Virus record (IMG/VR): IMGVR_UViG_3300035158_000899
DNA: 64,000 bases
Strand: one strand, 5' to 3'
Source of the DNA: a virus
Taxonomy: Duplodnaviria; Heunggongvirae; Uroviricota; Caudoviricetes
A program made the translations under genes and the position numbers. Each line of letters starts with the position of its first letter. The first letter of the stretch is position 1. Positions 1 through 64,000 of the stretch are shown here, piece after piece. The notes under the pieces were generated by a model. That model saw only the letters and a program-made list of their open reading frames with translations, was not told the origin of the DNA and did not search any database.

Positions 1-2
1 TA

Positions 3-713
3 GTGCCTTCATATACTACAAATAGTCTCAGTATATCAAAAGAAGTGTTAGAAGCAACGAAGAAGTATTGTGGGGCAGTAGCTGTTTCATATTGTGGAGC
101 AGGGAAGAAAGGTGAGAAATTAGGGCTTCTTAAGACATTTATCGACGCAGGTGTTAAAACGAATATACACTTTGTCATAGGTAGGGATACTATTGATGAA
201 GCTATTGAACTATTGAAATATCCAGAAAAAGTATTAGGCGAGTATTACAATAAAGTAAATGCAATTATCTTCTTACTTTATAAGCCCATGGGAAGGGCAA
301 CTGAAGAAGGCATGCTTCAGAATGATGGTAAACTCGATTTATTTGTGCACATGGTGGAGCATAAGAAGCATCCTTTCAAGATTGGTTTCGATAGTTGTTG
401 TATACCATTTATTTTAAGCAAAACAAAATTAAATGATGAATATATGGATACATGCGAGGGTGGAAGATATTCTTGTTATATCAGTGCAGACATGCAGTTT
501 ATGCCATGTTCTTTCGCGAAACACATGCAGGAATACCATGTATCCCTAAAAGAAATGACTATCCGTGAAGGATGGAATTCGGAACAGTTTGAGAAGTTCA
601 GAGAGCCGTTAAGAAAAGGCTGCCCAGATTGTAAATTGAATAGTCTTTGTATGGGTGGTTGCCCGCTTGGTTCTAATATACCAATTTGTGATGAGGAGGA
701 GAGAAGAAAATGA
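3..713 (+). CDS. Radical-SAM-type enzyme, C-terminal part with a SPASM/twitch auxiliary Fe-S cluster domain (5' end outside the window)
   Basis: The ORF runs off the window start. C-terminal Cys pattern (CCIPF...CEGGRYSCY...MPCSF...GCPDCKLNSLCMGGCP) is typical of SPASM domains of radical SAM maturases. Confidence 0.5.
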   Translation: MPSYTTNSLSISKEVLEATKKYCGAVAVSYCGAGKKGEKLGLLKTFIDAGVKTNIHFVIGRDTIDEAIELLKYPEKVLGEYYNKVNAIIFLLYKPMGRATEEGMLQNDGKLDLFVHMVEHKKHPFKIGFDSCCIPFILSKTKLNDEYMDTCEGGRYSCYISADMQFMPCSFAKHMQEYHVSLKEMTIREGWNSEQFEKFREPLRKGCPDCKLNSLCMGGCPLGSNIPICDEEERRK

Positions 714-3093
714 GTAAGATTGTTACTGTTGCTCGAGGGCAATGGGGCGATAAGTGTAACGTGCCGGATTATCCTGGTATACCTGGAAGGAGAATAAAGT
801 GTAATGGAAAGTCAAAGTATTTGATTTTTGGGGATGATGGAGCAACTAAATTAAGTAGATTAGCTGCAAATCCATGCAGGAAACATTTACCACTTGCGAT
901 AGATCGCATATTAAAATTGAATGAAGTTATTTTAGAAAATAGAGCAAAGAAAAAAAGGAGGTAAAATGGGTGCATGGGGAAATGAAAGTTGCGCATGTGA
1001 TGATTGTTGGGATTTATTTTACGCTAAAAATATTCACGAGATGACGCAAAAGGAAGCAGATCGTTCAGTAAAGGAAGCATTTAAGAAAAAAGCTAGATAT
1101 GATTGGCAAATTCAAGCAAGACTCGGCGTAATTGTTTGGATTTTAAATCAAGGATTAAAAGTAGGTAATAGATATTTGAAGCTGGTTCAAAACTATCCAA
1201 ATAGACTTTTGAAAGATAAAGAGCATATGGATAGTTGGAGAGAACCTGACGAACGTAAAAGATGCTTGAGAGAAGAACGTCAACAGATTAAAGAAGCACT
1301 AAAGAACGACGGCGTAGGTAAACTGAAGTATACTAAAGGCTTAATGGAGAAAATGGCAGATATACTCGGAGGGTGAAATGGACATTAAAATTACTTTTGA
1401 AGAACTGTGTGAAAAACGGAGGATGAAGATGAAAATTAGAACCCAATTAAAAAAGAAGTACGAAAAGATACTGGGTTATGGTAAGAAAGGTGTAAATGAA
1501 GCTTTTAGGGGTACCTTAAAGGTTAAGCTTTTTGATGCAATACTTGAAGAGGTTTATTGGGAAAAATGGATTAAATACAGAAGTTGCTTTTGAAGGATCT
1601 CGTTTCAAATGCTATCATTGTAGGAAAGAGTTATCGAGTAAACAAATAGAAGAAGCTTTATATAAGAAATATAAAGTATCGCAAAAAGATTATGCACTTT
1701 ATTATGGTTCAGGAATTTATTCATCAACGGATGGTGGGCCTATTGACCATATGACAGTGATACTTTGCGATCTTTTAGAAGAGAAAAGAGAGAAACGGAA
1801 AGCTGGTTTACTTAAAGAGGATATTGAACTGGTGGATTCTTATTATGATGCATATGCGTAATTCAAAGGAGTATAATGTTAGAACAATGGATGTTAGCAT
1901 ATTTAATAGCTGAAGGCCGTGAAGATACTATAGTGATACTTCAAGAAGTAGAAAGAGAGGATTCAGGACTTGGTACAATTGTGTACGATAAAAGAGGCTT
2001 TAGTGGTAATGATGAGGTACACAATGCAGTTCTTAACTATTTAAGAAGCAAAAAAATCTTGGTGTATAATCCGGCAATAGAAGCGTATAAATTATATAGA
2101 AGCTTTGAGCGAATGCATAATCCTTTTGAGATCGATGGCGATTATACAATACCAGGTTTGGAAGATTATACACCGGAAGAGTTGTTAAATGGATACGGAA
2201 GTGTATAAGACAAAAGCAGCAGTAGTTTTTGCAGAAACAATGAAGGTGATTTCGTTTTAAATAATGATGGAACAAAAAGTTATCTTATATGTTATGAAGG
2301 TCAAGTTAATCATGTGTATATAGGTTGTCGTAATGATGAGCATCGTGCAGAAGTTTTGCTGCAATGGTGGATAGCGCTATAGATAAATGGAACAGGAGAT
2401 TTGGCCTGATCAAAGGAGTAGTGTATGAGAAAGAAATCAGTAGAGGCAATTCAATTCAATGGAAAGAACAAAGAAGAGATATACGATTTTTTAGGACTTC
2501 CAAGACCATATGTGTCGAAAAAATTAAGATTCCCTGGAACCAAGTATGATATGTTAATAGTTCACGAAGGAGATTGGGTTATTAAAGATACAAAAAATGG
2601 TGGCCATAGTGGTGTCTACTCATGTAATCCAGAATTATTTGAACAAGAATATACAGTAAAAAAGGAGTAATTATGAGAGTAATAGGGCAAGTTAAAAGAG
2701 CACAGCGTAAACCTGTTGAAGGTGTGTATTACGTTGTACCATTAAAGACAGGTATTGATGAAGTATGGGCAGAAACAAAAAGAGAAGTAGTTGATCCTTG
2801 GCATTTTGATTTCTGGACACGTGAAGTAGCACCTGCTCTAGGAGAGATGTATGGATTAGATGCAGATACAGTTAGTAAAATAAGAACCGCTTACACGGGG
2901 TTACCCAGAGGTAGAGTAGTTAGAAAAGATAATAAATGGATTATTGCACATGGTGGGGATACTCCAGATGCGGTGAAACATAAAGTAAAGTCAGGTTTTG
3001 GTTTATTTGGTGTTGAAGCAGAGTGGATATTAGACGAGCATGAAAAGATGGATTCTACAGATGCAAAGATAGTAAGCGATGCTCTAAAGCTGA

Positions 3094-3360
3094 ATGAATA
3101 AATTTGTACATGTATTACCGATTATCGGTACTATTCTTTTTGTTATTTGTTATCTTCCTCAGATAATAAAAATATTCAAAACAAAAAGCGCTAAGGATTT
3201 AACACCATGGTTTCAAACTATTGAAATTACAGGGTTATTATTGTACGCTGTATATTCTACGATTATTGGTAATCTGCTTCTTATAGTTAATTATCTGGTG
3301 TGTGCTTGTATGGCTTCTACGATAATTGTTGGTTGGTGGAAATACGGAAGGCGAAAATAA
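3094..3360 (+). CDS. Small 3-TM membrane protein, PQ-loop/SemiSWEET-like
   Basis: 88 aa with three hydrophobic helices. 'YLPQIIKIFKTKSAKDLTPWF' resembles the PQ-loop motif of SemiSWEET/MtN3-type proteins. Confidence 0.35.
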   Translation: MNKFVHVLPIIGTILFVICYLPQIIKIFKTKSAKDLTPWFQTIEITGLLLYAVYSTIIGNLLLIVNYLVCACMASTIIVGWWKYGRRK

Positions 3361-5023
3361 AAGTTGGGTATTTTTGAAAATAGAATTTATATAATGACAG
3401 GAGCATATTATGATTGAACTTGAAAAAGTATCTTTAGAAGAATTAACAGGGCAAGTTAAACTGATTGATTTAGCTAAAGAAGAAGTAGAATCAACTAAAG
3501 AGGTTAAATTGATTGATTTAGATGAAAAAGATATTAAACCAATGAAAGAAGAAAACACTGATTCAACAATTTCGCTTAATGCTCCGGGTGAACCAATAGA
3601 AGGTAAAGTCACTCCTTTTGAAGATTTAGAGGTAGCAGGACATTATCTTTCTAAGAAAGGCAGAATAGTTCGAATCAAAAGCATTAAAACAGATGAACGT
3701 AGAGTGATTGTGGTTGCCATTGAAACAGGAAATGATATTGAATTACCTGCTGATTATCCTTTAGTACCTTATTCAGGAACAGTTAAAAAGAGTTATTATA
3801 GAAAGAAAGGTGGCGGAAGAAAGAAGAGTGGAGAAACCAAAACCGGCTTTATTGATGAATTGTTACAAACCGATTTAACAATAGAAGAGGTTATTGAGAA
3901 AGCTCTTGAAAAATACCCTGATGACAATAAGAGTAAAATGAAACGGCTTGTTTATACACGGCGCTCACGTTTAAAGAAAGCTAACGGATTGAAAGGAAAA
4001 TCGAAATAGGAGTTATTATGCCAAAAGATCAGATCGATATTTTCCGTAAGAGCTTTGTAAAACATGGTAAGATTGGGTGTACACAGAAAGGCAATAATAT
4101 CAATATCGTTATCCGTTTTCATAATCATGCTGTAAAAGTTTTAAGAGTAGCTGGGAAATTAGATAAGAGTCTTCGCATAAGAATTAAAAAGCAACTTATC
4201 AGCCAAGTCGTTAATGCTAGTGGACCATTTAAGACAAAGAAGTCTGTTACAGAAATGATAGATGCTTTACATGAGTCGCAAAAAGTAGCTCGTAAGGTAA
4301 CATTTAAAAATCAAAAGCAGATCGCCGAGTCAATAAACGATATTGAAATTGTATAAATAAAGGAGTTAAGATGGATTTAGAATTAAGAGAGGTAGATCCT
4401 AAAGAGGTTGGTAAACGAACAAAGAAAGCAAAAGCTGAAGAATCAGAGCTTTCTAAAGAGTCTTGGTATCTTTCACCTAAGGATGTTGAAGAACTGCAGG
4501 AAGGAAGGGAACAGTGAATTCTAAAATTTGGGTTGTTGGAGCACGAGTAAAGTTATTCCCAAGAGATTCATTACCTAAGATAGGTGTAATTGAAGAAACA
4601 ACAGAATATGGTGTCTCTATTAAGATTGTTAAGATAGGAGAATCGTCTGCAATTAAACGACACAATTGGGTAGTTGGAGAGGTAGTGTATTATCCTTGGT
4701 TAAAAGTAGAATTAGCTTTAGAAGAATTACAACCGACATATTCAGAGAATAAAGTTAGTAGTGATTTTGAATGAGTAATCAAAAGAAATGGCAGAAGTTT
4801 AATGATGAGTGCCTCCATTGCGGAGGAGAAGCAGAGGTGCTAACTGATACAGGCAAAGATAATTTGGCATATGACGGAGATGAAGCACGGTGTACTGATT
4901 GTGGTTGTTCAGGATATGTTGTCGTATATGCAGATGAAGAGGAAGCATATATTTCATGGCATGATGATCCAGATTGTAATTGTGAATGGTGTAAAGAATA
5001 CGATAGGAAACTAAAGGAAGCAA

Positions 5024-5395
5024 ATGAAAATCAGAATTGATTTCGTAACGAACTCAAGCAGTACTTCGTTTATGATTACAAACAAAACAAATGAAGCGAA
5101 GACCATTGTAGACTTTGTAAAAGAGAACCCGCATTTGATAGGAAAGTTTCGAAGAGAATATGATTATACTGAGGAAGAGGGTTATACGCAAGAAGCATTG
5201 ATAAAATCGGCTGAAGAAGAATTAAAAAGGCCAGTTGTAGAATGCCATGATAGAATATTTGCACCAAAAGAAAGAAAGGAAAGTATTTTCGGTGATGAAA
5301 GTAGAACTCTTATTGGACAAGTGTTTGATTATATATTAAGAAGCGGTGGAGAAAGTAAAAGCTTTAAATGGAGATTCCACGAATATCACAGATAG
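5024..5395 (+). CDS. Hypothetical protein, tandem paralogue A (N-terminal DFVTNSSSTSF motif)
   Basis: N-terminus MKIRIDFVTNSSSTSF is nearly identical to the next ORF's MKVKLDFVTNSSTTSY. An SD (aaggaag) sits upstream. Confidence 0.55.
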   Translation: MKIRIDFVTNSSSTSFMITNKTNEAKTIVDFVKENPHLIGKFRREYDYTEEEGYTQEALIKSAEEELKRPVVECHDRIFAPKERKESIFGDESRTLIGQVFDYILRSGGESKSFKWRFHEYHR

Positions 5396-5403
5396 GAGGG
5401 TAA

Positions 5404-5763
5404 ATGAAAGTTAAACTTGATTTCGTAACAAATAGTTCTACTACAAGTTATTGCATTGTAGGTATAAGTGGAGGCCTTTTTGCTAAGAAGTTCAAAGAAG
5501 GAAGAGAAAAATTAGAGAAATTAGCAGAAGATGAAAGCGGTGATGGCATATATGAATTTATGGAAGAAGCAGGGTTCGAGAGAGGCTATTGTGATTATAG
5601 CGTAGAAGATACAGATATAATTGGTTTATCAATTACTGATATGCAAGATGATCAAACATTAAGAGCTTTTAAGGAACAAGTATTAGAAAAGCTAAATGAG
5701 TATTGTGATGGCCTTAAGTATAGTGACATAACAGTTATATGTGATGGGTATAGAGATGGATAA
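5404..5763 (+). CDS. Hypothetical protein, tandem paralogue B (N-terminal DFVTNSSTTSY motif)
   Basis: Shares the conserved N-terminal motif with 5024-5395. Strong SD (aggaggg) 6 nt upstream. Confidence 0.55.
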   Translation: MKVKLDFVTNSSTTSYCIVGISGGLFAKKFKEGREKLEKLAEDESGDGIYEFMEEAGFERGYCDYSVEDTDIIGLSITDMQDDQTLRAFKEQVLEKLNEYCDGLKYSDITVICDGYRDG

Positions 5764-6929
5764 TTAACGAAAGGAGCTAAAATGTTAAAGATATGTGCTA
5801 CTTGTAAAGATGGTCGCAAATGCCCGTATGATGAAAAGATGATACGATGTGCTAAGGATGGATCTCTCCATTTCCCAAATGGCGGCTGCTCTAAATGGAG
5901 CTGATCTATTAATATTTTTGTATATAGTATAATTGAAAGGAACAAATGAGTTTAGAAAGTTTTCCACATGTACCTGCTGCTTGCCCTTATTGTGGCGATG
6001 TACAACCATTACCGATTATACCACCAAAATCGATAATTGTAATGCATTGTGACAAATGTAAGGGTTCTATTTTGCCTATCATGGGTCAGGCTGTTAAATT
6101 TGATGTAAACGTAATTGTCAACAAGCCCGAAGAACAGCAACGAATGCTAATAAAAGAGTTTGTTAAGGAATATATATATGATATAATGGATCATTCCTTA
6201 AAGCAAGGGCAAGTAATGCTCCATCATATGATGAGCGAAATGAAGAAAGTCATGGGCATGCAATTTGGTGCTACGCCAGGCACAACACACGGTTCTCAAA
6301 GATCCGCTCCTTCAATATCAAATAAAGATATCAAAGACATTAAAACGCTTTTGGAAAATTCTAAAGACGTTAATGATTTCTTAAATAAGCTCGGCTAATC
6401 CCACAAAAGTTCGCGACGGTTTTTAGAATGTAGGGTATTCATTATCCTTTTCTATATCTAGCCTTAGGAGAATTATGTAATAAACAAAAAGGAGGGTGTA
6501 TGAGATATCTTTTAGTTGTACTTTTGATTTTATCTTTTTGTATTCCGTGTTCTGCATTGTCAAAGAGGGATGTAAGAACACTGTTTACGGATACTTTTGT
6601 TTTTACGTTATTGGGAGCAAGTAGCGTTGCGATATGGAACGTATTGCAAGAAGCCCCGGTTGATTCGAATGGAGATCCTTTAGAGCCAGCAGACTGGCGT
6701 AAGACGATGAGTTATGGAATAGGAGTTGGCGCTGGTGTTGGTTTGGTTTTTGGGGTTTTTGATATATTCTTGGCAGATGATGATAGATATTCTATGATAG
6801 AATTCAAAAATAATGAGTTTTCTTTGCATTGTCCAAGAATAAAATATTCAAAAGGTGAAATTAAAGCTGAGATACTGCGGTGTTATTTAAAGAGTTAGCA
6901 AAATGAAAAAAGACGCTCGTTTTGGTGTA

Positions 6930-7033
6930 ATAATGCAGGTAGAATTTGTATCTATAAAAAGGCAAATGAAAAGTATAACTCTAATTAAATTAACTAATTA
7001 ACCGTTCCCCTTAACCCCTCAAAAGGAGGTTTT
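6930..7033 (+). promoter_or_regulatory. Long AT-rich leader with a putative promoter (aagTATAACt as a -10-like box) upstream of the lysine-rich gene
   Basis: About 130 nt with no ORF between the stop of the 6500-6898 gene and the SD 'aaaaggagg' at 7022-7030. TATAAC -10-like element near 6973; no good -35 box. Confidence 0.25.
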
Positions 7034-7426
7034 ATGTCCAATTCAACCAACAACAATAGCAAGAAGGAAAAGGCTGTTGACTACGAAGCAATTCGTGGCA
7101 AGGTCAATCCTGCGAAGAAAGGAGTGAAGCCGCACATTAGAATCAGTTGTGCTCAGAATGGAGACAACAAGGTTCGTGTGAAGATTTCTTGTTACGGCCA
7201 CGTGGTTCGTGAGCTTGAGTCAGAAGGCAAGCTTAACAAGGAATTGCGCGGACAAATTCGCGAGCAGGTTGCGAAGCAGATCAGTTCCGGTCATGTAAAG
7301 GGTGGCTGGACAAATGAAGACATCAAGAAGTATTTTATTGATGAGCTTCATAGAGTCCAGGCCGAGAAGAGAAAGAAGTATTCGAAGACCGAGAAGAAGG
7401 AAAAGAAAGCTGAAGCTGCTAAATAA
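7034..7426 (+). CDS. Lysine-rich basic protein with atypical GC-rich, AAG/C-ending codon usage
   Basis: 130-aa K/R-rich ORF. Local GC is about 48% against about 33% in flanking genes, and lysines are encoded mostly by AAG instead of AAA. A roughly 130-nt non-coding leader lies upstream and a stem-loop terminator follows directly. Confidence 0.6.
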   Translation: MSNSTNNNSKKEKAVDYEAIRGKVNPAKKGVKPHIRISCAQNGDNKVRVKISCYGHVVRELESEGKLNKELRGQIREQVAKQISSGHVKGGWTNEDIKKYFIDELHRVQAEKRKKYSKTEKKEKKAEAAK

Positions 7427-7450
7427 GATATCAGTATCGTTGGATCAAGA

Positions 7451-7474
7451 AAGCCGGGTTTATACCCGGCTTTT
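7451..7474 (+). terminator. Rho-independent terminator
   Basis: Perfect 9-bp stem aagccgggt/acccggctt with loop ttat, followed by TT. Confidence 0.55.
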
Positions 7475-7492
7475 ACTATTTAAGGAGGCTTC

Positions 7493-7804
7493 ATGGACCG
7501 CGTCTTAACAGTTGTTGGTGAAAGAAACATTTTTCGTACAAAATGTCCACATTGTAATAAAGGCATAGCAGTTTTAGATGTCTTCGAGAACAAGTCTGAA
7601 GAGAAACCCGTTGTCCAAAATCAGTTCAGAAAGTCTGGGAGACGGAAGAGGTATTTTAAGAAAGCTTACAAGAAGTGGACCAGAAGAGAAACCAATTTTC
7701 TTTTGAAGAATTGGGAAACAAGAACTGTGCAAGGAATAGCAAACGAGTTAGGCAGATCATCTTGTAGCGTAGCAAGTCGCTATTCTCGTATTACTGCAAA
7801 TTAA
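7493..7804 (+). CDS. Zinc-ribbon (CPHC) protein with C-terminal Myb/SANT-like helix-turn-helix
   Basis: CxxC near the N-terminus. C-terminal 'WTRRETNFLLKNWETRTVQGIANELGRSSCSVASRY' resembles a Myb/SANT repeat (W..E..L...W......IA..LGRS...V..R). Confidence 0.3.
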   Translation: MDRVLTVVGERNIFRTKCPHCNKGIAVLDVFENKSEEKPVVQNQFRKSGRRKRYFKKAYKKWTRRETNFLLKNWETRTVQGIANELGRSSCSVASRYSRITAN

Positions 7805-7825
7805 GTAGTTCTTGCATTCGGTATT

Positions 7826-7856
7826 AAAAAAGCCAGCTTTTATGCTGGCTTTTTTA
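7826..7856 (+). terminator. Rho-independent terminator, bidirectional (A-run upstream, T-run downstream)
   Basis: aaaaagccagc-tttat-gctggcttttt: 11-bp stem followed by a T5 run. Confidence 0.6.
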
Positions 7857-8257
7857 ATATATATAGTGCAACTAAGAAGGTCAAAAGAGTATAATAAAAA
7901 TACAATGACTCGCGAAGAATGGGAAAAGGAAAGAACCAAGTGTGAGTATTATGTGCCTATGGAATCGATAGTAAATGAATATAATCCTAAATGCAATCAT
8001 GGAGACAATAGTCTTCATTATTGTATGACGTGGAAGATATGCCCAAGAAAAGAGGATGAATAAATGTGGTGTAACTATTGTGGCAAACCAGTTGTTAATT
8101 GTGAATGTTCTGATATCGAGGAAAGATTAGAATTACTTGTAAAGGAAGGCACATTCGCTGGCATATTTAGGAATGCTTTAGAGGCTAGACGGAAGAAGCG
8201 ATTATACGGAACTTTCGATGTCATAGAAGGGATAAGCAAACCGAAAGAGGTGATTAA

Positions 8258-9268
8258 ATGAGCACTGCTGAAAAGAAAGTTAAAGTTACAGTATCAATGG
8301 AAAAGATTGATACCAGTGCTTTATCGGACGAGGAAATAGCACTAATCCCCGAGATTAAGAACTATAAAATAGACCCAAATACTTTCCCAGAAGCAGTCTA
8401 CGCGATCAACAAGGGAAGGAATATCTTGCTAACAGGCGAACCCGGCTGTGGAAAAAGTTTAATGGCATACTACTTAGGAATGCAAACACGTAGACCAACT
8501 ATCCTTGTTCAAGGTGATGGTGATGCAACAGTTAGTGATTTAATAGGATCTTTTGTACCAGAACAAACCGGCAACACACAGGAAGCGATTAAAACATTAG
8601 CAGAATTGAAAGATGCAATTAATGAAAATGCTTCGAAAGAGATAAGACAATTAACACAAGTATTGGGAATAATGGCTTTGCAGAATAAAGCAAGCTTTAA
8701 ATGGATAGATGGACCAATTACAAAGAGTATGAGAGGACCACATCTTTTGATCGTAGATGAAATAAACGTTATGCAATCAGATGTATTGAGAAGACTTCAT
8801 TCTGTAGTAGATTTTCGTCGTTGTTTGGATTTAAAAGAAAAAGGTGAAATATTACAAGCGCATCCACAGTGGCGTATAATTGCAACGATGAATCCTTCTT
8901 TTGATGGTAGACATAGTGGAACTAAACCATTGTCTCCAGCGTTGACAGATAGATTCAGACCAAAGATTACTGTTGATTATATGAAAGAAAAAGTGGAGAT
9001 AGAGTATATATGTGAGGAAACTAATGCGAACAAAGATCTTGTTACAAAAATGGTTAAGGTTGCAAATATGGCAAGAAGTGCTTTTAGGAAGAAAGAATTG
9101 ACTGCACCGATAACTACAAGAGCATTATTAGATTGGGCAGAGGCAAGTAAAGTATTTCCCGTTAAGAGAGCATCAGTGACTAACCTTATTAATGAATATG
9201 AAGATCCAGCAGACCAAAATATAATAAAAGGTTATTTAAGTGCAGTAGGAATATTGGAGGGAATTTGA
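8258..9268 (+). CDS. MoxR/CbbQ/CobS-like AAA+ ATPase
   Basis: Walker A 'LLTGEPGCGKS', Walker B 'LLIVDEIN', and a sensor-region arginine; size of about 336 aa matches the family. Confidence 0.75.
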   Translation: MSTAEKKVKVTVSMEKIDTSALSDEEIALIPEIKNYKIDPNTFPEAVYAINKGRNILLTGEPGCGKSLMAYYLGMQTRRPTILVQGDGDATVSDLIGSFVPEQTGNTQEAIKTLAELKDAINENASKEIRQLTQVLGIMALQNKASFKWIDGPITKSMRGPHLLIVDEINVMQSDVLRRLHSVVDFRRCLDLKEKGEILQAHPQWRIIATMNPSFDGRHSGTKPLSPALTDRFRPKITVDYMKEKVEIEYICEETNANKDLVTKMVKVANMARSAFRKKELTAPITTRALLDWAEASKVFPVKRASVTNLINEYEDPADQNIIKGYLSAVGILEGI

Positions 9269-9313
9269 AGAAAATAAAATGTCCCAAAACAAAAAGGTGT
9301 CCTAAATAACCAG

Positions 9314-10177
9314 GTGGCTCTATTGACTATATTTGGGATAAAAGGCCATTGTGTAAAAAGTGTGATAATGGTAAGGATAAGAATGAGCATTAAACTAAGC
9401 GGTTTAAGCGAAGAAGAAACTAAGCAAATAGTTCCTGCTCAAACTATTCTTTTGGGTTACATGGGTTCTACTGCACATGGCACTCACATGCCAAAAGATG
9501 ATCCTAATTCTATTGATGATAAAGATATAATGGGTGTTTATTTCGCTCCAAAAGAATTTTATTTTGGTCTTGAAGAAGCTAATGACAAAAAGAAACTTGA
9601 AAATATTATAGTTAAGCAAGGCGAATGGGATTCTGTGGTATATGAAATTCAGAAGTTTTTTCGTTTGTTAATGCGTCAGAATCCTAATGTTTTAGGCTTA
9701 CTTTGGTTAGATAGACAAAATTATATTCATATAGATCCATTAGGACAAAAAATTATAGATAATCGTGAATTGTTTTCATCAAAAGGTGCATATGATTCTT
9801 TTGTAGGCTATGCTAAAAGCCAATTGCATAAGATGACGCATTTAGCTTATGAAGGATACATGGGAGAGAAAAGAAAGAAGTTAGTAGACAAATATGGATT
9901 TGACACCAAGAACGCGGCACATTTAATTCGACTGATGAGAATGTGTATCGAATTTCTTACTGATGGGAAATTTAGAGTTTTTAGAGAAGATGCTAAAGAG
10001 CTTAAAAGCATTAAGCGAGGTGAATGGTCTTTAGAAAAAGTTAAAGAAGAAGCTGAACGTCTTTTTGTTTTAGCTCAAGAGGCGTTTGTGAGATCTGATC
10101 TTCCCAACCAACCAGACAAAGATAAAGTTCAAACATTGCTAATGGAGATCTTAGAAGATAGATTTGAAACGATTTGA
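9314..10177 (+). CDS. Pol-beta-superfamily nucleotidyltransferase
   Basis: 'YMGSTAHGTHMPKDDPNSIDDKDIMGV' fits the hG[GS]x9-13Dh[DE]h NTase signature. The true start may be an internal Met (about 9368). Confidence 0.4.
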   Translation: MALLTIFGIKGHCVKSVIMVRIRMSIKLSGLSEEETKQIVPAQTILLGYMGSTAHGTHMPKDDPNSIDDKDIMGVYFAPKEFYFGLEEANDKKKLENIIVKQGEWDSVVYEIQKFFRLLMRQNPNVLGLLWLDRQNYIHIDPLGQKIIDNRELFSSKGAYDSFVGYAKSQLHKMTHLAYEGYMGEKRKKLVDKYGFDTKNAAHLIRLMRMCIEFLTDGKFRVFREDAKELKSIKRGEWSLEKVKEEAERLFVLAQEAFVRSDLPNQPDKDKVQTLLMEILEDRFETI

Positions 10178-11130
10178 GAGGAGTTTAGTTTAAATGAAAA
10201 AGAACTGGGTTGAATTGAAATGGAAACACAAAGGACGCCTTAGTTGTCGTGATTGGCGTATAACTGAAGTTCCGAATTGGTATCCGAAGTTTATAAAAGA
10301 GATGCTTGATTTTTCACAGAAATTAGGTCAAACGTTGATGGATCAGGGTTTTGTTATTATTCCTGAATACATAGGCGACGATTCCGATCTTAATGAACTT
10401 TTTTTGTACAGAGATCAGGAATTGATAGAATCTCCTGAAAAATTTATTCATGGGCAAACTGTTTTCGGGCTTGGCGAAGATGGGCGAGCATGGATTTATG
10501 TTTTTCTTAGTGAATCAGGCAAATTGTATCTTGAATTAATGTTTAATGGTGGCGAAAGTGAAGAATATTTTCAAATTACACCTGAGGAAGCTAAGGCGAA
10601 AATTGTTAAGTTGTTTGAAAAAGTTGTTGAATATTGGGAAAATAGTGCTATTAAAAGTCCAATTCATAATACCAATGATATTAAAGAAACTGCTAAAAAG
10701 GAAATGCAACGAGTGAAGGCATTAATAGAGGAGGGTGTTTAATGAAAAAGAAAAGAGTACATAGAGAGACACATACAAAACCAAAGATACCAAAAGTCGG
10801 TGATGTTATAATGAGTGGTAAGTTTGCGAGAGGTAAAAAATCGGATGGGGTAGTTGAAGTAGGATGTTACGAAAGTGAAGGGAAAGTTGACCCAACAAGA
10901 GCAAAGGCAAAGTTTGTTGTAGAGAGAGCAGAACTTGAAGGTGGCGGAACTGCCCACGGTCCATATGATGTATATCCTGATGGATGGCATATAACAGCAA
11001 GAAGATTGTTTAAAAATGGTAAGTATAATCCAAAAGGTGAGGTAATTGATTTTTATATGACAGGTTGTTTCAATTATATGATTGAGAAAGTTAAAATAGT
11101 TGATAAAATGCAAATGTGTTTTAAGTAGAA

Positions 11131-11490
11131 ATGGGTAAACAAATTCATCTTGTTGGTTATAATGTTTTAATAGAGAGAGAAGAACTCGAAAAGACATCTT
11201 CAAGTGGTCTTGTTATTCCAGAAACTGCAGAGAGAAAAGAAAAGCTGGCTTGTGGGAAAGTTGTACAAAAAGGTCCTGGGTTTCTAATTCCGAATGTTAT
11301 AGGACAAGAAAGTGACTTAGATGTTGTCCTTGAAAGAGAAACAGTAAAGCATAAATTTATTCCGCTTGATGTACAAGAAAGAGATATTGTTTATTATAAC
11401 AAAGAAGCAGGTGAAGAAATTCGATTAAATGGGAAAGATTATGTAATTGTTCCTTACCCTGCAATAAGGTTGTTCATTAGAAGCATATGA
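11131..11490 (+). CDS. GroES/Cpn10 (T4 gp31-like) co-chaperonin
   Basis: 119 aa. 'LVGYNVLIEREELEKTSSSGLVIPETAERKEKLACGKVVQKGPG' matches the GroES core pattern (..vlv.....e.kT.sGiviP....ek...g.VvavG.G). Confidence 0.45.
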   Translation: MGKQIHLVGYNVLIEREELEKTSSSGLVIPETAERKEKLACGKVVQKGPGFLIPNVIGQESDLDVVLERETVKHKFIPLDVQERDIVYYNKEAGEEIRLNGKDYVIVPYPAIRLFIRSI

Positions 11491-11669
11491 AATCTAGTAT
11501 AGATAAAATAGGAAGTTTTTTAGCTTGGATGAATGCCGGCGGTCAAGTTAGTATGAAATATGGAAACCCAAAACAGGAAGAACGATTTAAAAAGGAATTA
11601 AGTGAAGCTCTTGAAGCATATCTTAGACTTGATGATGCTTTTAGAAAAATGTTTAAACCGAAGAGATAG
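11487..11669 (+). CDS. Small hypothetical protein, paralogue of 33423-33611
   Basis: Shares 'KIG(S/D)FLAWMNAGGQV(S/G)MKY.N' with the ORF at 33423. Confidence 0.5.
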   Translation: MKSSIDKIGSFLAWMNAGGQVSMKYGNPKQEERFKKELSEALEAYLRLDDAFRKMFKPKR

Positions 11670-12055
11670 AGGTCAAATGAAAACAACGGAAGCAGCAAAG
11701 TATCTTAAACAAGGTAAAACTTTAATAACTGGGGTGACTGTTAAAACTCTTTACCGTTTAGGCGAGGAGGGAGTTGAATATGGTCCTTGCATATCGTGTG
11801 CTAAAGAACAGCATTGGTACCCTTTTGGGAGTATAAAAGACTTTAAAGAGCAATTAAATGTTTTAGATTTTGAAGTTAAGGAGGAATGGAAATGAAAGAG
11901 AATAAAACTCCCGACTTGACTATAGCACCGGATACCCCGGCTTATTATACGTTATATGCTTATAAGTTTGATTTTGATTGTGCTAGAAATGCTCTTTTGT
12001 ATTTTATTGAAGAAAAAGGTTTGAGTAAGAAATGTGCAGAATGGCTTGATAAACA

Positions 12056-13771
12056 TTGGCCGAGAGAAGATTAATGGATTTAGCAAAACATGGAACCGTA
12101 TTAAGAGTACTCAAAGGGATCGCAGCCGGATTGAGCGCCAAGCACAATGTAACAGTGAGGTTTAGTAGAGAAGATGCTTGCGCAACAGATGGAAAAACAA
12201 TTGTTATCCCCTATCGTGATGAAACTGATCCTTTGAAGTATTTAGGATTCCTTGCTCATGAATCAGGACATATTATCTTTACTGATTTTAATGCCATTGT
12301 AGAGATGGTGGAAGGAACACAAGATAAAGTTGAGCATCCAGAGTTTCTTAAAAACATACATAATGCTTTAGAAGATATTTATATTGAAAGGGAGATTACA
12401 ACAGAATATGAGGGGTTTAAACATTTTCTCACTCAAATTGTAGAAGAAACAAATAGAGAAAAAGCGAAACATTTTGGTAAGATGGGAAAGACTAAGATGT
12501 TGCTCGATGTTATGTATTTAATGGGCAGAAAATATGATTACTCTATTTATCCAAAAGAGATTGTTAGTTACATAGAAACAAAGTTGAAACACATTGTTAA
12601 TAAAGTTGCAAATCAATGCAGCAATACAAGAGAAGTAATAGAATGCGCGAGAGAAGCTTATGAAATCATAATAAAGGATTTTGAAATACCTCAGAATATA
12701 GTGGTACAGATAGAAGGCGAGGATGGTAAAGAGGTAGCAAAGAATTTAAAGAATTTTTTAGAAAAGCTTAAGAAAGAAGCAGGAGATAAAGAAACACAAG
12801 AAAAGATAGATAGCATATGCGAAGAATGTCAAAAGATCATTGATCAAACAGCAGAAGAAAAAGAAATAGATAAAAATACAGAGATTCCGCCAATGTTCGA
12901 ACCTGTACCACGAGATCATAATGTTGATAAAGACCAAACAGCGGTAAGGCCTGATATTGGCGATAAACAAATGTTTGATGATTTAGAAAGTGGTGTGCAT
13001 AATGAGGTTAAATATATTCGAAATCAGTTAATTAGAATACTGTCTGATGTTCGCGCTACAAAATGGAAAGCAGAAGAAGAAACAGGGAGAAGATTAGGAA
13101 AACATTTGTATAAGATAGAAAAAGGTGATCTATCTATTTTTCGCAAAAAGATAGTTTCCACGAATCATGAATTACCAGAAATGGCATGGTATATCCTTAT
13201 TGACCATTCAGGTTCGATGGGGTCTTTTTATATACGTCAAAGTGGTAATTCAAAAAGCGCAGAAGCATGTAGAGCTGCAATAGCTTTTTCAGAATTAGCA
13301 GATAGGTTAGAATTACCATTTGCAATTACAGGATTTAATGAAGGTGGATTGTATTGTAGTACATTCGGTTATGATCGCAACGATGTACACCATATAATAT
13401 ACAAAACTTTTGATGAACCTTATTATAAGGTAAAAGTATCATTAACAGAGATCACAGGTAGTGGAAGTAATTTGGATAGTGTTAGTTTAAGATTTGCTTA
13501 CAACCAAATCAAACAAAGAAGAGAACCCATTAAGGTAATAATTATGATATGCGATGGTTATCCTTGCTGTCCGGAAGGTGAACTAGAAGGAATAATTGCT
13601 GAGATAGAAAGATCAAAGGATACAAATGTGGTAGGAGTAGGGATACAAACAGATGCAGTTAAGAATTTTTACAGAAGATATGTAGAAGTAAATCAAGTAG
13701 AAGAATTAGGAATGAATATTGTAAGGATATTAGCAGATGCGATATCTGATTTACAAAAAACTGTGAGGTGA
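12056..13771 (+). CDS. von Willebrand factor A (VWA) domain protein with MIDAS motif, CobT-like partner of the AAA+ ATPase
   Basis: 'LIDHSGSM' DxSxS MIDAS motif, followed by conserved T and D positions in a C-terminal alpha/beta domain. Large helical N-terminal region. Confidence 0.65.
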   Translation: MAERRLMDLAKHGTVLRVLKGIAAGLSAKHNVTVRFSREDACATDGKTIVIPYRDETDPLKYLGFLAHESGHIIFTDFNAIVEMVEGTQDKVEHPEFLKNIHNALEDIYIEREITTEYEGFKHFLTQIVEETNREKAKHFGKMGKTKMLLDVMYLMGRKYDYSIYPKEIVSYIETKLKHIVNKVANQCSNTREVIECAREAYEIIIKDFEIPQNIVVQIEGEDGKEVAKNLKNFLEKLKKEAGDKETQEKIDSICEECQKIIDQTAEEKEIDKNTEIPPMFEPVPRDHNVDKDQTAVRPDIGDKQMFDDLESGVHNEVKYIRNQLIRILSDVRATKWKAEEETGRRLGKHLYKIEKGDLSIFRKKIVSTNHELPEMAWYILIDHSGSMGSFYIRQSGNSKSAEACRAAIAFSELADRLELPFAITGFNEGGLYCSTFGYDRNDVHHIIYKTFDEPYYKVKVSLTEITGSGSNLDSVSLRFAYNQIKQRREPIKVIIMICDGYPCCPEGELEGIIAEIERSKDTNVVGVGIQTDAVKNFYRRYVEVNQVEELGMNIVRILADAISDLQKTVR

Positions 13772-15606
13772 GTATGGCCTGTGCTAAATGTGGCGGCTAT
13801 TATTACTGCAAGTGTGAGTTACTTCAGGTTATAGAAAAAATTCGTATTAAGAAGTTAGAATTAGATAGTTTAGAATTAGAGAAAATAAAATTAGAAAAGA
13901 AATATGCAGAACTAGAAGGAGACAATTATGGATACTGTTCCATTAGAAAATTGGTTTGATCCTGATGATGAAAGGCACTTAAGGGCTTATCAACATTTAC
14001 GAGATAAGGGGTGTTGGCCAGAAGGTTTTATTCCTGATAATGTAGAAATGTCTGCCCATTGGGTGTTAACGGTTACAGCAAAATTAGCCGATGCTTGGGT
14101 TAGAAGTAGATTAAATTAAAGGAGGAGGCAAAATGAACGGAATAGAACAATCCGATGAAAAAGTGTTTAGAGAAGTAAGCAAGATAGCAGAAGAAGGAGT
14201 AGCAGAAGTTGAAAGTATAGGTAGATTAGTAGATAGAAGCATACGTAAATTAGCTATTGCATCCATTATTGATCATACAACTGTTAAAAAGTTACGTATT
14301 GGGGAACGTGGTGCGCTTGAAAGTATGTACATGGGTATGATTCATTTCGCGAGTTCATTTTTGGATAGGTTAGGGAAAATACAAGAAAAAATAGAAACAA
14401 AAACAAGAGGGCATGGGAAATATTTTTCATTAACAGGAGAATTTGAAGCACTTAAGAGTAGTGTTACTCGATTTAAAGTAGCTTTACAGGAAGATAGGAA
14501 AATAATATTAGGGAAAGAAAACAAGGAGGCAAAATGAATCAGAATGTACCTCCGCCACCTCCGGAAGGCGGATTCAGATTTCCAGAACCAAAATTACCGA
14601 AGAAAGAAACTCCGACTAATGAGGCGGTAATAAACCTATTAAAGCAATGGTCGAAAACGATAAACGATATGAGAGCGCCCAATAAAAAGAAACCGAAAGA
14701 GATTCAAGATGAAAAGCTTTTGATTGGCAAGTTAAGTAAATTATCACCAGATACAGCGGCGCTTGCTGCATTGTCTTCTATTTTAGTTTTAAGAGATAGG
14801 CTTATCCTAGAGATCGGTGATTGGAAACAGCGATTAGAAGATGTTATGAATGAATTGATTAAGATAGGAAAAGCTGCGGGTCTTGAACTGTCAAAGCCTT
14901 CTGAGACTGATAAAGATGTTAAGGATGACAAAGAAAATGTTGGGTAGGATTCTTAAGAAGGAATATATAGAAGCATGGAAAATAATGAATATCAAAGATG
15001 GGTGTACCTTACAGCAAGGGAGCATTATAGCAAGTCCTGGATTATCCGCTTTTATCAAGAGCATTTCGAACCTTCCGTAATTATCCTAAGATGTAGAATT
15101 GAGCAAAAGCTCAAGTACATAACGGATATACTTAAAGAAATACTCCGCCTAAAGTTTGATATTGTAAAACTAAGAACGATTCGGCAATTAGCTAAATTAA
15201 GCGTTGTTGCAAGAAAAGAAAGCGTTGCTAGGGAATTTAAATGCATCTGTTGTAAGAAAGCAATAACTAAATATTCCATGGGTGTTTTTAAGTGGAGAGA
15301 ATATTGCGAGGAACAAGGGATTAAACCGAAGTATCATCTAATTTGTTCGGAAGGTAAGTTTAAGATAAGCAGGGTACCAAAATGTTGTGTAAATAGAGAA
15401 CCTGTACCCTTTGCGGAAATAGAAAAATGTGTTAATACAAGAATGACAGGTTTGTTTAGAGCGAATCCTAATTTGTGGGGTAAGAAGATCTATACTGATG
15501 AATATAATCAGAAATTAAGATCTAAAATAGAACAAATAGTGAAAATTATGCAAGAATATTATACGAGACGGGCGAGGATGAAAGAGAGGATAGAATAGGA
15601 GGCAAG

Positions 15607-16602
15607 ATGAGTAATACTAGGCCAAAATTTTTGAAAGACTTTCCAGGACAAGAGCCTATTAAAAAACAACTGGAGATTTTGATTAAAAGCACGAGGATGC
15701 GCGGAGATATTTTACCGCACATTTTATTGAAAGGCTTGAGTGGATGCGGAAAGACAACACTCGCCCATATCATCGCTAACGAAATGGGTGCAAGTCAAAT
15801 CGAGGTATTATCACCTGCTTCGCTGAAAACAGAAACTAGTTTTATGAATTTGTTTAGGAAAGACCCTCGATTTATTTTTATTGATGAAATACATGGGCTT
15901 CTTTTACCAACGCAAGAAACACTAGGTTTGATAATGGAAGATTTTAAAATAAATGCTCCAGTCAAAAGAAAGAATAGAATTGTAGATAGAAGAATAGTCA
16001 ATGTTAGTCCTTTTACTTTGATCGGTGCAACAACATTAGAAGGATTGATTTCTAAACCATTAAGAGACCGTTTTAAAATACATTTTCAATTCTTACCATA
16101 TGGCTTAGAAGAATCTATCGATATAGTAAAAGGAACAGCGAAACGCCTTGGAATAGAGATAACAGAGAAGGCAGCAAAAGAAATAGCAGAGAAAGGCAGA
16201 GGAGTAGCTAGAATTTTGGTTAAATATACAGAAAGAACAAGAGATACAGCTTTAGTAACAAACAAAAACACAATTGATGTTGCATCAGTAATTGAAACAT
16301 TCAAAGTAATGGGTATTGATGATCAAGGATTTTCATTAGCTGATCTTAACGTGCTTAAGCTTCTAGCAGGAATAGATCGACCTGTTGGATTAAAGTCTAT
16401 TGCAGTATCCATTAATGAGCCTTTAGAAACAGTAGAGAATGCTATTGAGCCGTTCTTAATTCAAAAAGGAATGATTGTGAGAACAGAACGTGGTAGAATA
16501 ATTACTGATAAAGGCGCAGATTATTTAAGAGAAAAGAAGATTGCACCTAAGGATAATTTTGAAACATTATTTATACCAGTAAAGGAAAACCAGGCAGAGT
16601 AA
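15607..16602 (+). CDS. ruvB: RuvB-like Holliday-junction branch-migration AAA+ ATPase
   Basis: 'FPGQEPIKKQLEIL', Walker A 'GLSGCGKTTLAHIIANEMG', Walker B 'IFIDEIHGL', and 'FTLIGATTLEGLISKPLRDRFKI' closely follow the RuvB consensus. C-terminal winged-helix region present. Confidence 0.7.
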   Translation: MSNTRPKFLKDFPGQEPIKKQLEILIKSTRMRGDILPHILLKGLSGCGKTTLAHIIANEMGASQIEVLSPASLKTETSFMNLFRKDPRFIFIDEIHGLLLPTQETLGLIMEDFKINAPVKRKNRIVDRRIVNVSPFTLIGATTLEGLISKPLRDRFKIHFQFLPYGLEESIDIVKGTAKRLGIEITEKAAKEIAEKGRGVARILVKYTERTRDTALVTNKNTIDVASVIETFKVMGIDDQGFSLADLNVLKLLAGIDRPVGLKSIAVSINEPLETVENAIEPFLIQKGMIVRTERGRIITDKGADYLREKKIAPKDNFETLFIPVKENQAE

Positions 16603-16830
16603 GGAGGCTTTATGAAAAACGCTGCTGTTATTTTTCTTGTTGGCTTATTGTTACTGTCTGTGCTAGCTGCGGTATCTCCGCCAAGATATTATTCTCGATA
16701 CATTACAGAAAATTTTGGCGTTTACGCTCTTGTAGTTGACAATGAAACATCACAAGCATATGTTCTTCTTGTGGCAACTTCCAAGCCCCGACTTATTTAT
16801 AAGGGACAGTTAGATTAATCAGGAAGCAAT

Positions 16831-17397
16831 ATGGATAATAAAACTATTTTCCTGATAGTAGTTGCTATTGTTTTGTTTTGCAGTCCATGGTTTTGGGGAG
16901 CATTGGCGAAAATGGTGCGAACTATCCATGTAATACTATTCATTTTTTTACTTTTCTTTGTTTGTTATGAAGTTGACAAAACGTATAATACAAACGATAT
17001 TATTGCATGCGAGCCAGGCACCGCGACAGCACCACAGTATTTAGAGCCAATAGTTGATAGTGCGGCTGCAAAATATAACATAGGTAAAGATACTATTTTG
17101 GCTATAATACAAGCAGAATCAGATTTTAATAAGTTTGCTGTTTCGCATGCTGGAGCAGAAGGATTAATGCAGCTAATGCCAGAAACTGGTAAACGAATGG
17201 GAGTAACCGACCCGTTTGACGAAAGACAAAATATTTTCGGAGGGACACGCTATTTCTCCCTGATGTTGAATCATTTTAATAGTTTAGATCTGGCATTGGC
17301 TGCTTATTATACAGGACCAGAAGCAGTTGAAAAAGCAAGAGGAGTACCTTATATTGCAGAGGATTATGTATGGCGAGTGAAGAGTCTAATAAAATAG
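16831..17397 (+). CDS. Membrane-anchored lytic transglycosylase (SLT domain)
   Basis: N-terminal TM helix, then 'AIIQAESDFNKFAVSHAGAEGLMQLMPETG', the SLT catalytic-Glu/GLMQ signature. Confidence 0.75.
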   Translation: MDNKTIFLIVVAIVLFCSPWFWGALAKMVRTIHVILFIFLLFFVCYEVDKTYNTNDIIACEPGTATAPQYLEPIVDSAAAKYNIGKDTILAIIQAESDFNKFAVSHAGAEGLMQLMPETGKRMGVTDPFDERQNIFGGTRYFSLMLNHFNSLDLALAAYYTGPEAVEKARGVPYIAEDYVWRVKSLIK

Positions 17398-17795
17398 AAC
17401 GTAAAGAATTACTCAAGAAAGCAATAACGAAAGCTGAGAAGCTTCGTGAAACTGCTGTAATTACAAAAAGTACTATTTCGGATTCTCAAAAGAAAGAACT
17501 TAAAGAAGCAAATGATCGTATTGATGCTAAAAGGAATAGAGATTGGAGCATTCTCGGCCATCAAGTTATGGGAGCGGAAAGATTTTAATGATTCATCTGA
17601 TTCATAAATGGAATTATACTAGGTTTAATCATTATAGAACCGGGTTTCCTGTATTTCAAAGAAGGTGTGCAATTTGTGGGAAGTTACAAACTAAACATAT
17701 CTATAGAGAAAGATGGTCAGATAATAACACTTTAATTATATGTGATAGTTCAGGAAAGGAAATAGAAAGAAGATATTAAATAAATAGGAGGAGTT

Positions 17796-18551
17796 ATGAA
17801 AATAACTTATTTAGGTACAGGTTCAGCTTTTTGTATGAACAATTTTCAAACAAATGCATTGATTGAAAATAACGGACAGAAATTACTTATCGATGCCGGA
17901 AGTGATATACGTTTTTCATTAGCGGAACAAAAGTTAACCGCTAATGATTTGGATGCGGTGTATATTAGTCACCAGCATGCAGATCATATAGGAGGAGTAG
18001 AATATATAGCCTTCGTTACTTATTTTATGCCGAATAAGGAGCCGATTACTTTATATGCGAATCAATTTTTGGTTAAAGACATGTGGATAGAAACGCTATG
18101 CGGCGGACTTAAAAGTATTCAAGGTAAATGTATGGGGTTAAGTGATTATTTTAAAGTCCAGCCAGTTGCATGTAATCAACCGTTTTGGTGGCAAAATATT
18201 GAATTTATACCTGTTCAAACAGTGCACGTAATGGACGGTTATAAGATAGTTAGTAGTTTTGGTCTTATGGTTAGGTATCATGGAGAAACTATATTTATGA
18301 CTACTGATACACAGTTTGCTCCAAGTCAGCTTTTAGATTTCTATAAACAAGCTACTTTGATATTTCATGATTGTGAAACAACGCCATTTGCGTCAGGCGT
18401 TCATGCACATTACAATCAACTTTCGACATTGGATGAACAAACAAAAGAAAAAATGTGGCTTACACATTATCAAGATGGCGAATTACCTGATGCAGAGGCA
18501 GATGGATTTAAAGGATTTGTAAAGAAAGGACAAGTATTTAAATTTGAATGA
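17796..18551 (+). CDS. Metallo-beta-lactamase-fold hydrolase
   Basis: 'HQHADHIGG' HxHxDH metal-binding motif, with downstream His and Asp residues. 251 aa. Confidence 0.6.
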   Translation: MKITYLGTGSAFCMNNFQTNALIENNGQKLLIDAGSDIRFSLAEQKLTANDLDAVYISHQHADHIGGVEYIAFVTYFMPNKEPITLYANQFLVKDMWIETLCGGLKSIQGKCMGLSDYFKVQPVACNQPFWWQNIEFIPVQTVHVMDGYKIVSSFGLMVRYHGETIFMTTDTQFAPSQLLDFYKQATLIFHDCETTPFASGVHAHYNQLSTLDEQTKEKMWLTHYQDGELPDAEADGFKGFVKKGQVFKFE

Positions 18552-19872
18552 AATGAGGCATAATGGTATTCAAAGTTAAAAAAATAAAATGGAAGAGATG
18601 TTATCACGGTTATTCCGGTAGTATTGGCGATAGAATTGTTTGTGAAATAACAAAACCAATTACTAGAGAAGGTAAGTTTGCAAAATCCTTTGATAGGCAT
18701 TCTTGTATCAATGGCGGTCGATACTATGAGGGTTCTAACAAAACCTTAGTTAAAGCTAAAAGAGAATGCCAAAAAGACATTGAAAGAATAATGCGAGGGT
18801 TAATTCATTCTTTTATTGAAGAATCGGGTAAAATAGAAAGTTTATTACAAGAGGATAAATAATGAGGGAGAGTGAATGAATAAGAAAGAAAAGGAAATTG
18901 AGAGATTAAAAAAGGAATTTGATTCTTTAGCAGAAGGTAAGGATATATTTGTTAATTTTTTTGGGGATCCTATTAGTTTTCGTATTGCTTGGGAGTCAGA
19001 TACATATGCAGATATTTACCCCCAAAGATTTCAGGCGGAATTTGAATGCACTAGTCTTGTTAGTAGGGAAGGCAAAATGGCAAAGCAAGCATTGTTAAGA
19101 TTCGAGAGAGGTATTGAGCGACTTAAAAAGGAACTTCAAAAATATAATGATAGAATTAAGAAGTTCGATTCTAAAGTAGAGGCTTTTGCAAAGCGATATA
19201 GAATAATGGATGTAATGGATGTTTATGAGGAATATTTATATTGAATATTGTAATAAGGGGGCAAAATGATGCAGCAATTACCAGTTGTTTTTACTGTAGA
19301 TCAACCGCAATGTGAAAATTATTTCGGCACATTGGTTAAACTTAAAAGTGGAGATCCCATTTTTTGTAAAGAAATTAAATTTCTTGGTGATTTTGCTTTG
19401 TTGAACTATGCAAAAATAAGAGAATGTGTACAACCCACTATAAAGCCAGAGCCCAGTCTAGATAGGTATGATTATCGCAGCTGTTCAAGAAGTGGTATAT
19501 ATACAATCTATGGAAAAGATGTACTTCAGGTAATAATAGAGCAGAATAAGATAGAACAATGTGTTGCAGTGGAAAAAGGCGATAATGATAGTTTACCTGG
19601 ATGGGTTATGCGTACAAAAGAGCGCGCGCAAGAGCATGCTAATGAAGAACAAAAGAAGTACAATCAAGAAACGTTAAAATTAAATACCGAAATAAAGAAA
19701 GATAGACTTGCGGCAGACAAACGGAAAAAGGTTTTGAAAATATGCCGGGAGAATAAAATTCGTTCTTGGTTTTATTCCGATGAAACAAAGAAGGAATGGG
19801 TTGAAGATCACATAGATAAATACGTAATTGACCAAACCGATATAATAGAAAAACTAGATCAATTGGCTAATT

Positions 19873-20799
19873 ATGCAGAATAATAGATATAAAAAGGGCT
19901 ATATAGTAGTTAAGTTAGAATGGATAACGGGGCGAAGAAAGAAATTGGAAGAATATAAGATACCAGAAAGAGGCGTTTGTATCGCAGAGGGTTGCAAACG
20001 GAAGGTTGCGCGAAGACGGAAAAACAATAAAACAATACGTGATGAAAAAGGAAATGTACAATACGAAAAATTTTGTAGTTTGCATTTGAGACAATTACGG
20101 AAGGGTAAATCTTTTTTAAACGAAGATGGTACATGGAGTGATAAAAGAAAACATACAAAGTGTAAAATCCCAGGATGCACAAGGCCTGGTCAAATAAGAC
20201 GAGCGTTCAGAAAAAAGACCGGTAAGGTAGAAGAATATGAAACCTTCCCAAAAGGTTTTTGTGAGTACCATTATTTCCAATATCATCCCAGGAGAGGGCT
20301 CATAAATAAAGAAGGGAAAAGAGTTAGGGAAAAGTTTGGTGAAGTAAGAAAACGCTGTATTGTTGAGGAATGTAGGCGTAAAGCTGTAGTAGCACGTAAG
20401 AATAATAAGGTTGTATTTGATAAAAAAGGTAATATAAAACATGAGAAGTTTTGTAGCATTCATTTACGACCCCATAAACTTTTAAATGAAGATGGTACAT
20501 GGAAAGATGGAAGAAAACATACAAAGTGCAAGATTCCAGGGTGTAAAAATAAAGGTGTAATATATAGAAATAAGCGTAAAGATGGCACTTATGGGGAGAG
20601 CGAAAGATTTGTAAGGGGATTTTGCGCGAAACATTATTGGGATTGGTTTCGTGGTACTATAAGTATTAGTGGAAAACCTATTAAAAGATCGAAACCCGCC
20701 GGATGTAAAGTAAAAGGGTGCAAGAGAGGTGGGCATCTTACAAAAGGTTATTGTTATTGGCATTATACTGCTCAATATCAAAAGAAATATTGTAAATGA
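19873..20799 (+). CDS. Cys/His-rich protein built from three tandem zinc-binding repeats (KHEKFCS.HLR ... HTKCKIPGC ... GFC..HY)
   Basis: Repeat units are evident at both protein and nucleotide level: about 20130-20190 matches about 20490-20550, e.g. 'ggtacatgga..gat..aagaaaacatacaaagtg.aa.at.cc.gg.tg'. Confidence 0.5.
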   Translation: MQNNRYKKGYIVVKLEWITGRRKKLEEYKIPERGVCIAEGCKRKVARRRKNNKTIRDEKGNVQYEKFCSLHLRQLRKGKSFLNEDGTWSDKRKHTKCKIPGCTRPGQIRRAFRKKTGKVEEYETFPKGFCEYHYFQYHPRRGLINKEGKRVREKFGEVRKRCIVEECRRKAVVARKNNKVVFDKKGNIKHEKFCSIHLRPHKLLNEDGTWKDGRKHTKCKIPGCKNKGVIYRNKRKDGTYGESERFVRGFCAKHYWDWFRGTISISGKPIKRSKPAGCKVKGCKRGGHLTKGYCYWHYTAQYQKKYCK

Positions 20800-22766
20800 A
20801 GGGGGTAGGAATGATGTTTGAATTATCTGATGATGAACAAAAGAAATTCGAGAAATGGGATAAAAAGCATAAAAAGAAATGTGAATTTGGTGATCCGATG
20901 AAACAAGGAGCAATAGGCGGCAGATTAACGTTTTATTTTACACCAACAAGTTTAGGAACAATTACAAAAGTGAAATGTGCGTGTGGAGAGGAAATAGTTT
21001 TAACAAATACCAAGGATTGGTAAAATGGATAAAACAAAACCATTTGATCTGAAAAAGGCAAGAGAGCAACTTAGAAAAGAAGAAGAACGAGAGAAGAATA
21101 GTTTTTGGTATAGGCAATATAAAAGATTGTACCGATTCTTTTGGCGATTTATTGACGAGTTACACCCCAGAACAAACATTAATAGAATAAAGTTTTTGTT
21201 TCAAAAGATAACAAGAGGTTATTCTGATAGAGAAACATGGGATCTCGGTTGGGAAGTAGCAAATTTTGTTTCACCAAGAATAAAAAGGTTGAAAGAACTA
21301 AACAACGGCATCCCAGGTACAGTAATAGATGGTTCACATCCTGAAGGACTTAAAGAGGATAGCGATGAATACCATGATTATTACAAGAAGAAATGGGATG
21401 AAACATTAGATAAGATTGCAGAAGCGATGGATATAATTAAAGATGATGATTTTTATGATGAAAGTGATGTTGTCGGGTATCAAAAGAAACAGGAAGCTAA
21501 AGTTAAAGAAGGTTTAGGATTATTTGCTGAATATTTTCAATCTTTATGGTGGTGAGAATGACAATAAAAGAACTTAAAGAAAAATTGAATTATTTGTTAG
21601 AAGAAGGATATGTTTTAGAAAGTGATCATGTAGCTGTAAGTAACAGAAATTGTAGTGGGTATATTGATTCTATTGCAATGCCAAAGGTTGCTTTTGGCAG
21701 AGGAGAGATAGGTTCGCCGTTTGTTATGGTTTTTACAGGAGAGGAAGATAAAGGTTTGAAAACAATATTTTCATTTTCTGATGAAGATTTATTAAAAGAG
21801 GATAAAGAAAAATGTTAAAAGGTGACAAGATAAAATATCGTGACGGCATAGGTTGCTGCATTTGGCAAGTAATGAAAAACAAAGATGGAAGTGAAGATGG
21901 TGGGCTTTGTTTTGATTTTAGCGCTAACGAAATAGATGAGATGATTACGTTGTTACAAGATCTCAAAACAAGAGAGCCCAAAGAATTTGACTACACAGAG
22001 AGCGATAAATGGGATCAATTCCAAAAAGAGCGTGAAAGTAAATGGTGGTATAGATTAAAAACGAAATTAGATGATCTTTCTATACAGTTTAGCCCTTTTT
22101 GTTGGAAATTTGGAACGCTGTGGGTTACTAAGAAGGTAAGAGCAGAACGTAAAGGTAAAGGTGAACTCATGTATTCTGTTATTGATGGGATTAATTTAGG
22201 ACCACTTACAATAACCTGGTGGAGATAAGTGTACAACCTTAAAAGCAATTGGAGCTGGAACTTCGATATTGACGATACTTCTGAAAGAGTATTGAAGATG
22301 GCTATTGAAAAGATACCCGAAGATAAGATTCACCTATGGAATTTAAAGTACGGCGTAATGCCTATTTGTACAAGGGATTGGAGAAGAACATATTTACTTG
22401 ATAAAAAATCCAAGGTTGGCAGAACAAAAAAAGAAAGCACAATACGTCCTTTGTGGATCCATCCGGGGTATACGGCACGAACGATAATAAATCGGGCTTA
22501 TAAAACGATAATTGAAAAAGGATTGAGAAATTATACTTTCCTTTTGGTCATACTACATTTTGATGCCGTTGGAGGCGTTGTGTATTCAGGAAAATTAAAA
22601 GATGAAACAATACGGAACTGCCGAAATAGAAAGTAGCTTCAAAATATTTTTTAAAGTCCCTTTAACACCTTATTTTATTATGTGGTGCCGAAAATATAGG
22701 TTTTTATGCATAGGCAGAAAAGAATTTGATAGTCGTAAAGGATATTATTATTGGGTGGTGTATTGA

Positions 22767-23141
22767 ATGAATATTAAAGATACAGATAAAGAAGTAGTTG
22801 TTTCTTTTGATTGTGAAAGTGACGATGAAGACATAAAAGAACCTGTTGTATCTACAGGTAAATCTACACCTTTAGCAGGACCTTTAACAGGTAAAAAAGT
22901 TTGTCTTTCTGGTACTTTTATTAAAAAGAAAGAGAAAATGGAAAGATACATTAAAAGTTTAGGCGGATATATTGCAGAAAGCGCAGCTGAATCTGATTAT
23001 TATGTGTATGGTGATAACCATTCTGTTGCTACATATGCATCTGCGTTAAGAGTAAATGCAGAATCTAAGACTCACAAAATTATTATGCTAACAGATCAAA
23101 AATTTTATTCATTGTTGAGGAAGCATGGAATCGAGATATAG
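22767..23141 (+). CDS. BRCT-domain protein
   Basis: 'LTGKKVCLSGTFIKKKEKMERYIKSLGGYIAESAAESDYYVYGDN' matches the BRCT fold pattern (l.Gk.v.ltG.l...R.e....i...GG.v...vs.kt.ylv.G). Confidence 0.35.
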   Translation: MNIKDTDKEVVVSFDCESDDEDIKEPVVSTGKSTPLAGPLTGKKVCLSGTFIKKKEKMERYIKSLGGYIAESAAESDYYVYGDNHSVATYASALRVNAESKTHKIIMLTDQKFYSLLRKHGIEI

Positions 23142-23561
23142 TTTTCACGAAAAGCTTTTGCAAAACATAAAAGACAACATGCAGAAGCTTGAAGACCTTA
23201 AAGAAGAAACTGATAAGGATTACGTTTACGGTGACGCAGTTTATCGTTTTTATCATCACTCTTTTAAAGTTTATTACATTCAGACCATAACCCTTAAGAT
23301 AGTTGATACTTTAAAGCCACTTGGTCATGAGAAGTTAGGAATAAATCCAATTTTTGAAAACATATTCAAAGAAGGTACTGGAAAGAAATGGGAACCGAAG
23401 CATAACAGAGAATGGGGAAAGCACACTAGACCTATGCTCGAGGCTTTCTTTCATGCAAGATATTTTCTTGAGATGGCAATAAAGTTCGGGAGAGAATTAG
23501 AAAAAGCTCCAGAGGTATTGCCTTTTGGATGGGCAGGCCTACTTTATTTTTATAATCTACG

Positions 23562-24212
23562 ATGAATGCTAGCGATTATCTTGCCGTCGAAGAACGATAT
23601 AGGAAAGGTGGCGAGACAATCGTATATGTTGATGAGGTCGGTTATGGCTGCCTCTTCGGCGAAGTTGTTGCTGCCGCAGTAGTTCTTAAAAATGGCTTCC
23701 ACAACGATGAAATAAAAGATTCTAAAAAAATAGCTCCGAAGAAAAGAGAACGATTAGCAAAATTAATAGAACAAAATTGTTATTACGCTTATGGAATGAT
23801 TTCAGTTGAAGAAATAAATAAACAGAACAACATATTGCGTTCTGCACATAGAGCAATGCAACAAGCAATAGAAAAACTAGAGGTTAAACCAAGAGTTGTA
23901 TTTTTAGACGGGAAGAACAAAATAAAAGGTTTTCATTTGCGACAATTTGCTGTGCCAAACGGTGATGAAATAATATTTGGTATTTCTTGTGCTTCTATAA
24001 TAGCAAAAGTGTTTAGAGATAAATATATAGTGTCATATGCGGAAAACAATTTGTATAACAAATATGGGATTGCGAAGAATAAAGGTTATGGAACGAGAGA
24101 ACATTTAGATGCAATTAGAAAACATGGATTAACAGATTTACATAGATATTTTGCTAAAGTCAAAGACAAAAAAGAGAAAGTAAAACATTTTGGAAAAACG
24201 GAATGGAGCTAA
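23562..24212 (+). CDS. rnhB: Ribonuclease HII
   Basis: 'VDEVGYGCLFGEVVAAAVVL' matches the GIDEAGRGPLAGPVV motif; 'ISCASIIAKVFRDKY'; 'GYGTREHLDAIRKHG'. Confidence 0.75.
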   Translation: MNASDYLAVEERYRKGGETIVYVDEVGYGCLFGEVVAAAVVLKNGFHNDEIKDSKKIAPKKRERLAKLIEQNCYYAYGMISVEEINKQNNILRSAHRAMQQAIEKLEVKPRVVFLDGKNKIKGFHLRQFAVPNGDEIIFGISCASIIAKVFRDKYIVSYAENNLYNKYGIAKNKGYGTREHLDAIRKHGLTDLHRYFAKVKDKKEKVKHFGKTEWS

Positions 24213-25254
24213 GCATGTTAAGCAAAATACTTTGTACAATATTTAAAGCAATTAGTTTTGTACGCGAGCACAGAGAACCATTTTTGGTCGTTTCGGTATT
24301 TTTGATTTGTGTAATAACACCGACGTTTTTCTTTGGAACGTATCGGATTGCAATATCAATCGTAGCAGGCTGTTTTTGTGCTCCTGCACTATTGTTTTTG
24401 ATTGCATGTATTATAAGGAGCATTTTATGCAAGACCCAAGACAGAGAAGATACTTGGGATATTAAAAAAAGTTCTTCTATATTCGCATCGTTTTGGAAGA
24501 TATTAAAACCAAAAGATAGGAAAATAGTCAGGGAAGGTGCAATAAGATATTAAAGGAGGTAAGGAAAGATATGTATTTGCATTGTCATGATTGCGGCTGG
24601 AGTCAAGATGATTTTTGGAATGAAAGTTACAATCCGATCTCATGTTTAATAGATTACAAAGATAGTTTGTTCCAAGATAATCATTTTGACGAAGGGTTTT
24701 TTACGGAAAACAATATAGAACCTAAAAAGGATGAAAACGGTTTTTACATAACAGGAAAAGATTTTGTTGTTTGGGCATTAGAAAGAGCTATCAGAAGAAT
24801 AAAAAATATGCAAGTGGATACATACGATGAATGGGAAAGAGTAAAAGAAAATTGGAGATGCCCTGAATGTGGTAGTAAAAATTGGGATATTGACTAGGAG
24901 GTTAAATGAAAGCAGTAAAATATAAGATCAGAATTAGTAACGGTGTTATTGCTCATGTCCATGGAATGTTATATAAAATAGATGAGGTTGCTATTCCAAC
25001 ACTTAATTTGATTGTGAATAAAGAAGGAATTCATTATGTAGAAGATATAGAACGAAGAATTAGTCATCATTCCGGTGGCGTTAGAGATTTTAAACTTAAT
25101 AAGAGAAAAATTGTTGATTATTTGAAACAGTTTTCAGAGTTAAAGAAAAATGAAGAGACAATAATTCATGAAATATTAGTTATGTAATCATAACCGCAGC
25201 TTGTGGTAGGACGATGAAGCATTTAAAAAACAGAAAGCCATCATTGAGGTTGAT

Positions 25255-25728
25255 ATGAATCGGGATCTAACTAGTGCAATACTTTTTACTACAGCGGTGC
25301 ATCTTGGACAAGTAAGAAAGTTTACAGGTGAAGATTATATTGTACATCCTTTAGCTGTTATGACAAAAGTTTCATATGAAAGTCGCGATATAGATGTATT
25401 AAGCGCTGCCATTTTACATGATGTGGTTAAAGATACCAAAACAACATTAGAGGATGTTCGTAGAATTTTTGGTATCAAAGTATCAACTCTTGTAGATGCA
25501 ATAACACATAGAAAAAGTGAGCCTACAACGAAATATATAAAACGAATTGCGGATGCGGGTGCGGATGTAGTATTGATTAAGAAAGCCGACATGGAACATA
25601 ACATAACAAGCCTCCCTAAAGATGAGAGAGGAGACAAGCTCAGAGAGAAGTATGATATTGCATCGAAATTATTACTAGGTTACAGTTTAGTTTATCCTGA
25701 CAAAAAAGACGATTTTGTTTATTGGTAA
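25255..25728 (+). CDS. HD-domain phosphohydrolase with Rel/SpoT (ppGpp-hydrolase, Mesh1/SAH-like) signature
   Basis: 'HLGQVRKFTGEDYIVHPLAV ... AAILHDVVKDT' matches the HD(h) domain of RelA/SpoT hydrolases (H..Q.R.sGePYi.HPl.V...l..ALLHDvvEDT). Confidence 0.6.
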   Translation: MNRDLTSAILFTTAVHLGQVRKFTGEDYIVHPLAVMTKVSYESRDIDVLSAAILHDVVKDTKTTLEDVRRIFGIKVSTLVDAITHRKSEPTTKYIKRIADAGADVVLIKKADMEHNITSLPKDERGDKLREKYDIASKLLLGYSLVYPDKKDDFVYW

Positions 25729-25859
25729 GGAGGATGTGATGGTAGCAAATGACCTGAAGGCGTTGGTTGAGAAACTCAATGGGGAAATTTATGAACAAAT
25801 AGGTGATAAGTTGCTCGCCGTGTTTGGTAAAGTAAAAATGTGATAAAAGAGGTGTAAAT

Positions 25860-26984
25860 ATGAGTGCACTTTTGAATTACAAGCACTATACTGACAAGTA
25901 CTTTTTAAGAACAAACGAGATCCTTAAGAGAGAAGGTTTAAACCCAATAGTTGGGATGAAAGTGTTTACAAGAGGGGAAGGATCGATTGTAAATCTTAAT
26001 GAAGCGGTAGAATTTGTAAAGGCGAATGCAAAAGGTGCATCGGTGTGGGTTACAAACAGACATACTTATAGAACGAAAGAACCTCTGATGATAATAAGGG
26101 GCCCAATACAAAGCTTTATTGAATTAGAAACGGTTTATTTGGGAATTTTATCTTATGAATTATCGAGAACAGCAGGCATATTGCCGCCGAATGCATACCA
26201 AATCGGCAGTAAGATGAGCAGACTTAAAAATATTTATGGTAAAAAGCCGATACTTTATTTTGGTGCAAGGCATTATCATTGGCAATTTGATAAAGGTATT
26301 GCAAAAGTTGCATTAAAAAACGGTGCAGTGCAAACTTCAACTGATATTGGTTCAGCTAATATTGGGAAGCAAGGGGTAGGCACAACGCCTCATGTTCTTA
26401 CTATTGTACTGGCACATAAGTATGGAAGAGAAAACGCTACACTAAAAACAGCAGAGTTGTTTGACAAACACATGGCAAAAGAGATACCAAAAGTAACTTT
26501 AGTAGATACATTCAATAAAGAAATAACGGATAGTCTTAAGGTAGCAGAATATTTTGGTGAAAGAAAAAATTCTTTAAGAATAGATACTTGTGGTGAGAAT
26601 GTTGGAGAAGATGGATCGTCTTATGATGGAGAAAAAGAAAAAGATCCTGGATTTAAAATAGGAACTGGTGTTACAATAGAATTGGTTGCAAACGTAAGAA
26701 AAGCTTTAATAGAGGCCGGTTATGGTGATAGTACTGACATTGTATTGTCAAGTGGCTTCGGAAACGAAGATAAGGCAAGAATATTTACGAAAGCTGATAA
26801 AGATTTTAAAGAAATGACAGGTTATGATTTATTTTCTTCTGTTGGAATAGGTGAAGTAAGTGAAGCAAGATTCTGTACAGCTGACATATTTGAAGTCGAA
26901 GGTGAGCCTTTTTCAAAGACCGGGCGCGAAATAAGTAAAGAAGAAATAGATATATGTTATGAAACAATGAGGAAGGTAGTTTGA
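25860..26984 (+). CDS. Nicotinate/nicotinamide phosphoribosyltransferase-family protein (PncB/NAPRTase-like)
   Basis: N-terminal 'YTDKYF', 'YFGARHYH' (F-G-x-R-R/H motif) and 'GTTPHVL' (GTxxH) resemble NAPRTase-family signatures. The position next to nadE and pncA supports the call. Confidence 0.45.
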   Translation: MSALLNYKHYTDKYFLRTNEILKREGLNPIVGMKVFTRGEGSIVNLNEAVEFVKANAKGASVWVTNRHTYRTKEPLMIIRGPIQSFIELETVYLGILSYELSRTAGILPPNAYQIGSKMSRLKNIYGKKPILYFGARHYHWQFDKGIAKVALKNGAVQTSTDIGSANIGKQGVGTTPHVLTIVLAHKYGRENATLKTAELFDKHMAKEIPKVTLVDTFNKEITDSLKVAEYFGERKNSLRIDTCGENVGEDGSSYDGEKEKDPGFKIGTGVTIELVANVRKALIEAGYGDSTDIVLSSGFGNEDKARIFTKADKDFKEMTGYDLFSSVGIGEVSEARFCTADIFEVEGEPFSKTGREISKEEIDICYETMRKVV

Positions 26985-27713
26985 ATGAAAAAATTGTAAC
27001 TGTTTGTTCTTTTTGTAAAAGGGTTTGTGACGGTAATAAATGGGTTTCTAAAGATGTTGAAAAAGATATAAGGCTCTCACATGGGGTATGTCCTGAATGT
27101 GCAGAAAAACATTATGGGAAATGGTATAAAAAGAGAGAAGAAAAATGATCTTGTTTGGAATAATACTAAGAACAGGATTTTGGTTATTTATTTAAAATTG
27201 ATAGGGTGACCGTTATTAATTAAAAGGAGAAAGAGATGAGCGAATATGTTTATGGCAAAGTAGCCGAACAACTACGTCAATTGAAGCCTGGCGAAAGGAT
27301 AAACGATATTCTTAGCAAGTGCACTATCTGCCCTACGGGCGATGGAACTTGTAAAAGTTATTCAGAATTAGATATTTATGGATTTAATTCTGACAAAAAG
27401 TGTGAAACTATAAGGCTTACAATCTGTATGCTGGGCGTTATGAGAGAAAAAAGATGCCCACAAATAAGGAGTGAAGATAACTAAGCAATATAAGAATTAT
27501 TATAATGATTAAGCTAATTGGCGGAAGTAGAGATGGGGAGGTTCAAAATAGAGTAATGCCTCCATACCAAGAGAATTAGGTTAAGGTACTGCATGTAGAA
27601 GGTGAAATTCATAGGATAGAAGTATACAAAGACACAGGATATGACGACTATTATGAAATAGTATAGATTTGGTTGTTTAGCTTATGGTTTCTTAAGACCA
27701 AAAGATCAGTCTA

Positions 27714-28571
27714 ATGAAAAGGGGAAAAATGATTAAAGACTATGTAATTGCAGTTAAAAACATAAGAAATACAACTAAGAATTATATAACTAAGTACGAT
27801 ATCAAAGCTCTTGTTATAGGTTTATCAGGCGGAATTGATAGTACACTTTGTAGTGCTTTAGCTAAGCCTGTGTGTGATGAACTCAGTATTCCATTAGTTG
27901 GAAGGAGTCTTCCTATACAAACAAATAAGGTAGATGAAATAAAGAGAGCAAAGAAAGCAGGAGAGGTTTTTTGTACAGAATTTAAGGAAACAAATTTGGA
28001 AAATGAGTTTTATTCTTTTATGAGGAATACTATAGATATACATATAAAAATAAAAAGTGAATTAACAGAAGAAGATAAGATAAGAGAAGGAAACATTAAA
28101 GCTCGGCTTAGGATGATCAAGCTTTATGATGAAGCACAAAAAAGAAAAGGAATGGTACTTTCAACAGACAATTACACGGAATACCTATTGGGGTTCTGGA
28201 CACTCCACGGCGACGTCGGCGATTACGGCATGATCCAGAACCTTTGGAAAACAGAAGTGTATGGGATGGCAAATTATTTAACTGAACTTTACCATTCAAC
28301 AGATAGGCATAGCGAATTCGAAGTGTTATCTGCATGTATAGATGCTGTTCCAACTGATGGATTGGGTGTTTCAGAATCAGATTTAGATCAAATAGGCGCT
28401 AAGGATTACAAAGAGGTAGATGAAATTTTACAAATATGGCTTCGTTTTCAACGTAAAAATGCATTTAAAGATCATCCGGTTGTATTAAGACATGAGAGGA
28501 CCCATTGGAAAAGAAGGAATCCTTGTAATATAGGAAGAGAAACTATAGAAAAAATAAAAGGCGATAAGTAA
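27714..28571 (+). CDS. nadE: NH3-dependent NAD+ synthetase
   Basis: PP-loop 'LVIGLSGGIDSTLCSALA'; 'IKARLRMIKLYDEAQKRKGMVLSTDNYTEYLLGFWTLHGDVGDYGMIQNLWKTEVYGMANYL' matches the NadE core consensus. Confidence 0.8.
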   Translation: MKRGKMIKDYVIAVKNIRNTTKNYITKYDIKALVIGLSGGIDSTLCSALAKPVCDELSIPLVGRSLPIQTNKVDEIKRAKKAGEVFCTEFKETNLENEFYSFMRNTIDIHIKIKSELTEEDKIREGNIKARLRMIKLYDEAQKRKGMVLSTDNYTEYLLGFWTLHGDVGDYGMIQNLWKTEVYGMANYLTELYHSTDRHSEFEVLSACIDAVPTDGLGVSESDLDQIGAKDYKEVDEILQIWLRFQRKNAFKDHPVVLRHERTHWKRRNPCNIGRETIEKIKGDK

Positions 28572-29190
28572 TTATGGAATACGTATATGGAAGAAAATTC
28601 TATGCTGGAAAGAAATATTGTCGTGTAAGTGGAGCATGGTGTGATGGTGTAATTGAAAGAAGAAGTGAGATGGGATGTGAAGGATACTATTGTAAATATT
28701 TTGAAGAAGACATTGATGTAACTTCCATGATGTCCGATGGCCGTAAATTGCTAAGATTACCACAATGTATAAAACGAGCAAAAGAAGTGAAAAGGAGATA
28801 AGTAATGTATTTTAATATTGATTTAGGAGATTATGATGACGAGATTGAATTGTATAACTGTTTAAAGAAAATGAGAAATTGTAGTTTATGTGAGCAATTT
28901 CAAGAAAACTTTACAGGCCTCTACGGATACGATATTGAATATGCTTTTTTTGCTTGGCTTATGGAAAAAGGTTATATAAAATGGGAAGATTAAATATTCC
29001 TTCTAGAACTATTCCTGAAAAGATCGAAAGCGATGCTGATGCTGCAATTGCTATTCAAGAAATTCGTAGGCGTGTTGTGGACACAGGTAGCATACTTCGT
29101 GCTGTTTTGATAGACCAATTAAACAAAATACTGACCCTAGTCAAGTAGAAGAATTTTTAGCTGAACAATTTACAAAACAGGAGGTAGAAA

Positions 29191-29835
29191 ATGAAAAAAA
29201 GAGATACGGCTAGTTTTGATGTTGATGCACAAAATACTTTTACACCTGTTTGTCCTAATGAATTACCAGTCCCAGACGGTAACAATATTGTTGATGAATT
29301 AAATAAGCAAGCTCATTACGCAAGATTAAGAGTGGGAAGTAAAGATGCTCATTCAAATCAAGCATTGTGGGTTGCAGATGAGAAGAATCCGCAGTTCAGC
29401 AAAATAGAAGGCCATGATAATTTAGATATTAGGTGGAAGAGACATGGAGAAGTCGGGAGTGAAGGTTTCGAATTAATAAGTGGGCTTCCTAAAGTAACTG
29501 AATATGATTTTTTTGTATATAAAGGACTAGAAAGAGATTGCCATCCGTATGGGGCATGCTACCACGATTTTGCTGAAAAACTTTCCACAGGAGTAATTGA
29601 ATACCTTAAGTACAACGGCATAAAAAATGTAATAGTAGGAGGGCTTGCCACAGATTATTGTGTTAAATTTACTGTGTTACAATTATGTAAAGCAAATTTT
29701 AAAGTGATAATAAATCTTGCGGCATGTAGAGGCATTGCAGATGAAACTATTCAAGAAGCGATGAAAGAAATAGCAAAAGCGAGTGCCATGATGGTTCAAA
29801 ACAGTAGAGAACTAAGCAGCTTTATTGATAAATGA
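29191..29835 (+). CDS. pncA: Nicotinamidase / isochorismatase-family hydrolase (PncA-like)
   Basis: 'FDVDAQNTF' (catalytic Asp), 'VVGGLATDYCVKFTVLQ' (catalytic Cys in the aTDyCV motif), and the 'ACRGI' C-terminal strand. Confidence 0.6.
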   Translation: MKKRDTASFDVDAQNTFTPVCPNELPVPDGNNIVDELNKQAHYARLRVGSKDAHSNQALWVADEKNPQFSKIEGHDNLDIRWKRHGEVGSEGFELISGLPKVTEYDFFVYKGLERDCHPYGACYHDFAEKLSTGVIEYLKYNGIKNVIVGGLATDYCVKFTVLQLCKANFKVIINLAACRGIADETIQEAMKEIAKASAMMVQNSRELSSFIDK

Positions 29836-30590
29836 CAAAACTAGTTATTAGCACTTATTATAGTACGAATTACTATAAAGACCCAGAGCTTTGTTGGGAT
29901 AAAAGATATGAAGATATACGACTGATTAAAAGTGTTGATTTTTCAAAGATAGTGATTCAATCAATAAGGAGATATATAGATCCGGACCAAATTGTTTTTA
30001 TTGACTCTTCAGAGAATGATTTTTTATCAGAATTTCTCAATATAGATAGTGTTAAATCATCAACCAAGAAAAGAATTAACGGTAGAATAGGAATTATAAA
30101 GGAATCAAATAATATTGGTCATGCTGGTCTAAATCCTAAAGGAAGATGTGGATGGAGCCGTGCTTTATACCATGGATTACATTATGGGATAAGTAGTGGT
30201 TTCGATCAAATATGGTGTGTGGAAAGCGATTGTTTAATATATGGAACACCTGAGATAAGACCAGAATGTTTTAATGCTTCCCCCATGTTGATGCACGGAA
30301 AACGAGGAATAGAAACAAATTATTTTTGTTGTAATGCAAAAGTATTAAAAAAACATAAATTTTTAGTTAAATTTAGAGAAAATTTTGATGAGCATTGGAA
30401 ATATCAATGTAAAGCTGAAGCTAATGTTTATCGATGTGTAAAGGATTATTTTTACAACTGGGGTGTTTATAGTATAGGCGCAAGACAAAATGAAAACAAA
30501 TATGGTAAATGTCATATGATAACTAGCATTAATGATAAAGAAATATTGAATTATATAGAAGAATATAATTATAAAACAGATTTTAAATGA
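29832..30590 (+). CDS. Hypothetical Cys-rich protein, translationally coupled to pncA
   Basis: Start overlaps the pncA stop (ATGA). No recognisable motif. Confidence 0.5.
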   Translation: MTKLVISTYYSTNYYKDPELCWDKRYEDIRLIKSVDFSKIVIQSIRRYIDPDQIVFIDSSENDFLSEFLNIDSVKSSTKKRINGRIGIIKESNNIGHAGLNPKGRCGWSRALYHGLHYGISSGFDQIWCVESDCLIYGTPEIRPECFNASPMLMHGKRGIETNYFCCNAKVLKKHKFLVKFRENFDEHWKYQCKAEANVYRCVKDYFYNWGVYSIGARQNENKYGKCHMITSINDKEILNYIEEYNYKTDFK

Positions 30591-31189
30591 TAGTTATTAA
30601 TTTAGGTACGGGAAGATGCGGAACACATTCTTTAACGAAGCTGTTGAGTGCACAGAAGAATGTTAAAGTGACCCACGAAGCTTTTTTATTACCATGGGAA
30701 TATGACAGAGCTGCTTTAGATAATGCACTTGCTAATATTTTAAAATATGATGCTGAAATTAAATCTGATACAGGGTTTTATTATCTAGTTTATGTAGAGA
30801 CCATATTAGAATTATATCCAAATACTAAGTTTGTATGCTTGAGAAGAAATAAAGAGAAGACAATAAGAGGTTATATAGGAAAAGTTGGAAAGAAAAGAGC
30901 CAATCATTGGACCAGAAAGAATAGCAAACACTGGACAGATGGATGGATTAATGACTCAAAGTGGGATAGATGTTATCCAAAATATGATTTAGATCAAAGA
31001 GAAGCAATTGAAAAGTATTATGATGAATATTATTCAATAGCTGAAACATATCAAAGTAAATACAAAGATAATTTTAGAATATGGTGGATGAATTTTGCAT
31101 TAAATACAGAGCAAGGGCAAAAAGAAATTTTTAATTTCATTAATCTTAAAGATCATGTTGTAGAATTAGGAATTAAAATTAAAACTTGA
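30587..31189 (+). CDS. Hypothetical protein with N-terminal P-loop-like motif (GTGRCGTHS), possibly sulfotransferase/kinase-fold
   Basis: ATGA overlap with the upstream ORF. The Gly-rich loop at residues 7-15 resembles the sulfotransferase 5'-PSB loop or a nucleotide-binding loop. Confidence 0.35.
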   Translation: MIVINLGTGRCGTHSLTKLLSAQKNVKVTHEAFLLPWEYDRAALDNALANILKYDAEIKSDTGFYYLVYVETILELYPNTKFVCLRRNKEKTIRGYIGKVGKKRANHWTRKNSKHWTDGWINDSKWDRCYPKYDLDQREAIEKYYDEYYSIAETYQSKYKDNFRIWWMNFALNTEQGQKEIFNFINLKDHVVELGIKIKT

Positions 31190-31600
31190 GGTAACAAAAT
31201 GAGAATGACCACTTGGAAAAATTTACTTTTAAAAGCAATGAAAAGTAATGGAAAAAGCTTTACAAAGGGAGGATAAATGAAAATGCATTTGTTAGTAAGA
31301 AATTGTAAAGAAAACGCGTAATGGTGCAGTATTATATTGGAAACCCAAAGAAAAGAAAACACGAAACTTTAAAGCAAGGGAGGAGGTGAGTATGGTATAT
31401 AAGATCGGATTGCTGCTGGCGTTTTTGGTTACATGGCTAGGTTTTATTGGACCTTACGCTGTATCAAGTGAAAGTAATGAACTTGTTATTGGATGGTTTG
31501 TTGTAACATTCGTTGCTTTGTTAATAACTATATCAAAATTAGTTAAAAGTAAAAAAGTTAAAAAATGGTTTAAAAATATTTTCAATTAAGGGGTATAGAA

Positions 31601-32431
31601 ATGAAAAAGATATCAGTATTGTTGTTAGCGTTTATCATATTAACAATGTCAACTGGCTGTTCAAAAGTTCCAGTAGGATATACGGGTATAAAAGTATATT
31701 TGCTTGGCAGGGGAAAAGGCGTTTCCAACCAAGAAGTTTTAGGTACTGGTAGGTATTGGATTGGCATAAACAAAGATTTGCACCTTTTTCCTAAGTTCAT
31801 ACAAAATGTAGTGTGGACTAGAGATACTAGGGAAGGTTCGCCAGTAAACCAAGAAATAACTTTTCAGGATATCGACGGCCTTCAAATTAGTGGTGACTTT
31901 GGATTTTCTTATAGATTGCAAGAGGATAAGATTCCAACACTTTTTGAGAAGCACAGGAAGGGCATAGAAGAAATTACGGATGTATATGTAAGGATGGCTG
32001 TACGAAAAGGGCTTAACGAAGCAGCTTCAACTAGAAAGGTAGATGATATTTATGGTAAAGGTAAGACAGACTTTCTTGAAGATGCCTTAGCCCGTATTAA
32101 AGAAAAGCTTGATGATGAAGGTTTTATTATTGAACAGTTTGCACCAGTTGGTTCTTTTCGATTACCCAAACAGGTTGTAGCTGCTCTAAATGCTAAAATA
32201 CAGGCAACACAACAGGCACAACAAAGGGAAAATGAAGTACAAGAGGAGAAAGCCAAGGCCAATAAACGTAGGGAAGCCGCAAAAGGTGTTGCTGATTCTA
32301 TTATGACAGTAGCTAATGCACAAGCAAAAGCAAATTCAAAGCTTGCTGCTTCTATCTCAAGAACATTATATCATATCAGAAAGAAAGAAAAGGCTATTGA
32401 TGGTGGTTACCCCCGGTTTTTTGTATCTTGA
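31601..32431 (+). CDS. Lipoprotein with SPFH/band-7 (prohibitin/HflC-like) domain
   Basis: Signal peptide plus lipobox 'LTMSTGC'. C-terminal Ala/Gln/Glu-rich coiled coil (QATQQAQQRENEVQEEKAKANKRREAAKG) is typical of band-7 proteins. Confidence 0.4.
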   Translation: MKKISVLLLAFIILTMSTGCSKVPVGYTGIKVYLLGRGKGVSNQEVLGTGRYWIGINKDLHLFPKFIQNVVWTRDTREGSPVNQEITFQDIDGLQISGDFGFSYRLQEDKIPTLFEKHRKGIEEITDVYVRMAVRKGLNEAASTRKVDDIYGKGKTDFLEDALARIKEKLDDEGFIIEQFAPVGSFRLPKQVVAALNAKIQATQQAQQRENEVQEEKAKANKRREAAKGVADSIMTVANAQAKANSKLAASISRTLYHIRKKEKAIDGGYPRFFVS

Positions 32432-32862
32432 AAAAGGATGTAAGAATGAGCGGCCGAAAAGACTTAAAACCTAAATGTTATAAATATCCTAGCCTGAAGG
32501 AATGGAGAATAAATGGACCTGAAGGTCCTTACCATCGCTTAGACGGCCCTGCTATAGAATGGGCTTACGGGACTAAGGAATGGATCCAGAACGGCCAACG
32601 CCACCGATTAGACGGCCCTGCTATAGAATGGGCTAACGGGACTAAGGAATGGTACCAGAACGGCCAATGCCACCGATTAGACGGGCCTGCTATAGAAAGG
32701 GTTGACGGGGATAAGGAATATTGGATACGAGGCACCGATCTTAATGAAAAGGAAATAGAGACCTTTAATTACCTGCAAACATGTGAATTAAAGGAACTCC
32801 CCCTACATATAGGAACCATATTTGATGAACTCATTGAGAAAAGACTCAGAAATGAATCCTAA
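32428..32862 (+). CDS. MORN-variant/YwqK-like repeat protein (three 23-aa HRLDGPAIEW.nGTKEW.QNGQ repeats)
   Basis: Near-identical 69-bp tandem units in the DNA (about 32533-32720). GC content is higher than in neighbouring genes. Confidence 0.5.
   Translation: MKKDVRMSGRKDLKPKCYKYPSLKEWRINGPEGPYHRLDGPAIEWAYGTKEWIQNGQRHRLDGPAIEWANGTKEWYQNGQCHRLDGPAIERVDGDKEYWIRGTDLNEKEIETFNYLQTCELKELPLHIGTIFDELIEKRLRNES
32470..32515 (+). repeat. 46-bp direct repeat, copy 1 (second copy at 32858-32903)
   Basis: 'cctaaatgttataaatatcctagcctgaaggaatggagaataaatg' occurs identically twice, bracketing the MORN-repeat segment. Confidence 0.9.
32533..32720 (+). repeat. About 2.7 copies of a near-perfect 69-bp in-frame tandem repeat
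   Basis: 'caccgattagacggccctgctatagaatgggc.aacgggactaaggaatgg.accagaacggccaa.gc' recurs with very few substitutions. Confidence 0.85.
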
Positions 32863-32903
32863 ATGTTATAAATATCCTAGCCTGAAGGAATGGAGAATAA
32901 ATG
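32858..32903 (+). repeat. 46-bp direct repeat, copy 2
   Basis: Identical to 32470-32515. It contains the stop of the MORN gene and supplies the start of the 32901 ORF. Confidence 0.9.
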
Positions 32904-33422
32904 AGTGTTGGCTGGCTCAAGCATCAGCATAGAAATCAGCATCACTGGGAGCACTGGATACTGAGAGATGATAGAAGCCTGACTGTCCTTGAAATGTCCA
33001 GAAAATATGCTGTTGAAATGCTCTGCGACTGGATTGGTGCTGGTGATTGTCATTATGTTCTGCGTTTTTGTCTGGTGCGGCCCAAGTCTTGAGTCACAGA
33101 ATGTCATTGTAGAAAGAGAGAAGACAGAGCAAATGAAGTATAAATGGAAGAGTGATAGTGTTAATCACAATGTTGAGATGATGAGATTGGAGGAGCAATG
33201 AGCCTGTATAGATATCGTCAGAATGGAGCTTGATGCTATGCAAGCGAGTGCACATGCTAATCCCTGGAATGAGGTAGCTCGTGATATGCTTGAAAAATAG
33301 GAATTATGAATGATGATGGAATGTCAGCAAGAGTTAAGGAATATTTGAATGGTTTAAGAAGCTTGAACGGGGAAGAAGCGAGAGCAATTTCGGACTGCTG
33401 TTCAAGAATATATGTATAAACC

Positions 33423-33611
33423 TTGATTGATTATGGAGAGAAGAGTACTAAAGGAGATGAAATGAGCAAGATAGGAGATTTCCTTGCATGGATGAATGCT
33501 GGTGGCCAGGTTGGTATGAAGTATAATAACTTTCGACAGAAAGACATATTTGAGAATAAGCTGATAGATGACCTTGAAGAGTACAATTTGCTTTCAAATG
33601 TTACGAGGTAG
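33423..33611 (+). CDS. Small hypothetical protein, paralogue of 11487-11669
   Basis: 'KIGDFLAWMNAGGQVGMKYNN' motif shared with the ORF at 11487. Confidence 0.5.
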   Translation: MIDYGEKSTKGDEMSKIGDFLAWMNAGGQVGMKYNNFRQKDIFENKLIDDLEEYNLLSNVTR

Positions 33612-33924
33612 AGGAGGAAGACGATGAACAATGAAGAAGCCATTAGACAACAACAGGAATGGGCACTCATTGATAGCATTGGACATTGGGAAGAAATTGT
33701 TGATGCTCTCAAGAAACATCTTCATAAAAGTGTGAAAGTTACATATCACACTAAGGTTTTCTTTGGAAAAAAGAGATTGTTTGATGCCGGAGACTCTGGC
33801 TGTACTTGTTGTGCGCTTGCAAAAAAGATGAACGGGATAATTTAAGTACAAAACAAGAAGAAAAAGCACAGCGGTTGATAGAAGAACTTCCTTTAGCCTT
33901 AAACCGAATATTAAAGAAGCTTAA

Positions 33925-34323
33925 GTGGGAAAATATAAAATGAAGTGTGTGTTCTGTAATATTTCGCGTACAAAAATAATTGTTGAGAATGATTTAGCGT
34001 ATGCTATTTATGATAAATTTCCTGTAACTAAATATCATACTTTAATAATCTCTAAAAGACATATCGAAAGTTATTTCGGACTTAATTATGATGAAGTACA
34101 TGCGTGTGATAATTTGTTGTCAAAGATGCAGCTTATGATAGAAGAAAAAGACAAAACAGTAAAAGGTTTTAATTTAGGAATTAATTGCGGAGAAGTGGCA
34201 GGACAAACCGTTTTTCATTGCCATATTCATTTAATACCCCGAAGAGAGGGTGATGTAAAAGATCCAGTGGGAGGAATCAGACATGTCATTCCAGGAAAAG
34301 GAAACTACAAAAAGGAAAACTAA
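33925..34323 (+). CDS. HIT-family (histidine triad) nucleotide hydrolase/transferase
   Basis: 'VFHCHIHLIPR' HxHxHxx histidine-triad motif; 132 aa. Confidence 0.7.
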   Translation: MGKYKMKCVFCNISRTKIIVENDLAYAIYDKFPVTKYHTLIISKRHIESYFGLNYDEVHACDNLLSKMQLMIEEKDKTVKGFNLGINCGEVAGQTVFHCHIHLIPRREGDVKDPVGGIRHVIPGKGNYKKEN

Positions 34324-34501
34324 AAAGAAGCAGCAGCCTAAGAAGAAAGAAAAGATGATCGAAATAATACCTTCCAGTAAACTGGTTTATGTTAAGGTTA
34401 GATCTAGCAAAATAGCATCATCAAAAAAGATGGACGATAGGGTGACCATTGATTATGATAAAGATAATCAAATTACTGGAATTGAAGTTTGGAGGTAAAT
34501 T

Positions 34502-34963
34502 ATGAAAGTAGGTTTTACAGGCACACGAAAGGGCATGACAGAAGAACAAGAGAAAATGTTTAAAGAGCTTATTAAGAAGTTTGATATAGAAGAATTTCAC
34601 CACGGTGTTTGCATTGGAGCTGATGGCGAGGCACACACAATGGTTTTCTTTAAGACTAAAGCTATGATTCATTTGCACCCGCCTAAAAATAAGTCTAAGA
34701 TGGTCGAACTTTATAAAGATACTGAAGAAGAAGCAAATAGATACGTTTGGTATAAACCAAAGGATTACTTAGCAAGAAACCATGATATTGTTGATGCAAT
34801 AGAGATTCTTATAGCAACACCGCAGGCTGAAGAAGAAATTTTACGTAGTGGCACTTGGGCGACAATTCGTTATGCAAGAAAGAAAAAGAGGCCTGTCTAC
34901 CTTATTAAACCGAACGGAAGTCTTTCAATTGAGGCGGTTAAGAAAAAGTTGGGTAAGAGATAA
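34502..34963 (+). CDS. SLOG-superfamily (DprA/LOG/YpsA-like) Rossmann-fold protein
   Basis: 'MKVGFTGTRKGMTEEQ...HHGVCIGADGEAH' matches the G.tGtR....Q / hG...GaD SLOG pattern. Confidence 0.35.
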   Translation: MKVGFTGTRKGMTEEQEKMFKELIKKFDIEEFHHGVCIGADGEAHTMVFFKTKAMIHLHPPKNKSKMVELYKDTEEEANRYVWYKPKDYLARNHDIVDAIEILIATPQAEEEILRSGTWATIRYARKKKRPVYLIKPNGSLSIEAVKKKLGKR

Positions 34964-34986
34964 AATTACCATTATATAGAGTTGAA

Positions 34987-35601
34987 ATGAAAAAAACAGG
35001 ACCAATAAGCTGGACGGATGCTGCGGTTAGACAAGCCAAGCGTTCTTTTGCTACAATTTCGGATGGGAATAATATTTTTATTATAGAAGATAATGTTTCC
35101 GCACAATTTCACAAAATTCACTGGGTTAGAGATAAATATAGGTTAAAGAGAAGAGAATGTGTAGGTTCCGAAAATAATTGTACATATTGTCAAGAGGGTG
35201 ACCGTCCAAGTGAAAGATATCAAATGACAGTAAGGCAATACGATCCTAAAACTAAGATGTGGTGTGGACCCATGTGTCTAGAAGTCGGTAAGATGATTTA
35301 TGAAAGTATTGCAGAGTTAATGCAACAAAATAAACATCCTGTAGCTGGTTCGGATTGGTGCGTTAATATTAAACGGGTACGCCCGCTTGGCGGGTCAGTT
35401 TTCCCAAGACATGAAGTAAAACCCATATCTGTGAGCAAAGCCGATAAATTAGGAGAGGTTAACAGACCTAATTACATAAGTAGAAATGAACCAAGTAGTG
35501 CAGATGATAGAAATGCTGCATCCGTACAATTAGAGCCTGAAGTTAAAGTTATTGATGATACTGAGGGCGTAATTACTTTTGAGTTCGATAATTTAGAATG
35601 A
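34987..35601 (+). CDS. Possible gp32-like single-stranded DNA-binding protein (His/Cys3 zinc subdomain plus acidic C-terminal tail)
   Basis: 'FHKIHW...ECVGSENNCTYCQEG' gives an H...C...CxxC arrangement, and the acidic tail is 'EPEVKVIDDTEGVITFEFDNLE'. The assignment is tentative. Confidence 0.25.
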   Translation: MKKTGPISWTDAAVRQAKRSFATISDGNNIFIIEDNVSAQFHKIHWVRDKYRLKRRECVGSENNCTYCQEGDRPSERYQMTVRQYDPKTKMWCGPMCLEVGKMIYESIAELMQQNKHPVAGSDWCVNIKRVRPLGGSVFPRHEVKPISVSKADKLGEVNRPNYISRNEPSSADDRNAASVQLEPEVKVIDDTEGVITFEFDNLE

Positions 35602-36291
35602 AGAAGAAAACAGATTTTTCAGAGGAATTAAGGGGGCTAGATGAGTTATTTTTGGAATACAAAGATATTTGTCGCAAAATAGGGATTGAACCTGATGCTA
35701 CAGCCGAAAAGATAATTAAAGCTAAAAAAGATACCTTGTTATTTGTATTAGGTAAAGCCACGCATTTATAAGAGGTGATGAGATGAATGAACTTAAATCA
35801 AATCAAGAGCAATACGTAAAAAATTATTTACGTACATTATTCCGCACAGCAGAGAATTTGAAATTGAAATACCCTGAAGTAAATGAACATATTAAAACTA
35901 TTTTTGATGCAGAATTACCGTGGAATATTTATGTAAAAATTAAAAATGAGTTCGGAGTAGATGAAAATTTACATTCGACAGAAGAGTTAATAGCAGTGGT
36001 AAAAGAACTAGGGCCAAAAGAAGAATGCCCCGAGAGGATAGAGGAAAAAATATTTCGCTATGAAATAGTAAAGAAGATTCCTTTTCGGCCTGGGTCACTT
36101 AATGAAGATGGTTACAGTTTATTGATGCAAATTGGTAAAGCTATTAGTAAATTCAATTGCGAATTAGTGATTGTTTCATATCCAGAAGGCAAATATGTTG
36201 AAATTAGGCAAGCGGTTTAAGGTGATAATTGGAAGTTGGATAAGAAAAGAAAACTCCGGGATATAGCAATATACAGAAAGGAGGTTTTGAA

Positions 36292-36750
36292 ATGATAACT
36301 AGTTTAATTAAGATTCTTGGGTTTGTTGCTGTTCTTTTTCTTGTAGGTGGTTTATTTTGGTGGTTTGGGCTTACGCTTATTCAAGCGATGGCTGGGTTTT
36401 TTGCGACAGCTAGAAGTATAGTTATATTCTTTTTTAAAGGCTTGGTAGCACCGATATTAGTAGTGTTTATCATTTTTAAAGCAGGTGTTGGTACTTACAA
36501 TTGGTTAACTACTGATAAACATCCTACACAGACTACTTTGTCTAAGATTGAAAAATTTTCTAAGGGTGTAGATAAAAGTGCTGCGAGATGGGATAAAGAA
36601 TACACTCCAACGATTGGTAATGGTATTAACAGTGTTTCTGAGGGATTTAAGAAATTTGATGAGGAGACCGCACCTAAAATTAAGGAGAAGATAGAAAGTA
36701 CAAAAGATAAGCTTCAAAAAAGCGAAAAAAAGGCGTCAAACAAAAATTAA
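36292..36750 (+). CDS. Membrane protein (3 TM helices plus charged C-terminal tail), holin-like
   Basis: Hydrophobic helices in residues 1-70 and a Lys-rich hydrophilic C-terminus. Lies about 1.1 kb upstream of the amidase and transglycosylase. Confidence 0.3.
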   Translation: MITSLIKILGFVAVLFLVGGLFWWFGLTLIQAMAGFFATARSIVIFFFKGLVAPILVVFIIFKAGVGTYNWLTTDKHPTQTTLSKIEKFSKGVDKSAARWDKEYTPTIGNGINSVSEGFKKFDEETAPKIKEKIESTKDKLQKSEKKASNKN

Positions 36751-37873
36751 TCGAAATCTATTAATAATTGGGTATATTGCAGGGACCAACAATGATAAAG
36801 ACAATTAAGAAGATAGCTGACAGTATAAAAGATAAGGGTTTAGAGAAAGAGGCACAAGAATTGTATGATGTTATTTTTGAATCAATTAAGATAGCACCGC
36901 AAGAGACCATCGCACAGTTACAGCAAGTAGGTGGCGATGATTTTGGTCGTTTTTCCTTGCCAGAGCTTGAAAATATTCATCGAGCATTGCTTCGTGTAGC
37001 CACTGACGTTGATGAGAAGATAAAAAACAGAAAACTGGCAGTAAAAAACCAGTAATTCCTTCCTTCGCTCTCCCCAAAATATTATTCCGCTTTCAGGTTG
37101 CAATCTATTACTAAATTTGTATTACTTAAATGAGGCGAATAGCATTATGCGTGAAGTAAAAGCTATTATGAAAAGTCGCAAGAGCGGAAAGCTTATAAAA
37201 ACTGTTTTTTCTGATTTAATGTGTCTCAGATCTTATATCGAATATGGAAGAAAGCATTACAATGGAATGTTTTTATCTACAAGTTTAATTGCGGAAGTAT
37301 TGATTTCGGAATATCTATTGCTGTTTAAATTAGAAGAAAGTCAAGAAAAAACCGAACTTAGATTTACTAAAAAAGACGACATAGAAAGCTATATACTAGC
37401 GTTATTGATGTTACCCAAACAAGGAATTATTTGCAGAATGGAAGAATTATTGGATACAGTAACTCTTCAAAAAGAAAAGGATGGGATAACGTGCTTTATT
37501 CAATATTGTTATAGCATGGCAGGCAATATTGGCAAAAGCACTGATGAGTTTCATTCGGTGTATAACTCATGCGAAAAATAAGTCAAGATAGAACATTAAT
37601 TGCTTATAGAGGTTTAGATGAAACAACCTATAATCGCGAGAGAACTATTGAAGGATTAGCCTCAAAAAAATTAATAGTGACCCCTAATAAGCAATTAGCA
37701 GCACGCTCAGCAGCATTTACAGATACTGGAATACCTAAAGACAAACCTGTAATTGTTAAAGTTCAACTTAGTTATAATGATGTTATCCCTGCAACGTGGA
37801 ATAATGAACCAATCTATATTGTCAAGGGCGGGTTTATACCAAAAGAAAACATTTTAAGCGTAGAGGGTGTATA

Positions 37874-38671
37874 ATGCCAAGAAAAACATGGCTTGATGAC
37901 AAAAAACCGTGGCTTGATGATCTTAAACGTTTTGTATACGAGTATGCTAAGTCTTTAGGTTTTTTTAATAAGTTTCCAGAGAAAGAAAAAAAGAAGGCAA
38001 AAAAGAAAGTTGGGAAAATCGTGGAAAATACACTTAAAGAAGCAACTAAAAAGAAGAAACCAAAAGAAAAAATTAAGATAAGTCTCTCGCCAGGACATTG
38101 GGGAAAGAGAAAACCTGATAGTGGTGCAATAGGTTTGTATGGGACAACTGAGGCTGACATCGCTTATCGAGTAGCTGTTTTGTTGGAAGAACAGATGAAT
38201 GCCACCAGGCAATTTGATGTTAAAATACAAAAAGGCAATTATAGCGATAGAATTAGAAAAAGTAACACCCGTAAAGATAAATATTATATTCCAATTCATT
38301 TCAACGCGATTGATTTACTCGGTGATGGCAAAATAACGGAAGAAGTTGAAGGCAAAAAGAATGGGTGGTTATTGTTTGTTTATAAGCAAGAAAAAAAGAG
38401 AATGGCGTTAGCAAGAAGTATTTTAGATGTTTTAAATAAAAAATTTAAGCTGGGTTGGCAAGATTGGGACAAAGTTAAAGACGGTATAATGGTTAGGAAA
38501 GAAGGTAGAGGCGCTTATGAAATTAAAACCCCGAATGCTATTACACTGTTTTTAGAACTCGGCTTTATTAGTAATCCTTTTTGGGAAAAGAAGTTAATGA
38601 AAAAAAATACATTAACCGAACTGGCTCGTTGTATCACGCTTGGCTTCTCAAAATTCCTCCAAAAAAATTAA
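37874..38671 (+). CDS. N-acetylmuramoyl-L-alanine amidase (Amidase_3 family) with a Lys-rich N-terminal extension
   Basis: 'LSPGHWGKRKPDSGAIG' (GHGG..DpGA-like), Glu in 'GTTEADIAYRVA', and 'IPIHFNA' (SIHaNa-like) provide the Zn ligands and catalytic Glu of Amidase_3. Confidence 0.6.
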   Translation: MPRKTWLDDKKPWLDDLKRFVYEYAKSLGFFNKFPEKEKKKAKKKVGKIVENTLKEATKKKKPKEKIKISLSPGHWGKRKPDSGAIGLYGTTEADIAYRVAVLLEEQMNATRQFDVKIQKGNYSDRIRKSNTRKDKYYIPIHFNAIDLLGDGKITEEVEGKKNGWLLFVYKQEKKRMALARSILDVLNKKFKLGWQDWDKVKDGIMVRKEGRGAYEIKTPNAITLFLELGFISNPFWEKKLMKKNTLTELARCITLGFSKFLQKN

Positions 38672-38728
38672 TGTCTAATTCACATTAAAAAAACTGTATT
38701 TATATAAGTATAACAAATAAAAGGAGTT

Positions 38729-39454
38729 ATGCAAATGACTTCAGAAGATAATGATATCAAATTTTGGAAGAAGGTAACAATAATTTGTGCCACAAGTGCG
38801 ATTCTATTGTTAACCTTGTTTGTTAATAAGTCATTTAGACATAAAGAGTTACGTAATTCGGTAAAGGATTTGCAATACACAGTGTGTGATTTGCATGCTT
38901 CAGTGAGTGAAGATGTACTTCGGAGAGGCACCATTAGAAAAGTAGTGGACATTATTAGGACAGTTCGCCCTGAAGTAGAACCGATTGTAGCACATAAAAT
39001 TGCCGAGGAAATTTATCATCAATGCAATCTTTACGAAGAGATCAATGTTGATTTGGTTTGTGCAGTGATTTTCATTGAGTCAAGATGGAATACAGGGGCG
39101 ATATCTAAGAAGAAAGATGAAGATGGAAATGAGATTATTGTAGGCGCAAGAGGCCTAATGCAGATAATGCCCGTGACTGGCATGTATGTAGCACAAGTGT
39201 TAAATATTGCTTGGCAGAATGAAAGTATATTGTTTGATCCCATATATAATCTTCGGATGGGCTGCAGAATTTTGGCGGATAACGTCAAAGCGTACGGATT
39301 AGAAGGTGGTCTCGTGGCTTACAATGCTGGAGAGAAATATGCACCAATCTGGGTGCAATCTGCGGGCAAGAGTAAGTATATTCCTAATGAGACTCGTGAT
39401 TATGTTCCAAGTGTTTTAAATAAATTAGAGAATATCCGTACATCAAGCAGTTAA
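38729..39454 (+). CDS. Membrane-anchored SLT-domain lytic transglycosylase
   Basis: N-terminal TM helix; 'AVIFIESRWNTGAIS...GARGLMQIMPVTG' is the SLT signature. Confidence 0.7.
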   Translation: MQMTSEDNDIKFWKKVTIICATSAILLLTLFVNKSFRHKELRNSVKDLQYTVCDLHASVSEDVLRRGTIRKVVDIIRTVRPEVEPIVAHKIAEEIYHQCNLYEEINVDLVCAVIFIESRWNTGAISKKKDEDGNEIIVGARGLMQIMPVTGMYVAQVLNIAWQNESILFDPIYNLRMGCRILADNVKAYGLEGGLVAYNAGEKYAPIWVQSAGKSKYIPNETRDYVPSVLNKLENIRTSSS

Positions 39455-40020
39455 TGAAAAGCATAGGCATTGATCTGGATGGAGTTGTATTCGATACGTG
39501 GCCCTTTTTAGTAAAAGAATTCAATAAGAAGTTTGATTTACAAAAGGAGCCAAAGGGAAATGAATTTTTTTTAGAAAGGGTGTTTGGCCTTACAAAATCA
39601 AAAGTAAACAAGATACTTAAACAAATTGATTTTACAGCTGTACCTGTTATTGAAGATGCTATTGAAGTTATAAATGGCTTCTATAAAGAAGATTATAAAA
39701 TCAGTTTTATCACTTCACGAGATCCTATCCACAAAGTCCCCACCAGAAGAAATCTTGAAAGATTAGGTATTAAGTTTCATCATTTGCTTTTTCAATCAAA
39801 CAAGGTTCCAGCGGCTAAAAGGTATAAAATAAGGTTCTACATTGATGATGATAACTCCATCATCAATAAGATGGCTGAAAGCGGAGTATACAGTTTTCTT
39901 TATTCTCATGATTATAATATTGATAGAGAAGTAAGAAAAGAAGTGATTAGAGTACACAATTGGAATGAGATAGAAGAATCGATTCTTAATTTAACTTCGA
40001 TTTTAGAACAGTTAATCTAA
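39454..40020 (+). CDS. HAD-superfamily 5'(3')-deoxyribonucleotidase-like protein
   Basis: N-terminal 'IGIDLDGVVFD' DxDG(V/T) HAD motif I. Size and layout resemble NT5C/phage dNMPase. Confidence 0.55.
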   Translation: MKSIGIDLDGVVFDTWPFLVKEFNKKFDLQKEPKGNEFFLERVFGLTKSKVNKILKQIDFTAVPVIEDAIEVINGFYKEDYKISFITSRDPIHKVPTRRNLERLGIKFHHLLFQSNKVPAAKRYKIRFYIDDDNSIINKMAESGVYSFLYSHDYNIDREVRKEVIRVHNWNEIEESILNLTSILEQLI

Positions 40021-40086
40021 AGAATTTTAACGAGTTCGACAGATTACTGGTGGGGAAACGTTATTTGTTTCGTATAACTGATTATA

Positions 40087-40677
40087 ATGACTGTGATTAG
40101 CCAATATTCTCAAAAAGAAGTAGAGGAGATCAATAGGCGACTAGATATCGTTAAGTTAGCCGAAAATTATGGTCTAGAACTTACTCCTGTAACAATAGAT
40201 AGATATAAAGCTCATTGTGTTTTTCATCAAGAAGATACTCCGAGTTTATTTTTTTATCAAGATAATGATGACAATATAGATTCATACCATTGCTTTGGTT
40301 GCGGGGAAACAGGTACAGGAATTTGGTTTATTAAAAATTATGAAAAAGTATCCTTTACATTAGCAGTTGAGAAAGCAAAACACATCACTGGATATGCTAC
40401 AAAAACTTTTAATAACAATATCGAAGAGATTGTATACTTATTAAATAATGCTAATAATAGTATTGTTACCAGAAGGAACAAGAATGTATTCTTTTTTTAT
40501 TTAGGCGTTATGTTTAGAGATTTTTTAAAAGAAAATAACAATCAAAAAGTTAAAGAGTGGGTTGATGAACAGTTTGCAGAAATAGATTCTTTTTTTGAGG
40601 AAGAAAATTCCTTAGAAGAGGTAGAGTATTTTTTTAACAAAAAACTAAAAACCTTACAGGAGGTTAAGCATGAATGA
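40087..40677 (+). CDS. CHC2 zinc-finger protein (DnaG-primase N-terminal zinc-binding domain only)
   Basis: 'KAHCVFHQEDTPSLFF...YHCFGCGETGTGIWFI' matches the primase CHC2 finger (CPFH.EkTPSf...yhCFGCG.~G). No TOPRIM region follows. Confidence 0.55.
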   Translation: MTVISQYSQKEVEEINRRLDIVKLAENYGLELTPVTIDRYKAHCVFHQEDTPSLFFYQDNDDNIDSYHCFGCGETGTGIWFIKNYEKVSFTLAVEKAKHITGYATKTFNNNIEEIVYLLNNANNSIVTRRNKNVFFFYLGVMFRDFLKENNNQKVKEWVDEQFAEIDSFFEEENSLEEVEYFFNKKLKTLQEVKHE

Positions 40678-40953
40678 TGCACGCGTTACTAAAAATCAAA
40701 ATCTTGGTGAAACAATCCAATTGGATATTCCTGAGATAGAAACAGCTTTTGCTGTGTTTGTACCAAGAGACGGCGGGAAGACAATACTGCAAACAAAACT
40801 TCCCAAAGTCCCAGTGAAAAGAGAAGCCACTTACTGGGATGTGTTAAGGGTCTTAGAAGATATCAAAACGCAATTGACAACAGCAATATTGGCAGAGGAG
40901 ACCGCCACAAGGATTGAAAAGAGAAGTAAACAACCGAATGATGGTAATGTTTA

Positions 40954-42156
40954 ATGAAGATATTGCATGCTGCCGATCTTCATTTTGGCATAACACTTTA
41001 CGGTGTCTTAAACAAGAATTCGGGCTTAAATACTAGATTAGAAGATTTTATCAATAGCTTTAATCAGGTTATTGATTATGCTGTTGATAATAAAATTGAT
41101 CTATTTGTTTTTGCTGGTGACGTTTATAAAACGCGTTATCCTACCCCGGTGCTTGAAAAAGTATTCGCTGAATGTGTTTATCGGTTATACAAAAATAAAA
41201 TTCGTACTTATATAGTGCTTGGGAATCATGATTTAAGATTTCAGGAAGATTCGGCGCATGCAGTTTCCGTTATTGAAGAATTGAAGATGCCCTATATTAA
41301 GATTGTTTCCAAACCCCATGCTGAATTATTTGTTTCAGAAAAAGGTGAACAAGCTTATATTGTTGCCGTACCTTATCAGACATATCGTAGTTTAGGTCTA
41401 CGTGATAATATAGAAGCTTCTGCGGTTATTTCAGAAAGTATCAAGCAGATAATCAGTGAATTGCCAAAAGGGAAACCAATTATTGTTGTTAGCCATTTTA
41501 CTGTTGAAGGAACTAAATTACAAAATGTTACCGTTGCTTCGCAGCTTGCACAAGCAGTAAAGGCAGGGTGGTCTAATGAACCTGTAATATCTTTGGATGC
41601 TTTTGATGGAGCGGATTATGTCGCGTTAGGCCATATTCACAAACATCAAGCATGGCGAAGAAACGGAACAATTATTGCGTACAGTGGAGGTATTGACAGA
41701 TGTAAATTTGATGAGCAAGGTGACAAGGGGTTTTTAGTGTATGATACCGATTCCAAACATTTGCAATTCGTTAAGGTGCGATGCAGGGATTTTATTGAGG
41801 TTAAGACTGATTTGACGAATTCAACGAATGTTGTTGAAGATTTACGCAAAAATGTTAAAGCGCATATTAAGCCCAATGCCGTGGTAAAAAATAAGATTTT
41901 AGTTAATGAACGTGATAGATTGTTAATTAATTCACATACAGTTTCTGATTTAATGAAAGAAGTAACTGATGCAGGGTTTGAGGTTGAACCTAAAAAAGAA
42001 GAAAAACAAGAGGATGCGAACGAACAAAAGACCGCAGGAGAGGTTGAATTGTTAAGTTCTTTAGAAAAGTGGTTAAGTTCCAAGCAAGAATTTGTATCAT
42101 ATAAAAAAGAACTTTTAAAAAGAGCAATGCAGTTAAAAGAAAACTTAGGAGGATAG
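40954..42156 (+). CDS. sbcD: SbcD/Mre11-family DNA repair nuclease (T4 gp47-like)
   Basis: N-terminal 'MKILHAADLHFG' and the calcineurin-like phosphoesterase motifs (GDVYK, GNHD, HFTVEG, GHIH). Confidence 0.8.
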   Translation: MKILHAADLHFGITLYGVLNKNSGLNTRLEDFINSFNQVIDYAVDNKIDLFVFAGDVYKTRYPTPVLEKVFAECVYRLYKNKIRTYIVLGNHDLRFQEDSAHAVSVIEELKMPYIKIVSKPHAELFVSEKGEQAYIVAVPYQTYRSLGLRDNIEASAVISESIKQIISELPKGKPIIVVSHFTVEGTKLQNVTVASQLAQAVKAGWSNEPVISLDAFDGADYVALGHIHKHQAWRRNGTIIAYSGGIDRCKFDEQGDKGFLVYDTDSKHLQFVKVRCRDFIEVKTDLTNSTNVVEDLRKNVKAHIKPNAVVKNKILVNERDRLLINSHTVSDLMKEVTDAGFEVEPKKEEKQEDANEQKTAGEVELLSSLEKWLSSKQEFVSYKKELLKRAMQLKENLGG

Positions 42157-42157
42157 T

Positions 42158-43240
42158 ATGGGTTTCGATAATTTTGTTTTTGCTCAAGAAGATGTTGCAG
42201 AAACAAAAGATTTCAAAGAAGCTATTGAATGGGCTGAAAATCGTAAAAAAAATATCATACCTAAGCCTGCCCAAAATGTTAAAGTGAGTGAAAAGGGCGA
42301 AATAGTTTTAGAAGGGGAAGCGATAACGACAACAGAATGGGCGTTTGTTAATTTTTGTAGATTATTAGGGATTCCAAAGCCTTTTGCTTATGCAATACCA
42401 GATGATTTACTTTTGACTATTACACATAGGCTTGCTACTATAGATCCAGACAGGTACATGAAATTTCATAGAACAGAAAAAGGAATTATTGGTGTCACAA
42501 GTGATAGATATGATCCTGTTGATGTAAAAGATTGTTTAATTCAGATAGCCGCAACAAATGATGAAATGAAAGAGCTTGAATTACAAGGTATAAATTTAAG
42601 TGACAGAGGCATAGATGTAAAGTATTTGAACAATGAGTTACCAAACCTCGAACCTGAAGTAGGGGATATAACAAAAATAGGATATTCTGTTAAAGATTCT
42701 GATACTGGTTCAGTTGATTTGCAAGCAAGAGCATATCTTTACACATTACAATGTGAAAATGGAGCAGTGTTACCAAATGAATGGGCATGTTTGAGGAGAC
42801 TTAAAAATAAGAAACTCAGTAAAGAAACTTCTGTACTTAATTTTATGACGAGGTTAAAGAATTTTCAAATGAAAACAGATAGGTTAGCTGAGCGATTTAA
42901 TTTAATGGGAAAGACACCAATTACTGATAAATGTTACTATAAATATTGGAGATCGCTTAGAAGTATTACCGGGGAGTCAAGAGCAGATGATATTTTTGAA
43001 ACTGAAAAGGATAAAAGGAAAGAGATAGCGAAAAAGATTAGATGTAGAGACAGGGCAAATAAAGAGTGCATATTTTCTATGGCACCTGAGCAACCAGATG
43101 AAGAAATGGATATGACTTATTACAAGATATATTCAAGGATAACGAATGCCACTAAGCGTTATAGATTAGATAAGTTTGATAAACTCCAAGAGCTTGGTGG
43201 GAGAATGCTCACAGATATGTTGGCGTATTCTAAGAATTAA
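42158..43240 (+). CDS. Hypothetical protein inserted between sbcD and sbcC
   Basis: 360-aa ORF with an SD, starting 1 nt after the sbcD stop. No recognisable motif. Confidence 0.5.
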   Translation: MGFDNFVFAQEDVAETKDFKEAIEWAENRKKNIIPKPAQNVKVSEKGEIVLEGEAITTTEWAFVNFCRLLGIPKPFAYAIPDDLLLTITHRLATIDPDRYMKFHRTEKGIIGVTSDRYDPVDVKDCLIQIAATNDEMKELELQGINLSDRGIDVKYLNNELPNLEPEVGDITKIGYSVKDSDTGSVDLQARAYLYTLQCENGAVLPNEWACLRRLKNKKLSKETSVLNFMTRLKNFQMKTDRLAERFNLMGKTPITDKCYYKYWRSLRSITGESRADDIFETEKDKRKEIAKKIRCRDRANKECIFSMAPEQPDEEMDMTYYKIYSRITNATKRYRLDKFDKLQELGGRMLTDMLAYSKN

Positions 43241-43858
43241 GTATGAAGAAAAAAACTAAAAAATCTATAGAAGGCATATTATCTCTTGCAGTAGGTAAAA
43301 AAGCAAGCCTTGATGATTTATCCAAATTATTGGCAGAAGCAACGTGCAAAAAGTCAAGGTATATAAAGCTTGGGGTAATAAACAAAAGACGCGGATTTCA
43401 GGCATACGAAATGGCATTTGATTACGGGTTATTGGATGATAAAACGACTGAAGTTTTTATCAGAAAGAAAGAAAAGAAGCCAGCATGAAAGTATTTGAAT
43501 ACGACGATAAAATCGTTTTTGAAACAGAAGTAACTGAACCAGAGCTATCCCCTCAAAAAAGAGAAGTAAAGGAATATGAAGGGCTTACAGAACGAGAGAA
43601 AATAGCTGATAAAATTAGAAAGGAAATAGGGGAAACAATTAGATCATCATTGGATAGATTTATAGACCAACCGATGTCGCCGCTACTTATATCAAATATA
43701 AAAGCACAGGTCGCAGGTACTCTTAATCAATACCATGCTTTACAACGTATTTATAATTTTGAAGTAGGCGATGTAGATGAAAATGGAAATTTAGAAGTAA
43801 GGATACAACCCTTTTTTAGTGTTTATCCAATTATAGAAACCAATATCAAAATAAATTA

Positions 43859-46024
43859 ATGTTACCGGTTAGCATAAAAGTAAAAGATTTTTTGTCGCAT
43901 AAAGATAGTACGTTAGACTTTAGATTGTTTGATGCAGCGTGCTTGTTAGGTCGCAACGGTGGTGGAAAAAGTACTATGGCCGTTGAAGCAATGAAGTGGG
44001 TTTTGTATAAGAGAGGTCGCTATCAAATTCAAAATAAAATGGTACGCCGCGATGCAAATGAAGCAGTAGTAGAATACGTTTTTCGTATTGATAGCAATAC
44101 TTATCGTACGACAAGAACACAAAATAGAATTAAAGATAAGCAAGACGTCGTGTTAGAAATAGCCAAGAATGGTGGGTGGGATAACATATCTGGATCAACC
44201 ATACCAGAAACAAATCAGAAGATTGTTGAATTGATTGGTTTGGATTATGAAGCATTCACCAATACTGTCGCTTGTGAACAAGACTTAGCCAAAACGTTTT
44301 TTGATAAAACAAATACCGAACGAAAAGAAGTTTTTCAAAGTATTCTACCTTTGAGGGAATGTGAATTGCTTTGTGACGGCGCCAGGGACAAGAGGGATCA
44401 TTATCGTATTAAAGTAGATACCTTGTTAAGCCAATTAGGGAATCTTGAAGATATCAATGCAAACATTTTGCGATTGCAACAAGAAGTTCAACAAATCAAT
44501 AATATTATTGTTCAAGTACAAGAAAGCATTACACAAACGGAATCGGTACTTAAAGATTTAAGAGAAAACCAGAAGCAATACGAATTGGCAATTAATAAAA
44601 GAGAATCGTTAGTAGCAACAAAAAATAAATTAGAATTCCAAATAGAGCAATGCAATGAACAAATTAATGAATCGAAGGAAGCAATAGAAAAACGAAAGCA
44701 AACGCTTATACTTTTACGAGACCAACATATACCATATAAGGAAAAGTATTTGACTTTAGAAGAGCAAACAAAAATTGACATCGATATTTTAAAACAGCAA
44801 TGTGAGACCTTACTTAAAGCAAAAGACACTGAACAAGCGAATAAACGTAAACATGAAGATATATGTAATACACTTAGTGGGCAAATGAAAAATATTGAAA
44901 TGCAAGAAGCTACTATTAAACAATTAAGAGATAAGTGTATTACTTGTGGTAAAACTTGGACTGAAGATGAAAAAAGAGAAGCGCTCAATAATTTTGTCAA
45001 AGAGAGGCAAGAACTATCACGACAAAGGCAAGCAGCTGTTACTAGTATGGCAAGATTTGATAACGTTATTGGTAACATTGATAAAGAGTTACAAGAAGTA
45101 CAAGCGCAAGTTAATGATTATGAAGAGAGAATAAGGGAATTAGAAAGAACAAAGCAAATGCTTATCAAAATTAAAGGTGAGGCAGACGTTGTTAAGAATG
45201 ATATTACTAATGCTGTAAAAAGGTTAGAAGAAAAACAAAATAATTCAATTGCAATAGCTAATGAATTAACAACAGCTACTGCAGAGTTAGATAAATTAGG
45301 TGAAGTCGTTGAAAGGGATTACGCAAAAGATATCAATGATCTAGAATCCGATTTAAGATTACTTCAACAAAAATTAATAGAAGATAATAGCAACAAGGGA
45401 AGGTTAGAAAACGAATTAGCTTCGAATGAACAAAAGAAAAAAGAAACAATAGGGTTACAAAAAGAAATTGATAAGGCAAAACATGAATTAATGCTTTATG
45501 ATATATTAATCACAGGTTTTGGTAAAAATGGGGTTCAATCAGATATAATCAACGAGGCTACACATGATATTAGGTTGTATGCAAATGATTGGTGCAATCG
45601 ATTGTCACACGGGCGTTTTACAATTGATATTAAAACACAAGAGGAAAATAAAACACAAAAAGGAAAGTTTCGCGAAATTTTTGATATTATTGTTAAAGAC
45701 AATGAAGTAAAGAATGGTAACAACGAAATAGAAAGTTGCGGTTTAAGCGGAGGAGAATTATATCAAGTAGCAATGGCTTTGCGTATGGCTTTAAGTACTA
45801 TACTCGCAAATAGGATCGGAACAAAAATAAAATTCCTTTTGATAGACGAGGCCGCAGTTGCATTAGATGATAATGGGGTAGAAGCATTTGCAGATGTAAT
45901 TAATACTTTGAAAGAGCAATTTAAAATATGTGTTGTTAGCCACAGAAAAGATTTACAAGCGTATTTTGAAAATATAATATGGGTGGAAAAAGAGAATGGA
46001 ATTTCGAAACTTATCCAAAATTAA
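43859..46024 (+). CDS. sbcC: SbcC/Rad50-family ATPase (T4 gp46-like)
   Basis: Walker A 'LLGRNGGGKSTM'; long coiled coil with a central CxxC zinc hook ('CITCGK'); ABC signature 'LSGGELYQVAMALRMAL'; Walker B 'FLLIDEAAVALD'. Confidence 0.85.
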   Translation: MLPVSIKVKDFLSHKDSTLDFRLFDAACLLGRNGGGKSTMAVEAMKWVLYKRGRYQIQNKMVRRDANEAVVEYVFRIDSNTYRTTRTQNRIKDKQDVVLEIAKNGGWDNISGSTIPETNQKIVELIGLDYEAFTNTVACEQDLAKTFFDKTNTERKEVFQSILPLRECELLCDGARDKRDHYRIKVDTLLSQLGNLEDINANILRLQQEVQQINNIIVQVQESITQTESVLKDLRENQKQYELAINKRESLVATKNKLEFQIEQCNEQINESKEAIEKRKQTLILLRDQHIPYKEKYLTLEEQTKIDIDILKQQCETLLKAKDTEQANKRKHEDICNTLSGQMKNIEMQEATIKQLRDKCITCGKTWTEDEKREALNNFVKERQELSRQRQAAVTSMARFDNVIGNIDKELQEVQAQVNDYEERIRELERTKQMLIKIKGEADVVKNDITNAVKRLEEKQNNSIAIANELTTATAELDKLGEVVERDYAKDINDLESDLRLLQQKLIEDNSNKGRLENELASNEQKKKETIGLQKEIDKAKHELMLYDILITGFGKNGVQSDIINEATHDIRLYANDWCNRLSHGRFTIDIKTQEENKTQKGKFREIFDIIVKDNEVKNGNNEIESCGLSGGELYQVAMALRMALSTILANRIGTKIKFLLIDEAAVALDDNGVEAFADVINTLKEQFKICVVSHRKDLQAYFENIIWVEKENGISKLIQN

Positions 46025-46941
46025 AGGTGAAGAATTTTCTCCAGGTGAAGCATTAAAACATAGAGCTGCTGTTAAAGCTGTTCATGATTTATTAACTGCT
46101 GGTTGCAGTATATTTCAAAATGAAGGTAAATGTCAAGATTTAAAAAATGTAGACCTTTGGGGCCCTGTGCTTCTTGAGGCGCCAGTTATAAAGAGTGGTA
46201 AGACGCTAGCTGCATTATGTTTGGAAAATGCGAAAGATCGGGTAAACGGAGCTTCTTTACATGAATTGTACGGTATATTCCAGGTAGGTCTTTGTAAAAG
46301 TCTTAGAAAATTTGATTTCGGTTATTGTACCGGAACAGATGATGATAATGATTGTTCACAATATTATAAGTGGGCAATTCATGATAAGATTAGGATACCA
46401 GATATTACAATTTGTGATAAAGAATATAATGCAAGAGTTATTTTGGAATTTGTGAATAAACATGATTTAACGCAAGAAAAGTTACAATTTTATTCACAGA
46501 TACCAACTTTGAAACTACTTTGTAAGTTTGATACTGAAAAAATTCTTAATACAAATCCACTTAGGTGGGGAAAGATTATTGTACATAGAATGACATGGTA
46601 CAATGGATTTGTTTGGCATGGTGAACGTAGTAATGATTAGAAAGGAGAGATGTAATGATTCGATGCAGTCAATGCAATAAGAATTTAGTGTCAGAGCTAA
46701 AGTGGGATCAATGGATAAAGATGATAAATTTTATAGAATGTCTCAGATTAGAAGGGCACATAGAAGAAGCAACAGCGAATGAAATGTATAACATTATGAT
46801 GTTTTTTAAGAGATTCGCAAATGATGATGTAGATGAGAAAATTATTCAAGTACTGCAGGAATGCGACAAACATGTTAATACTAACCAATTACATAAGAAG
46901 ATCAAAGAAACAATAAAAATATTAGAGGGTTAGGGGGTCTG

Positions 46942-47367
46942 ATGCAATGGCAAAGAGATGATAATTTAAAAAGCATTATTGAAGCTTTAAAAAAAGCATA
47001 TCCAGAATTTAATTATGTTGAATCTGATAAAATAGGTTGTTGTTTCTTTTCAAAGAAACAATCAAAAGCTGCAGCTAAAATAGCAAGGGTTTCCTCCATG
47101 CATTCTCTTTTTATGAATGAAATTTATGTTCTTTGTGTGCATAAAGAATATTGGGATGACGCCAGTGAAAGTTCAAGACTTTATACCATATTGCACGAAT
47201 TAATGCATATACCCAATGAAGGATTTAATCCAGAATCCAAGAGTTACAGGAAGTTGCGTGATCATGATGTTCAAGATTTTCGACATTTATTGAAAACGTA
47301 CGGTATTGATCAAGAAAATGCAAATGAAATAGTTGCAAAGGTGCAAGCCGTAAGAGAAGCAGCGTAG
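46942..47367 (+). CDS. Putative zinc metallopeptidase (HExxH, SprT-like)
   Basis: 'ILHELMHIPNEG...KLRDHD' gives an HExxH motif plus a third His/Asp ligand. Confidence 0.3.
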   Translation: MQWQRDDNLKSIIEALKKAYPEFNYVESDKIGCCFFSKKQSKAAAKIARVSSMHSLFMNEIYVLCVHKEYWDDASESSRLYTILHELMHIPNEGFNPESKSYRKLRDHDVQDFRHLLKTYGIDQENANEIVAKVQAVREAA

Positions 47368-47624
47368 ATGGAAAGCAACGTAGCAATTACTTTGTTTTTT
47401 AAAGGTTTAGTAATTCTTGGGATAGCCATAGTTGTTTTAGGCGTTATAGGTTATGTTTTACTGGGGAGGCATTTAAAATCACTTGAGAGGGATCGACAAA
47501 AAGATCAAGATCAATATGAAGAACAACGAGAAAAACAAAAGAAAGAACAAAGAAAAGAATGGGTGCAAGGTCAGTCCTGGGAAAGAAAAAGAGATAATAA
47601 CGGTAGATTTACAAGGAGTTAACA

Positions 47625-47914
47625 TGAAATGTTTTGTTTTATTACTGGTGTTTGCCGCAATAGTATTTGCGCAACCAGATATTAGTGTAGAGTCAGACCA
47701 TGATGTACTTATTCGTATTGATGAAAGAGTTCAAGCATTAAACAAAGCAATAGAGGAGTGCAATGCACGTTATGAAAAGATGCATGACAGAATTGATCGT
47801 CTTGAGGATACAACAAGTGAAGATAGTCATGATTTAATTCAATATTTATTATTAGTAATGATTGGTGGAGGCGGCGGGTATGCAGTACTTAGAAACGGTA
47901 AAAAGAAAAGCTAG
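47625..47914 (+). CDS. Small secreted protein (signal peptide MKCFVLLLVFAAIVFA)
   Basis: Met at 47625 is preceded by an SD (aaggag) and followed by a canonical signal peptide. The long ORF from 47483 is probably an over-extension. Confidence 0.45.
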
Positions 47915-48466
47915 GAGATATTTATGAGGAGTGCATATTTGAACAAAAAGGTTTATGGAAAAGAATTGATAATAGATTTACATGATTGTGATCCATCTAC
48001 TTTCAATAGGAAAAGCATTAAGGAGTATTTTGATAAGCTTTGTAAAAAAATAAAAATGAAACAGGAGAAATTAGTTTGGTGGGATGATTATAGAGTTCCA
48101 ATTGAAGAAAGACAAACTAAACCACATCTTAAAGGAACATCGGCTGTACAATTTATAAAAACAAGTAATATTACAATTCATACCTTAGATATTCTTAAAA
48201 AGGCCTACATTAATATTTTTTCCTGTAAAAATTTTAATGAGGATGTTGCTCGTTATTTTACCGAAGATTGGTTTAGAGGAAAAGTTGAAAAATGGAATGT
48301 ATTGGAAAGGGTATAGATGACTAGGCTTAGAATTCAAGAACATATTTATTGTGATAGGATTTGGACAGTTTTTGAGCGCAATTGGTCTTCGTATTTAGAT
48401 CATATAGTTGCAATACTTCTTATTTGTATGTTATTATTAACTTCAAATAAGAAGGAGACTGAAATG

Positions 48467-49465
48467 AATGTAGTTTTTATTGTTCCTACGGGTATAGGAG
48501 CTGAAGTAGGAGGTCATAATGGAGATGCTACACCGGCTGCTAAATTGGTAGCATCACTTTGTGATAATTTTATTACACATCCTAATGTTGTTAATGCTTC
48601 GGATATAAATGAAATGCCTGATAATACATTATATGTTGAAGGCAACATGCTTGATAGGTTTTTGTGTGGTAAGATTGGCTTGAAGAAAGTGAAGTTTAAT
48701 AAGGTCCTTGTGGCTACAAATTCACCTGTTAAACCTGAGATAATAAATTCTGTATCGGCTGCTCGAGCATCTATGGGAATGGATATAGAGATAGTTGCCC
48801 TTGATCCTCCTCTTATTTTAACTGGAAAAATAGAGAATAATCGCGCCGTAGGAAAAGTAGTAGGATGGGAAGGACTTATAAAACAGGTTAGAAAATGTAA
48901 ACCATTTGATGCCTTAGCAATATCATCACCCGTTTTTGTAGACAAAGAAACAAAGATGAATTATTGGAAGAGTGGCGGTGTTAATCCTTTTGGTAGAGCA
49001 GAAGCTCTTGTTTCTAAGCTGGTAGGTGATGCATTAAATGTACCTGTTGCACATGCGCCTTGTGAGTATGTTACAAAAGAGAGTGATCCTGAGGTGTTTT
49101 TCTTTAACCAAGTAGTAGATCCTCGTATGGCTGCTGAACTTGTATCAGTGTCGTATTTGCATTGTGTTTTAAAGGGTTTACATAAGGCTCCACGACCGGT
49201 TGAAGAAGGCGGTTTACGAGTTAGCGATGTAAATTACCTTGTAAGTCCAGTTGGTTGTGTTGGAGAGCCACATCATGCTTGTATGCGGAGAAATATCCCA
49301 ATAATTATGGTTAAAGAAAACAAGACTTGTGAAAATAAGGCTACCCCAGAAGGGGTTACTATTGTTGAAAATTATTTAGAAGCCGCTGGTATGATAGCTT
49401 GTAAAAACGCAGGAGTATATTGGAAAACGGTTAGAAGACCTTTAATAAATACCGTGGTAAGTTGA
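48467..49465 (+). CDS. Conserved hypothetical protein (Gly-rich VPTGIGAEVGGHNGDA N-terminus)
   Basis: Start chosen at the Met preceded by the SD 'aaggagactgaaATG'. The ORF is open from 48317. No assignable catalytic motif. Confidence 0.4.
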   Translation, partial: NVVFIVPTGIGAEVGGHNGDATPAAKLVASLCDNFITHPNVVNASDINEMPDNTLYVEGNMLDRFLCGKIGLKKVKFNKVLVATNSPVKPEIINSVSAARASMGMDIEIVALDPPLILTGKIENNRAVGKVVGWEGLIKQVRKCKPFDALAISSPVFVDKETKMNYWKSGGVNPFGRAEALVSKLVGDALNVPVAHAPCEYVTKESDPEVFFFNQVVDPRMAAELVSVSYLHCVLKGLHKAPRPVEEGGLRVSDVNYLVSPVGCVGEPHHACMRRNIPIIMVKENKTCENKATPEGVTIVENYLEAAGMIACKNAGVYWKTVRRPLINTVVS

Positions 49466-49945
49466 GAATATCTATTAATATTTTCATATAATTAATACAT
49501 ATAAACGGAGTTTATTGATGGGCGTGGTTAGAGAAGTTAATGTAACAACACCCGAAGAAAGAAATTTAATAGAAGCGCCAGCTTCGCAAGAAGATGAACG
49601 TGGTTACCGTTATCCGCCCGTACCAGGGGAAAAACCCGTTCTTAATCCTGATGCACCTGTTATTACGCTGCATCCAGATGTATATGATTTGAGTGATGTC
49701 CTGCTACATAACTTATGGGGCAGTGAGCTAGATGTACTTTCAGGAGTTAATGTTGGTGGGTTAACAAGACATCATGTCAATTATACAGATAAAACAGTAA
49801 CTGCTTATTACTTTGATCATTTAACATTGCAATGGATTAAAACTTCAGCTTCGTGGGCAGATAAGGAAGAACCACTCCGTGAGCCTGCTGTAGTAAAGCG
49901 CCCATATGTGTTTGATTGGAATTGGGGGAGGCGCCGTAGCTTGTA

Positions 49946-50671
49946 ATGTTATATTTGTCTGCTTCTAGAATAAATACTTTTCTCCAGTGCCCACAAAAAT
50001 ATAAGTTTATTTATATCGAAAGACGGCCAACAAAAGCGTGGGCACATTTTGCAGCAGGTAATTTAGCTCATAAGGCTTTAGAAATATTTCATGATGAGAT
50101 TAAAAAAGGTTCGATAGAAGGTTTTCAAGTATTAATGAAAAAGGGTTTTATTGAGGCGCGTAAATCGCATGAAGCTAATGCAGGAGAAGAAAACGTAGCA
50201 AAAATAAAACAAATTTTACAGAATTACATCCACTGGTATGCAGGATTAGAAGAAAAACCAAAGGTGCTAGCATTAGAAAAATCATTTAATTTTAGAATAG
50301 GCAGGTATGGTTGTCGTGGTTTTATCGACAGAATAGATGAAATAGATGCGAACAGTATTAAAATCTCAGATTATAAAACAACTTCAGATGAAAAGTACCT
50401 TAAAGATCCTTTGCAATTGGGTATATATCATTTAGCAATGGCCAATAATGATTTTAGGGGTAAGAAAATTATTACCGCATATATATTGTTGAAGCACAAT
50501 TTTAAAGAAATCACGCATGAATTTTCTGAAAAAGAAGTCTTAGAATTTCAAAAAAGGATTATTGAAATTGGGGATGCGATAGAAAAAGAGGTAGAATTCA
50601 AAGCTAAGCCTGGTCCCTTGTGTCAAAAATGGTGCGAGTTCAGGCCGATTTGTTCAGCAATGAAATGGTAA
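49946..50671 (+). CDS. PD-(D/E)xK nuclease of the RecB/Cas4 type with C-terminal Cys cluster
   Basis: 'SASRINTFLQCPQKYKF', 'GFIDRIDE...IKISDYKT' (D...D/ExK), 'Y' motif, and C-terminal 'CQKWCEFRPIC' typical of Cas4-like Fe-S nucleases. Confidence 0.65.
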   Translation: MLYLSASRINTFLQCPQKYKFIYIERRPTKAWAHFAAGNLAHKALEIFHDEIKKGSIEGFQVLMKKGFIEARKSHEANAGEENVAKIKQILQNYIHWYAGLEEKPKVLALEKSFNFRIGRYGCRGFIDRIDEIDANSIKISDYKTTSDEKYLKDPLQLGIYHLAMANNDFRGKKIITAYILLKHNFKEITHEFSEKEVLEFQKRIIEIGDAIEKEVEFKAKPGPLCQKWCEFRPICSAMKW

Positions 50672-50758
50672 AATCATTTTTTCTTTGGAGGAAGAGGAGA
50701 AAAGTATCTATATTTAAACAATCATAATAAATATCGTAATAAGAACTGAAGGAGAATC

Positions 50759-51850
50759 ATGTATCAAGAAAAACATATGGAAGGTTTTTATTTTTTGGAA
50801 GATATCAGTCAAGGAAAAAGATATGCTAAAGTAAGACAAACGCTTGAGATTGATGATAAGATGCAATGTGAATCTGATATAATCAGAGATGTCGAAGTTA
50901 TAAATGGAGCAGAAGTTACAACCGATACAGCCATAGAAAAAATTGTCCTTAAAGACACAGGTAAAACAATTTCAGCCAAAAAAAGAAGTAGACAAGTTGG
51001 AATCAAAATTACTTCGAATATTAACGGCGATTTAGTTTTTGTAAATTCGTGGACGGGTCGAGGAATTGATAAGGTGATGAAGGCATTGGAGAAAGTTATT
51101 AAGTATCGGGCAGGCAAGGTATATAATATCACCATTTATGGAGATGAAAGACAAGACGTGGAACAACAATTGAGACTTTACGCAATAGATTGTGTTAAAA
51201 GATATGATCCCACTAAAGGTACTGCAATGTTAACATTTCTTACTGGTCATGTTATCAAGCAAGAGTATTCATTAATAAAGCAAGCTTTTTCCGAAAAACG
51301 TGCACCAACAATACACAATGTGATACAAAAAAGAATTTACAAGTGCCCTGAATGTTCTGAAGAGGTTGTTGTAGAATGTGATTATCAAAGTAAGGAAAGA
51401 AAAAGGATACCAGAAAGATTAGCGTGCAGTACTTGTGGCACAGGTTTTGACACTCCAAAAATACCAATTAGAAAAGTTGGGGTCTTTTTAAATCAAAAAC
51501 CAGTTTCTTTAGACAAAATAATAAGTGGGTTTGAGAACGAAGGGATGAGGACAGTCAGTGAAACAGTCGTAGGCGATGATGGTAGTTGGGCTGATGATAT
51601 TTTGTTTGATTGGGATATTAAAATGGCAGCGAAGAAATTGAGAGAAAAGGGTAAAGCAACAGAGGCGATGGTTTTAGAAATGATAAATGAAGGCTTATCA
51701 AAGGATGACATTAGAAGAAGACTAGGTAAAATGAAATATGGTGGCGATGAAAATAAGTATTCAACTACTGGTGTCGAAAACGCCTTTAAGAGATTGCGCA
51801 GGAATCCTTTGATTAATGCGATCTTTGATAAGGAGTTAGCAAATGGATAG
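50759..51850 (+). CDS. Hypothetical protein with sigma-70 region-2-like segment and zinc ribbon (possible phage sigma/transcription factor)
   Basis: 'RLYAIDCVKRYDPTKGTAMLTFLTGHVIKQEYSLI' resembles sigma region 2.1-2.2 (kFDp.kG..fsTYa.wwIrq). 'CPECSEE...CSTCG' zinc ribbon follows. Confidence 0.3.
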   Translation: MYQEKHMEGFYFLEDISQGKRYAKVRQTLEIDDKMQCESDIIRDVEVINGAEVTTDTAIEKIVLKDTGKTISAKKRSRQVGIKITSNINGDLVFVNSWTGRGIDKVMKALEKVIKYRAGKVYNITIYGDERQDVEQQLRLYAIDCVKRYDPTKGTAMLTFLTGHVIKQEYSLIKQAFSEKRAPTIHNVIQKRIYKCPECSEEVVVECDYQSKERKRIPERLACSTCGTGFDTPKIPIRKVGVFLNQKPVSLDKIISGFENEGMRTVSETVVGDDGSWADDILFDWDIKMAAKKLREKGKATEAMVLEMINEGLSKDDIRRRLGKMKYGGDENKYSTTGVENAFKRLRRNPLINAIFDKELANG

Positions 51851-54266
51851 TAATGAATTATTGTTGAATTATCAAAAGCGTTTAGAAGATTCTAGATATC
51901 GCACTAAGTTTTTTAAGGATTTAGCAGGCGATGATGAAACATCTTATTTTAAAACGCTTTTGGCTACAGAGCAAAATATAGGTGAACAATTAGTAAAGCG
52001 TGCTGATAGGTTGCAACGCTTAATAAAATTAGGTCAAGTACCCGAAGAAGAGCCTGGAGAAAAGCCCGAAGAAGAGTTAGGGGTTGAGGATGAAGAAGTA
52101 GAAGTAGAACAAATTGAAGAAGAGATAGTAGAAGAACCAGAAAAAAAAGAAATAACTGATGAGGAAATTATAGATTTTAATACAGGCGATAATGCTAAGG
52201 ATTGGCAAGACTATAAAAATTATGTTCAGAATGTGTTGAAAGTAGATTTGCGAAGTAAAACAGTAGCCCCTGATAGTCCTTATGCTCCAGCAATTAATTT
52301 AACAGGTTACACTGATAGTGAAGGTAAACGTCATCCTGGCTTGGTAGAACGTTTTGGTTTTGGTAGGGTTATGGAACCAATCATAATTAAGTACTCACCT
52401 TTAATTGGTGGAGTAGCAGGAAGAGCCATGGATGAAAGATATACATTGCAATTTCCAGGAACAAGCCCTGTAGAACGACAAGCCGAAATGTTTCAAATAC
52501 TTGCTACACGCATGCTAGAAAAGATGAAAACTTACGATCCCAAAAAAGGTACCGTGGGTGGCAGAATGTCAAAGAAAGTAGTAGAGCAAGAATTTTGGAA
52601 TGCTACGAGATTAAGAGAAAAAGCTACTAATTTATATAAAGATCTCGTGTGCCCTTTTTGCAGACAACCTAATACAGCTATAGGAGAAGAAACGAAGTTA
52701 CCAGAAGAATATATATTAGACAATCCTGATCATAACGTTTGGCCTCCTTTTAAGGGTAGTAAAGAGCCTGAAGAAAACAAACAGAAGTGGCTTGAGGTGC
52801 TTAAAGAAGAAGGTGAAATTGAAATGTTTTTGTGTCCAGTATGTGGAAATTTCTTTAGGGATGGAGATCAAGTCACAAAAACAACCGCTGTTGCCCCTGT
52901 TTCTTTAGAAGCACCAATACCAGGGCAAGAAGCAGAAGAAGCAGTTTTCGAAGAAGTAATAGAAGATCCGAAGACAAGAACACCAGGAGAAGCAAGTGAA
53001 GAATTGAAAAGACTTGTTTCTCGTACTGCTACTGAAAGGATTGCAAAAGATGTAAAAAGGATGTTGCTTTATAGAGCCGATGGTTGTAGATTCGATGAAA
53101 AAGAAAGCAAGCTCCGTGAGTTAAAAGGCAGATTGGGAAAAGCTGAGAAATACAACAAGGGTAGTGATTTTTATAAGGTTTTAAAAGGTTATAATATAAA
53201 TGAAGAATTAATTAACGAATTTCAATCTGGTTTAGTAGATGGTATAGCAGATGAAATGGCAGCACAACAGAGTGAGGAAGCGCTACAAGAAATAAGAAGT
53301 AGGAATGAAAAGTTTGTCAGTGATATGGTAAGTAGGATATTTGCGGAAGAAACAGATGCACAATTAACTCAAGATAAACTTGATAAAATTAAATTAGCTG
53401 CAAAAGCTTACATGGAAGGGTTTAAAGAGTTTCGTGAATTAATGAGAAGTAAGGGTAGATGTGCTAAAAACATCAATTGGCTTTACCGTAATCCTTGTTT
53501 TGGGTTATATAAAGATGAAGAAGGTAAGAGCAAAATATGCGAAGGCTATGAAGCAGTAGAATTTAGTAGTGCAGAAAGAATGAGAGCAAGAAAATATTTG
53601 CTAACAGCACAAGCTTTTATTATGGTTTCGGCAGCGGTTATAGAAAAGAAGAAAAGAGGTAAGCATTATAGAGATATAAAGAAATTAGCGAATGAAGCTA
53701 TTGCACAGCAAAATAAAGAACTTGAAGCAAGGAATATGGAACGTAGAAAATTAGGTAAAGAACCAATACCACTTATTGAACCTTGGACTGGCGGGTATGA
53801 TGTTGTAAGTGTACAGGGTGTTAAGAATGCTTTAGTGAAAACAATTATACCTCTCTTTAAGATGAAACCTGTGGAACAAATTGAAGGCATAACAGGTATG
53901 ACTTACGATGAAGCATTAACTATGTATTTAGAAGAACTTGAGGATTTAGCAACAGATAGAGGCACTGATATAAAAGAATTGGACTGGCAAGCATTTAAAG
54001 GTAACCCGGGAGCAATTAGAAAACATGTAGAGTTTTTTGGCAAGGAACAATCAAGTGAACGTTTGGGAAGAATGAGAGAGTTAGCCATATTAGCAAGAGA
54101 AGGTGACGAAGAAGCTATTCATACTCTTAGAAGATTGTTTGGGGATAATGAAAAAGTAAAAGAAATAATGAAACAAGAAACAGAAAGGGAGGGTGCGTGT
54201 CAGACATTTCTTACGAAATCCAGTCAGCGCCAACGGAGATCAAGATTGTTGAAGGTGCGAATGTAA
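51843..54266 (+). CDS. Large hypothetical protein (807 aa) with acidic N-terminal tract, a paralogous 'YDPKKGT' sigma-region-2-like segment and zinc ribbon
   Basis: 'ILATRMLEKMKTYDPKKGTVGGRMSKKVVEQEF' followed by 'CPFCRQ'/'CPVCGN' parallels the upstream ORF. EEPGEKPEEELGVEDEEVEVEQIEEEIVEEPE low-complexity region. Confidence 0.3.
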   Translation: MDSNELLLNYQKRLEDSRYRTKFFKDLAGDDETSYFKTLLATEQNIGEQLVKRADRLQRLIKLGQVPEEEPGEKPEEELGVEDEEVEVEQIEEEIVEEPEKKEITDEEIIDFNTGDNAKDWQDYKNYVQNVLKVDLRSKTVAPDSPYAPAINLTGYTDSEGKRHPGLVERFGFGRVMEPIIIKYSPLIGGVAGRAMDERYTLQFPGTSPVERQAEMFQILATRMLEKMKTYDPKKGTVGGRMSKKVVEQEFWNATRLREKATNLYKDLVCPFCRQPNTAIGEETKLPEEYILDNPDHNVWPPFKGSKEPEENKQKWLEVLKEEGEIEMFLCPVCGNFFRDGDQVTKTTAVAPVSLEAPIPGQEAEEAVFEEVIEDPKTRTPGEASEELKRLVSRTATERIAKDVKRMLLYRADGCRFDEKESKLRELKGRLGKAEKYNKGSDFYKVLKGYNINEELINEFQSGLVDGIADEMAAQQSEEALQEIRSRNEKFVSDMVSRIFAEETDAQLTQDKLDKIKLAAKAYMEGFKEFRELMRSKGRCAKNINWLYRNPCFGLYKDEEGKSKICEGYEAVEFSSAERMRARKYLLTAQAFIMVSAAVIEKKKRGKHYRDIKKLANEAIAQQNKELEARNMERRKLGKEPIPLIEPWTGGYDVVSVQGVKNALVKTIIPLFKMKPVEQIEGITGMTYDEALTMYLEELEDLATDRGTDIKELDWQAFKGNPGAIRKHVEFFGKEQSSERLGRMRELAILAREGDEEAIHTLRRLFGDNEKVKEIMKQETEREGACQTFLTKSSQRQRRSRLLKVRM

Positions 54267-55456
54267 TAAAGGAAAAGAAAGAGAAATATTGGGATTCTAT
54301 TAAAAAGGATATTGAATTACCAGGTTTCAGAAAAGGCCATGTCGATAGAAAAACATATGAAAATAAAGTAGGTTATTTTAATTTATACCATCCCATCGTA
54401 GATGATGTAGTCTTTAGTGCTCTCGAATCAATAAAAGATTTTAGAATTGTTTGTGTTTTAGAAAAGAAAGTTGTTCAATTTTTTGATGACATACCTCTCA
54501 TTGTTAAAGTTTTGGTAGATACAAGGCCAAATGTCAAAATAACAGGTAACTATAAAAATATTGAAATCGAAGTACCCAAAATAAAAGTTATCGATGAGGA
54601 AGTAGATCGTCGTATCAATTCTCTTGTTTATTCAAAGACTCCTGCCAAGCCAATAACTGATAGGCCCACCCAAAAAGGCGATTCCATTAAGATTGATTAC
54701 AAAGGGTTTATAGTCGAGGATAATGCTTGGAGACCATTAGCAGGTTACGAAGCTAAAAATGTGAATTTAGTTTTAGGCAACAATCGCTTAAGTATTATAC
54801 CAGATATTGAAGAGTCAATCGTTGGGATGAAGAAAGATGAGATAAAGACCATTGAGGGAACAATACAAGAAAAACGCGGTAAAGTCGAGGTATGTTTAAA
54901 AGAAATATCAATTAGAGAATTGCCGGAAATCAATGACGAATTAGCGAAGCAATATAAATTCACATCATTGGAAGATATGAAGAGTAAGACAAGAGATGAG
55001 TTAGCACAATTTAAAAAAGCACAAATAGAAGTTGACAAACAAGGAAAGATTATCGATGCGTTGATTAAAGATTGTGAATTTGATTCAATACCAAAGTCAA
55101 TGGTAAGAATGCAAATAGAATCTGCGCTGCAATCAGAATGTAAAAATTTCGGCATGGACGTGAAGAAATTTTTAGAGACAATGAAAATTACCAGGGCTGC
55201 TTATGAAGAAGACCGGTTTGAAGATGCACTACGGCTTGTTAAAGCAAGACTTGCATTAGAAGAATTAGCAGAAAGGGAAAAGATTGGTTGTACAGATGAG
55301 GAGATTGAAAAAGAAATGGGCGAAAATGCGAAGAAGGCCGGTGTTAAACTTGAAGAATACAAGAATAGAGTGAATAAAGATGGTATTGGTAATGATTTGA
55401 AGGTCGGTAAAGCGTTACTTTATTTGAAAGAAAGTGTGAGGTATAAGGAGGTTTAA
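54197..55456 (+). CDS. tig: Trigger factor (ribosome-associated chaperone / FKBP-type PPIase) homologue
   Basis: N-terminal ribosome-binding signature 'LPGFRKGHV' (GFRxGxxP), FKBP region 'VDYKGFIVEDNAW...LVLGNNRLSIIPDIEESIVGMKKDEIKTIEG', and 'IRELPEINDELAKQY' align with E. coli Tig over its full length. Confidence 0.75.
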   Translation: MSDISYEIQSAPTEIKIVEGANVIKEKKEKYWDSIKKDIELPGFRKGHVDRKTYENKVGYFNLYHPIVDDVVFSALESIKDFRIVCVLEKKVVQFFDDIPLIVKVLVDTRPNVKITGNYKNIEIEVPKIKVIDEEVDRRINSLVYSKTPAKPITDRPTQKGDSIKIDYKGFIVEDNAWRPLAGYEAKNVNLVLGNNRLSIIPDIEESIVGMKKDEIKTIEGTIQEKRGKVEVCLKEISIRELPEINDELAKQYKFTSLEDMKSKTRDELAQFKKAQIEVDKQGKIIDALIKDCEFDSIPKSMVRMQIESALQSECKNFGMDVKKFLETMKITRAAYEEDRFEDALRLVKARLALEELAEREKIGCTDEEIEKEMGENAKKAGVKLEEYKNRVNKDGIGNDLKVGKALLYLKESVRYKEV

Positions 55457-56473
55457 TTGATAAAGTTTGGGTCACATCCTTTTCCTGACTTTGACTCAAT
55501 TGTATCCACGTGGCTGTATAAAAGGTTTGTTATAAAAGATGAAGAATACGAATTTTTTATAACAGGCAATGATAAATTAAAAGACGAAGCAGTATTAATC
55601 GATATAGGATTAGGTGAATACGATCATCATCAGTATATAGGCGAATGTAGTAATTGTAACCATCCAATAGAAATACCACATAAAAACCAAATTTGCCCTC
55701 ACTGTAATGAAGTAAAATTAACAAACGCTAATATTGATTTAATCAGCGCCGCACATGTTATAGCAAAAAAACATAGTTTGGATTTTCTTGGTTGCGATAA
55801 TTTGGCAATACGAGCAAATCAAGTAGATAGTGTTATGGTTAATAATATGAAGCCGGGTGATTTGTTTTATGTTATTAGAGGTTTGAATGAAATTTATTCT
55901 CATGGATTTAAAAAAGTATATGAAATTGTATGGAAGATTTTAGATAAAATGCATGAGAAAGGTTATTTTGTTGACGACAAATATGAAGTTGATAACAAAG
56001 TACTGTCCGGACACGAGGACATAGAAGTTATAGAAAAAGCGATAGATACAGGTGCCGAAAAAGAAGCGCAAGTGAAAATTTTAGTAGAAAATTCGTATAA
56101 ATTCACGGCTTTGTTAGAAACAGAAAATGGTAAGAAAGTAAGTGTTCCTGCACTCGCAGCAGAAACAGATTTGAACATGAGTTATAGTTCTCATGGTAAA
56201 GATTTTGTTTTGTATGTTTATAAAAACCCAAGTAATGGCATAGCAGGCTATAACAGTAGAAATCCGGGCAAAGGTGACTTAGGCATACCAGAAGTTGATT
56301 TAACAAATATATACAATACTATTAAAACGATCGAACCAAATGAACGCGCCGAATGGTATTTACATTGGTCAAAGAGGTTACTGTTGTGTGGAAGCAAAAA
56401 AAGAGATTTTGGAAAAGAAAAAGCAACTGAATTATCTTTACAACAACTCATAGAATTGGTGAAGAAAAAATGA
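55457..56473 (+). CDS. DHH-family phosphoesterase (NrnA/GdpP-like) with inserted zinc ribbon
   Basis: 'FGSHPFPDFDSIVSTWL' (H..PD.D..S motifs I-II) and 'LIDIGLGEYDHHQ' (DHH motif III); 'CSNCNH...CPHCNE' ribbon insertion. Confidence 0.5.
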   Translation: MIKFGSHPFPDFDSIVSTWLYKRFVIKDEEYEFFITGNDKLKDEAVLIDIGLGEYDHHQYIGECSNCNHPIEIPHKNQICPHCNEVKLTNANIDLISAAHVIAKKHSLDFLGCDNLAIRANQVDSVMVNNMKPGDLFYVIRGLNEIYSHGFKKVYEIVWKILDKMHEKGYFVDDKYEVDNKVLSGHEDIEVIEKAIDTGAEKEAQVKILVENSYKFTALLETENGKKVSVPALAAETDLNMSYSSHGKDFVLYVYKNPSNGIAGYNSRNPGKGDLGIPEVDLTNIYNTIKTIEPNERAEWYLHWSKRLLLCGSKKRDFGKEKATELSLQQLIELVKKK

Positions 56474-56830
56474 AGTATTTAGTTTTAATTGCATTATTAT
56501 TTTTAAATTGTGGCTCTCGAATAAGTTATGCACCTTGTTATGAAAGAGATTGTAAAACTGCAATGGCAACGTTTAAAAATAGTGTGGGTATGCGTAAAAC
56601 AATTTCAGTGGATACTATTGTTGCCGATGATGGTTCAAGAGTTTTGAAGATAAAATACAAGGAATATTAATGAATTGCATAGACGACAAGCTTAAAAAGT
56701 ACAGCGTTGAAGATGTTAATTGGGATGCAATTAGCGAAAAAATCAATACAGAATTGGAAAAATACAGATGTGAACTTAATAAGAAGTTCGCAAAATCTCA
56801 TGCAACATTAGCTAAAATAATTTTGAATTC

Positions 56831-58171
56831 ATGAAAACGACAATGAATAAAAATACCTGTTATATTTTTGGAAGATGGCTGGGTGATGGTAGTAAAACAA
56901 CAAATGCATTAGAAATTGCGAGAAGTAATAATAATTATGAAAAAAAAAATATGGAACAAATAGCGGTTATGCTTAATACTACATATAAACATTGTAATAA
57001 TTATAGTACAAGATTTCATAGACAACAAAAATTAGTCAATCAATTTAAAATTCTATATAATGTTATAAGCGAGATTCACAATTTTTCTTTTTTAAAATTT
57101 TCAATAAATAGATATTCAATTATAGCAGGTTTTCTTGATTCTGACGGCAGCGTAGATATTCACACGCCAAATGAAACTGGAATAAGCAGTAAAAAAATAA
57201 ATATTGTATTTTATAATAATAATTCGCAAATTTTATATTTTATACAAAGATTGCTGCAGATAGACAACATAACATCAACATATAGTAAATCGTATAATTT
57301 AAAAACAAATGTGGGAACAGATAAATGCAACAGGTTATACATACACGGAAGCTTAGATAATTATTTTATAGCATATAAAATATTACCACATATGTTATGC
57401 AATTTTAAGAAAAAGAGATTACAACAATGGACTCGTGATTACGATCGTTTTTATCAAAAAAAGAAAATAAATATTACCGAAATTTTTCATAGTATAGAAG
57501 GTGAGGGACGCAGAATTGGAGAACCTATTACATTTATAAGAGTATACGGCTGCCCGCATAAATGTTCGTTTTGTGATACCAAATATTCTGTGTGTAAGAG
57601 CAGAAGTACGAGATCAAAACATAGCAGGGATTTAAAAATTGTAATCAATGATATTATTAAATTAGGTAACGTTCAAAATATCGAATTTACAGGAGGTTCC
57701 CCAGATTGGTTCCCAGCAAAAATTGGTTATCTATTGATATATTTTAAAGCACGGTATAACAGTAACATAACTATGCAAGTTAGTGGAGGCATTAAAACAG
57801 ATAAGAGCAATAGATTATTTAAATTGTCTACGTTAAACGCATTTGATTATAAGGACCCAAGGGAGAATATTCCATTCGTTATCGAACCTGAATTGATTCG
57901 TTCACAGGATGAAATTAAATTTTTAATAAAAGATAATTTTAGTTACAATTTTGTAAAAAAGAAGATCCAGGAATTGCAAGCTATTGGTATAAATTGTAAA
58001 ATGATAATAACAACTGTAACAAATAATGGCAACGATATTGTTACAGATCATTTAGAAAAATTGAAAAAATTAACAGAAAAAATATTAACAGATGCAAATT
58101 TTCCTAAAGAAAATGTTAAAATTGCCCCCAGGGAACACGTATTATTATGGGGAAATAAAAAAGGTGTATAG
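56831..58171 (+). CDS. queE: 7-carboxy-7-deazaguanine synthase QueE (radical SAM) carrying an in-frame N-terminal double-motif LAGLIDADG homing-endonuclease domain
   Basis: Residues about 215-446: 'EIFHSIEGEGRRIGEPITFIRVYGCPHKCSFCDTKYS' matches the QueE N-terminus with the Cx3Cx2C cluster. Residues 1-214: 'YIFGRWLGDGS' and 'IIAGFLDSDGSV' LAGLIDADG motifs about 90 aa apart in an extremely AT-rich, Asn/Lys-rich segment. Confidence 0.7.
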   Translation: MKTTMNKNTCYIFGRWLGDGSKTTNALEIARSNNNYEKKNMEQIAVMLNTTYKHCNNYSTRFHRQQKLVNQFKILYNVISEIHNFSFLKFSINRYSIIAGFLDSDGSVDIHTPNETGISSKKINIVFYNNNSQILYFIQRLLQIDNITSTYSKSYNLKTNVGTDKCNRLYIHGSLDNYFIAYKILPHMLCNFKKKRLQQWTRDYDRFYQKKKINITEIFHSIEGEGRRIGEPITFIRVYGCPHKCSFCDTKYSVCKSRSTRSKHSRDLKIVINDIIKLGNVQNIEFTGGSPDWFPAKIGYLLIYFKARYNSNITMQVSGGIKTDKSNRLFKLSTLNAFDYKDPRENIPFVIEPELIRSQDEIKFLIKDNFSYNFVKKKIQELQAIGINCKMIITTVTNNGNDIVTDHLEKLKKLTEKILTDANFPKENVKIAPREHVLLWGNKKGV

Positions 58172-58366
58172 CGTTGTTATTTTTAAACTAGCTTTTTAGA
58201 AGCTGCAGATGCAACAAAAGAGTATAATATGTTAGAGAAGATTCCTTTAATAATCGGCATAATAATAGGTTTACTTATTTTATCTTTACCACCTGTTGAA
58301 AGATTTTCGATTGAATTATTTGAGCAAATTAAAAAAGCAGCATTAAAAGCGAGATAATAAGGAGAT

Positions 58367-59050
58367 ATGATGAAATCAGTAGTGTGTCTTAGTGGCGGCA
58401 TGGACAGTGCAACCATGTTGTGGAGGGCAGCGACAGAAAATGGTGAACTGCACGTAATATCTTTTGATTACAATCAACGTCACAAAATAGAATTGGAGTA
58501 TGCTAAAAAATTATGCGGTAGAGTCAGGAAAGTAGTTGAGCATAAAATAATCAATATAGATATGTCTCAAATAGGTGGTAGCCCTTTAACAGATAAGAGT
58601 ATTGATGTACCAAAAGCTTCTGATAAACAACAGATTAAAACAGTTCAACCGTTTAGAAACACTTTATTCACAGTTCTTGCAGCAGCATATGCTGAAGTTA
58701 ACAGTATTGACACAATTTATCTTTCACCAGTACAGGAAGATTATTTGGCATATCGTGACTGTAGGAAAGAATTTTTTACAGCGTTAGAGCATACTTTAAG
58801 TTTGGGCAGTACATATCCAATTGATTTTCATATAAAGACGCCCTATATTTTTAAAACAAAAAAAGAAGTTTTAGAAGATGGGTTACGCATGGGTGTACCT
58901 TATGAACTTACTTATACTTGTTATGAAGGCGACCCGCAAGGGTTTTGTGGTGAATGTGATGCCTGTAAAGAGCGTATAGATGCTTTTAAACAGATTAGCC
59001 AAAAAGATCCTGCTAAGTATTTGAGGGAGATAGAATGGGAAGATCAATGA
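58367..59050 (+). CDS. queC: 7-cyano-7-deazaguanine (preQ0) synthase QueC
   Basis: 'SVVCLSGGMDSATMLW' PP-loop, 'ISFDYNQRHKIELEYAKKL', and C-terminal Zn site 'CGECDACKERIDAF'. Confidence 0.85.
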   Translation: MMKSVVCLSGGMDSATMLWRAATENGELHVISFDYNQRHKIELEYAKKLCGRVRKVVEHKIINIDMSQIGGSPLTDKSIDVPKASDKQQIKTVQPFRNTLFTVLAAAYAEVNSIDTIYLSPVQEDYLAYRDCRKEFFTALEHTLSLGSTYPIDFHIKTPYIFKTKKEVLEDGLRMGVPYELTYTCYEGDPQGFCGECDACKERIDAFKQISQKDPAKYLREIEWEDQ

Positions 59051-59429
59051 TATTTAAGAATACAATCACGAGTCATTCGCCAAATGCTCCTGCATTGACA
59101 CTAACAAGACGAAGCGTAATAGATCTTGGTGAAAGTTATATAAAGATAACTTGCAGCCGCGGCAGAGTTTATATTTTTTCAAAGGAACGAAAAATACCTC
59201 TTCGGGATTTGATTTGCCCGTGCGGTAGGTATATTGTAAAACATGAGCGATTTTGAGGAAAGAATCCTAAAAGCAATTGATGGCAAAAGGGGTAAGGAAA
59301 GAGAAAAAATTATTCATAGCGAATTGAAATTGTTAGTTAAGGCCGGCCTTGATGACCTCAAAAAGCGCATAAAAAACCGCGCTAAAACAGATTTTCTTGT
59401 TAATTTGCTTCGAAAAAATAAATAGAACC

Positions 59430-60750
59430 TCCGCATTTCTATTAATAGTTTGTTTTTTAACAATCTATTAATAAATATATATAATAAAAATAGATAACGC
59501 TATTATTGATTGATAAAGGTATATTGTGCAGAGAGTAGAACGTCATATAGTTTTAAACAATAGGAATATAGAAAAGCTGTGTACCCTTTCTAAAAACCTT
59601 TATAATGTGGGTAATTATAACATCAGGCAGGAGTTTATAAACAATGGTAATTGGTTGAGATATCAACAATTAGATAAATTACTTAAGGAAACTAAAGATT
59701 ATAAAGCGCTTTCTGCACAAGTAGCTCAACAAGTATTAAGGCTTCTGGATAAAAATTGGATATCATTTTTTGAAGCAAATAAGAGATATAATAGGGATTC
59801 AAAAAAATTTAGAAGCAGACCTAAGTTGCCAAGGTATAAAAATAAAAATACAGGGAAAAATATGGTTGTCTTTACTAAACAAGATGCTAGACTAAAAAAT
59901 GGATTTATTTGTTTCCCAAAAAAAGTTAACCTTGAACCTTTAAAAACAAAAGTAAATAATATTTGTCAAGTTAGAATTGTGCCACAAGCAGTTTGTTATG
60001 TTATTGAAGTTGTTTACAATAAGGAGGCCAAAAATGTAAAATTACAACCGAACACTTATTTGAGTATTGATCTAGGTGTCAATAATTTTGCTACATGTGT
60101 TAACAACATAGGTTTAAAACCTTTTGTTGTAAATGGTAAGATATTAAAATCTATTAATCAATATTTTAATAAGAAAAAAGCTAGGCTAATGTCTTATGTA
60201 AAAGATAAGGGTACTTCTAATAAGGTTGACAAATTGATACATAAACGAAATTGCAAAGTACAAGATTATCTCCATAAGACTTCGAGGTTTATAGTTAATT
60301 ATTGTATTGCGTATAAAATAGGTGTTATTATTGTTGGTAAAAATAAAGATTGGAAGCAAGAAATTGATATGGGAAAAAAGAACAATCAAAATTTTGTTTC
60401 AATACCTTTTGACACTTTAGTAAAACAAATACGGTATAAGGCTGAAGAAGCAGGAATTAAGATAGCTGTTAGTGAAGAATCTTATACTTCTAAATGCAGT
60501 TTTTTAGATTTTGAAAAGGTCAAAAAACAAGTTGAATATTTAGGTAAAAGAATTAAGAGAGGGTTATTTAGGTCAGCGGAAGGTATTTTGATAAATGCAG
60601 ATGTTAATTCTGCTTATAATATTTTAAAAAAAGTAGTTCCAAATGCATTTGCAAATGGAATAGAGGGTGTAGGGTTACATCCAATTGTAATACAATTACA
60701 ATAAAAGATAACCTTAATAATAGTATATTTATCGACAAGGACTTAGCGAT
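59430..60750 (+). mobile_element. IS200/IS605-family insertion sequence of the TnpB-only (IS1341-like) type
   Basis: Contains only a TnpB ORF. The flanking AT-rich ends carry palindromic 'tctattaata(g)' motifs on the left (x2) and 'ttaataatag' on the right. Exact boundaries are uncertain. Confidence 0.6.
59526..60704 (+). CDS. tnpB: IS605 OrfB / TnpB RuvC-like RNA-guided nuclease family protein
   Basis: N-terminal 'NLYNVGNYNIRQEF' helix-turn-helix region, RuvC-I 'LSIDLGVNNFATCV', C-terminal 'NADVNSAYNILKKV' (RuvC-III). The usual CxxC...CxxC zinc finger appears degenerate (a single Cys). Confidence 0.85.
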   Translation: MQRVERHIVLNNRNIEKLCTLSKNLYNVGNYNIRQEFINNGNWLRYQQLDKLLKETKDYKALSAQVAQQVLRLLDKNWISFFEANKRYNRDSKKFRSRPKLPRYKNKNTGKNMVVFTKQDARLKNGFICFPKKVNLEPLKTKVNNICQVRIVPQAVCYVIEVVYNKEAKNVKLQPNTYLSIDLGVNNFATCVNNIGLKPFVVNGKILKSINQYFNKKKARLMSYVKDKGTSNKVDKLIHKRNCKVQDYLHKTSRFIVNYCIAYKIGVIIVGKNKDWKQEIDMGKKNNQNFVSIPFDTLVKQIRYKAEEAGIKIAVSEESYTSKCSFLDFEKVKKQVEYLGKRIKRGLFRSAEGILINADVNSAYNILKKVVPNAFANGIEGVGLHPIVIQLQ

Positions 60751-61220
60751 GGTAAAAGTCAGACGAATTGACCAGCAGGTACCCTCCGAAGAAGAAATAA
60801 TCTATAAGATAAATGATATAGGCGTAGAATCATCTTTGTCACAAAGAATCAATGATGTGCCTGGTGAATTTGAATTGGCCGATGAATTTATTAGAATTGC
60901 TAAAGAAATTAAAAGTAATGAAAAGAAAATCGTAGAGGCTTCAAGAAAACAAAAGTATTCTATTAGAAGAATTGGTACAGCAGTGCCCCAAGGTGAATGT
61001 CAATATAATTTTGAAGAATTGCAGGATGCAGAAAGAATATTAAAATTAGCTAAAGGCTTAGACACCATCGAAGACGATATCATAAACAGTATAGTAAATA
61101 TTAAAACTTATGTTAGATAAGAAGGTTAATATTGGGCGAACAATTGGGCGGAGTATTATTACTTCTCGTGTTGGTAATAGGTGTTGTTATTTTAATAATA
61201 AATGTTAAGGAGAAAAAGGG

Positions 61221-61544
61221 ATGAGTAATGCTAAAAAGCTTAAAAAAATTGCTAAAACAATAAGGGAAAAAGGTTTAAAAGAACAAGCGGGTATATTGGA
61301 AAAAATAGCAGATGAAATATTAATTATAGGCCCAGGTGGAGGGTTCAGGAGAGGTCCACGAATGATGGGTGGACCAGGACCTGAAATGGCAGGAAAAGGC
61401 CGCATGATTGGTACAAGACCTGGTGCAGGTCCCGGAGGCGTTTGCATATGCCCTGAATGTGATTATACTGAGCCCCATGAAGTAGGTGTGCCTTGTTATT
61501 CAAAAAAGTGTCCTAAATGCGGAATACCTTTGGTGAGAGGATAA
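61221..61544 (+). CDS. Small Gly/Pro-rich protein with C-terminal CPEC...CPKCG zinc ribbon
   Basis: Low-complexity 'GPGGGFRRGPRMMGGPGPEMAGKGRMIGTRPGAGPGG' followed by four Cys in a CxxC-x17-CxxC arrangement; SD upstream. Confidence 0.5.
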   Translation: MSNAKKLKKIAKTIREKGLKEQAGILEKIADEILIIGPGGGFRRGPRMMGGPGPEMAGKGRMIGTRPGAGPGGVCICPECDYTEPHEVGVPCYSKKCPKCGIPLVRG

Positions 61545-61548
61545 GAAA

Positions 61549-62097
61549 ATGATGTTCGAAAAAATAAAACCACTATTGACACCTGAAGGTGTTTTACTTT
61601 TAGAGAATGCCGATGAGGCAATCAGATTAGCTATTGTAGCAGAGCAAGACGCGATCAAATTGTATCAATTAATTGCCCAAGCGGTTGAAGATAGGGATAT
61701 TGCAAAAGTTATGTTAGATATTGCTGACGAAGAACAAGTACATGTAGGAGAACTTCAAGAGTTATTAGAACGATTTGATGGTGATGAAAGAGAGTTGATT
61801 GAGAAAGGCAAAGGTGAAGTACGAGAAATGTTAAGTACGGAAATGATTGAACGGCTTATTAAAACAGCGGATGAATTAGAGAAAAAAGGTTATGATAAAT
61901 TAAATGTTTTACTTAAAGAAGCCATAGAAACTAAAGATGTAACGTTTTCTGGTAAAACAAAAGAAGAAATTAACGAACAAATTAAACAGTTAAAAGCAAA
62001 GTATCCTGATTATAAAGTAATTCCTTTAGGCAATTACCGGACAGCGCCTGATGATCCAGAAAAGCGCGAATTAAGAGTTAGATTAGTGAAGGGGTAA
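61549..62097 (+). CDS. Hypothetical protein, possible ferritin-like/rubrerythrin-like four-helix domain
   Basis: Paired helices 'ENADEAIRLAIVAEQDAIKLYQ' and 'IADEEQVHVGELQELL' resemble E...E..H di-iron-site helices. Weak. Confidence 0.25.
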   Translation: MMFEKIKPLLTPEGVLLLENADEAIRLAIVAEQDAIKLYQLIAQAVEDRDIAKVMLDIADEEQVHVGELQELLERFDGDERELIEKGKGEVREMLSTEMIERLIKTADELEKKGYDKLNVLLKEAIETKDVTFSGKTKEEINEQIKQLKAKYPDYKVIPLGNYRTAPDDPEKRELRVRLVKG

Positions 62098-62867
62098 TAT
62101 GGCGATAACAAATTTGTCTTTTACCATAAACGATGGTGCAACTCATACTAACAATTCGATGGTATCTGTTACCATCAGTTTTAATGTAAGCCCTGCTAGC
62201 GACGTATATTGGAAAGTTGCGCAAACAACAAGCGCATTAGCTTCGACGTCTTATGAGTTGTTGGCTTCAAGCGTATCAGGTGATATTGCCGTTACCAAAA
62301 CAACATTCAATAGTGCTTCTATAACAATTAATTCTACAAATACTAACCCTGCTGGTACAACAAAATATTTATATTTACGGTTGAGAGAAGGACTTACTAC
62401 TGAAACCAGCATTGTTTCCGATACAATTGTATATGACGATATAGCACCAACTTTTACTACTAGCGTTACGGAGAGAACATAATGGAAGAAAAAACAAAAC
62501 CACTTCGTAAAAATTGGGATTACGATATAGGCGATTGGCAAGAAAAAGTTAAGAAAAAAAGGAAAATAGCGATAGCAGAAGCAGATGAACCTATGAAGGA
62601 TTACGAATTAAGAATTTTTGGTGATGAAGAAGCTTCTTATGCTGAGATTGAAAATATTATTAATTGGCTTAATGATTATTTTGAAAATGTTTTGGGTCGT
62701 GATATTAATCTTGTTTTAAGCGGAAAACCTTACGAAACAGATAGTGAAGGCGAAATTTATACCGCTAGATTTACTTGTTTTTTACCAATCGAAACTTTAA
62801 ACAAAATTTTTGAAACAACTTTTAGACAATATGATTTTGAAGTTATACCAAAGTAAGGATATAATAA

Positions 62868-63353
62868 ATGAAGCTCTTTTCTTTTGTATTATTGCTGCCC
62901 TCTTACGCATTTGCGGATACTGCAGTTAATGTAACACCGACTGTTTCTTTAAAGACTCACCCTATATTGCAGTATGGCATAGCAGGTGCATTAATGTTTT
63001 TTGTTGTTACGAAATTAATAGGATTAGTTAAATGGGTAATAGATAAAAAAACAAAAAGCAGCAATAATAATAACAACAACACTGCGCGATTAGTTGCGGA
63101 TATTTTAAAACAAGAAACCAACAGAGATCAAAAGGTTTATGAAAGAATCAATGCAGTTGAAAAAGGGATTAATGAAAGAATCAATGCAGTTGAAAAAGGG
63201 ATTAATGAAAGAATTGAAGCAATTAAACAAGATGTAGAAGATATTAAATTACAACAGGCTAGCTTACCAGGAACACTTTTTCAAGAATTTGTTACTAAAG
63301 AAACCTGTAAAGAGAGACGGGATTCATGCCCAGCGGTGCAAAAAAGAAGTTAA
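62868..63353 (+). CDS. Secreted/membrane protein with poly-Asn tract and tandem 11-aa 'ERINAVEKGIN' repeats
   Basis: Signal peptide 'MKLFSFVLLLPSYAFA' and a second TM helix. 33-bp tandem DNA repeat at 63141-63230; (aat/aac)n tract at about 63060-63080. Confidence 0.5.
   Translation: MKLFSFVLLLPSYAFADTAVNVTPTVSLKTHPILQYGIAGALMFFVVTKLIGLVKWVIDKKTKSSNNNNNNTARLVADILKQETNRDQKVYERINAVEKGINERINAVEKGINERIEAIKQDVEDIKLQQASLPGTLFQEFVTKETCKERRDSCPAVQKRS
63141..63230 (+). repeat. About 2.7 copies of a 33-bp in-frame tandem repeat 'gaaagaatcaatgcagttgaaaaagggattaat'
   Basis: Two perfect copies followed by a diverged partial copy. Confidence 0.85.
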
Positions 63354-63652
63354 TACTGTTAGAGTATAACGGTGCGCTAAAATTTATTGAAGAAGAATTT
63401 AGCGCAGAATATGAAGTCACCACTATCAAATACCCGATGACATTTTTGACAAAAATTGTATCTGAAAAGTATGATATGATAGTAGTAGATTATTTAAATC
63501 CTTTAATACCATCGCGAGTATTAAAAGAAAAATTAGATACGATATTGGGTATTGGGAACTATTACGTTTTAGCGCACGATATGGAGTGTGCTGCAAAAAA
63601 ATTTGAAACAACAAAATTGATAGAATATAAAAAGTTTAAGGAGGGGATAGCT

Positions 63653-64000
63653 AATGTTTAAAGCAGCGGTTGAAACAATTAAAAAAGAATTGCCCCCGAA
63701 ACACAAAGCAGTTGTTGATAAAATAAAAGAAACCGCGAAAGAATTAGGTATTAAAGCATATATCGCCGGTGGTTATGTTCGAGATTTGATTTTAGATAAG
63801 CCAAGTGAAGATATTGATATAATGTGTGAAAGAGATGCTGTTAAGTTAGTTCAAGCTTTAGTTAAAAAACATGCTTTGTCAACACCTGTTACATATGGAA
63901 GATCTCAAGCGATAGCAGTAGTATTGGATGGTTATCCTATTGATTTCATTGATGCAGAAAAAGTAATTTCACCAGTTGGTGGAACGCTTGAAGGTAGAGA
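63653..64000 (+). CDS. tRNA nucleotidyltransferase (CCA-adding) / poly(A) polymerase family protein, N-terminal part (3' end outside the window)
   Basis: 'AYIAGGYVRDLILDKPSEDIDIMCE' is the GG.VRD...G....D.D head-domain signature of class II CCA-adding enzymes. SD 'aaggagggg' upstream. Confidence 0.6.

Follow-up and report, generated by a model that had tools for sequence, protein, structure and literature searches.

The element lies between two phage genes, in an intergenic region on the downstream side of queC; of the large, phage-like genome, a 64,000-nucleotide stretch was analyzed (the 64-kb window). Its single gene, tnpB (positions 59526–60704, + strand), has a GTG start codon and an uninterrupted reading frame and encodes a 392-residue predicted RNA-guided endonuclease. 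The N-terminal sequence MQRVERH of the TnpB protein aligns with MQRVERH of homologues, where it is ATG-initiated. The gene is preceded by a putative left end and 5′ leader (59431–59525, + strand) that contains an inverted repeat, a promoter-like site and an AAGG ribosome-binding site. The next gene has its ribosome-binding site at 60737 and its ATG at 60749. The window contains a single copy of the element, and a search of it for a second copy or repeated ends returned none.

The GC content (28.3%) and GC3 (19.6%) of tnpB are lower than those of 21 phage ORFs (34.5 ± 2.1% and 25.3 ± 2.0%, respectively), with the GC content ∼3 SD below the phage ORFs. The gene is thus compositionally foreign to the phage, in keeping with the original prediction, made from the sequence of the locus, of an insertion beside queC. 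A fusion of queE with a LAGLIDADG endonuclease, located 1.3 kb upstream of the element, is likewise an AT-rich outlier. The small upstream ORFs (59035–59425) gave no family matches.

A blastn search of INPHARED matched only the tnpB gene itself and no related phage. IMG/VR scans with the downstream 123-residue protein and QueC yielded nothing useful for related phages, and a search of 5.8 billion proteins with the 123-residue protein returned only the query. Exact-pattern metagenome scans with the hypothetical empty site and the right flank gave no match, and the source contig itself was likewise unrecovered. The phage has no detectable relatives, and no element-free relative was found in the databases searched. 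A protein identical to TnpB (P0001) is encoded on a 117-kb JGI contig.

Predicted TnpB fold and the zinc-less TNB region

TnpB matches the NCBIfam guided_TnpB model (NF040570) with 183 bits (cutoff 100) over residues 13–369, and the Pfam domains OrfB_IS605 (PF01385) and Cas12f1-like_TNB (PF07282) both score above their gathering scores. The NCBIfam IS607_TnpB model gives only 18 bits (cutoff 350), and with this very low score TnpB belongs to a subfamily other than the one modeled. The RuvC-I motif (IDLGVNNFAT, with D182), the RuvC-II glutamate (E318) and the RuvC-III motif (NADVNSAYNIL, with D359) are all present, and the three catalytic residues are invariant in a 59-sequence TnpB alignment. 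The original prediction had recognized a GTG-start TnpB ORF from its RuvC-I and RuvC-III motifs, and the motifs and family matches bear this out.

An AlphaFold2 model of TnpB was obtained with a mean pLDDT of 90 and a pTM of 0.77. Its top PDB matches in Foldseek are AsCas12f (TM-score 0.67) and ISDra2 TnpB (8h1j; TM-score 0.68/0.73). The protein encoded at 59526–60704 is a genuine TnpB of full length; its RuvC triad is intact, and its fold, as modeled, is that of TnpB/Cas12f. It does not fit a nuclease-dead, domesticated TnpB (TldR), which would lack RuvC catalytic residues and have a promoter-targeting guide, because the triad is intact and the predicted guide corresponds to the adjacent flank.

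Between E318 and D359, where a CCCC zinc finger usually resides, TnpB contains exactly one cysteine (C324). The Zn-less motif EESYTSKCSFLD…GKRIKRGLF…NADVN is common to all 58 aligned relatives, which were drawn from >7,800 matches. A Helicobacter phage carries an IS607-type element whose resolvase-linked TnpB has an equivalent Zn-less motif. In the TnpB model, the Zn-less stretch (residues 321–360) has block pLDDT values of 90–94 and contains a β-hairpin (residues 341–349). The original prediction of a degenerate zinc finger with a single cysteine was accurate in the cysteine count but not in the degeneracy: as judged from the aligned sequences, the single-Cys, Zn-less TNB region is the norm of a very large clade and not a decay of the present copy. 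It represents the native state of the IS607-associated TnpB clade.

Zinc-finger loss has already been published for some large TnpB branches (PMC10691335), and the absence of a C4 zinc finger therefore does not disqualify a protein from TnpB membership. Membership in RIIIr-4, a Zn-less, virus-enriched TnpB clade in which the catalytic aspartate of RuvC-III is replaced by histidine (PMC10691335), was ruled out because TnpB keeps the canonical NADVN motif with D359. By its motifs, TnpB belongs with the ‘Derived’ NADxN TnpBs of the same study. A search for solved structures of compact, Zn-independent TnpBs of this type found none.

TnpB homologues occur in many GenBank phages, and the nearest relatives (61–68% identity) are located in phage or mobile-element contexts. 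In a neighbor-joining tree of 80 TnpBs, all copies that group with the window TnpB come from metagenomic contigs, and no genome-derived locus falls inside this clade; six of its nine contigs have phage or mobile-element gene contexts. Selection accounts for part of this clade membership, since the metagenomic sequences had been chosen for being the best matches to the window.

The predicted ωRNA scaffold, element ends and guide

The minimum-free-energy (MFE) fold of the predicted ωRNA forms three stem-loops (60636–60701) with a z-score of −3.8, and none of 200 shuffled sequences was as stable. Stem-loop 1 (60636–60661, + strand; outer stem 60637–60641 with 60656–60660) lies within the VPNAFANG codons of tnpB. 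It is paired at every position in 49–51 of 51 non-redundant relatives (RNAalifold), and its innermost pair varies (AU in 28, GC in 8, UA in 5, CG in 4 and UG in 4) through third-codon-position changes. The following nexus-like hairpin, GGGTGTAGGGTTACATCC (60665–60682, + strand; stem 60665–60669 with 60678–60682), exhibits compensatory changes in three of its five pairs, and its motif occurs once in the window. Stem-loop 3 (60685–60701, + strand; TTGTAAT-ACA-ATTACAA) reaches the tnpB stop codon, and one or two variable hairpins occupy its position in the relatives.

The loop of the nexus-like hairpin (GGGTTA, 60672–60677) is predicted to form a pseudoknot with TAACCT (60709–60714, + strand), the last six bases of the scaffold, with all six pairs formed in the present copy. 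The pseudoknot helix is 96.7% paired across 46 distinct sequences, whereas registers slid along the sequence are only 23–49% paired. Its covariation score is 0.547 versus 0.20 for shuffles, and none of 500 shuffles reached 0.547; the right-end heptamers for this test were taken from a motif list compiled by eye, and most of the 46 sequences fall into two pairing types. The pairing rule also holds in three elements outside the derivation set (L109, L011 and L001/L003). More generally, the ωRNA and right-end boundary, and hence the guide, can be located in this clade by a simple, covariation-backed rule, namely the pairing of the terminal hexamer with loop positions 8–13 of the conserved hairpin of 18 nt.

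In more than 30 relatives, the sequences past a conserved (A)TAACCT are unrelated to one another. Together, the pseudoknot and this divergence point set position 60714 as the end of the scaffold and thus of the element on the right, which puts the guide at ∼60715–60734. An ωRNA scaffold of ∼60636–60714 that ends at the element boundary is well supported by these sequence comparisons. The folding of the 3′ region that the original prediction proposed thus recovered a scaffold, and the ωRNA does lie at the 3′ end; the predicted coordinates (∼60650–60750), however, have to be divided between the scaffold and the guide as above. Likewise, for an element that was thought to span 59430–60750, a left boundary near 59431 is plausible from the sequence, but the right boundary is moved from 60750 to 60714.

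The predicted guide, TAATAATAGTATATTTATCG (60715–60734, + strand), is positioned by the scaffold end, with an assumed length of 16–20 nt. It corresponds to the DNA that an element-free allele would present as a target, and within three mismatches it matches only itself in the window. The tail from the nexus-like hairpin to the scaffold end (26 nt) is the shortest among the fetched relatives (46–89 nt) but is not unprecedented, since the Helicobacter IS607-type element has 22 nt. A search of Rfam gave no match at the gathering threshold. A long-range helix between the RGLF codons (60560–60569) and the right end, seen in the MFE fold, was rejected because relatives in which ATAACCT is retained differ from one another in these codons by synonymous changes.

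The left end is tentatively placed at 59431, where it would be preceded by the candidate TAM GAACCT (59425–59430, + strand), located directly after the stop codon of an upstream 60-residue ORF. GAACCT differs from the right-end hexamer TAACCT by one base, and AACCT is found at both candidate junctions (59426–59430 and 60710–60714), which is compatible with the shared junction core dinucleotide, the lack of a target-site duplication and the close resemblance of TAM and right-end terminus that characterize IS607 elements. In a relative with 68% identity (L014), GAACCT precedes the start codon by ∼85 nt and the right end carries TAACCT, and in a Geobacillus copy ATAGAACA abuts the left end. The left ends of Firmicute and archaeal relatives start with (A)TATGG. 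The assignment is tentative because this start is absent from the present element and because the right-end pentamer does not recur consistently at the left ends, upstream of tnpA_S, of full elements. As the searches returned neither an element-free allele nor a second copy, the left end and the TAM are inferred, and so is the insertion itself. The predicted empty allele would read …ATAGAACCT joined directly to TAATAATAG…, with GAACCT + TAATAATAGTATATTT as the predicted cleavage target.

The palindromic tctattaatag motifs that the original prediction assigned to both flanks are confined to the left flank (tctattaata at 59438–59448 and 59464–59473), and the right flank exhibits only a loose resemblance (TTAATAATAG). 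The two TCTATTAATA copies form one imperfect 20-nt inverted repeat (59435–59454 and 59459–59478; 85% complementary), which overlaps the best sigma-70-like promoter match (TTAACA-17-TATAAT, 59457–59485). A left inverted repeat and a right-end hairpin, which could correspond to the subterminal single-stranded DNA palindromes of a Y1 TnpA element, are both seen, but the right-end structures covary as RNA and the left repeat overlaps the promoter-like site.

Transposon lineage

The original prediction assigned the element to the IS200/IS605 family. In the transposase-bearing relatives, however, an IS607-type serine recombinase (TnpA_S) is present in 25 of 25 loci, directly upstream of tnpB and co-directional with it. 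These transposases match the NCBIfam transpos_IS607 model (NF033518) with 173–177 bits (cutoff 110) and also match Pfam Resolvase. A relative with a 63% identical TnpB (L108) also has an IS607-type serine recombinase partner, and pseudogene remnants of tnpA_S are found in two others (L105 and L107). The Y1 tyrosine TnpA of IS200/IS605, searched for with an approximate query sequence, has no match in ∼109 loci and the window. On the evidence of its sequence relatives, the element descends from the IS607 lineage and not from IS200/IS605 in the strict sense. IS607 elements have been described as lacking palindromic ends (bioRxiv 10.1101/2023.11.20.567912), and IS605-style subterminal hairpins are not expected because the transposases of the relatives are all of the IS607 type.

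As originally noted, no TnpA is present: tblastn detected neither a serine nor a Y1 transposase in the window, the latter with the approximate query, and the 95-nt left region contains no TnpA remnant. Because no serine recombinase is encoded in the window, the present copy is considered a non-autonomous TnpB-only derivative and not a complete IS607. An element without a transposase would be filed as ‘IS1341-like’, and its single tnpB ORF, short ends, inferred length of 1,284 bp and lack of a transposase remnant fit the IS1341 group of TnpB-only elements (∼1.25–1.4 kb), which ISfinder places under IS200/IS605 (PMC9956272). The IS1341 group is a descriptive category and not a lineage, and the name IS200/IS605 is valid for the element only in this loose ISfinder sense.

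Proposed retention in phage genomes and comparison with known systems

The locus is probably a ∼1.28-kb element (∼59431–60714) of the IS607 lineage that consists of tnpB and an overlapping ωRNA, lacks a transposase and was inserted downstream of queC. By analogy with characterized IS605 and IS607 TnpBs, its most likely function would be RNA-guided homing and retention in phage genomes. Transcription of tnpB would start at the promoter-like site of the left end, and TnpB would bind or process the 3′ portion of the transcript that encodes it to yield an ωRNA, with the 16–20 nt immediately to the right of the element (60715 onward) as its guide. The resulting ribonucleoprotein would cut phage genome copies that contain the TAM (candidate GAACCT) and the target but not the element, and the element's own right junction (TAACCT), one base off the candidate TAM, would be spared. 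A genome with the element, whether that of a replicating sibling or of a co-infecting relative, would then serve as the template for recombinational repair, which would copy the element in. The net effect would be retention and homing without transposition, and for insertion at new sites a host IS607 would have to provide a serine transposase in trans. The element appears to be an ordinary, apparently intact selfish RNA-guided nuclease gene, and its value is mainly corrective because, as it stands, it is one more TnpB element.

It is conceivable, though doubtful, that the element and its relatives of 61–68% identity represent a TnpB lineage found mainly in phages and other mobile elements that has shed its serine transposase and most of its end sequence and persists only by RNA-guided homing between co-infecting phages. 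With the LAGLIDADG–queE fusion, the element would then form a nuclease island, and co-conversion would carry queC and queE, genes for 7-deazaguanine DNA modification, into related phages. If such a phage-restricted, transposase-free lineage does home between phages, it would exemplify in nature the ‘transposon non-restorative homing’ that has been treated mainly as a theoretical possibility (PMC13565253), and it would be a source of compact Zn-independent TnpBs (392 residues plus a ∼80-nt scaffold).

An alternative in which the element arrived once and is now a stranded, immobile relic, its TnpB and ωRNA inactive or irrelevant but not yet eroded, is unlikely. The absence of a transposase from 64 kb, the single copy, the left end without the motifs of cellular relatives, the short scaffold tail and the GTG start codon would be consistent with it. 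However, the ORF is uninterrupted and by definition keeps the invariant columns of the 59-sequence alignment, including the catalytic triad, the pseudoknot is perfect and all three stem-loops are intact. Moreover, the resolvase-linked Helicobacter element has an equally short tail, and several phage-borne relatives are equally compact and intact.

Co-option for a phage function, namely competitor exclusion via the empty allele, queC/queE co-conversion or regulation, is less probable still. In its favor, the nearest relatives in phage and mobile-element contigs are always co-oriented and tightly packed with phage genes, the AT-rich LAGLIDADG–queE fusion gives the region a resemblance to a homing-endonuclease island, and free-standing phage homing endonucleases do likewise (PMC13565253). 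The guide, however, is simply the sequence next to the element, as is the rule for selfish OMEGA elements, and has no other match in the window; neither associated genes nor an ωRNA array are present. A TldR-like regulatory role is unlikely because RuvC is intact, and competitor exclusion would proceed by the very mechanism of homing and is thus not a distinct molecular function.

A Y1 ‘peel-and-paste’ element of IS200/IS605 that used the tctattaatag palindromes as subterminal hairpins and has since lost its TnpA is the least probable reading and is already largely refuted: the ISfinder convention, the Pfam name OrfB_IS605 and the left-flank repeat with a 7-bp hairpin before the right end favor it, but the transposase-linked relatives encode serine recombinases, TnpB is 40% identical end to end to the resolvase-linked Helicobacter phage TnpB, the palindromic motif is on one flank only at a promoter-like site, and ωRNA structure accounts for the right-end hairpins, whose covariation is of the G·U-tolerant RNA type.

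The preferred reading, a selfish homing element of the IS607 lineage, can be compared with four known systems. Free-standing phage homing endonucleases (T4 SegF/SegB and Mob) are also small nuclease genes between conserved phage genes, AT-rich relative to the host genome, and they are expected to cut the allele that lacks the gene and to spread by repair with co-conversion of neighbors. Unlike these enzymes, the element is predicted to recognize its target through a guide RNA and a TAM and not through the protein, and self would be distinguished from target by the presence or absence of the element and not by sequence polymorphism. ISDra2 TnpB (IS200/IS605; 8h1j/8exa) shares with TnpB the overall fold, the D-E-D triad of RuvC and an ωRNA that originates from the 3′ end of the gene, although their sequence relatedness is detectable only by profile (E = 1.5e-10). 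ISDra2 differs in its CCCC zinc finger, its DRDxN RuvC-III motif (NADVN in the element), its Y1 TnpA partner and its single-stranded DNA hairpin ends.

The IS607-type TnpB (orfB) of Helicobacter pylori phages and prophages (e.g. PQ159894.1), which is identical to TnpB at 40% of residues over the full length, has the same single-Cys, Zn-less motif (TSKC…GKRVKRGLF…NADIN). The Helicobacter element follows the same stem-loop 1 and pseudoknot rule with a different pairing (GTGTTT:AAACAC), and its right end, only 4 nt beyond the stop codon, directly adjoins the following phage gene. Unlike the present element, it keeps a resolvase gene upstream. The three stem-loops and the pseudoknot between the nexus and the 3′ end fit the published ωRNA architecture of both IS605 and IS607. 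CboTnpB of the CboIStron from Clostridium botulinum (Žedaveinytė et al., bioRxiv 10.1101/2023.11.20.567912) likewise belongs to a lineage with a TnpA_S partner, and its ωRNA lies in and just past the 3′ end of tnpB, with consecutive stem-loops, a pseudoknot between a hairpin and the 3′ end and a guide from the right flank. Its TAM differs from its right end by one base (TGGG versus TCGG), as does the candidate TAM of the element (GAACCT versus TAACCT). The CboIStron contains a group I intron and TnpA_S, both absent from the element, which has another terminal motif, resides in a phage and is far more compact. CboTnpB cleaves the empty site, after which the element is reinstated by homologous recombination, and a similar role is predicted for the TnpB described here.

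The tnpB gene and its protein

The tnpB gene is one long open reading frame (ORF; 59526-60704, + strand) with a GTG start that encodes 392 amino acids. An in-frame stop codon lies 9 nt upstream of the GTG, which is the true start because the N-terminal MQRVERH sequence of TnpB aligns with the ATG-initiated MQRVERH of homologues. TnpB matches NCBIfam guided_TnpB with 183 bits (cutoff 100) and the Pfam families OrfB_IS605 and Cas12f1-like_TNB. The hallmark motifs named in the original prediction, IDLGVNNFAT and NADVNSAYNIL, were both found in this GTG-start ORF and contain D182 and D359, which are invariant, together with E318 of RuvC-II (SEESYTS), across a 59-sequence alignment. An AlphaFold2 model (mean pLDDT 90, pTM 0.77) aligns structurally with ISDra2 TnpB (TM-score 0.68/0.73) and with AsCas12f. 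In a profile search, ISDra2 TnpB is the closest natural TnpB of solved structure (E = 1.5e-10), surpassed solely by an AI-designed nuclease (3.6e-12), and no solved structure was found for any member of the Zn-less clade of the window TnpB.

Between E318 and D359, where TnpBs usually carry a CxxC…CxxC zinc finger, the protein contains a single cysteine (C324). The reported reduction to one cysteine thus stands, but its reading as a degenerate zinc finger does not, because the stretch EESYTSKCSFLDxE…GKRIKRGLFRS..G.LINADVN is common to all 58 aligned relatives, which were drawn from >7,800 database matches (E ≤ 1e-20) and include Thermoanaerobacter, Geobacillus and Caldicellulosiruptor proteins. 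Among the loci fetched, those of cyanobacteria, Asgard and other archaea and Ktedonobacter keep the (K)RGLF/Y part. The resolvase-linked TnpB of a Helicobacter phage IS607-type element, 40% identical to the window TnpB end to end, has the same architecture (TSKCDHLANE…GKRVKRGLFKS…NADING). In the model, the Zn-less stretch is confidently folded (block pLDDT 90-94) and forms a β-hairpin at residues 341-349. The single-Cys region is no decay of the window copy. Altae-Tran et al. (PMC10691335) report that some large TnpB branches have lost the zinc finger. By its NADVN motif, TnpB is assigned to the 'Derived' (NADxN) clade of Altae-Tran et al. (PMC10691335). Membership in the Zn-less RIIIr-4 clade of the same study was rejected because RIIIr-4 carries D→H in RuvC-III, whereas the window protein retains D359.

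The ωRNA, right end and proposed mode of persistence

In a 3'-flank alignment, >30 Firmicute, archaeal and viral copies share a conserved (A)TAACCT followed at once by unrelated sequence, and cyanobacterial and Chloroflexi copies terminate in AACTAT or AGCTAT. The window right end reads TAA-aag-ATAACCT (60702-60714). An 18-nt block in the last tnpB codons (EGVGLHP), GGGTGTAGGGTTACATCC (60665-60682, +), shows conservation of its nucleotide sequence and folds into a hairpin. Block positions 8-13 can base-pair with the terminal hexamer, and both sides covary (loop:hexamer GGGTTA:TAACCT, GTAGTT:AACTAT, GGGCTA:TAGCCT, GTGTTA:TAACAT, GCAGTC:AACTGT, GGGTTG:CAACTT, GTGCTA:TGGCAT and GGACTG:TGGTCT). 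With terminal heptamers from a motif list compiled by eye, the main caveat of the test, the pseudoknot helix is 96.7% paired over 46 distinct sequences, four of its six pairs change on both sides, and its covariation score of 0.547 (0.20 in shuffles) was reached by 0 of 500 shuffles; registers slid by 1-3 columns are only 23-49% paired. Outside the motif list, six of six pairs form in the Helicobacter element (GTGTTT:AAACAC), in the relative L011 (GCAGTG:TACTGT) and in the relatives L001/L003 (GTGGTA:TGCCAT), whose right end was set independently by flank divergence.

Of 51 non-redundant relatives, 49-51 form the stem of stem-loop 1 (60637-60641 with 60656-60660, +), which lies upstream of this hairpin and whose innermost pair varies among AU, GC, UA, CG and UG via third-codon-position changes. 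A third hairpin follows (TTGTAAT-ACA-ATTACAA, 60685-60701, +) and ends at the tnpB stop codon. Folding of the 85-nt segment 60630-60714 gives just these three stem-loops (MFE -21.6 kcal/mol, z = -3.8), a stability equalled by 0 of 200 shuffles. A long-range helix to the RGLF codons in the MFE fold was dropped, as it is not conserved among relatives. The hairpin-hexamer covariation and the three stem-loops place the end of the scaffold, and hence of the element, at 60714. An ωRNA had been expected at 60650-60750; its presence is borne out, with shifted coordinates. From this end, the predicted guide would be the next 16-20 nt, TAATAATAGTATATTTATCG (60715-60734, +), which has no other match within the window. 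The scaffold matches the description of published IS605 and IS607 ωRNAs, in which three consecutive stem-loops are accompanied by a pseudoknot to the scaffold 3' end (bioRxiv 10.1101/2023.11.20.567912).

A 17-nt near-copy (15/17) of the terminus at 60699-60715 (CAAAAAAAGTTAACCTT) lies inside tnpB at 59917-59933 and is, by a rough estimate, at chance level. In the relative L106 (~4218-4320), two copies of ATAACCTAT separated by 30 nt are present downstream of tnpB; what remains of a solo right end or ωRNA end, or else the motif originally targeted, may account for the second.

The best-supported interpretation is a selfish OMEGA module. The tnpB transcript would start at the element's left end, and TnpB, bound to the 3' part of the transcript that encodes it, would be directed to the sequence right of the element. 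Element-free phage genomes would be cut next to the transposon-adjacent motif (TAM) and repaired from element-bearing genomes, resulting in retention and homing, and transposition proper would need a serine transposase in trans. These steps are inferred from characterised IS605/IS607 TnpBs and the homing logic reviewed in PMC13565253. An inert relic is improbable, since the ORF, catalytic triad and ωRNA are all intact. Co-option to the benefit of the phage, for example by excluding competitors or co-converting the queC/queE module, does not differ mechanistically from homing and is considered quite unlikely.

Transposon family and genomic setting

Loci of relatives were fetched from reference genomes (80), IMG/VR (12) and, additionally, metagenome assemblies. 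In 25 of these loci, tblastn detected a serine recombinase, as an ORF or a pseudogene remnant, immediately upstream of and co-directional with tnpB; they include L108, whose TnpB is 63% identical to that of the window, and tnpA_S remnants are kept in L105 and L107. The upstream recombinase matches Pfam Resolvase and NCBIfam transpos_IS607 (173-177 bits, cutoff 110). With a Y1 (IS200/IS605) transposase query, tblastn detected no Y1 transposase in the fetched loci or the window, and no transposase of either kind was found by tblastn in the 64 kb, in agreement with the predicted lack of TnpA. Because the partner in relatives is a serine recombinase and Y1 was not detected, the TnpB lineage appears to be IS607-associated, and the window copy is most aptly called a non-autonomous 'IS1341-like' derivative with TnpB only. 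IS607 elements are described as having neither inverted repeats nor palindromic ends and as generating no target duplication (bioRxiv 10.1101/2023.11.20.567912), and therefore IS605-type subterminal hairpins are not expected. The original IS200/IS605 reading, which took tctattaata(g) palindromes on the flanks as such hairpins, is highly improbable, as both copies (59438-59448 and 59464-59473) lie on the left and compose one imperfect inverted repeat, which overlaps the closest promoter-like match (TTAACA-17-TATAAT, 59457-59485, 11/12 consensus positions). The finding is real, an ordinary further example of a TnpB element, but its family, zinc-finger meaning, palindromes and ωRNA coordinates needed correction.

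QueE (56831-58171, +) and, as originally noted, QueC (58367-59050, +) lie upstream of tnpB, with two small ORFs between QueC and tnpB. In a search of 5.8 billion proteins, the 123-aa orphan ORF to the right (60749-61120, +) matched nothing but itself. Every listed ORF of ≥200 aa in the 64 kb is on the + strand, phage-type matches (SbcCD-like, PhageMetallopep, QueC/QueE PHROGs) were obtained for several, and no tRNAs or Rfam matches were found in the 64 kb. The tnpB gene (GC 28.3%, GC3 19.6%) is compositionally foreign to the phage (34.5±2.1% and 25.3±2.0% in 21 phage ORFs). Besides tnpB, the strong AT-rich outlier is the QueE ORF (GC 27.8%); its radical-SAM domain (~residues 212-446) follows a ~210-aa N-terminal extension with two LAGLIDADG motifs (Pfam LAGLIDADG_3, LAGLIDADG_1), and no intein-splicing domain was detected in it. 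The motifs and composition suggest that another selfish nuclease lies 1.3 kb upstream of tnpB. The phage-like single-strand gene array also includes a complete homologue of trigger factor (Trigger_N, FKBP_C and Trigger_C; 54197-55456); a ribosome-associated chaperone is unusual phage cargo. Other context genes (40954-46024, 49946-50671, 12056-13771, 48317-49465 and 61549-62097) encode an SbcD/SbcC-like nuclease pair, a Cas4-like PD-(D/E)XK nuclease, a CobT-like protein, DUF3326 and a rubrerythrin-like protein.

The closest relatives (61-68% identity) are found on metagenomic contigs with co-oriented, tightly packed tnpB genes. Six of nine such contigs have phage or mobile-element contexts, including an intein-bearing T4-type portal and prohead protease, DnaB, Pol III α, primases and D5_N. 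In a neighbour-joining tree, the window TnpB clusters only with metagenomic close relatives and no genome-derived locus, partly a selection effect because these sequences were picked as best matches to the window. Many GenBank phages carry more distant homologues, among them Bacteroides phage C3_41T2LP (54%), Bacillus phage G (gp662) and Staphylococcus, Nodularia and Lak phages. In the phage-borne relative L018 (4203-4230), the called ATG of the downstream gene falls within the right end, and in Helicobacter phage Pt11057A_1 (L109, 2728-2738), the right-end hexamer stops 1 nt before an exonuclease ATG; guides of these elements would thus target the 5' ends of phage genes. In L019/L020 (GCA_041643095.1, contig JBGGHE010000008.1), a T4-type portal gene with intein and HNH insertions of its own is followed 20 nt later by a 61%-identical tnpB, and the predicted left junction would fall within the last codons of the portal gene. 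This locus is another one dense in selfish elements.

The tentative left end and candidate TAM

The left end is assigned tentatively. The candidate TAM, GAACCT (59425-59430, +), comes right after the upstream ORF's stop codon and is one base off the right-end hexamer TAACCT. The same GAACCT/TAACCT pair is found at a similar distance in a 68% relative (L014), and ATAGAACA adjoins the left end of a Geobacillus copy. With GAACCT as the left junction, the candidate element would span 59431-60714 (1,284 bp), inside the published size range of TnpB-only elements (PMC9956272), and would have had …AAATAGAACCT|TAATAATAGTAT… as its ancestral empty site. Against this left end, the left ends of cellular relatives open with (A)TATGG, which is absent in the window, and the right-end pentamer recurs inconsistently at the left junctions of full elements. 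Exact-pattern metagenome scans for the hypothetical empty site and the right flank turned up no element-free allele and did not recover the source contig. CboIStron, a characterised member of the IS607 family, has TGGG as its TAM and TCGG as its right-end terminus, and this one-base difference is what prevents self-cleavage (bioRxiv 10.1101/2023.11.20.567912). The window candidate resembles CboIStron in that its putative TAM is likewise one base off the right-end terminus.
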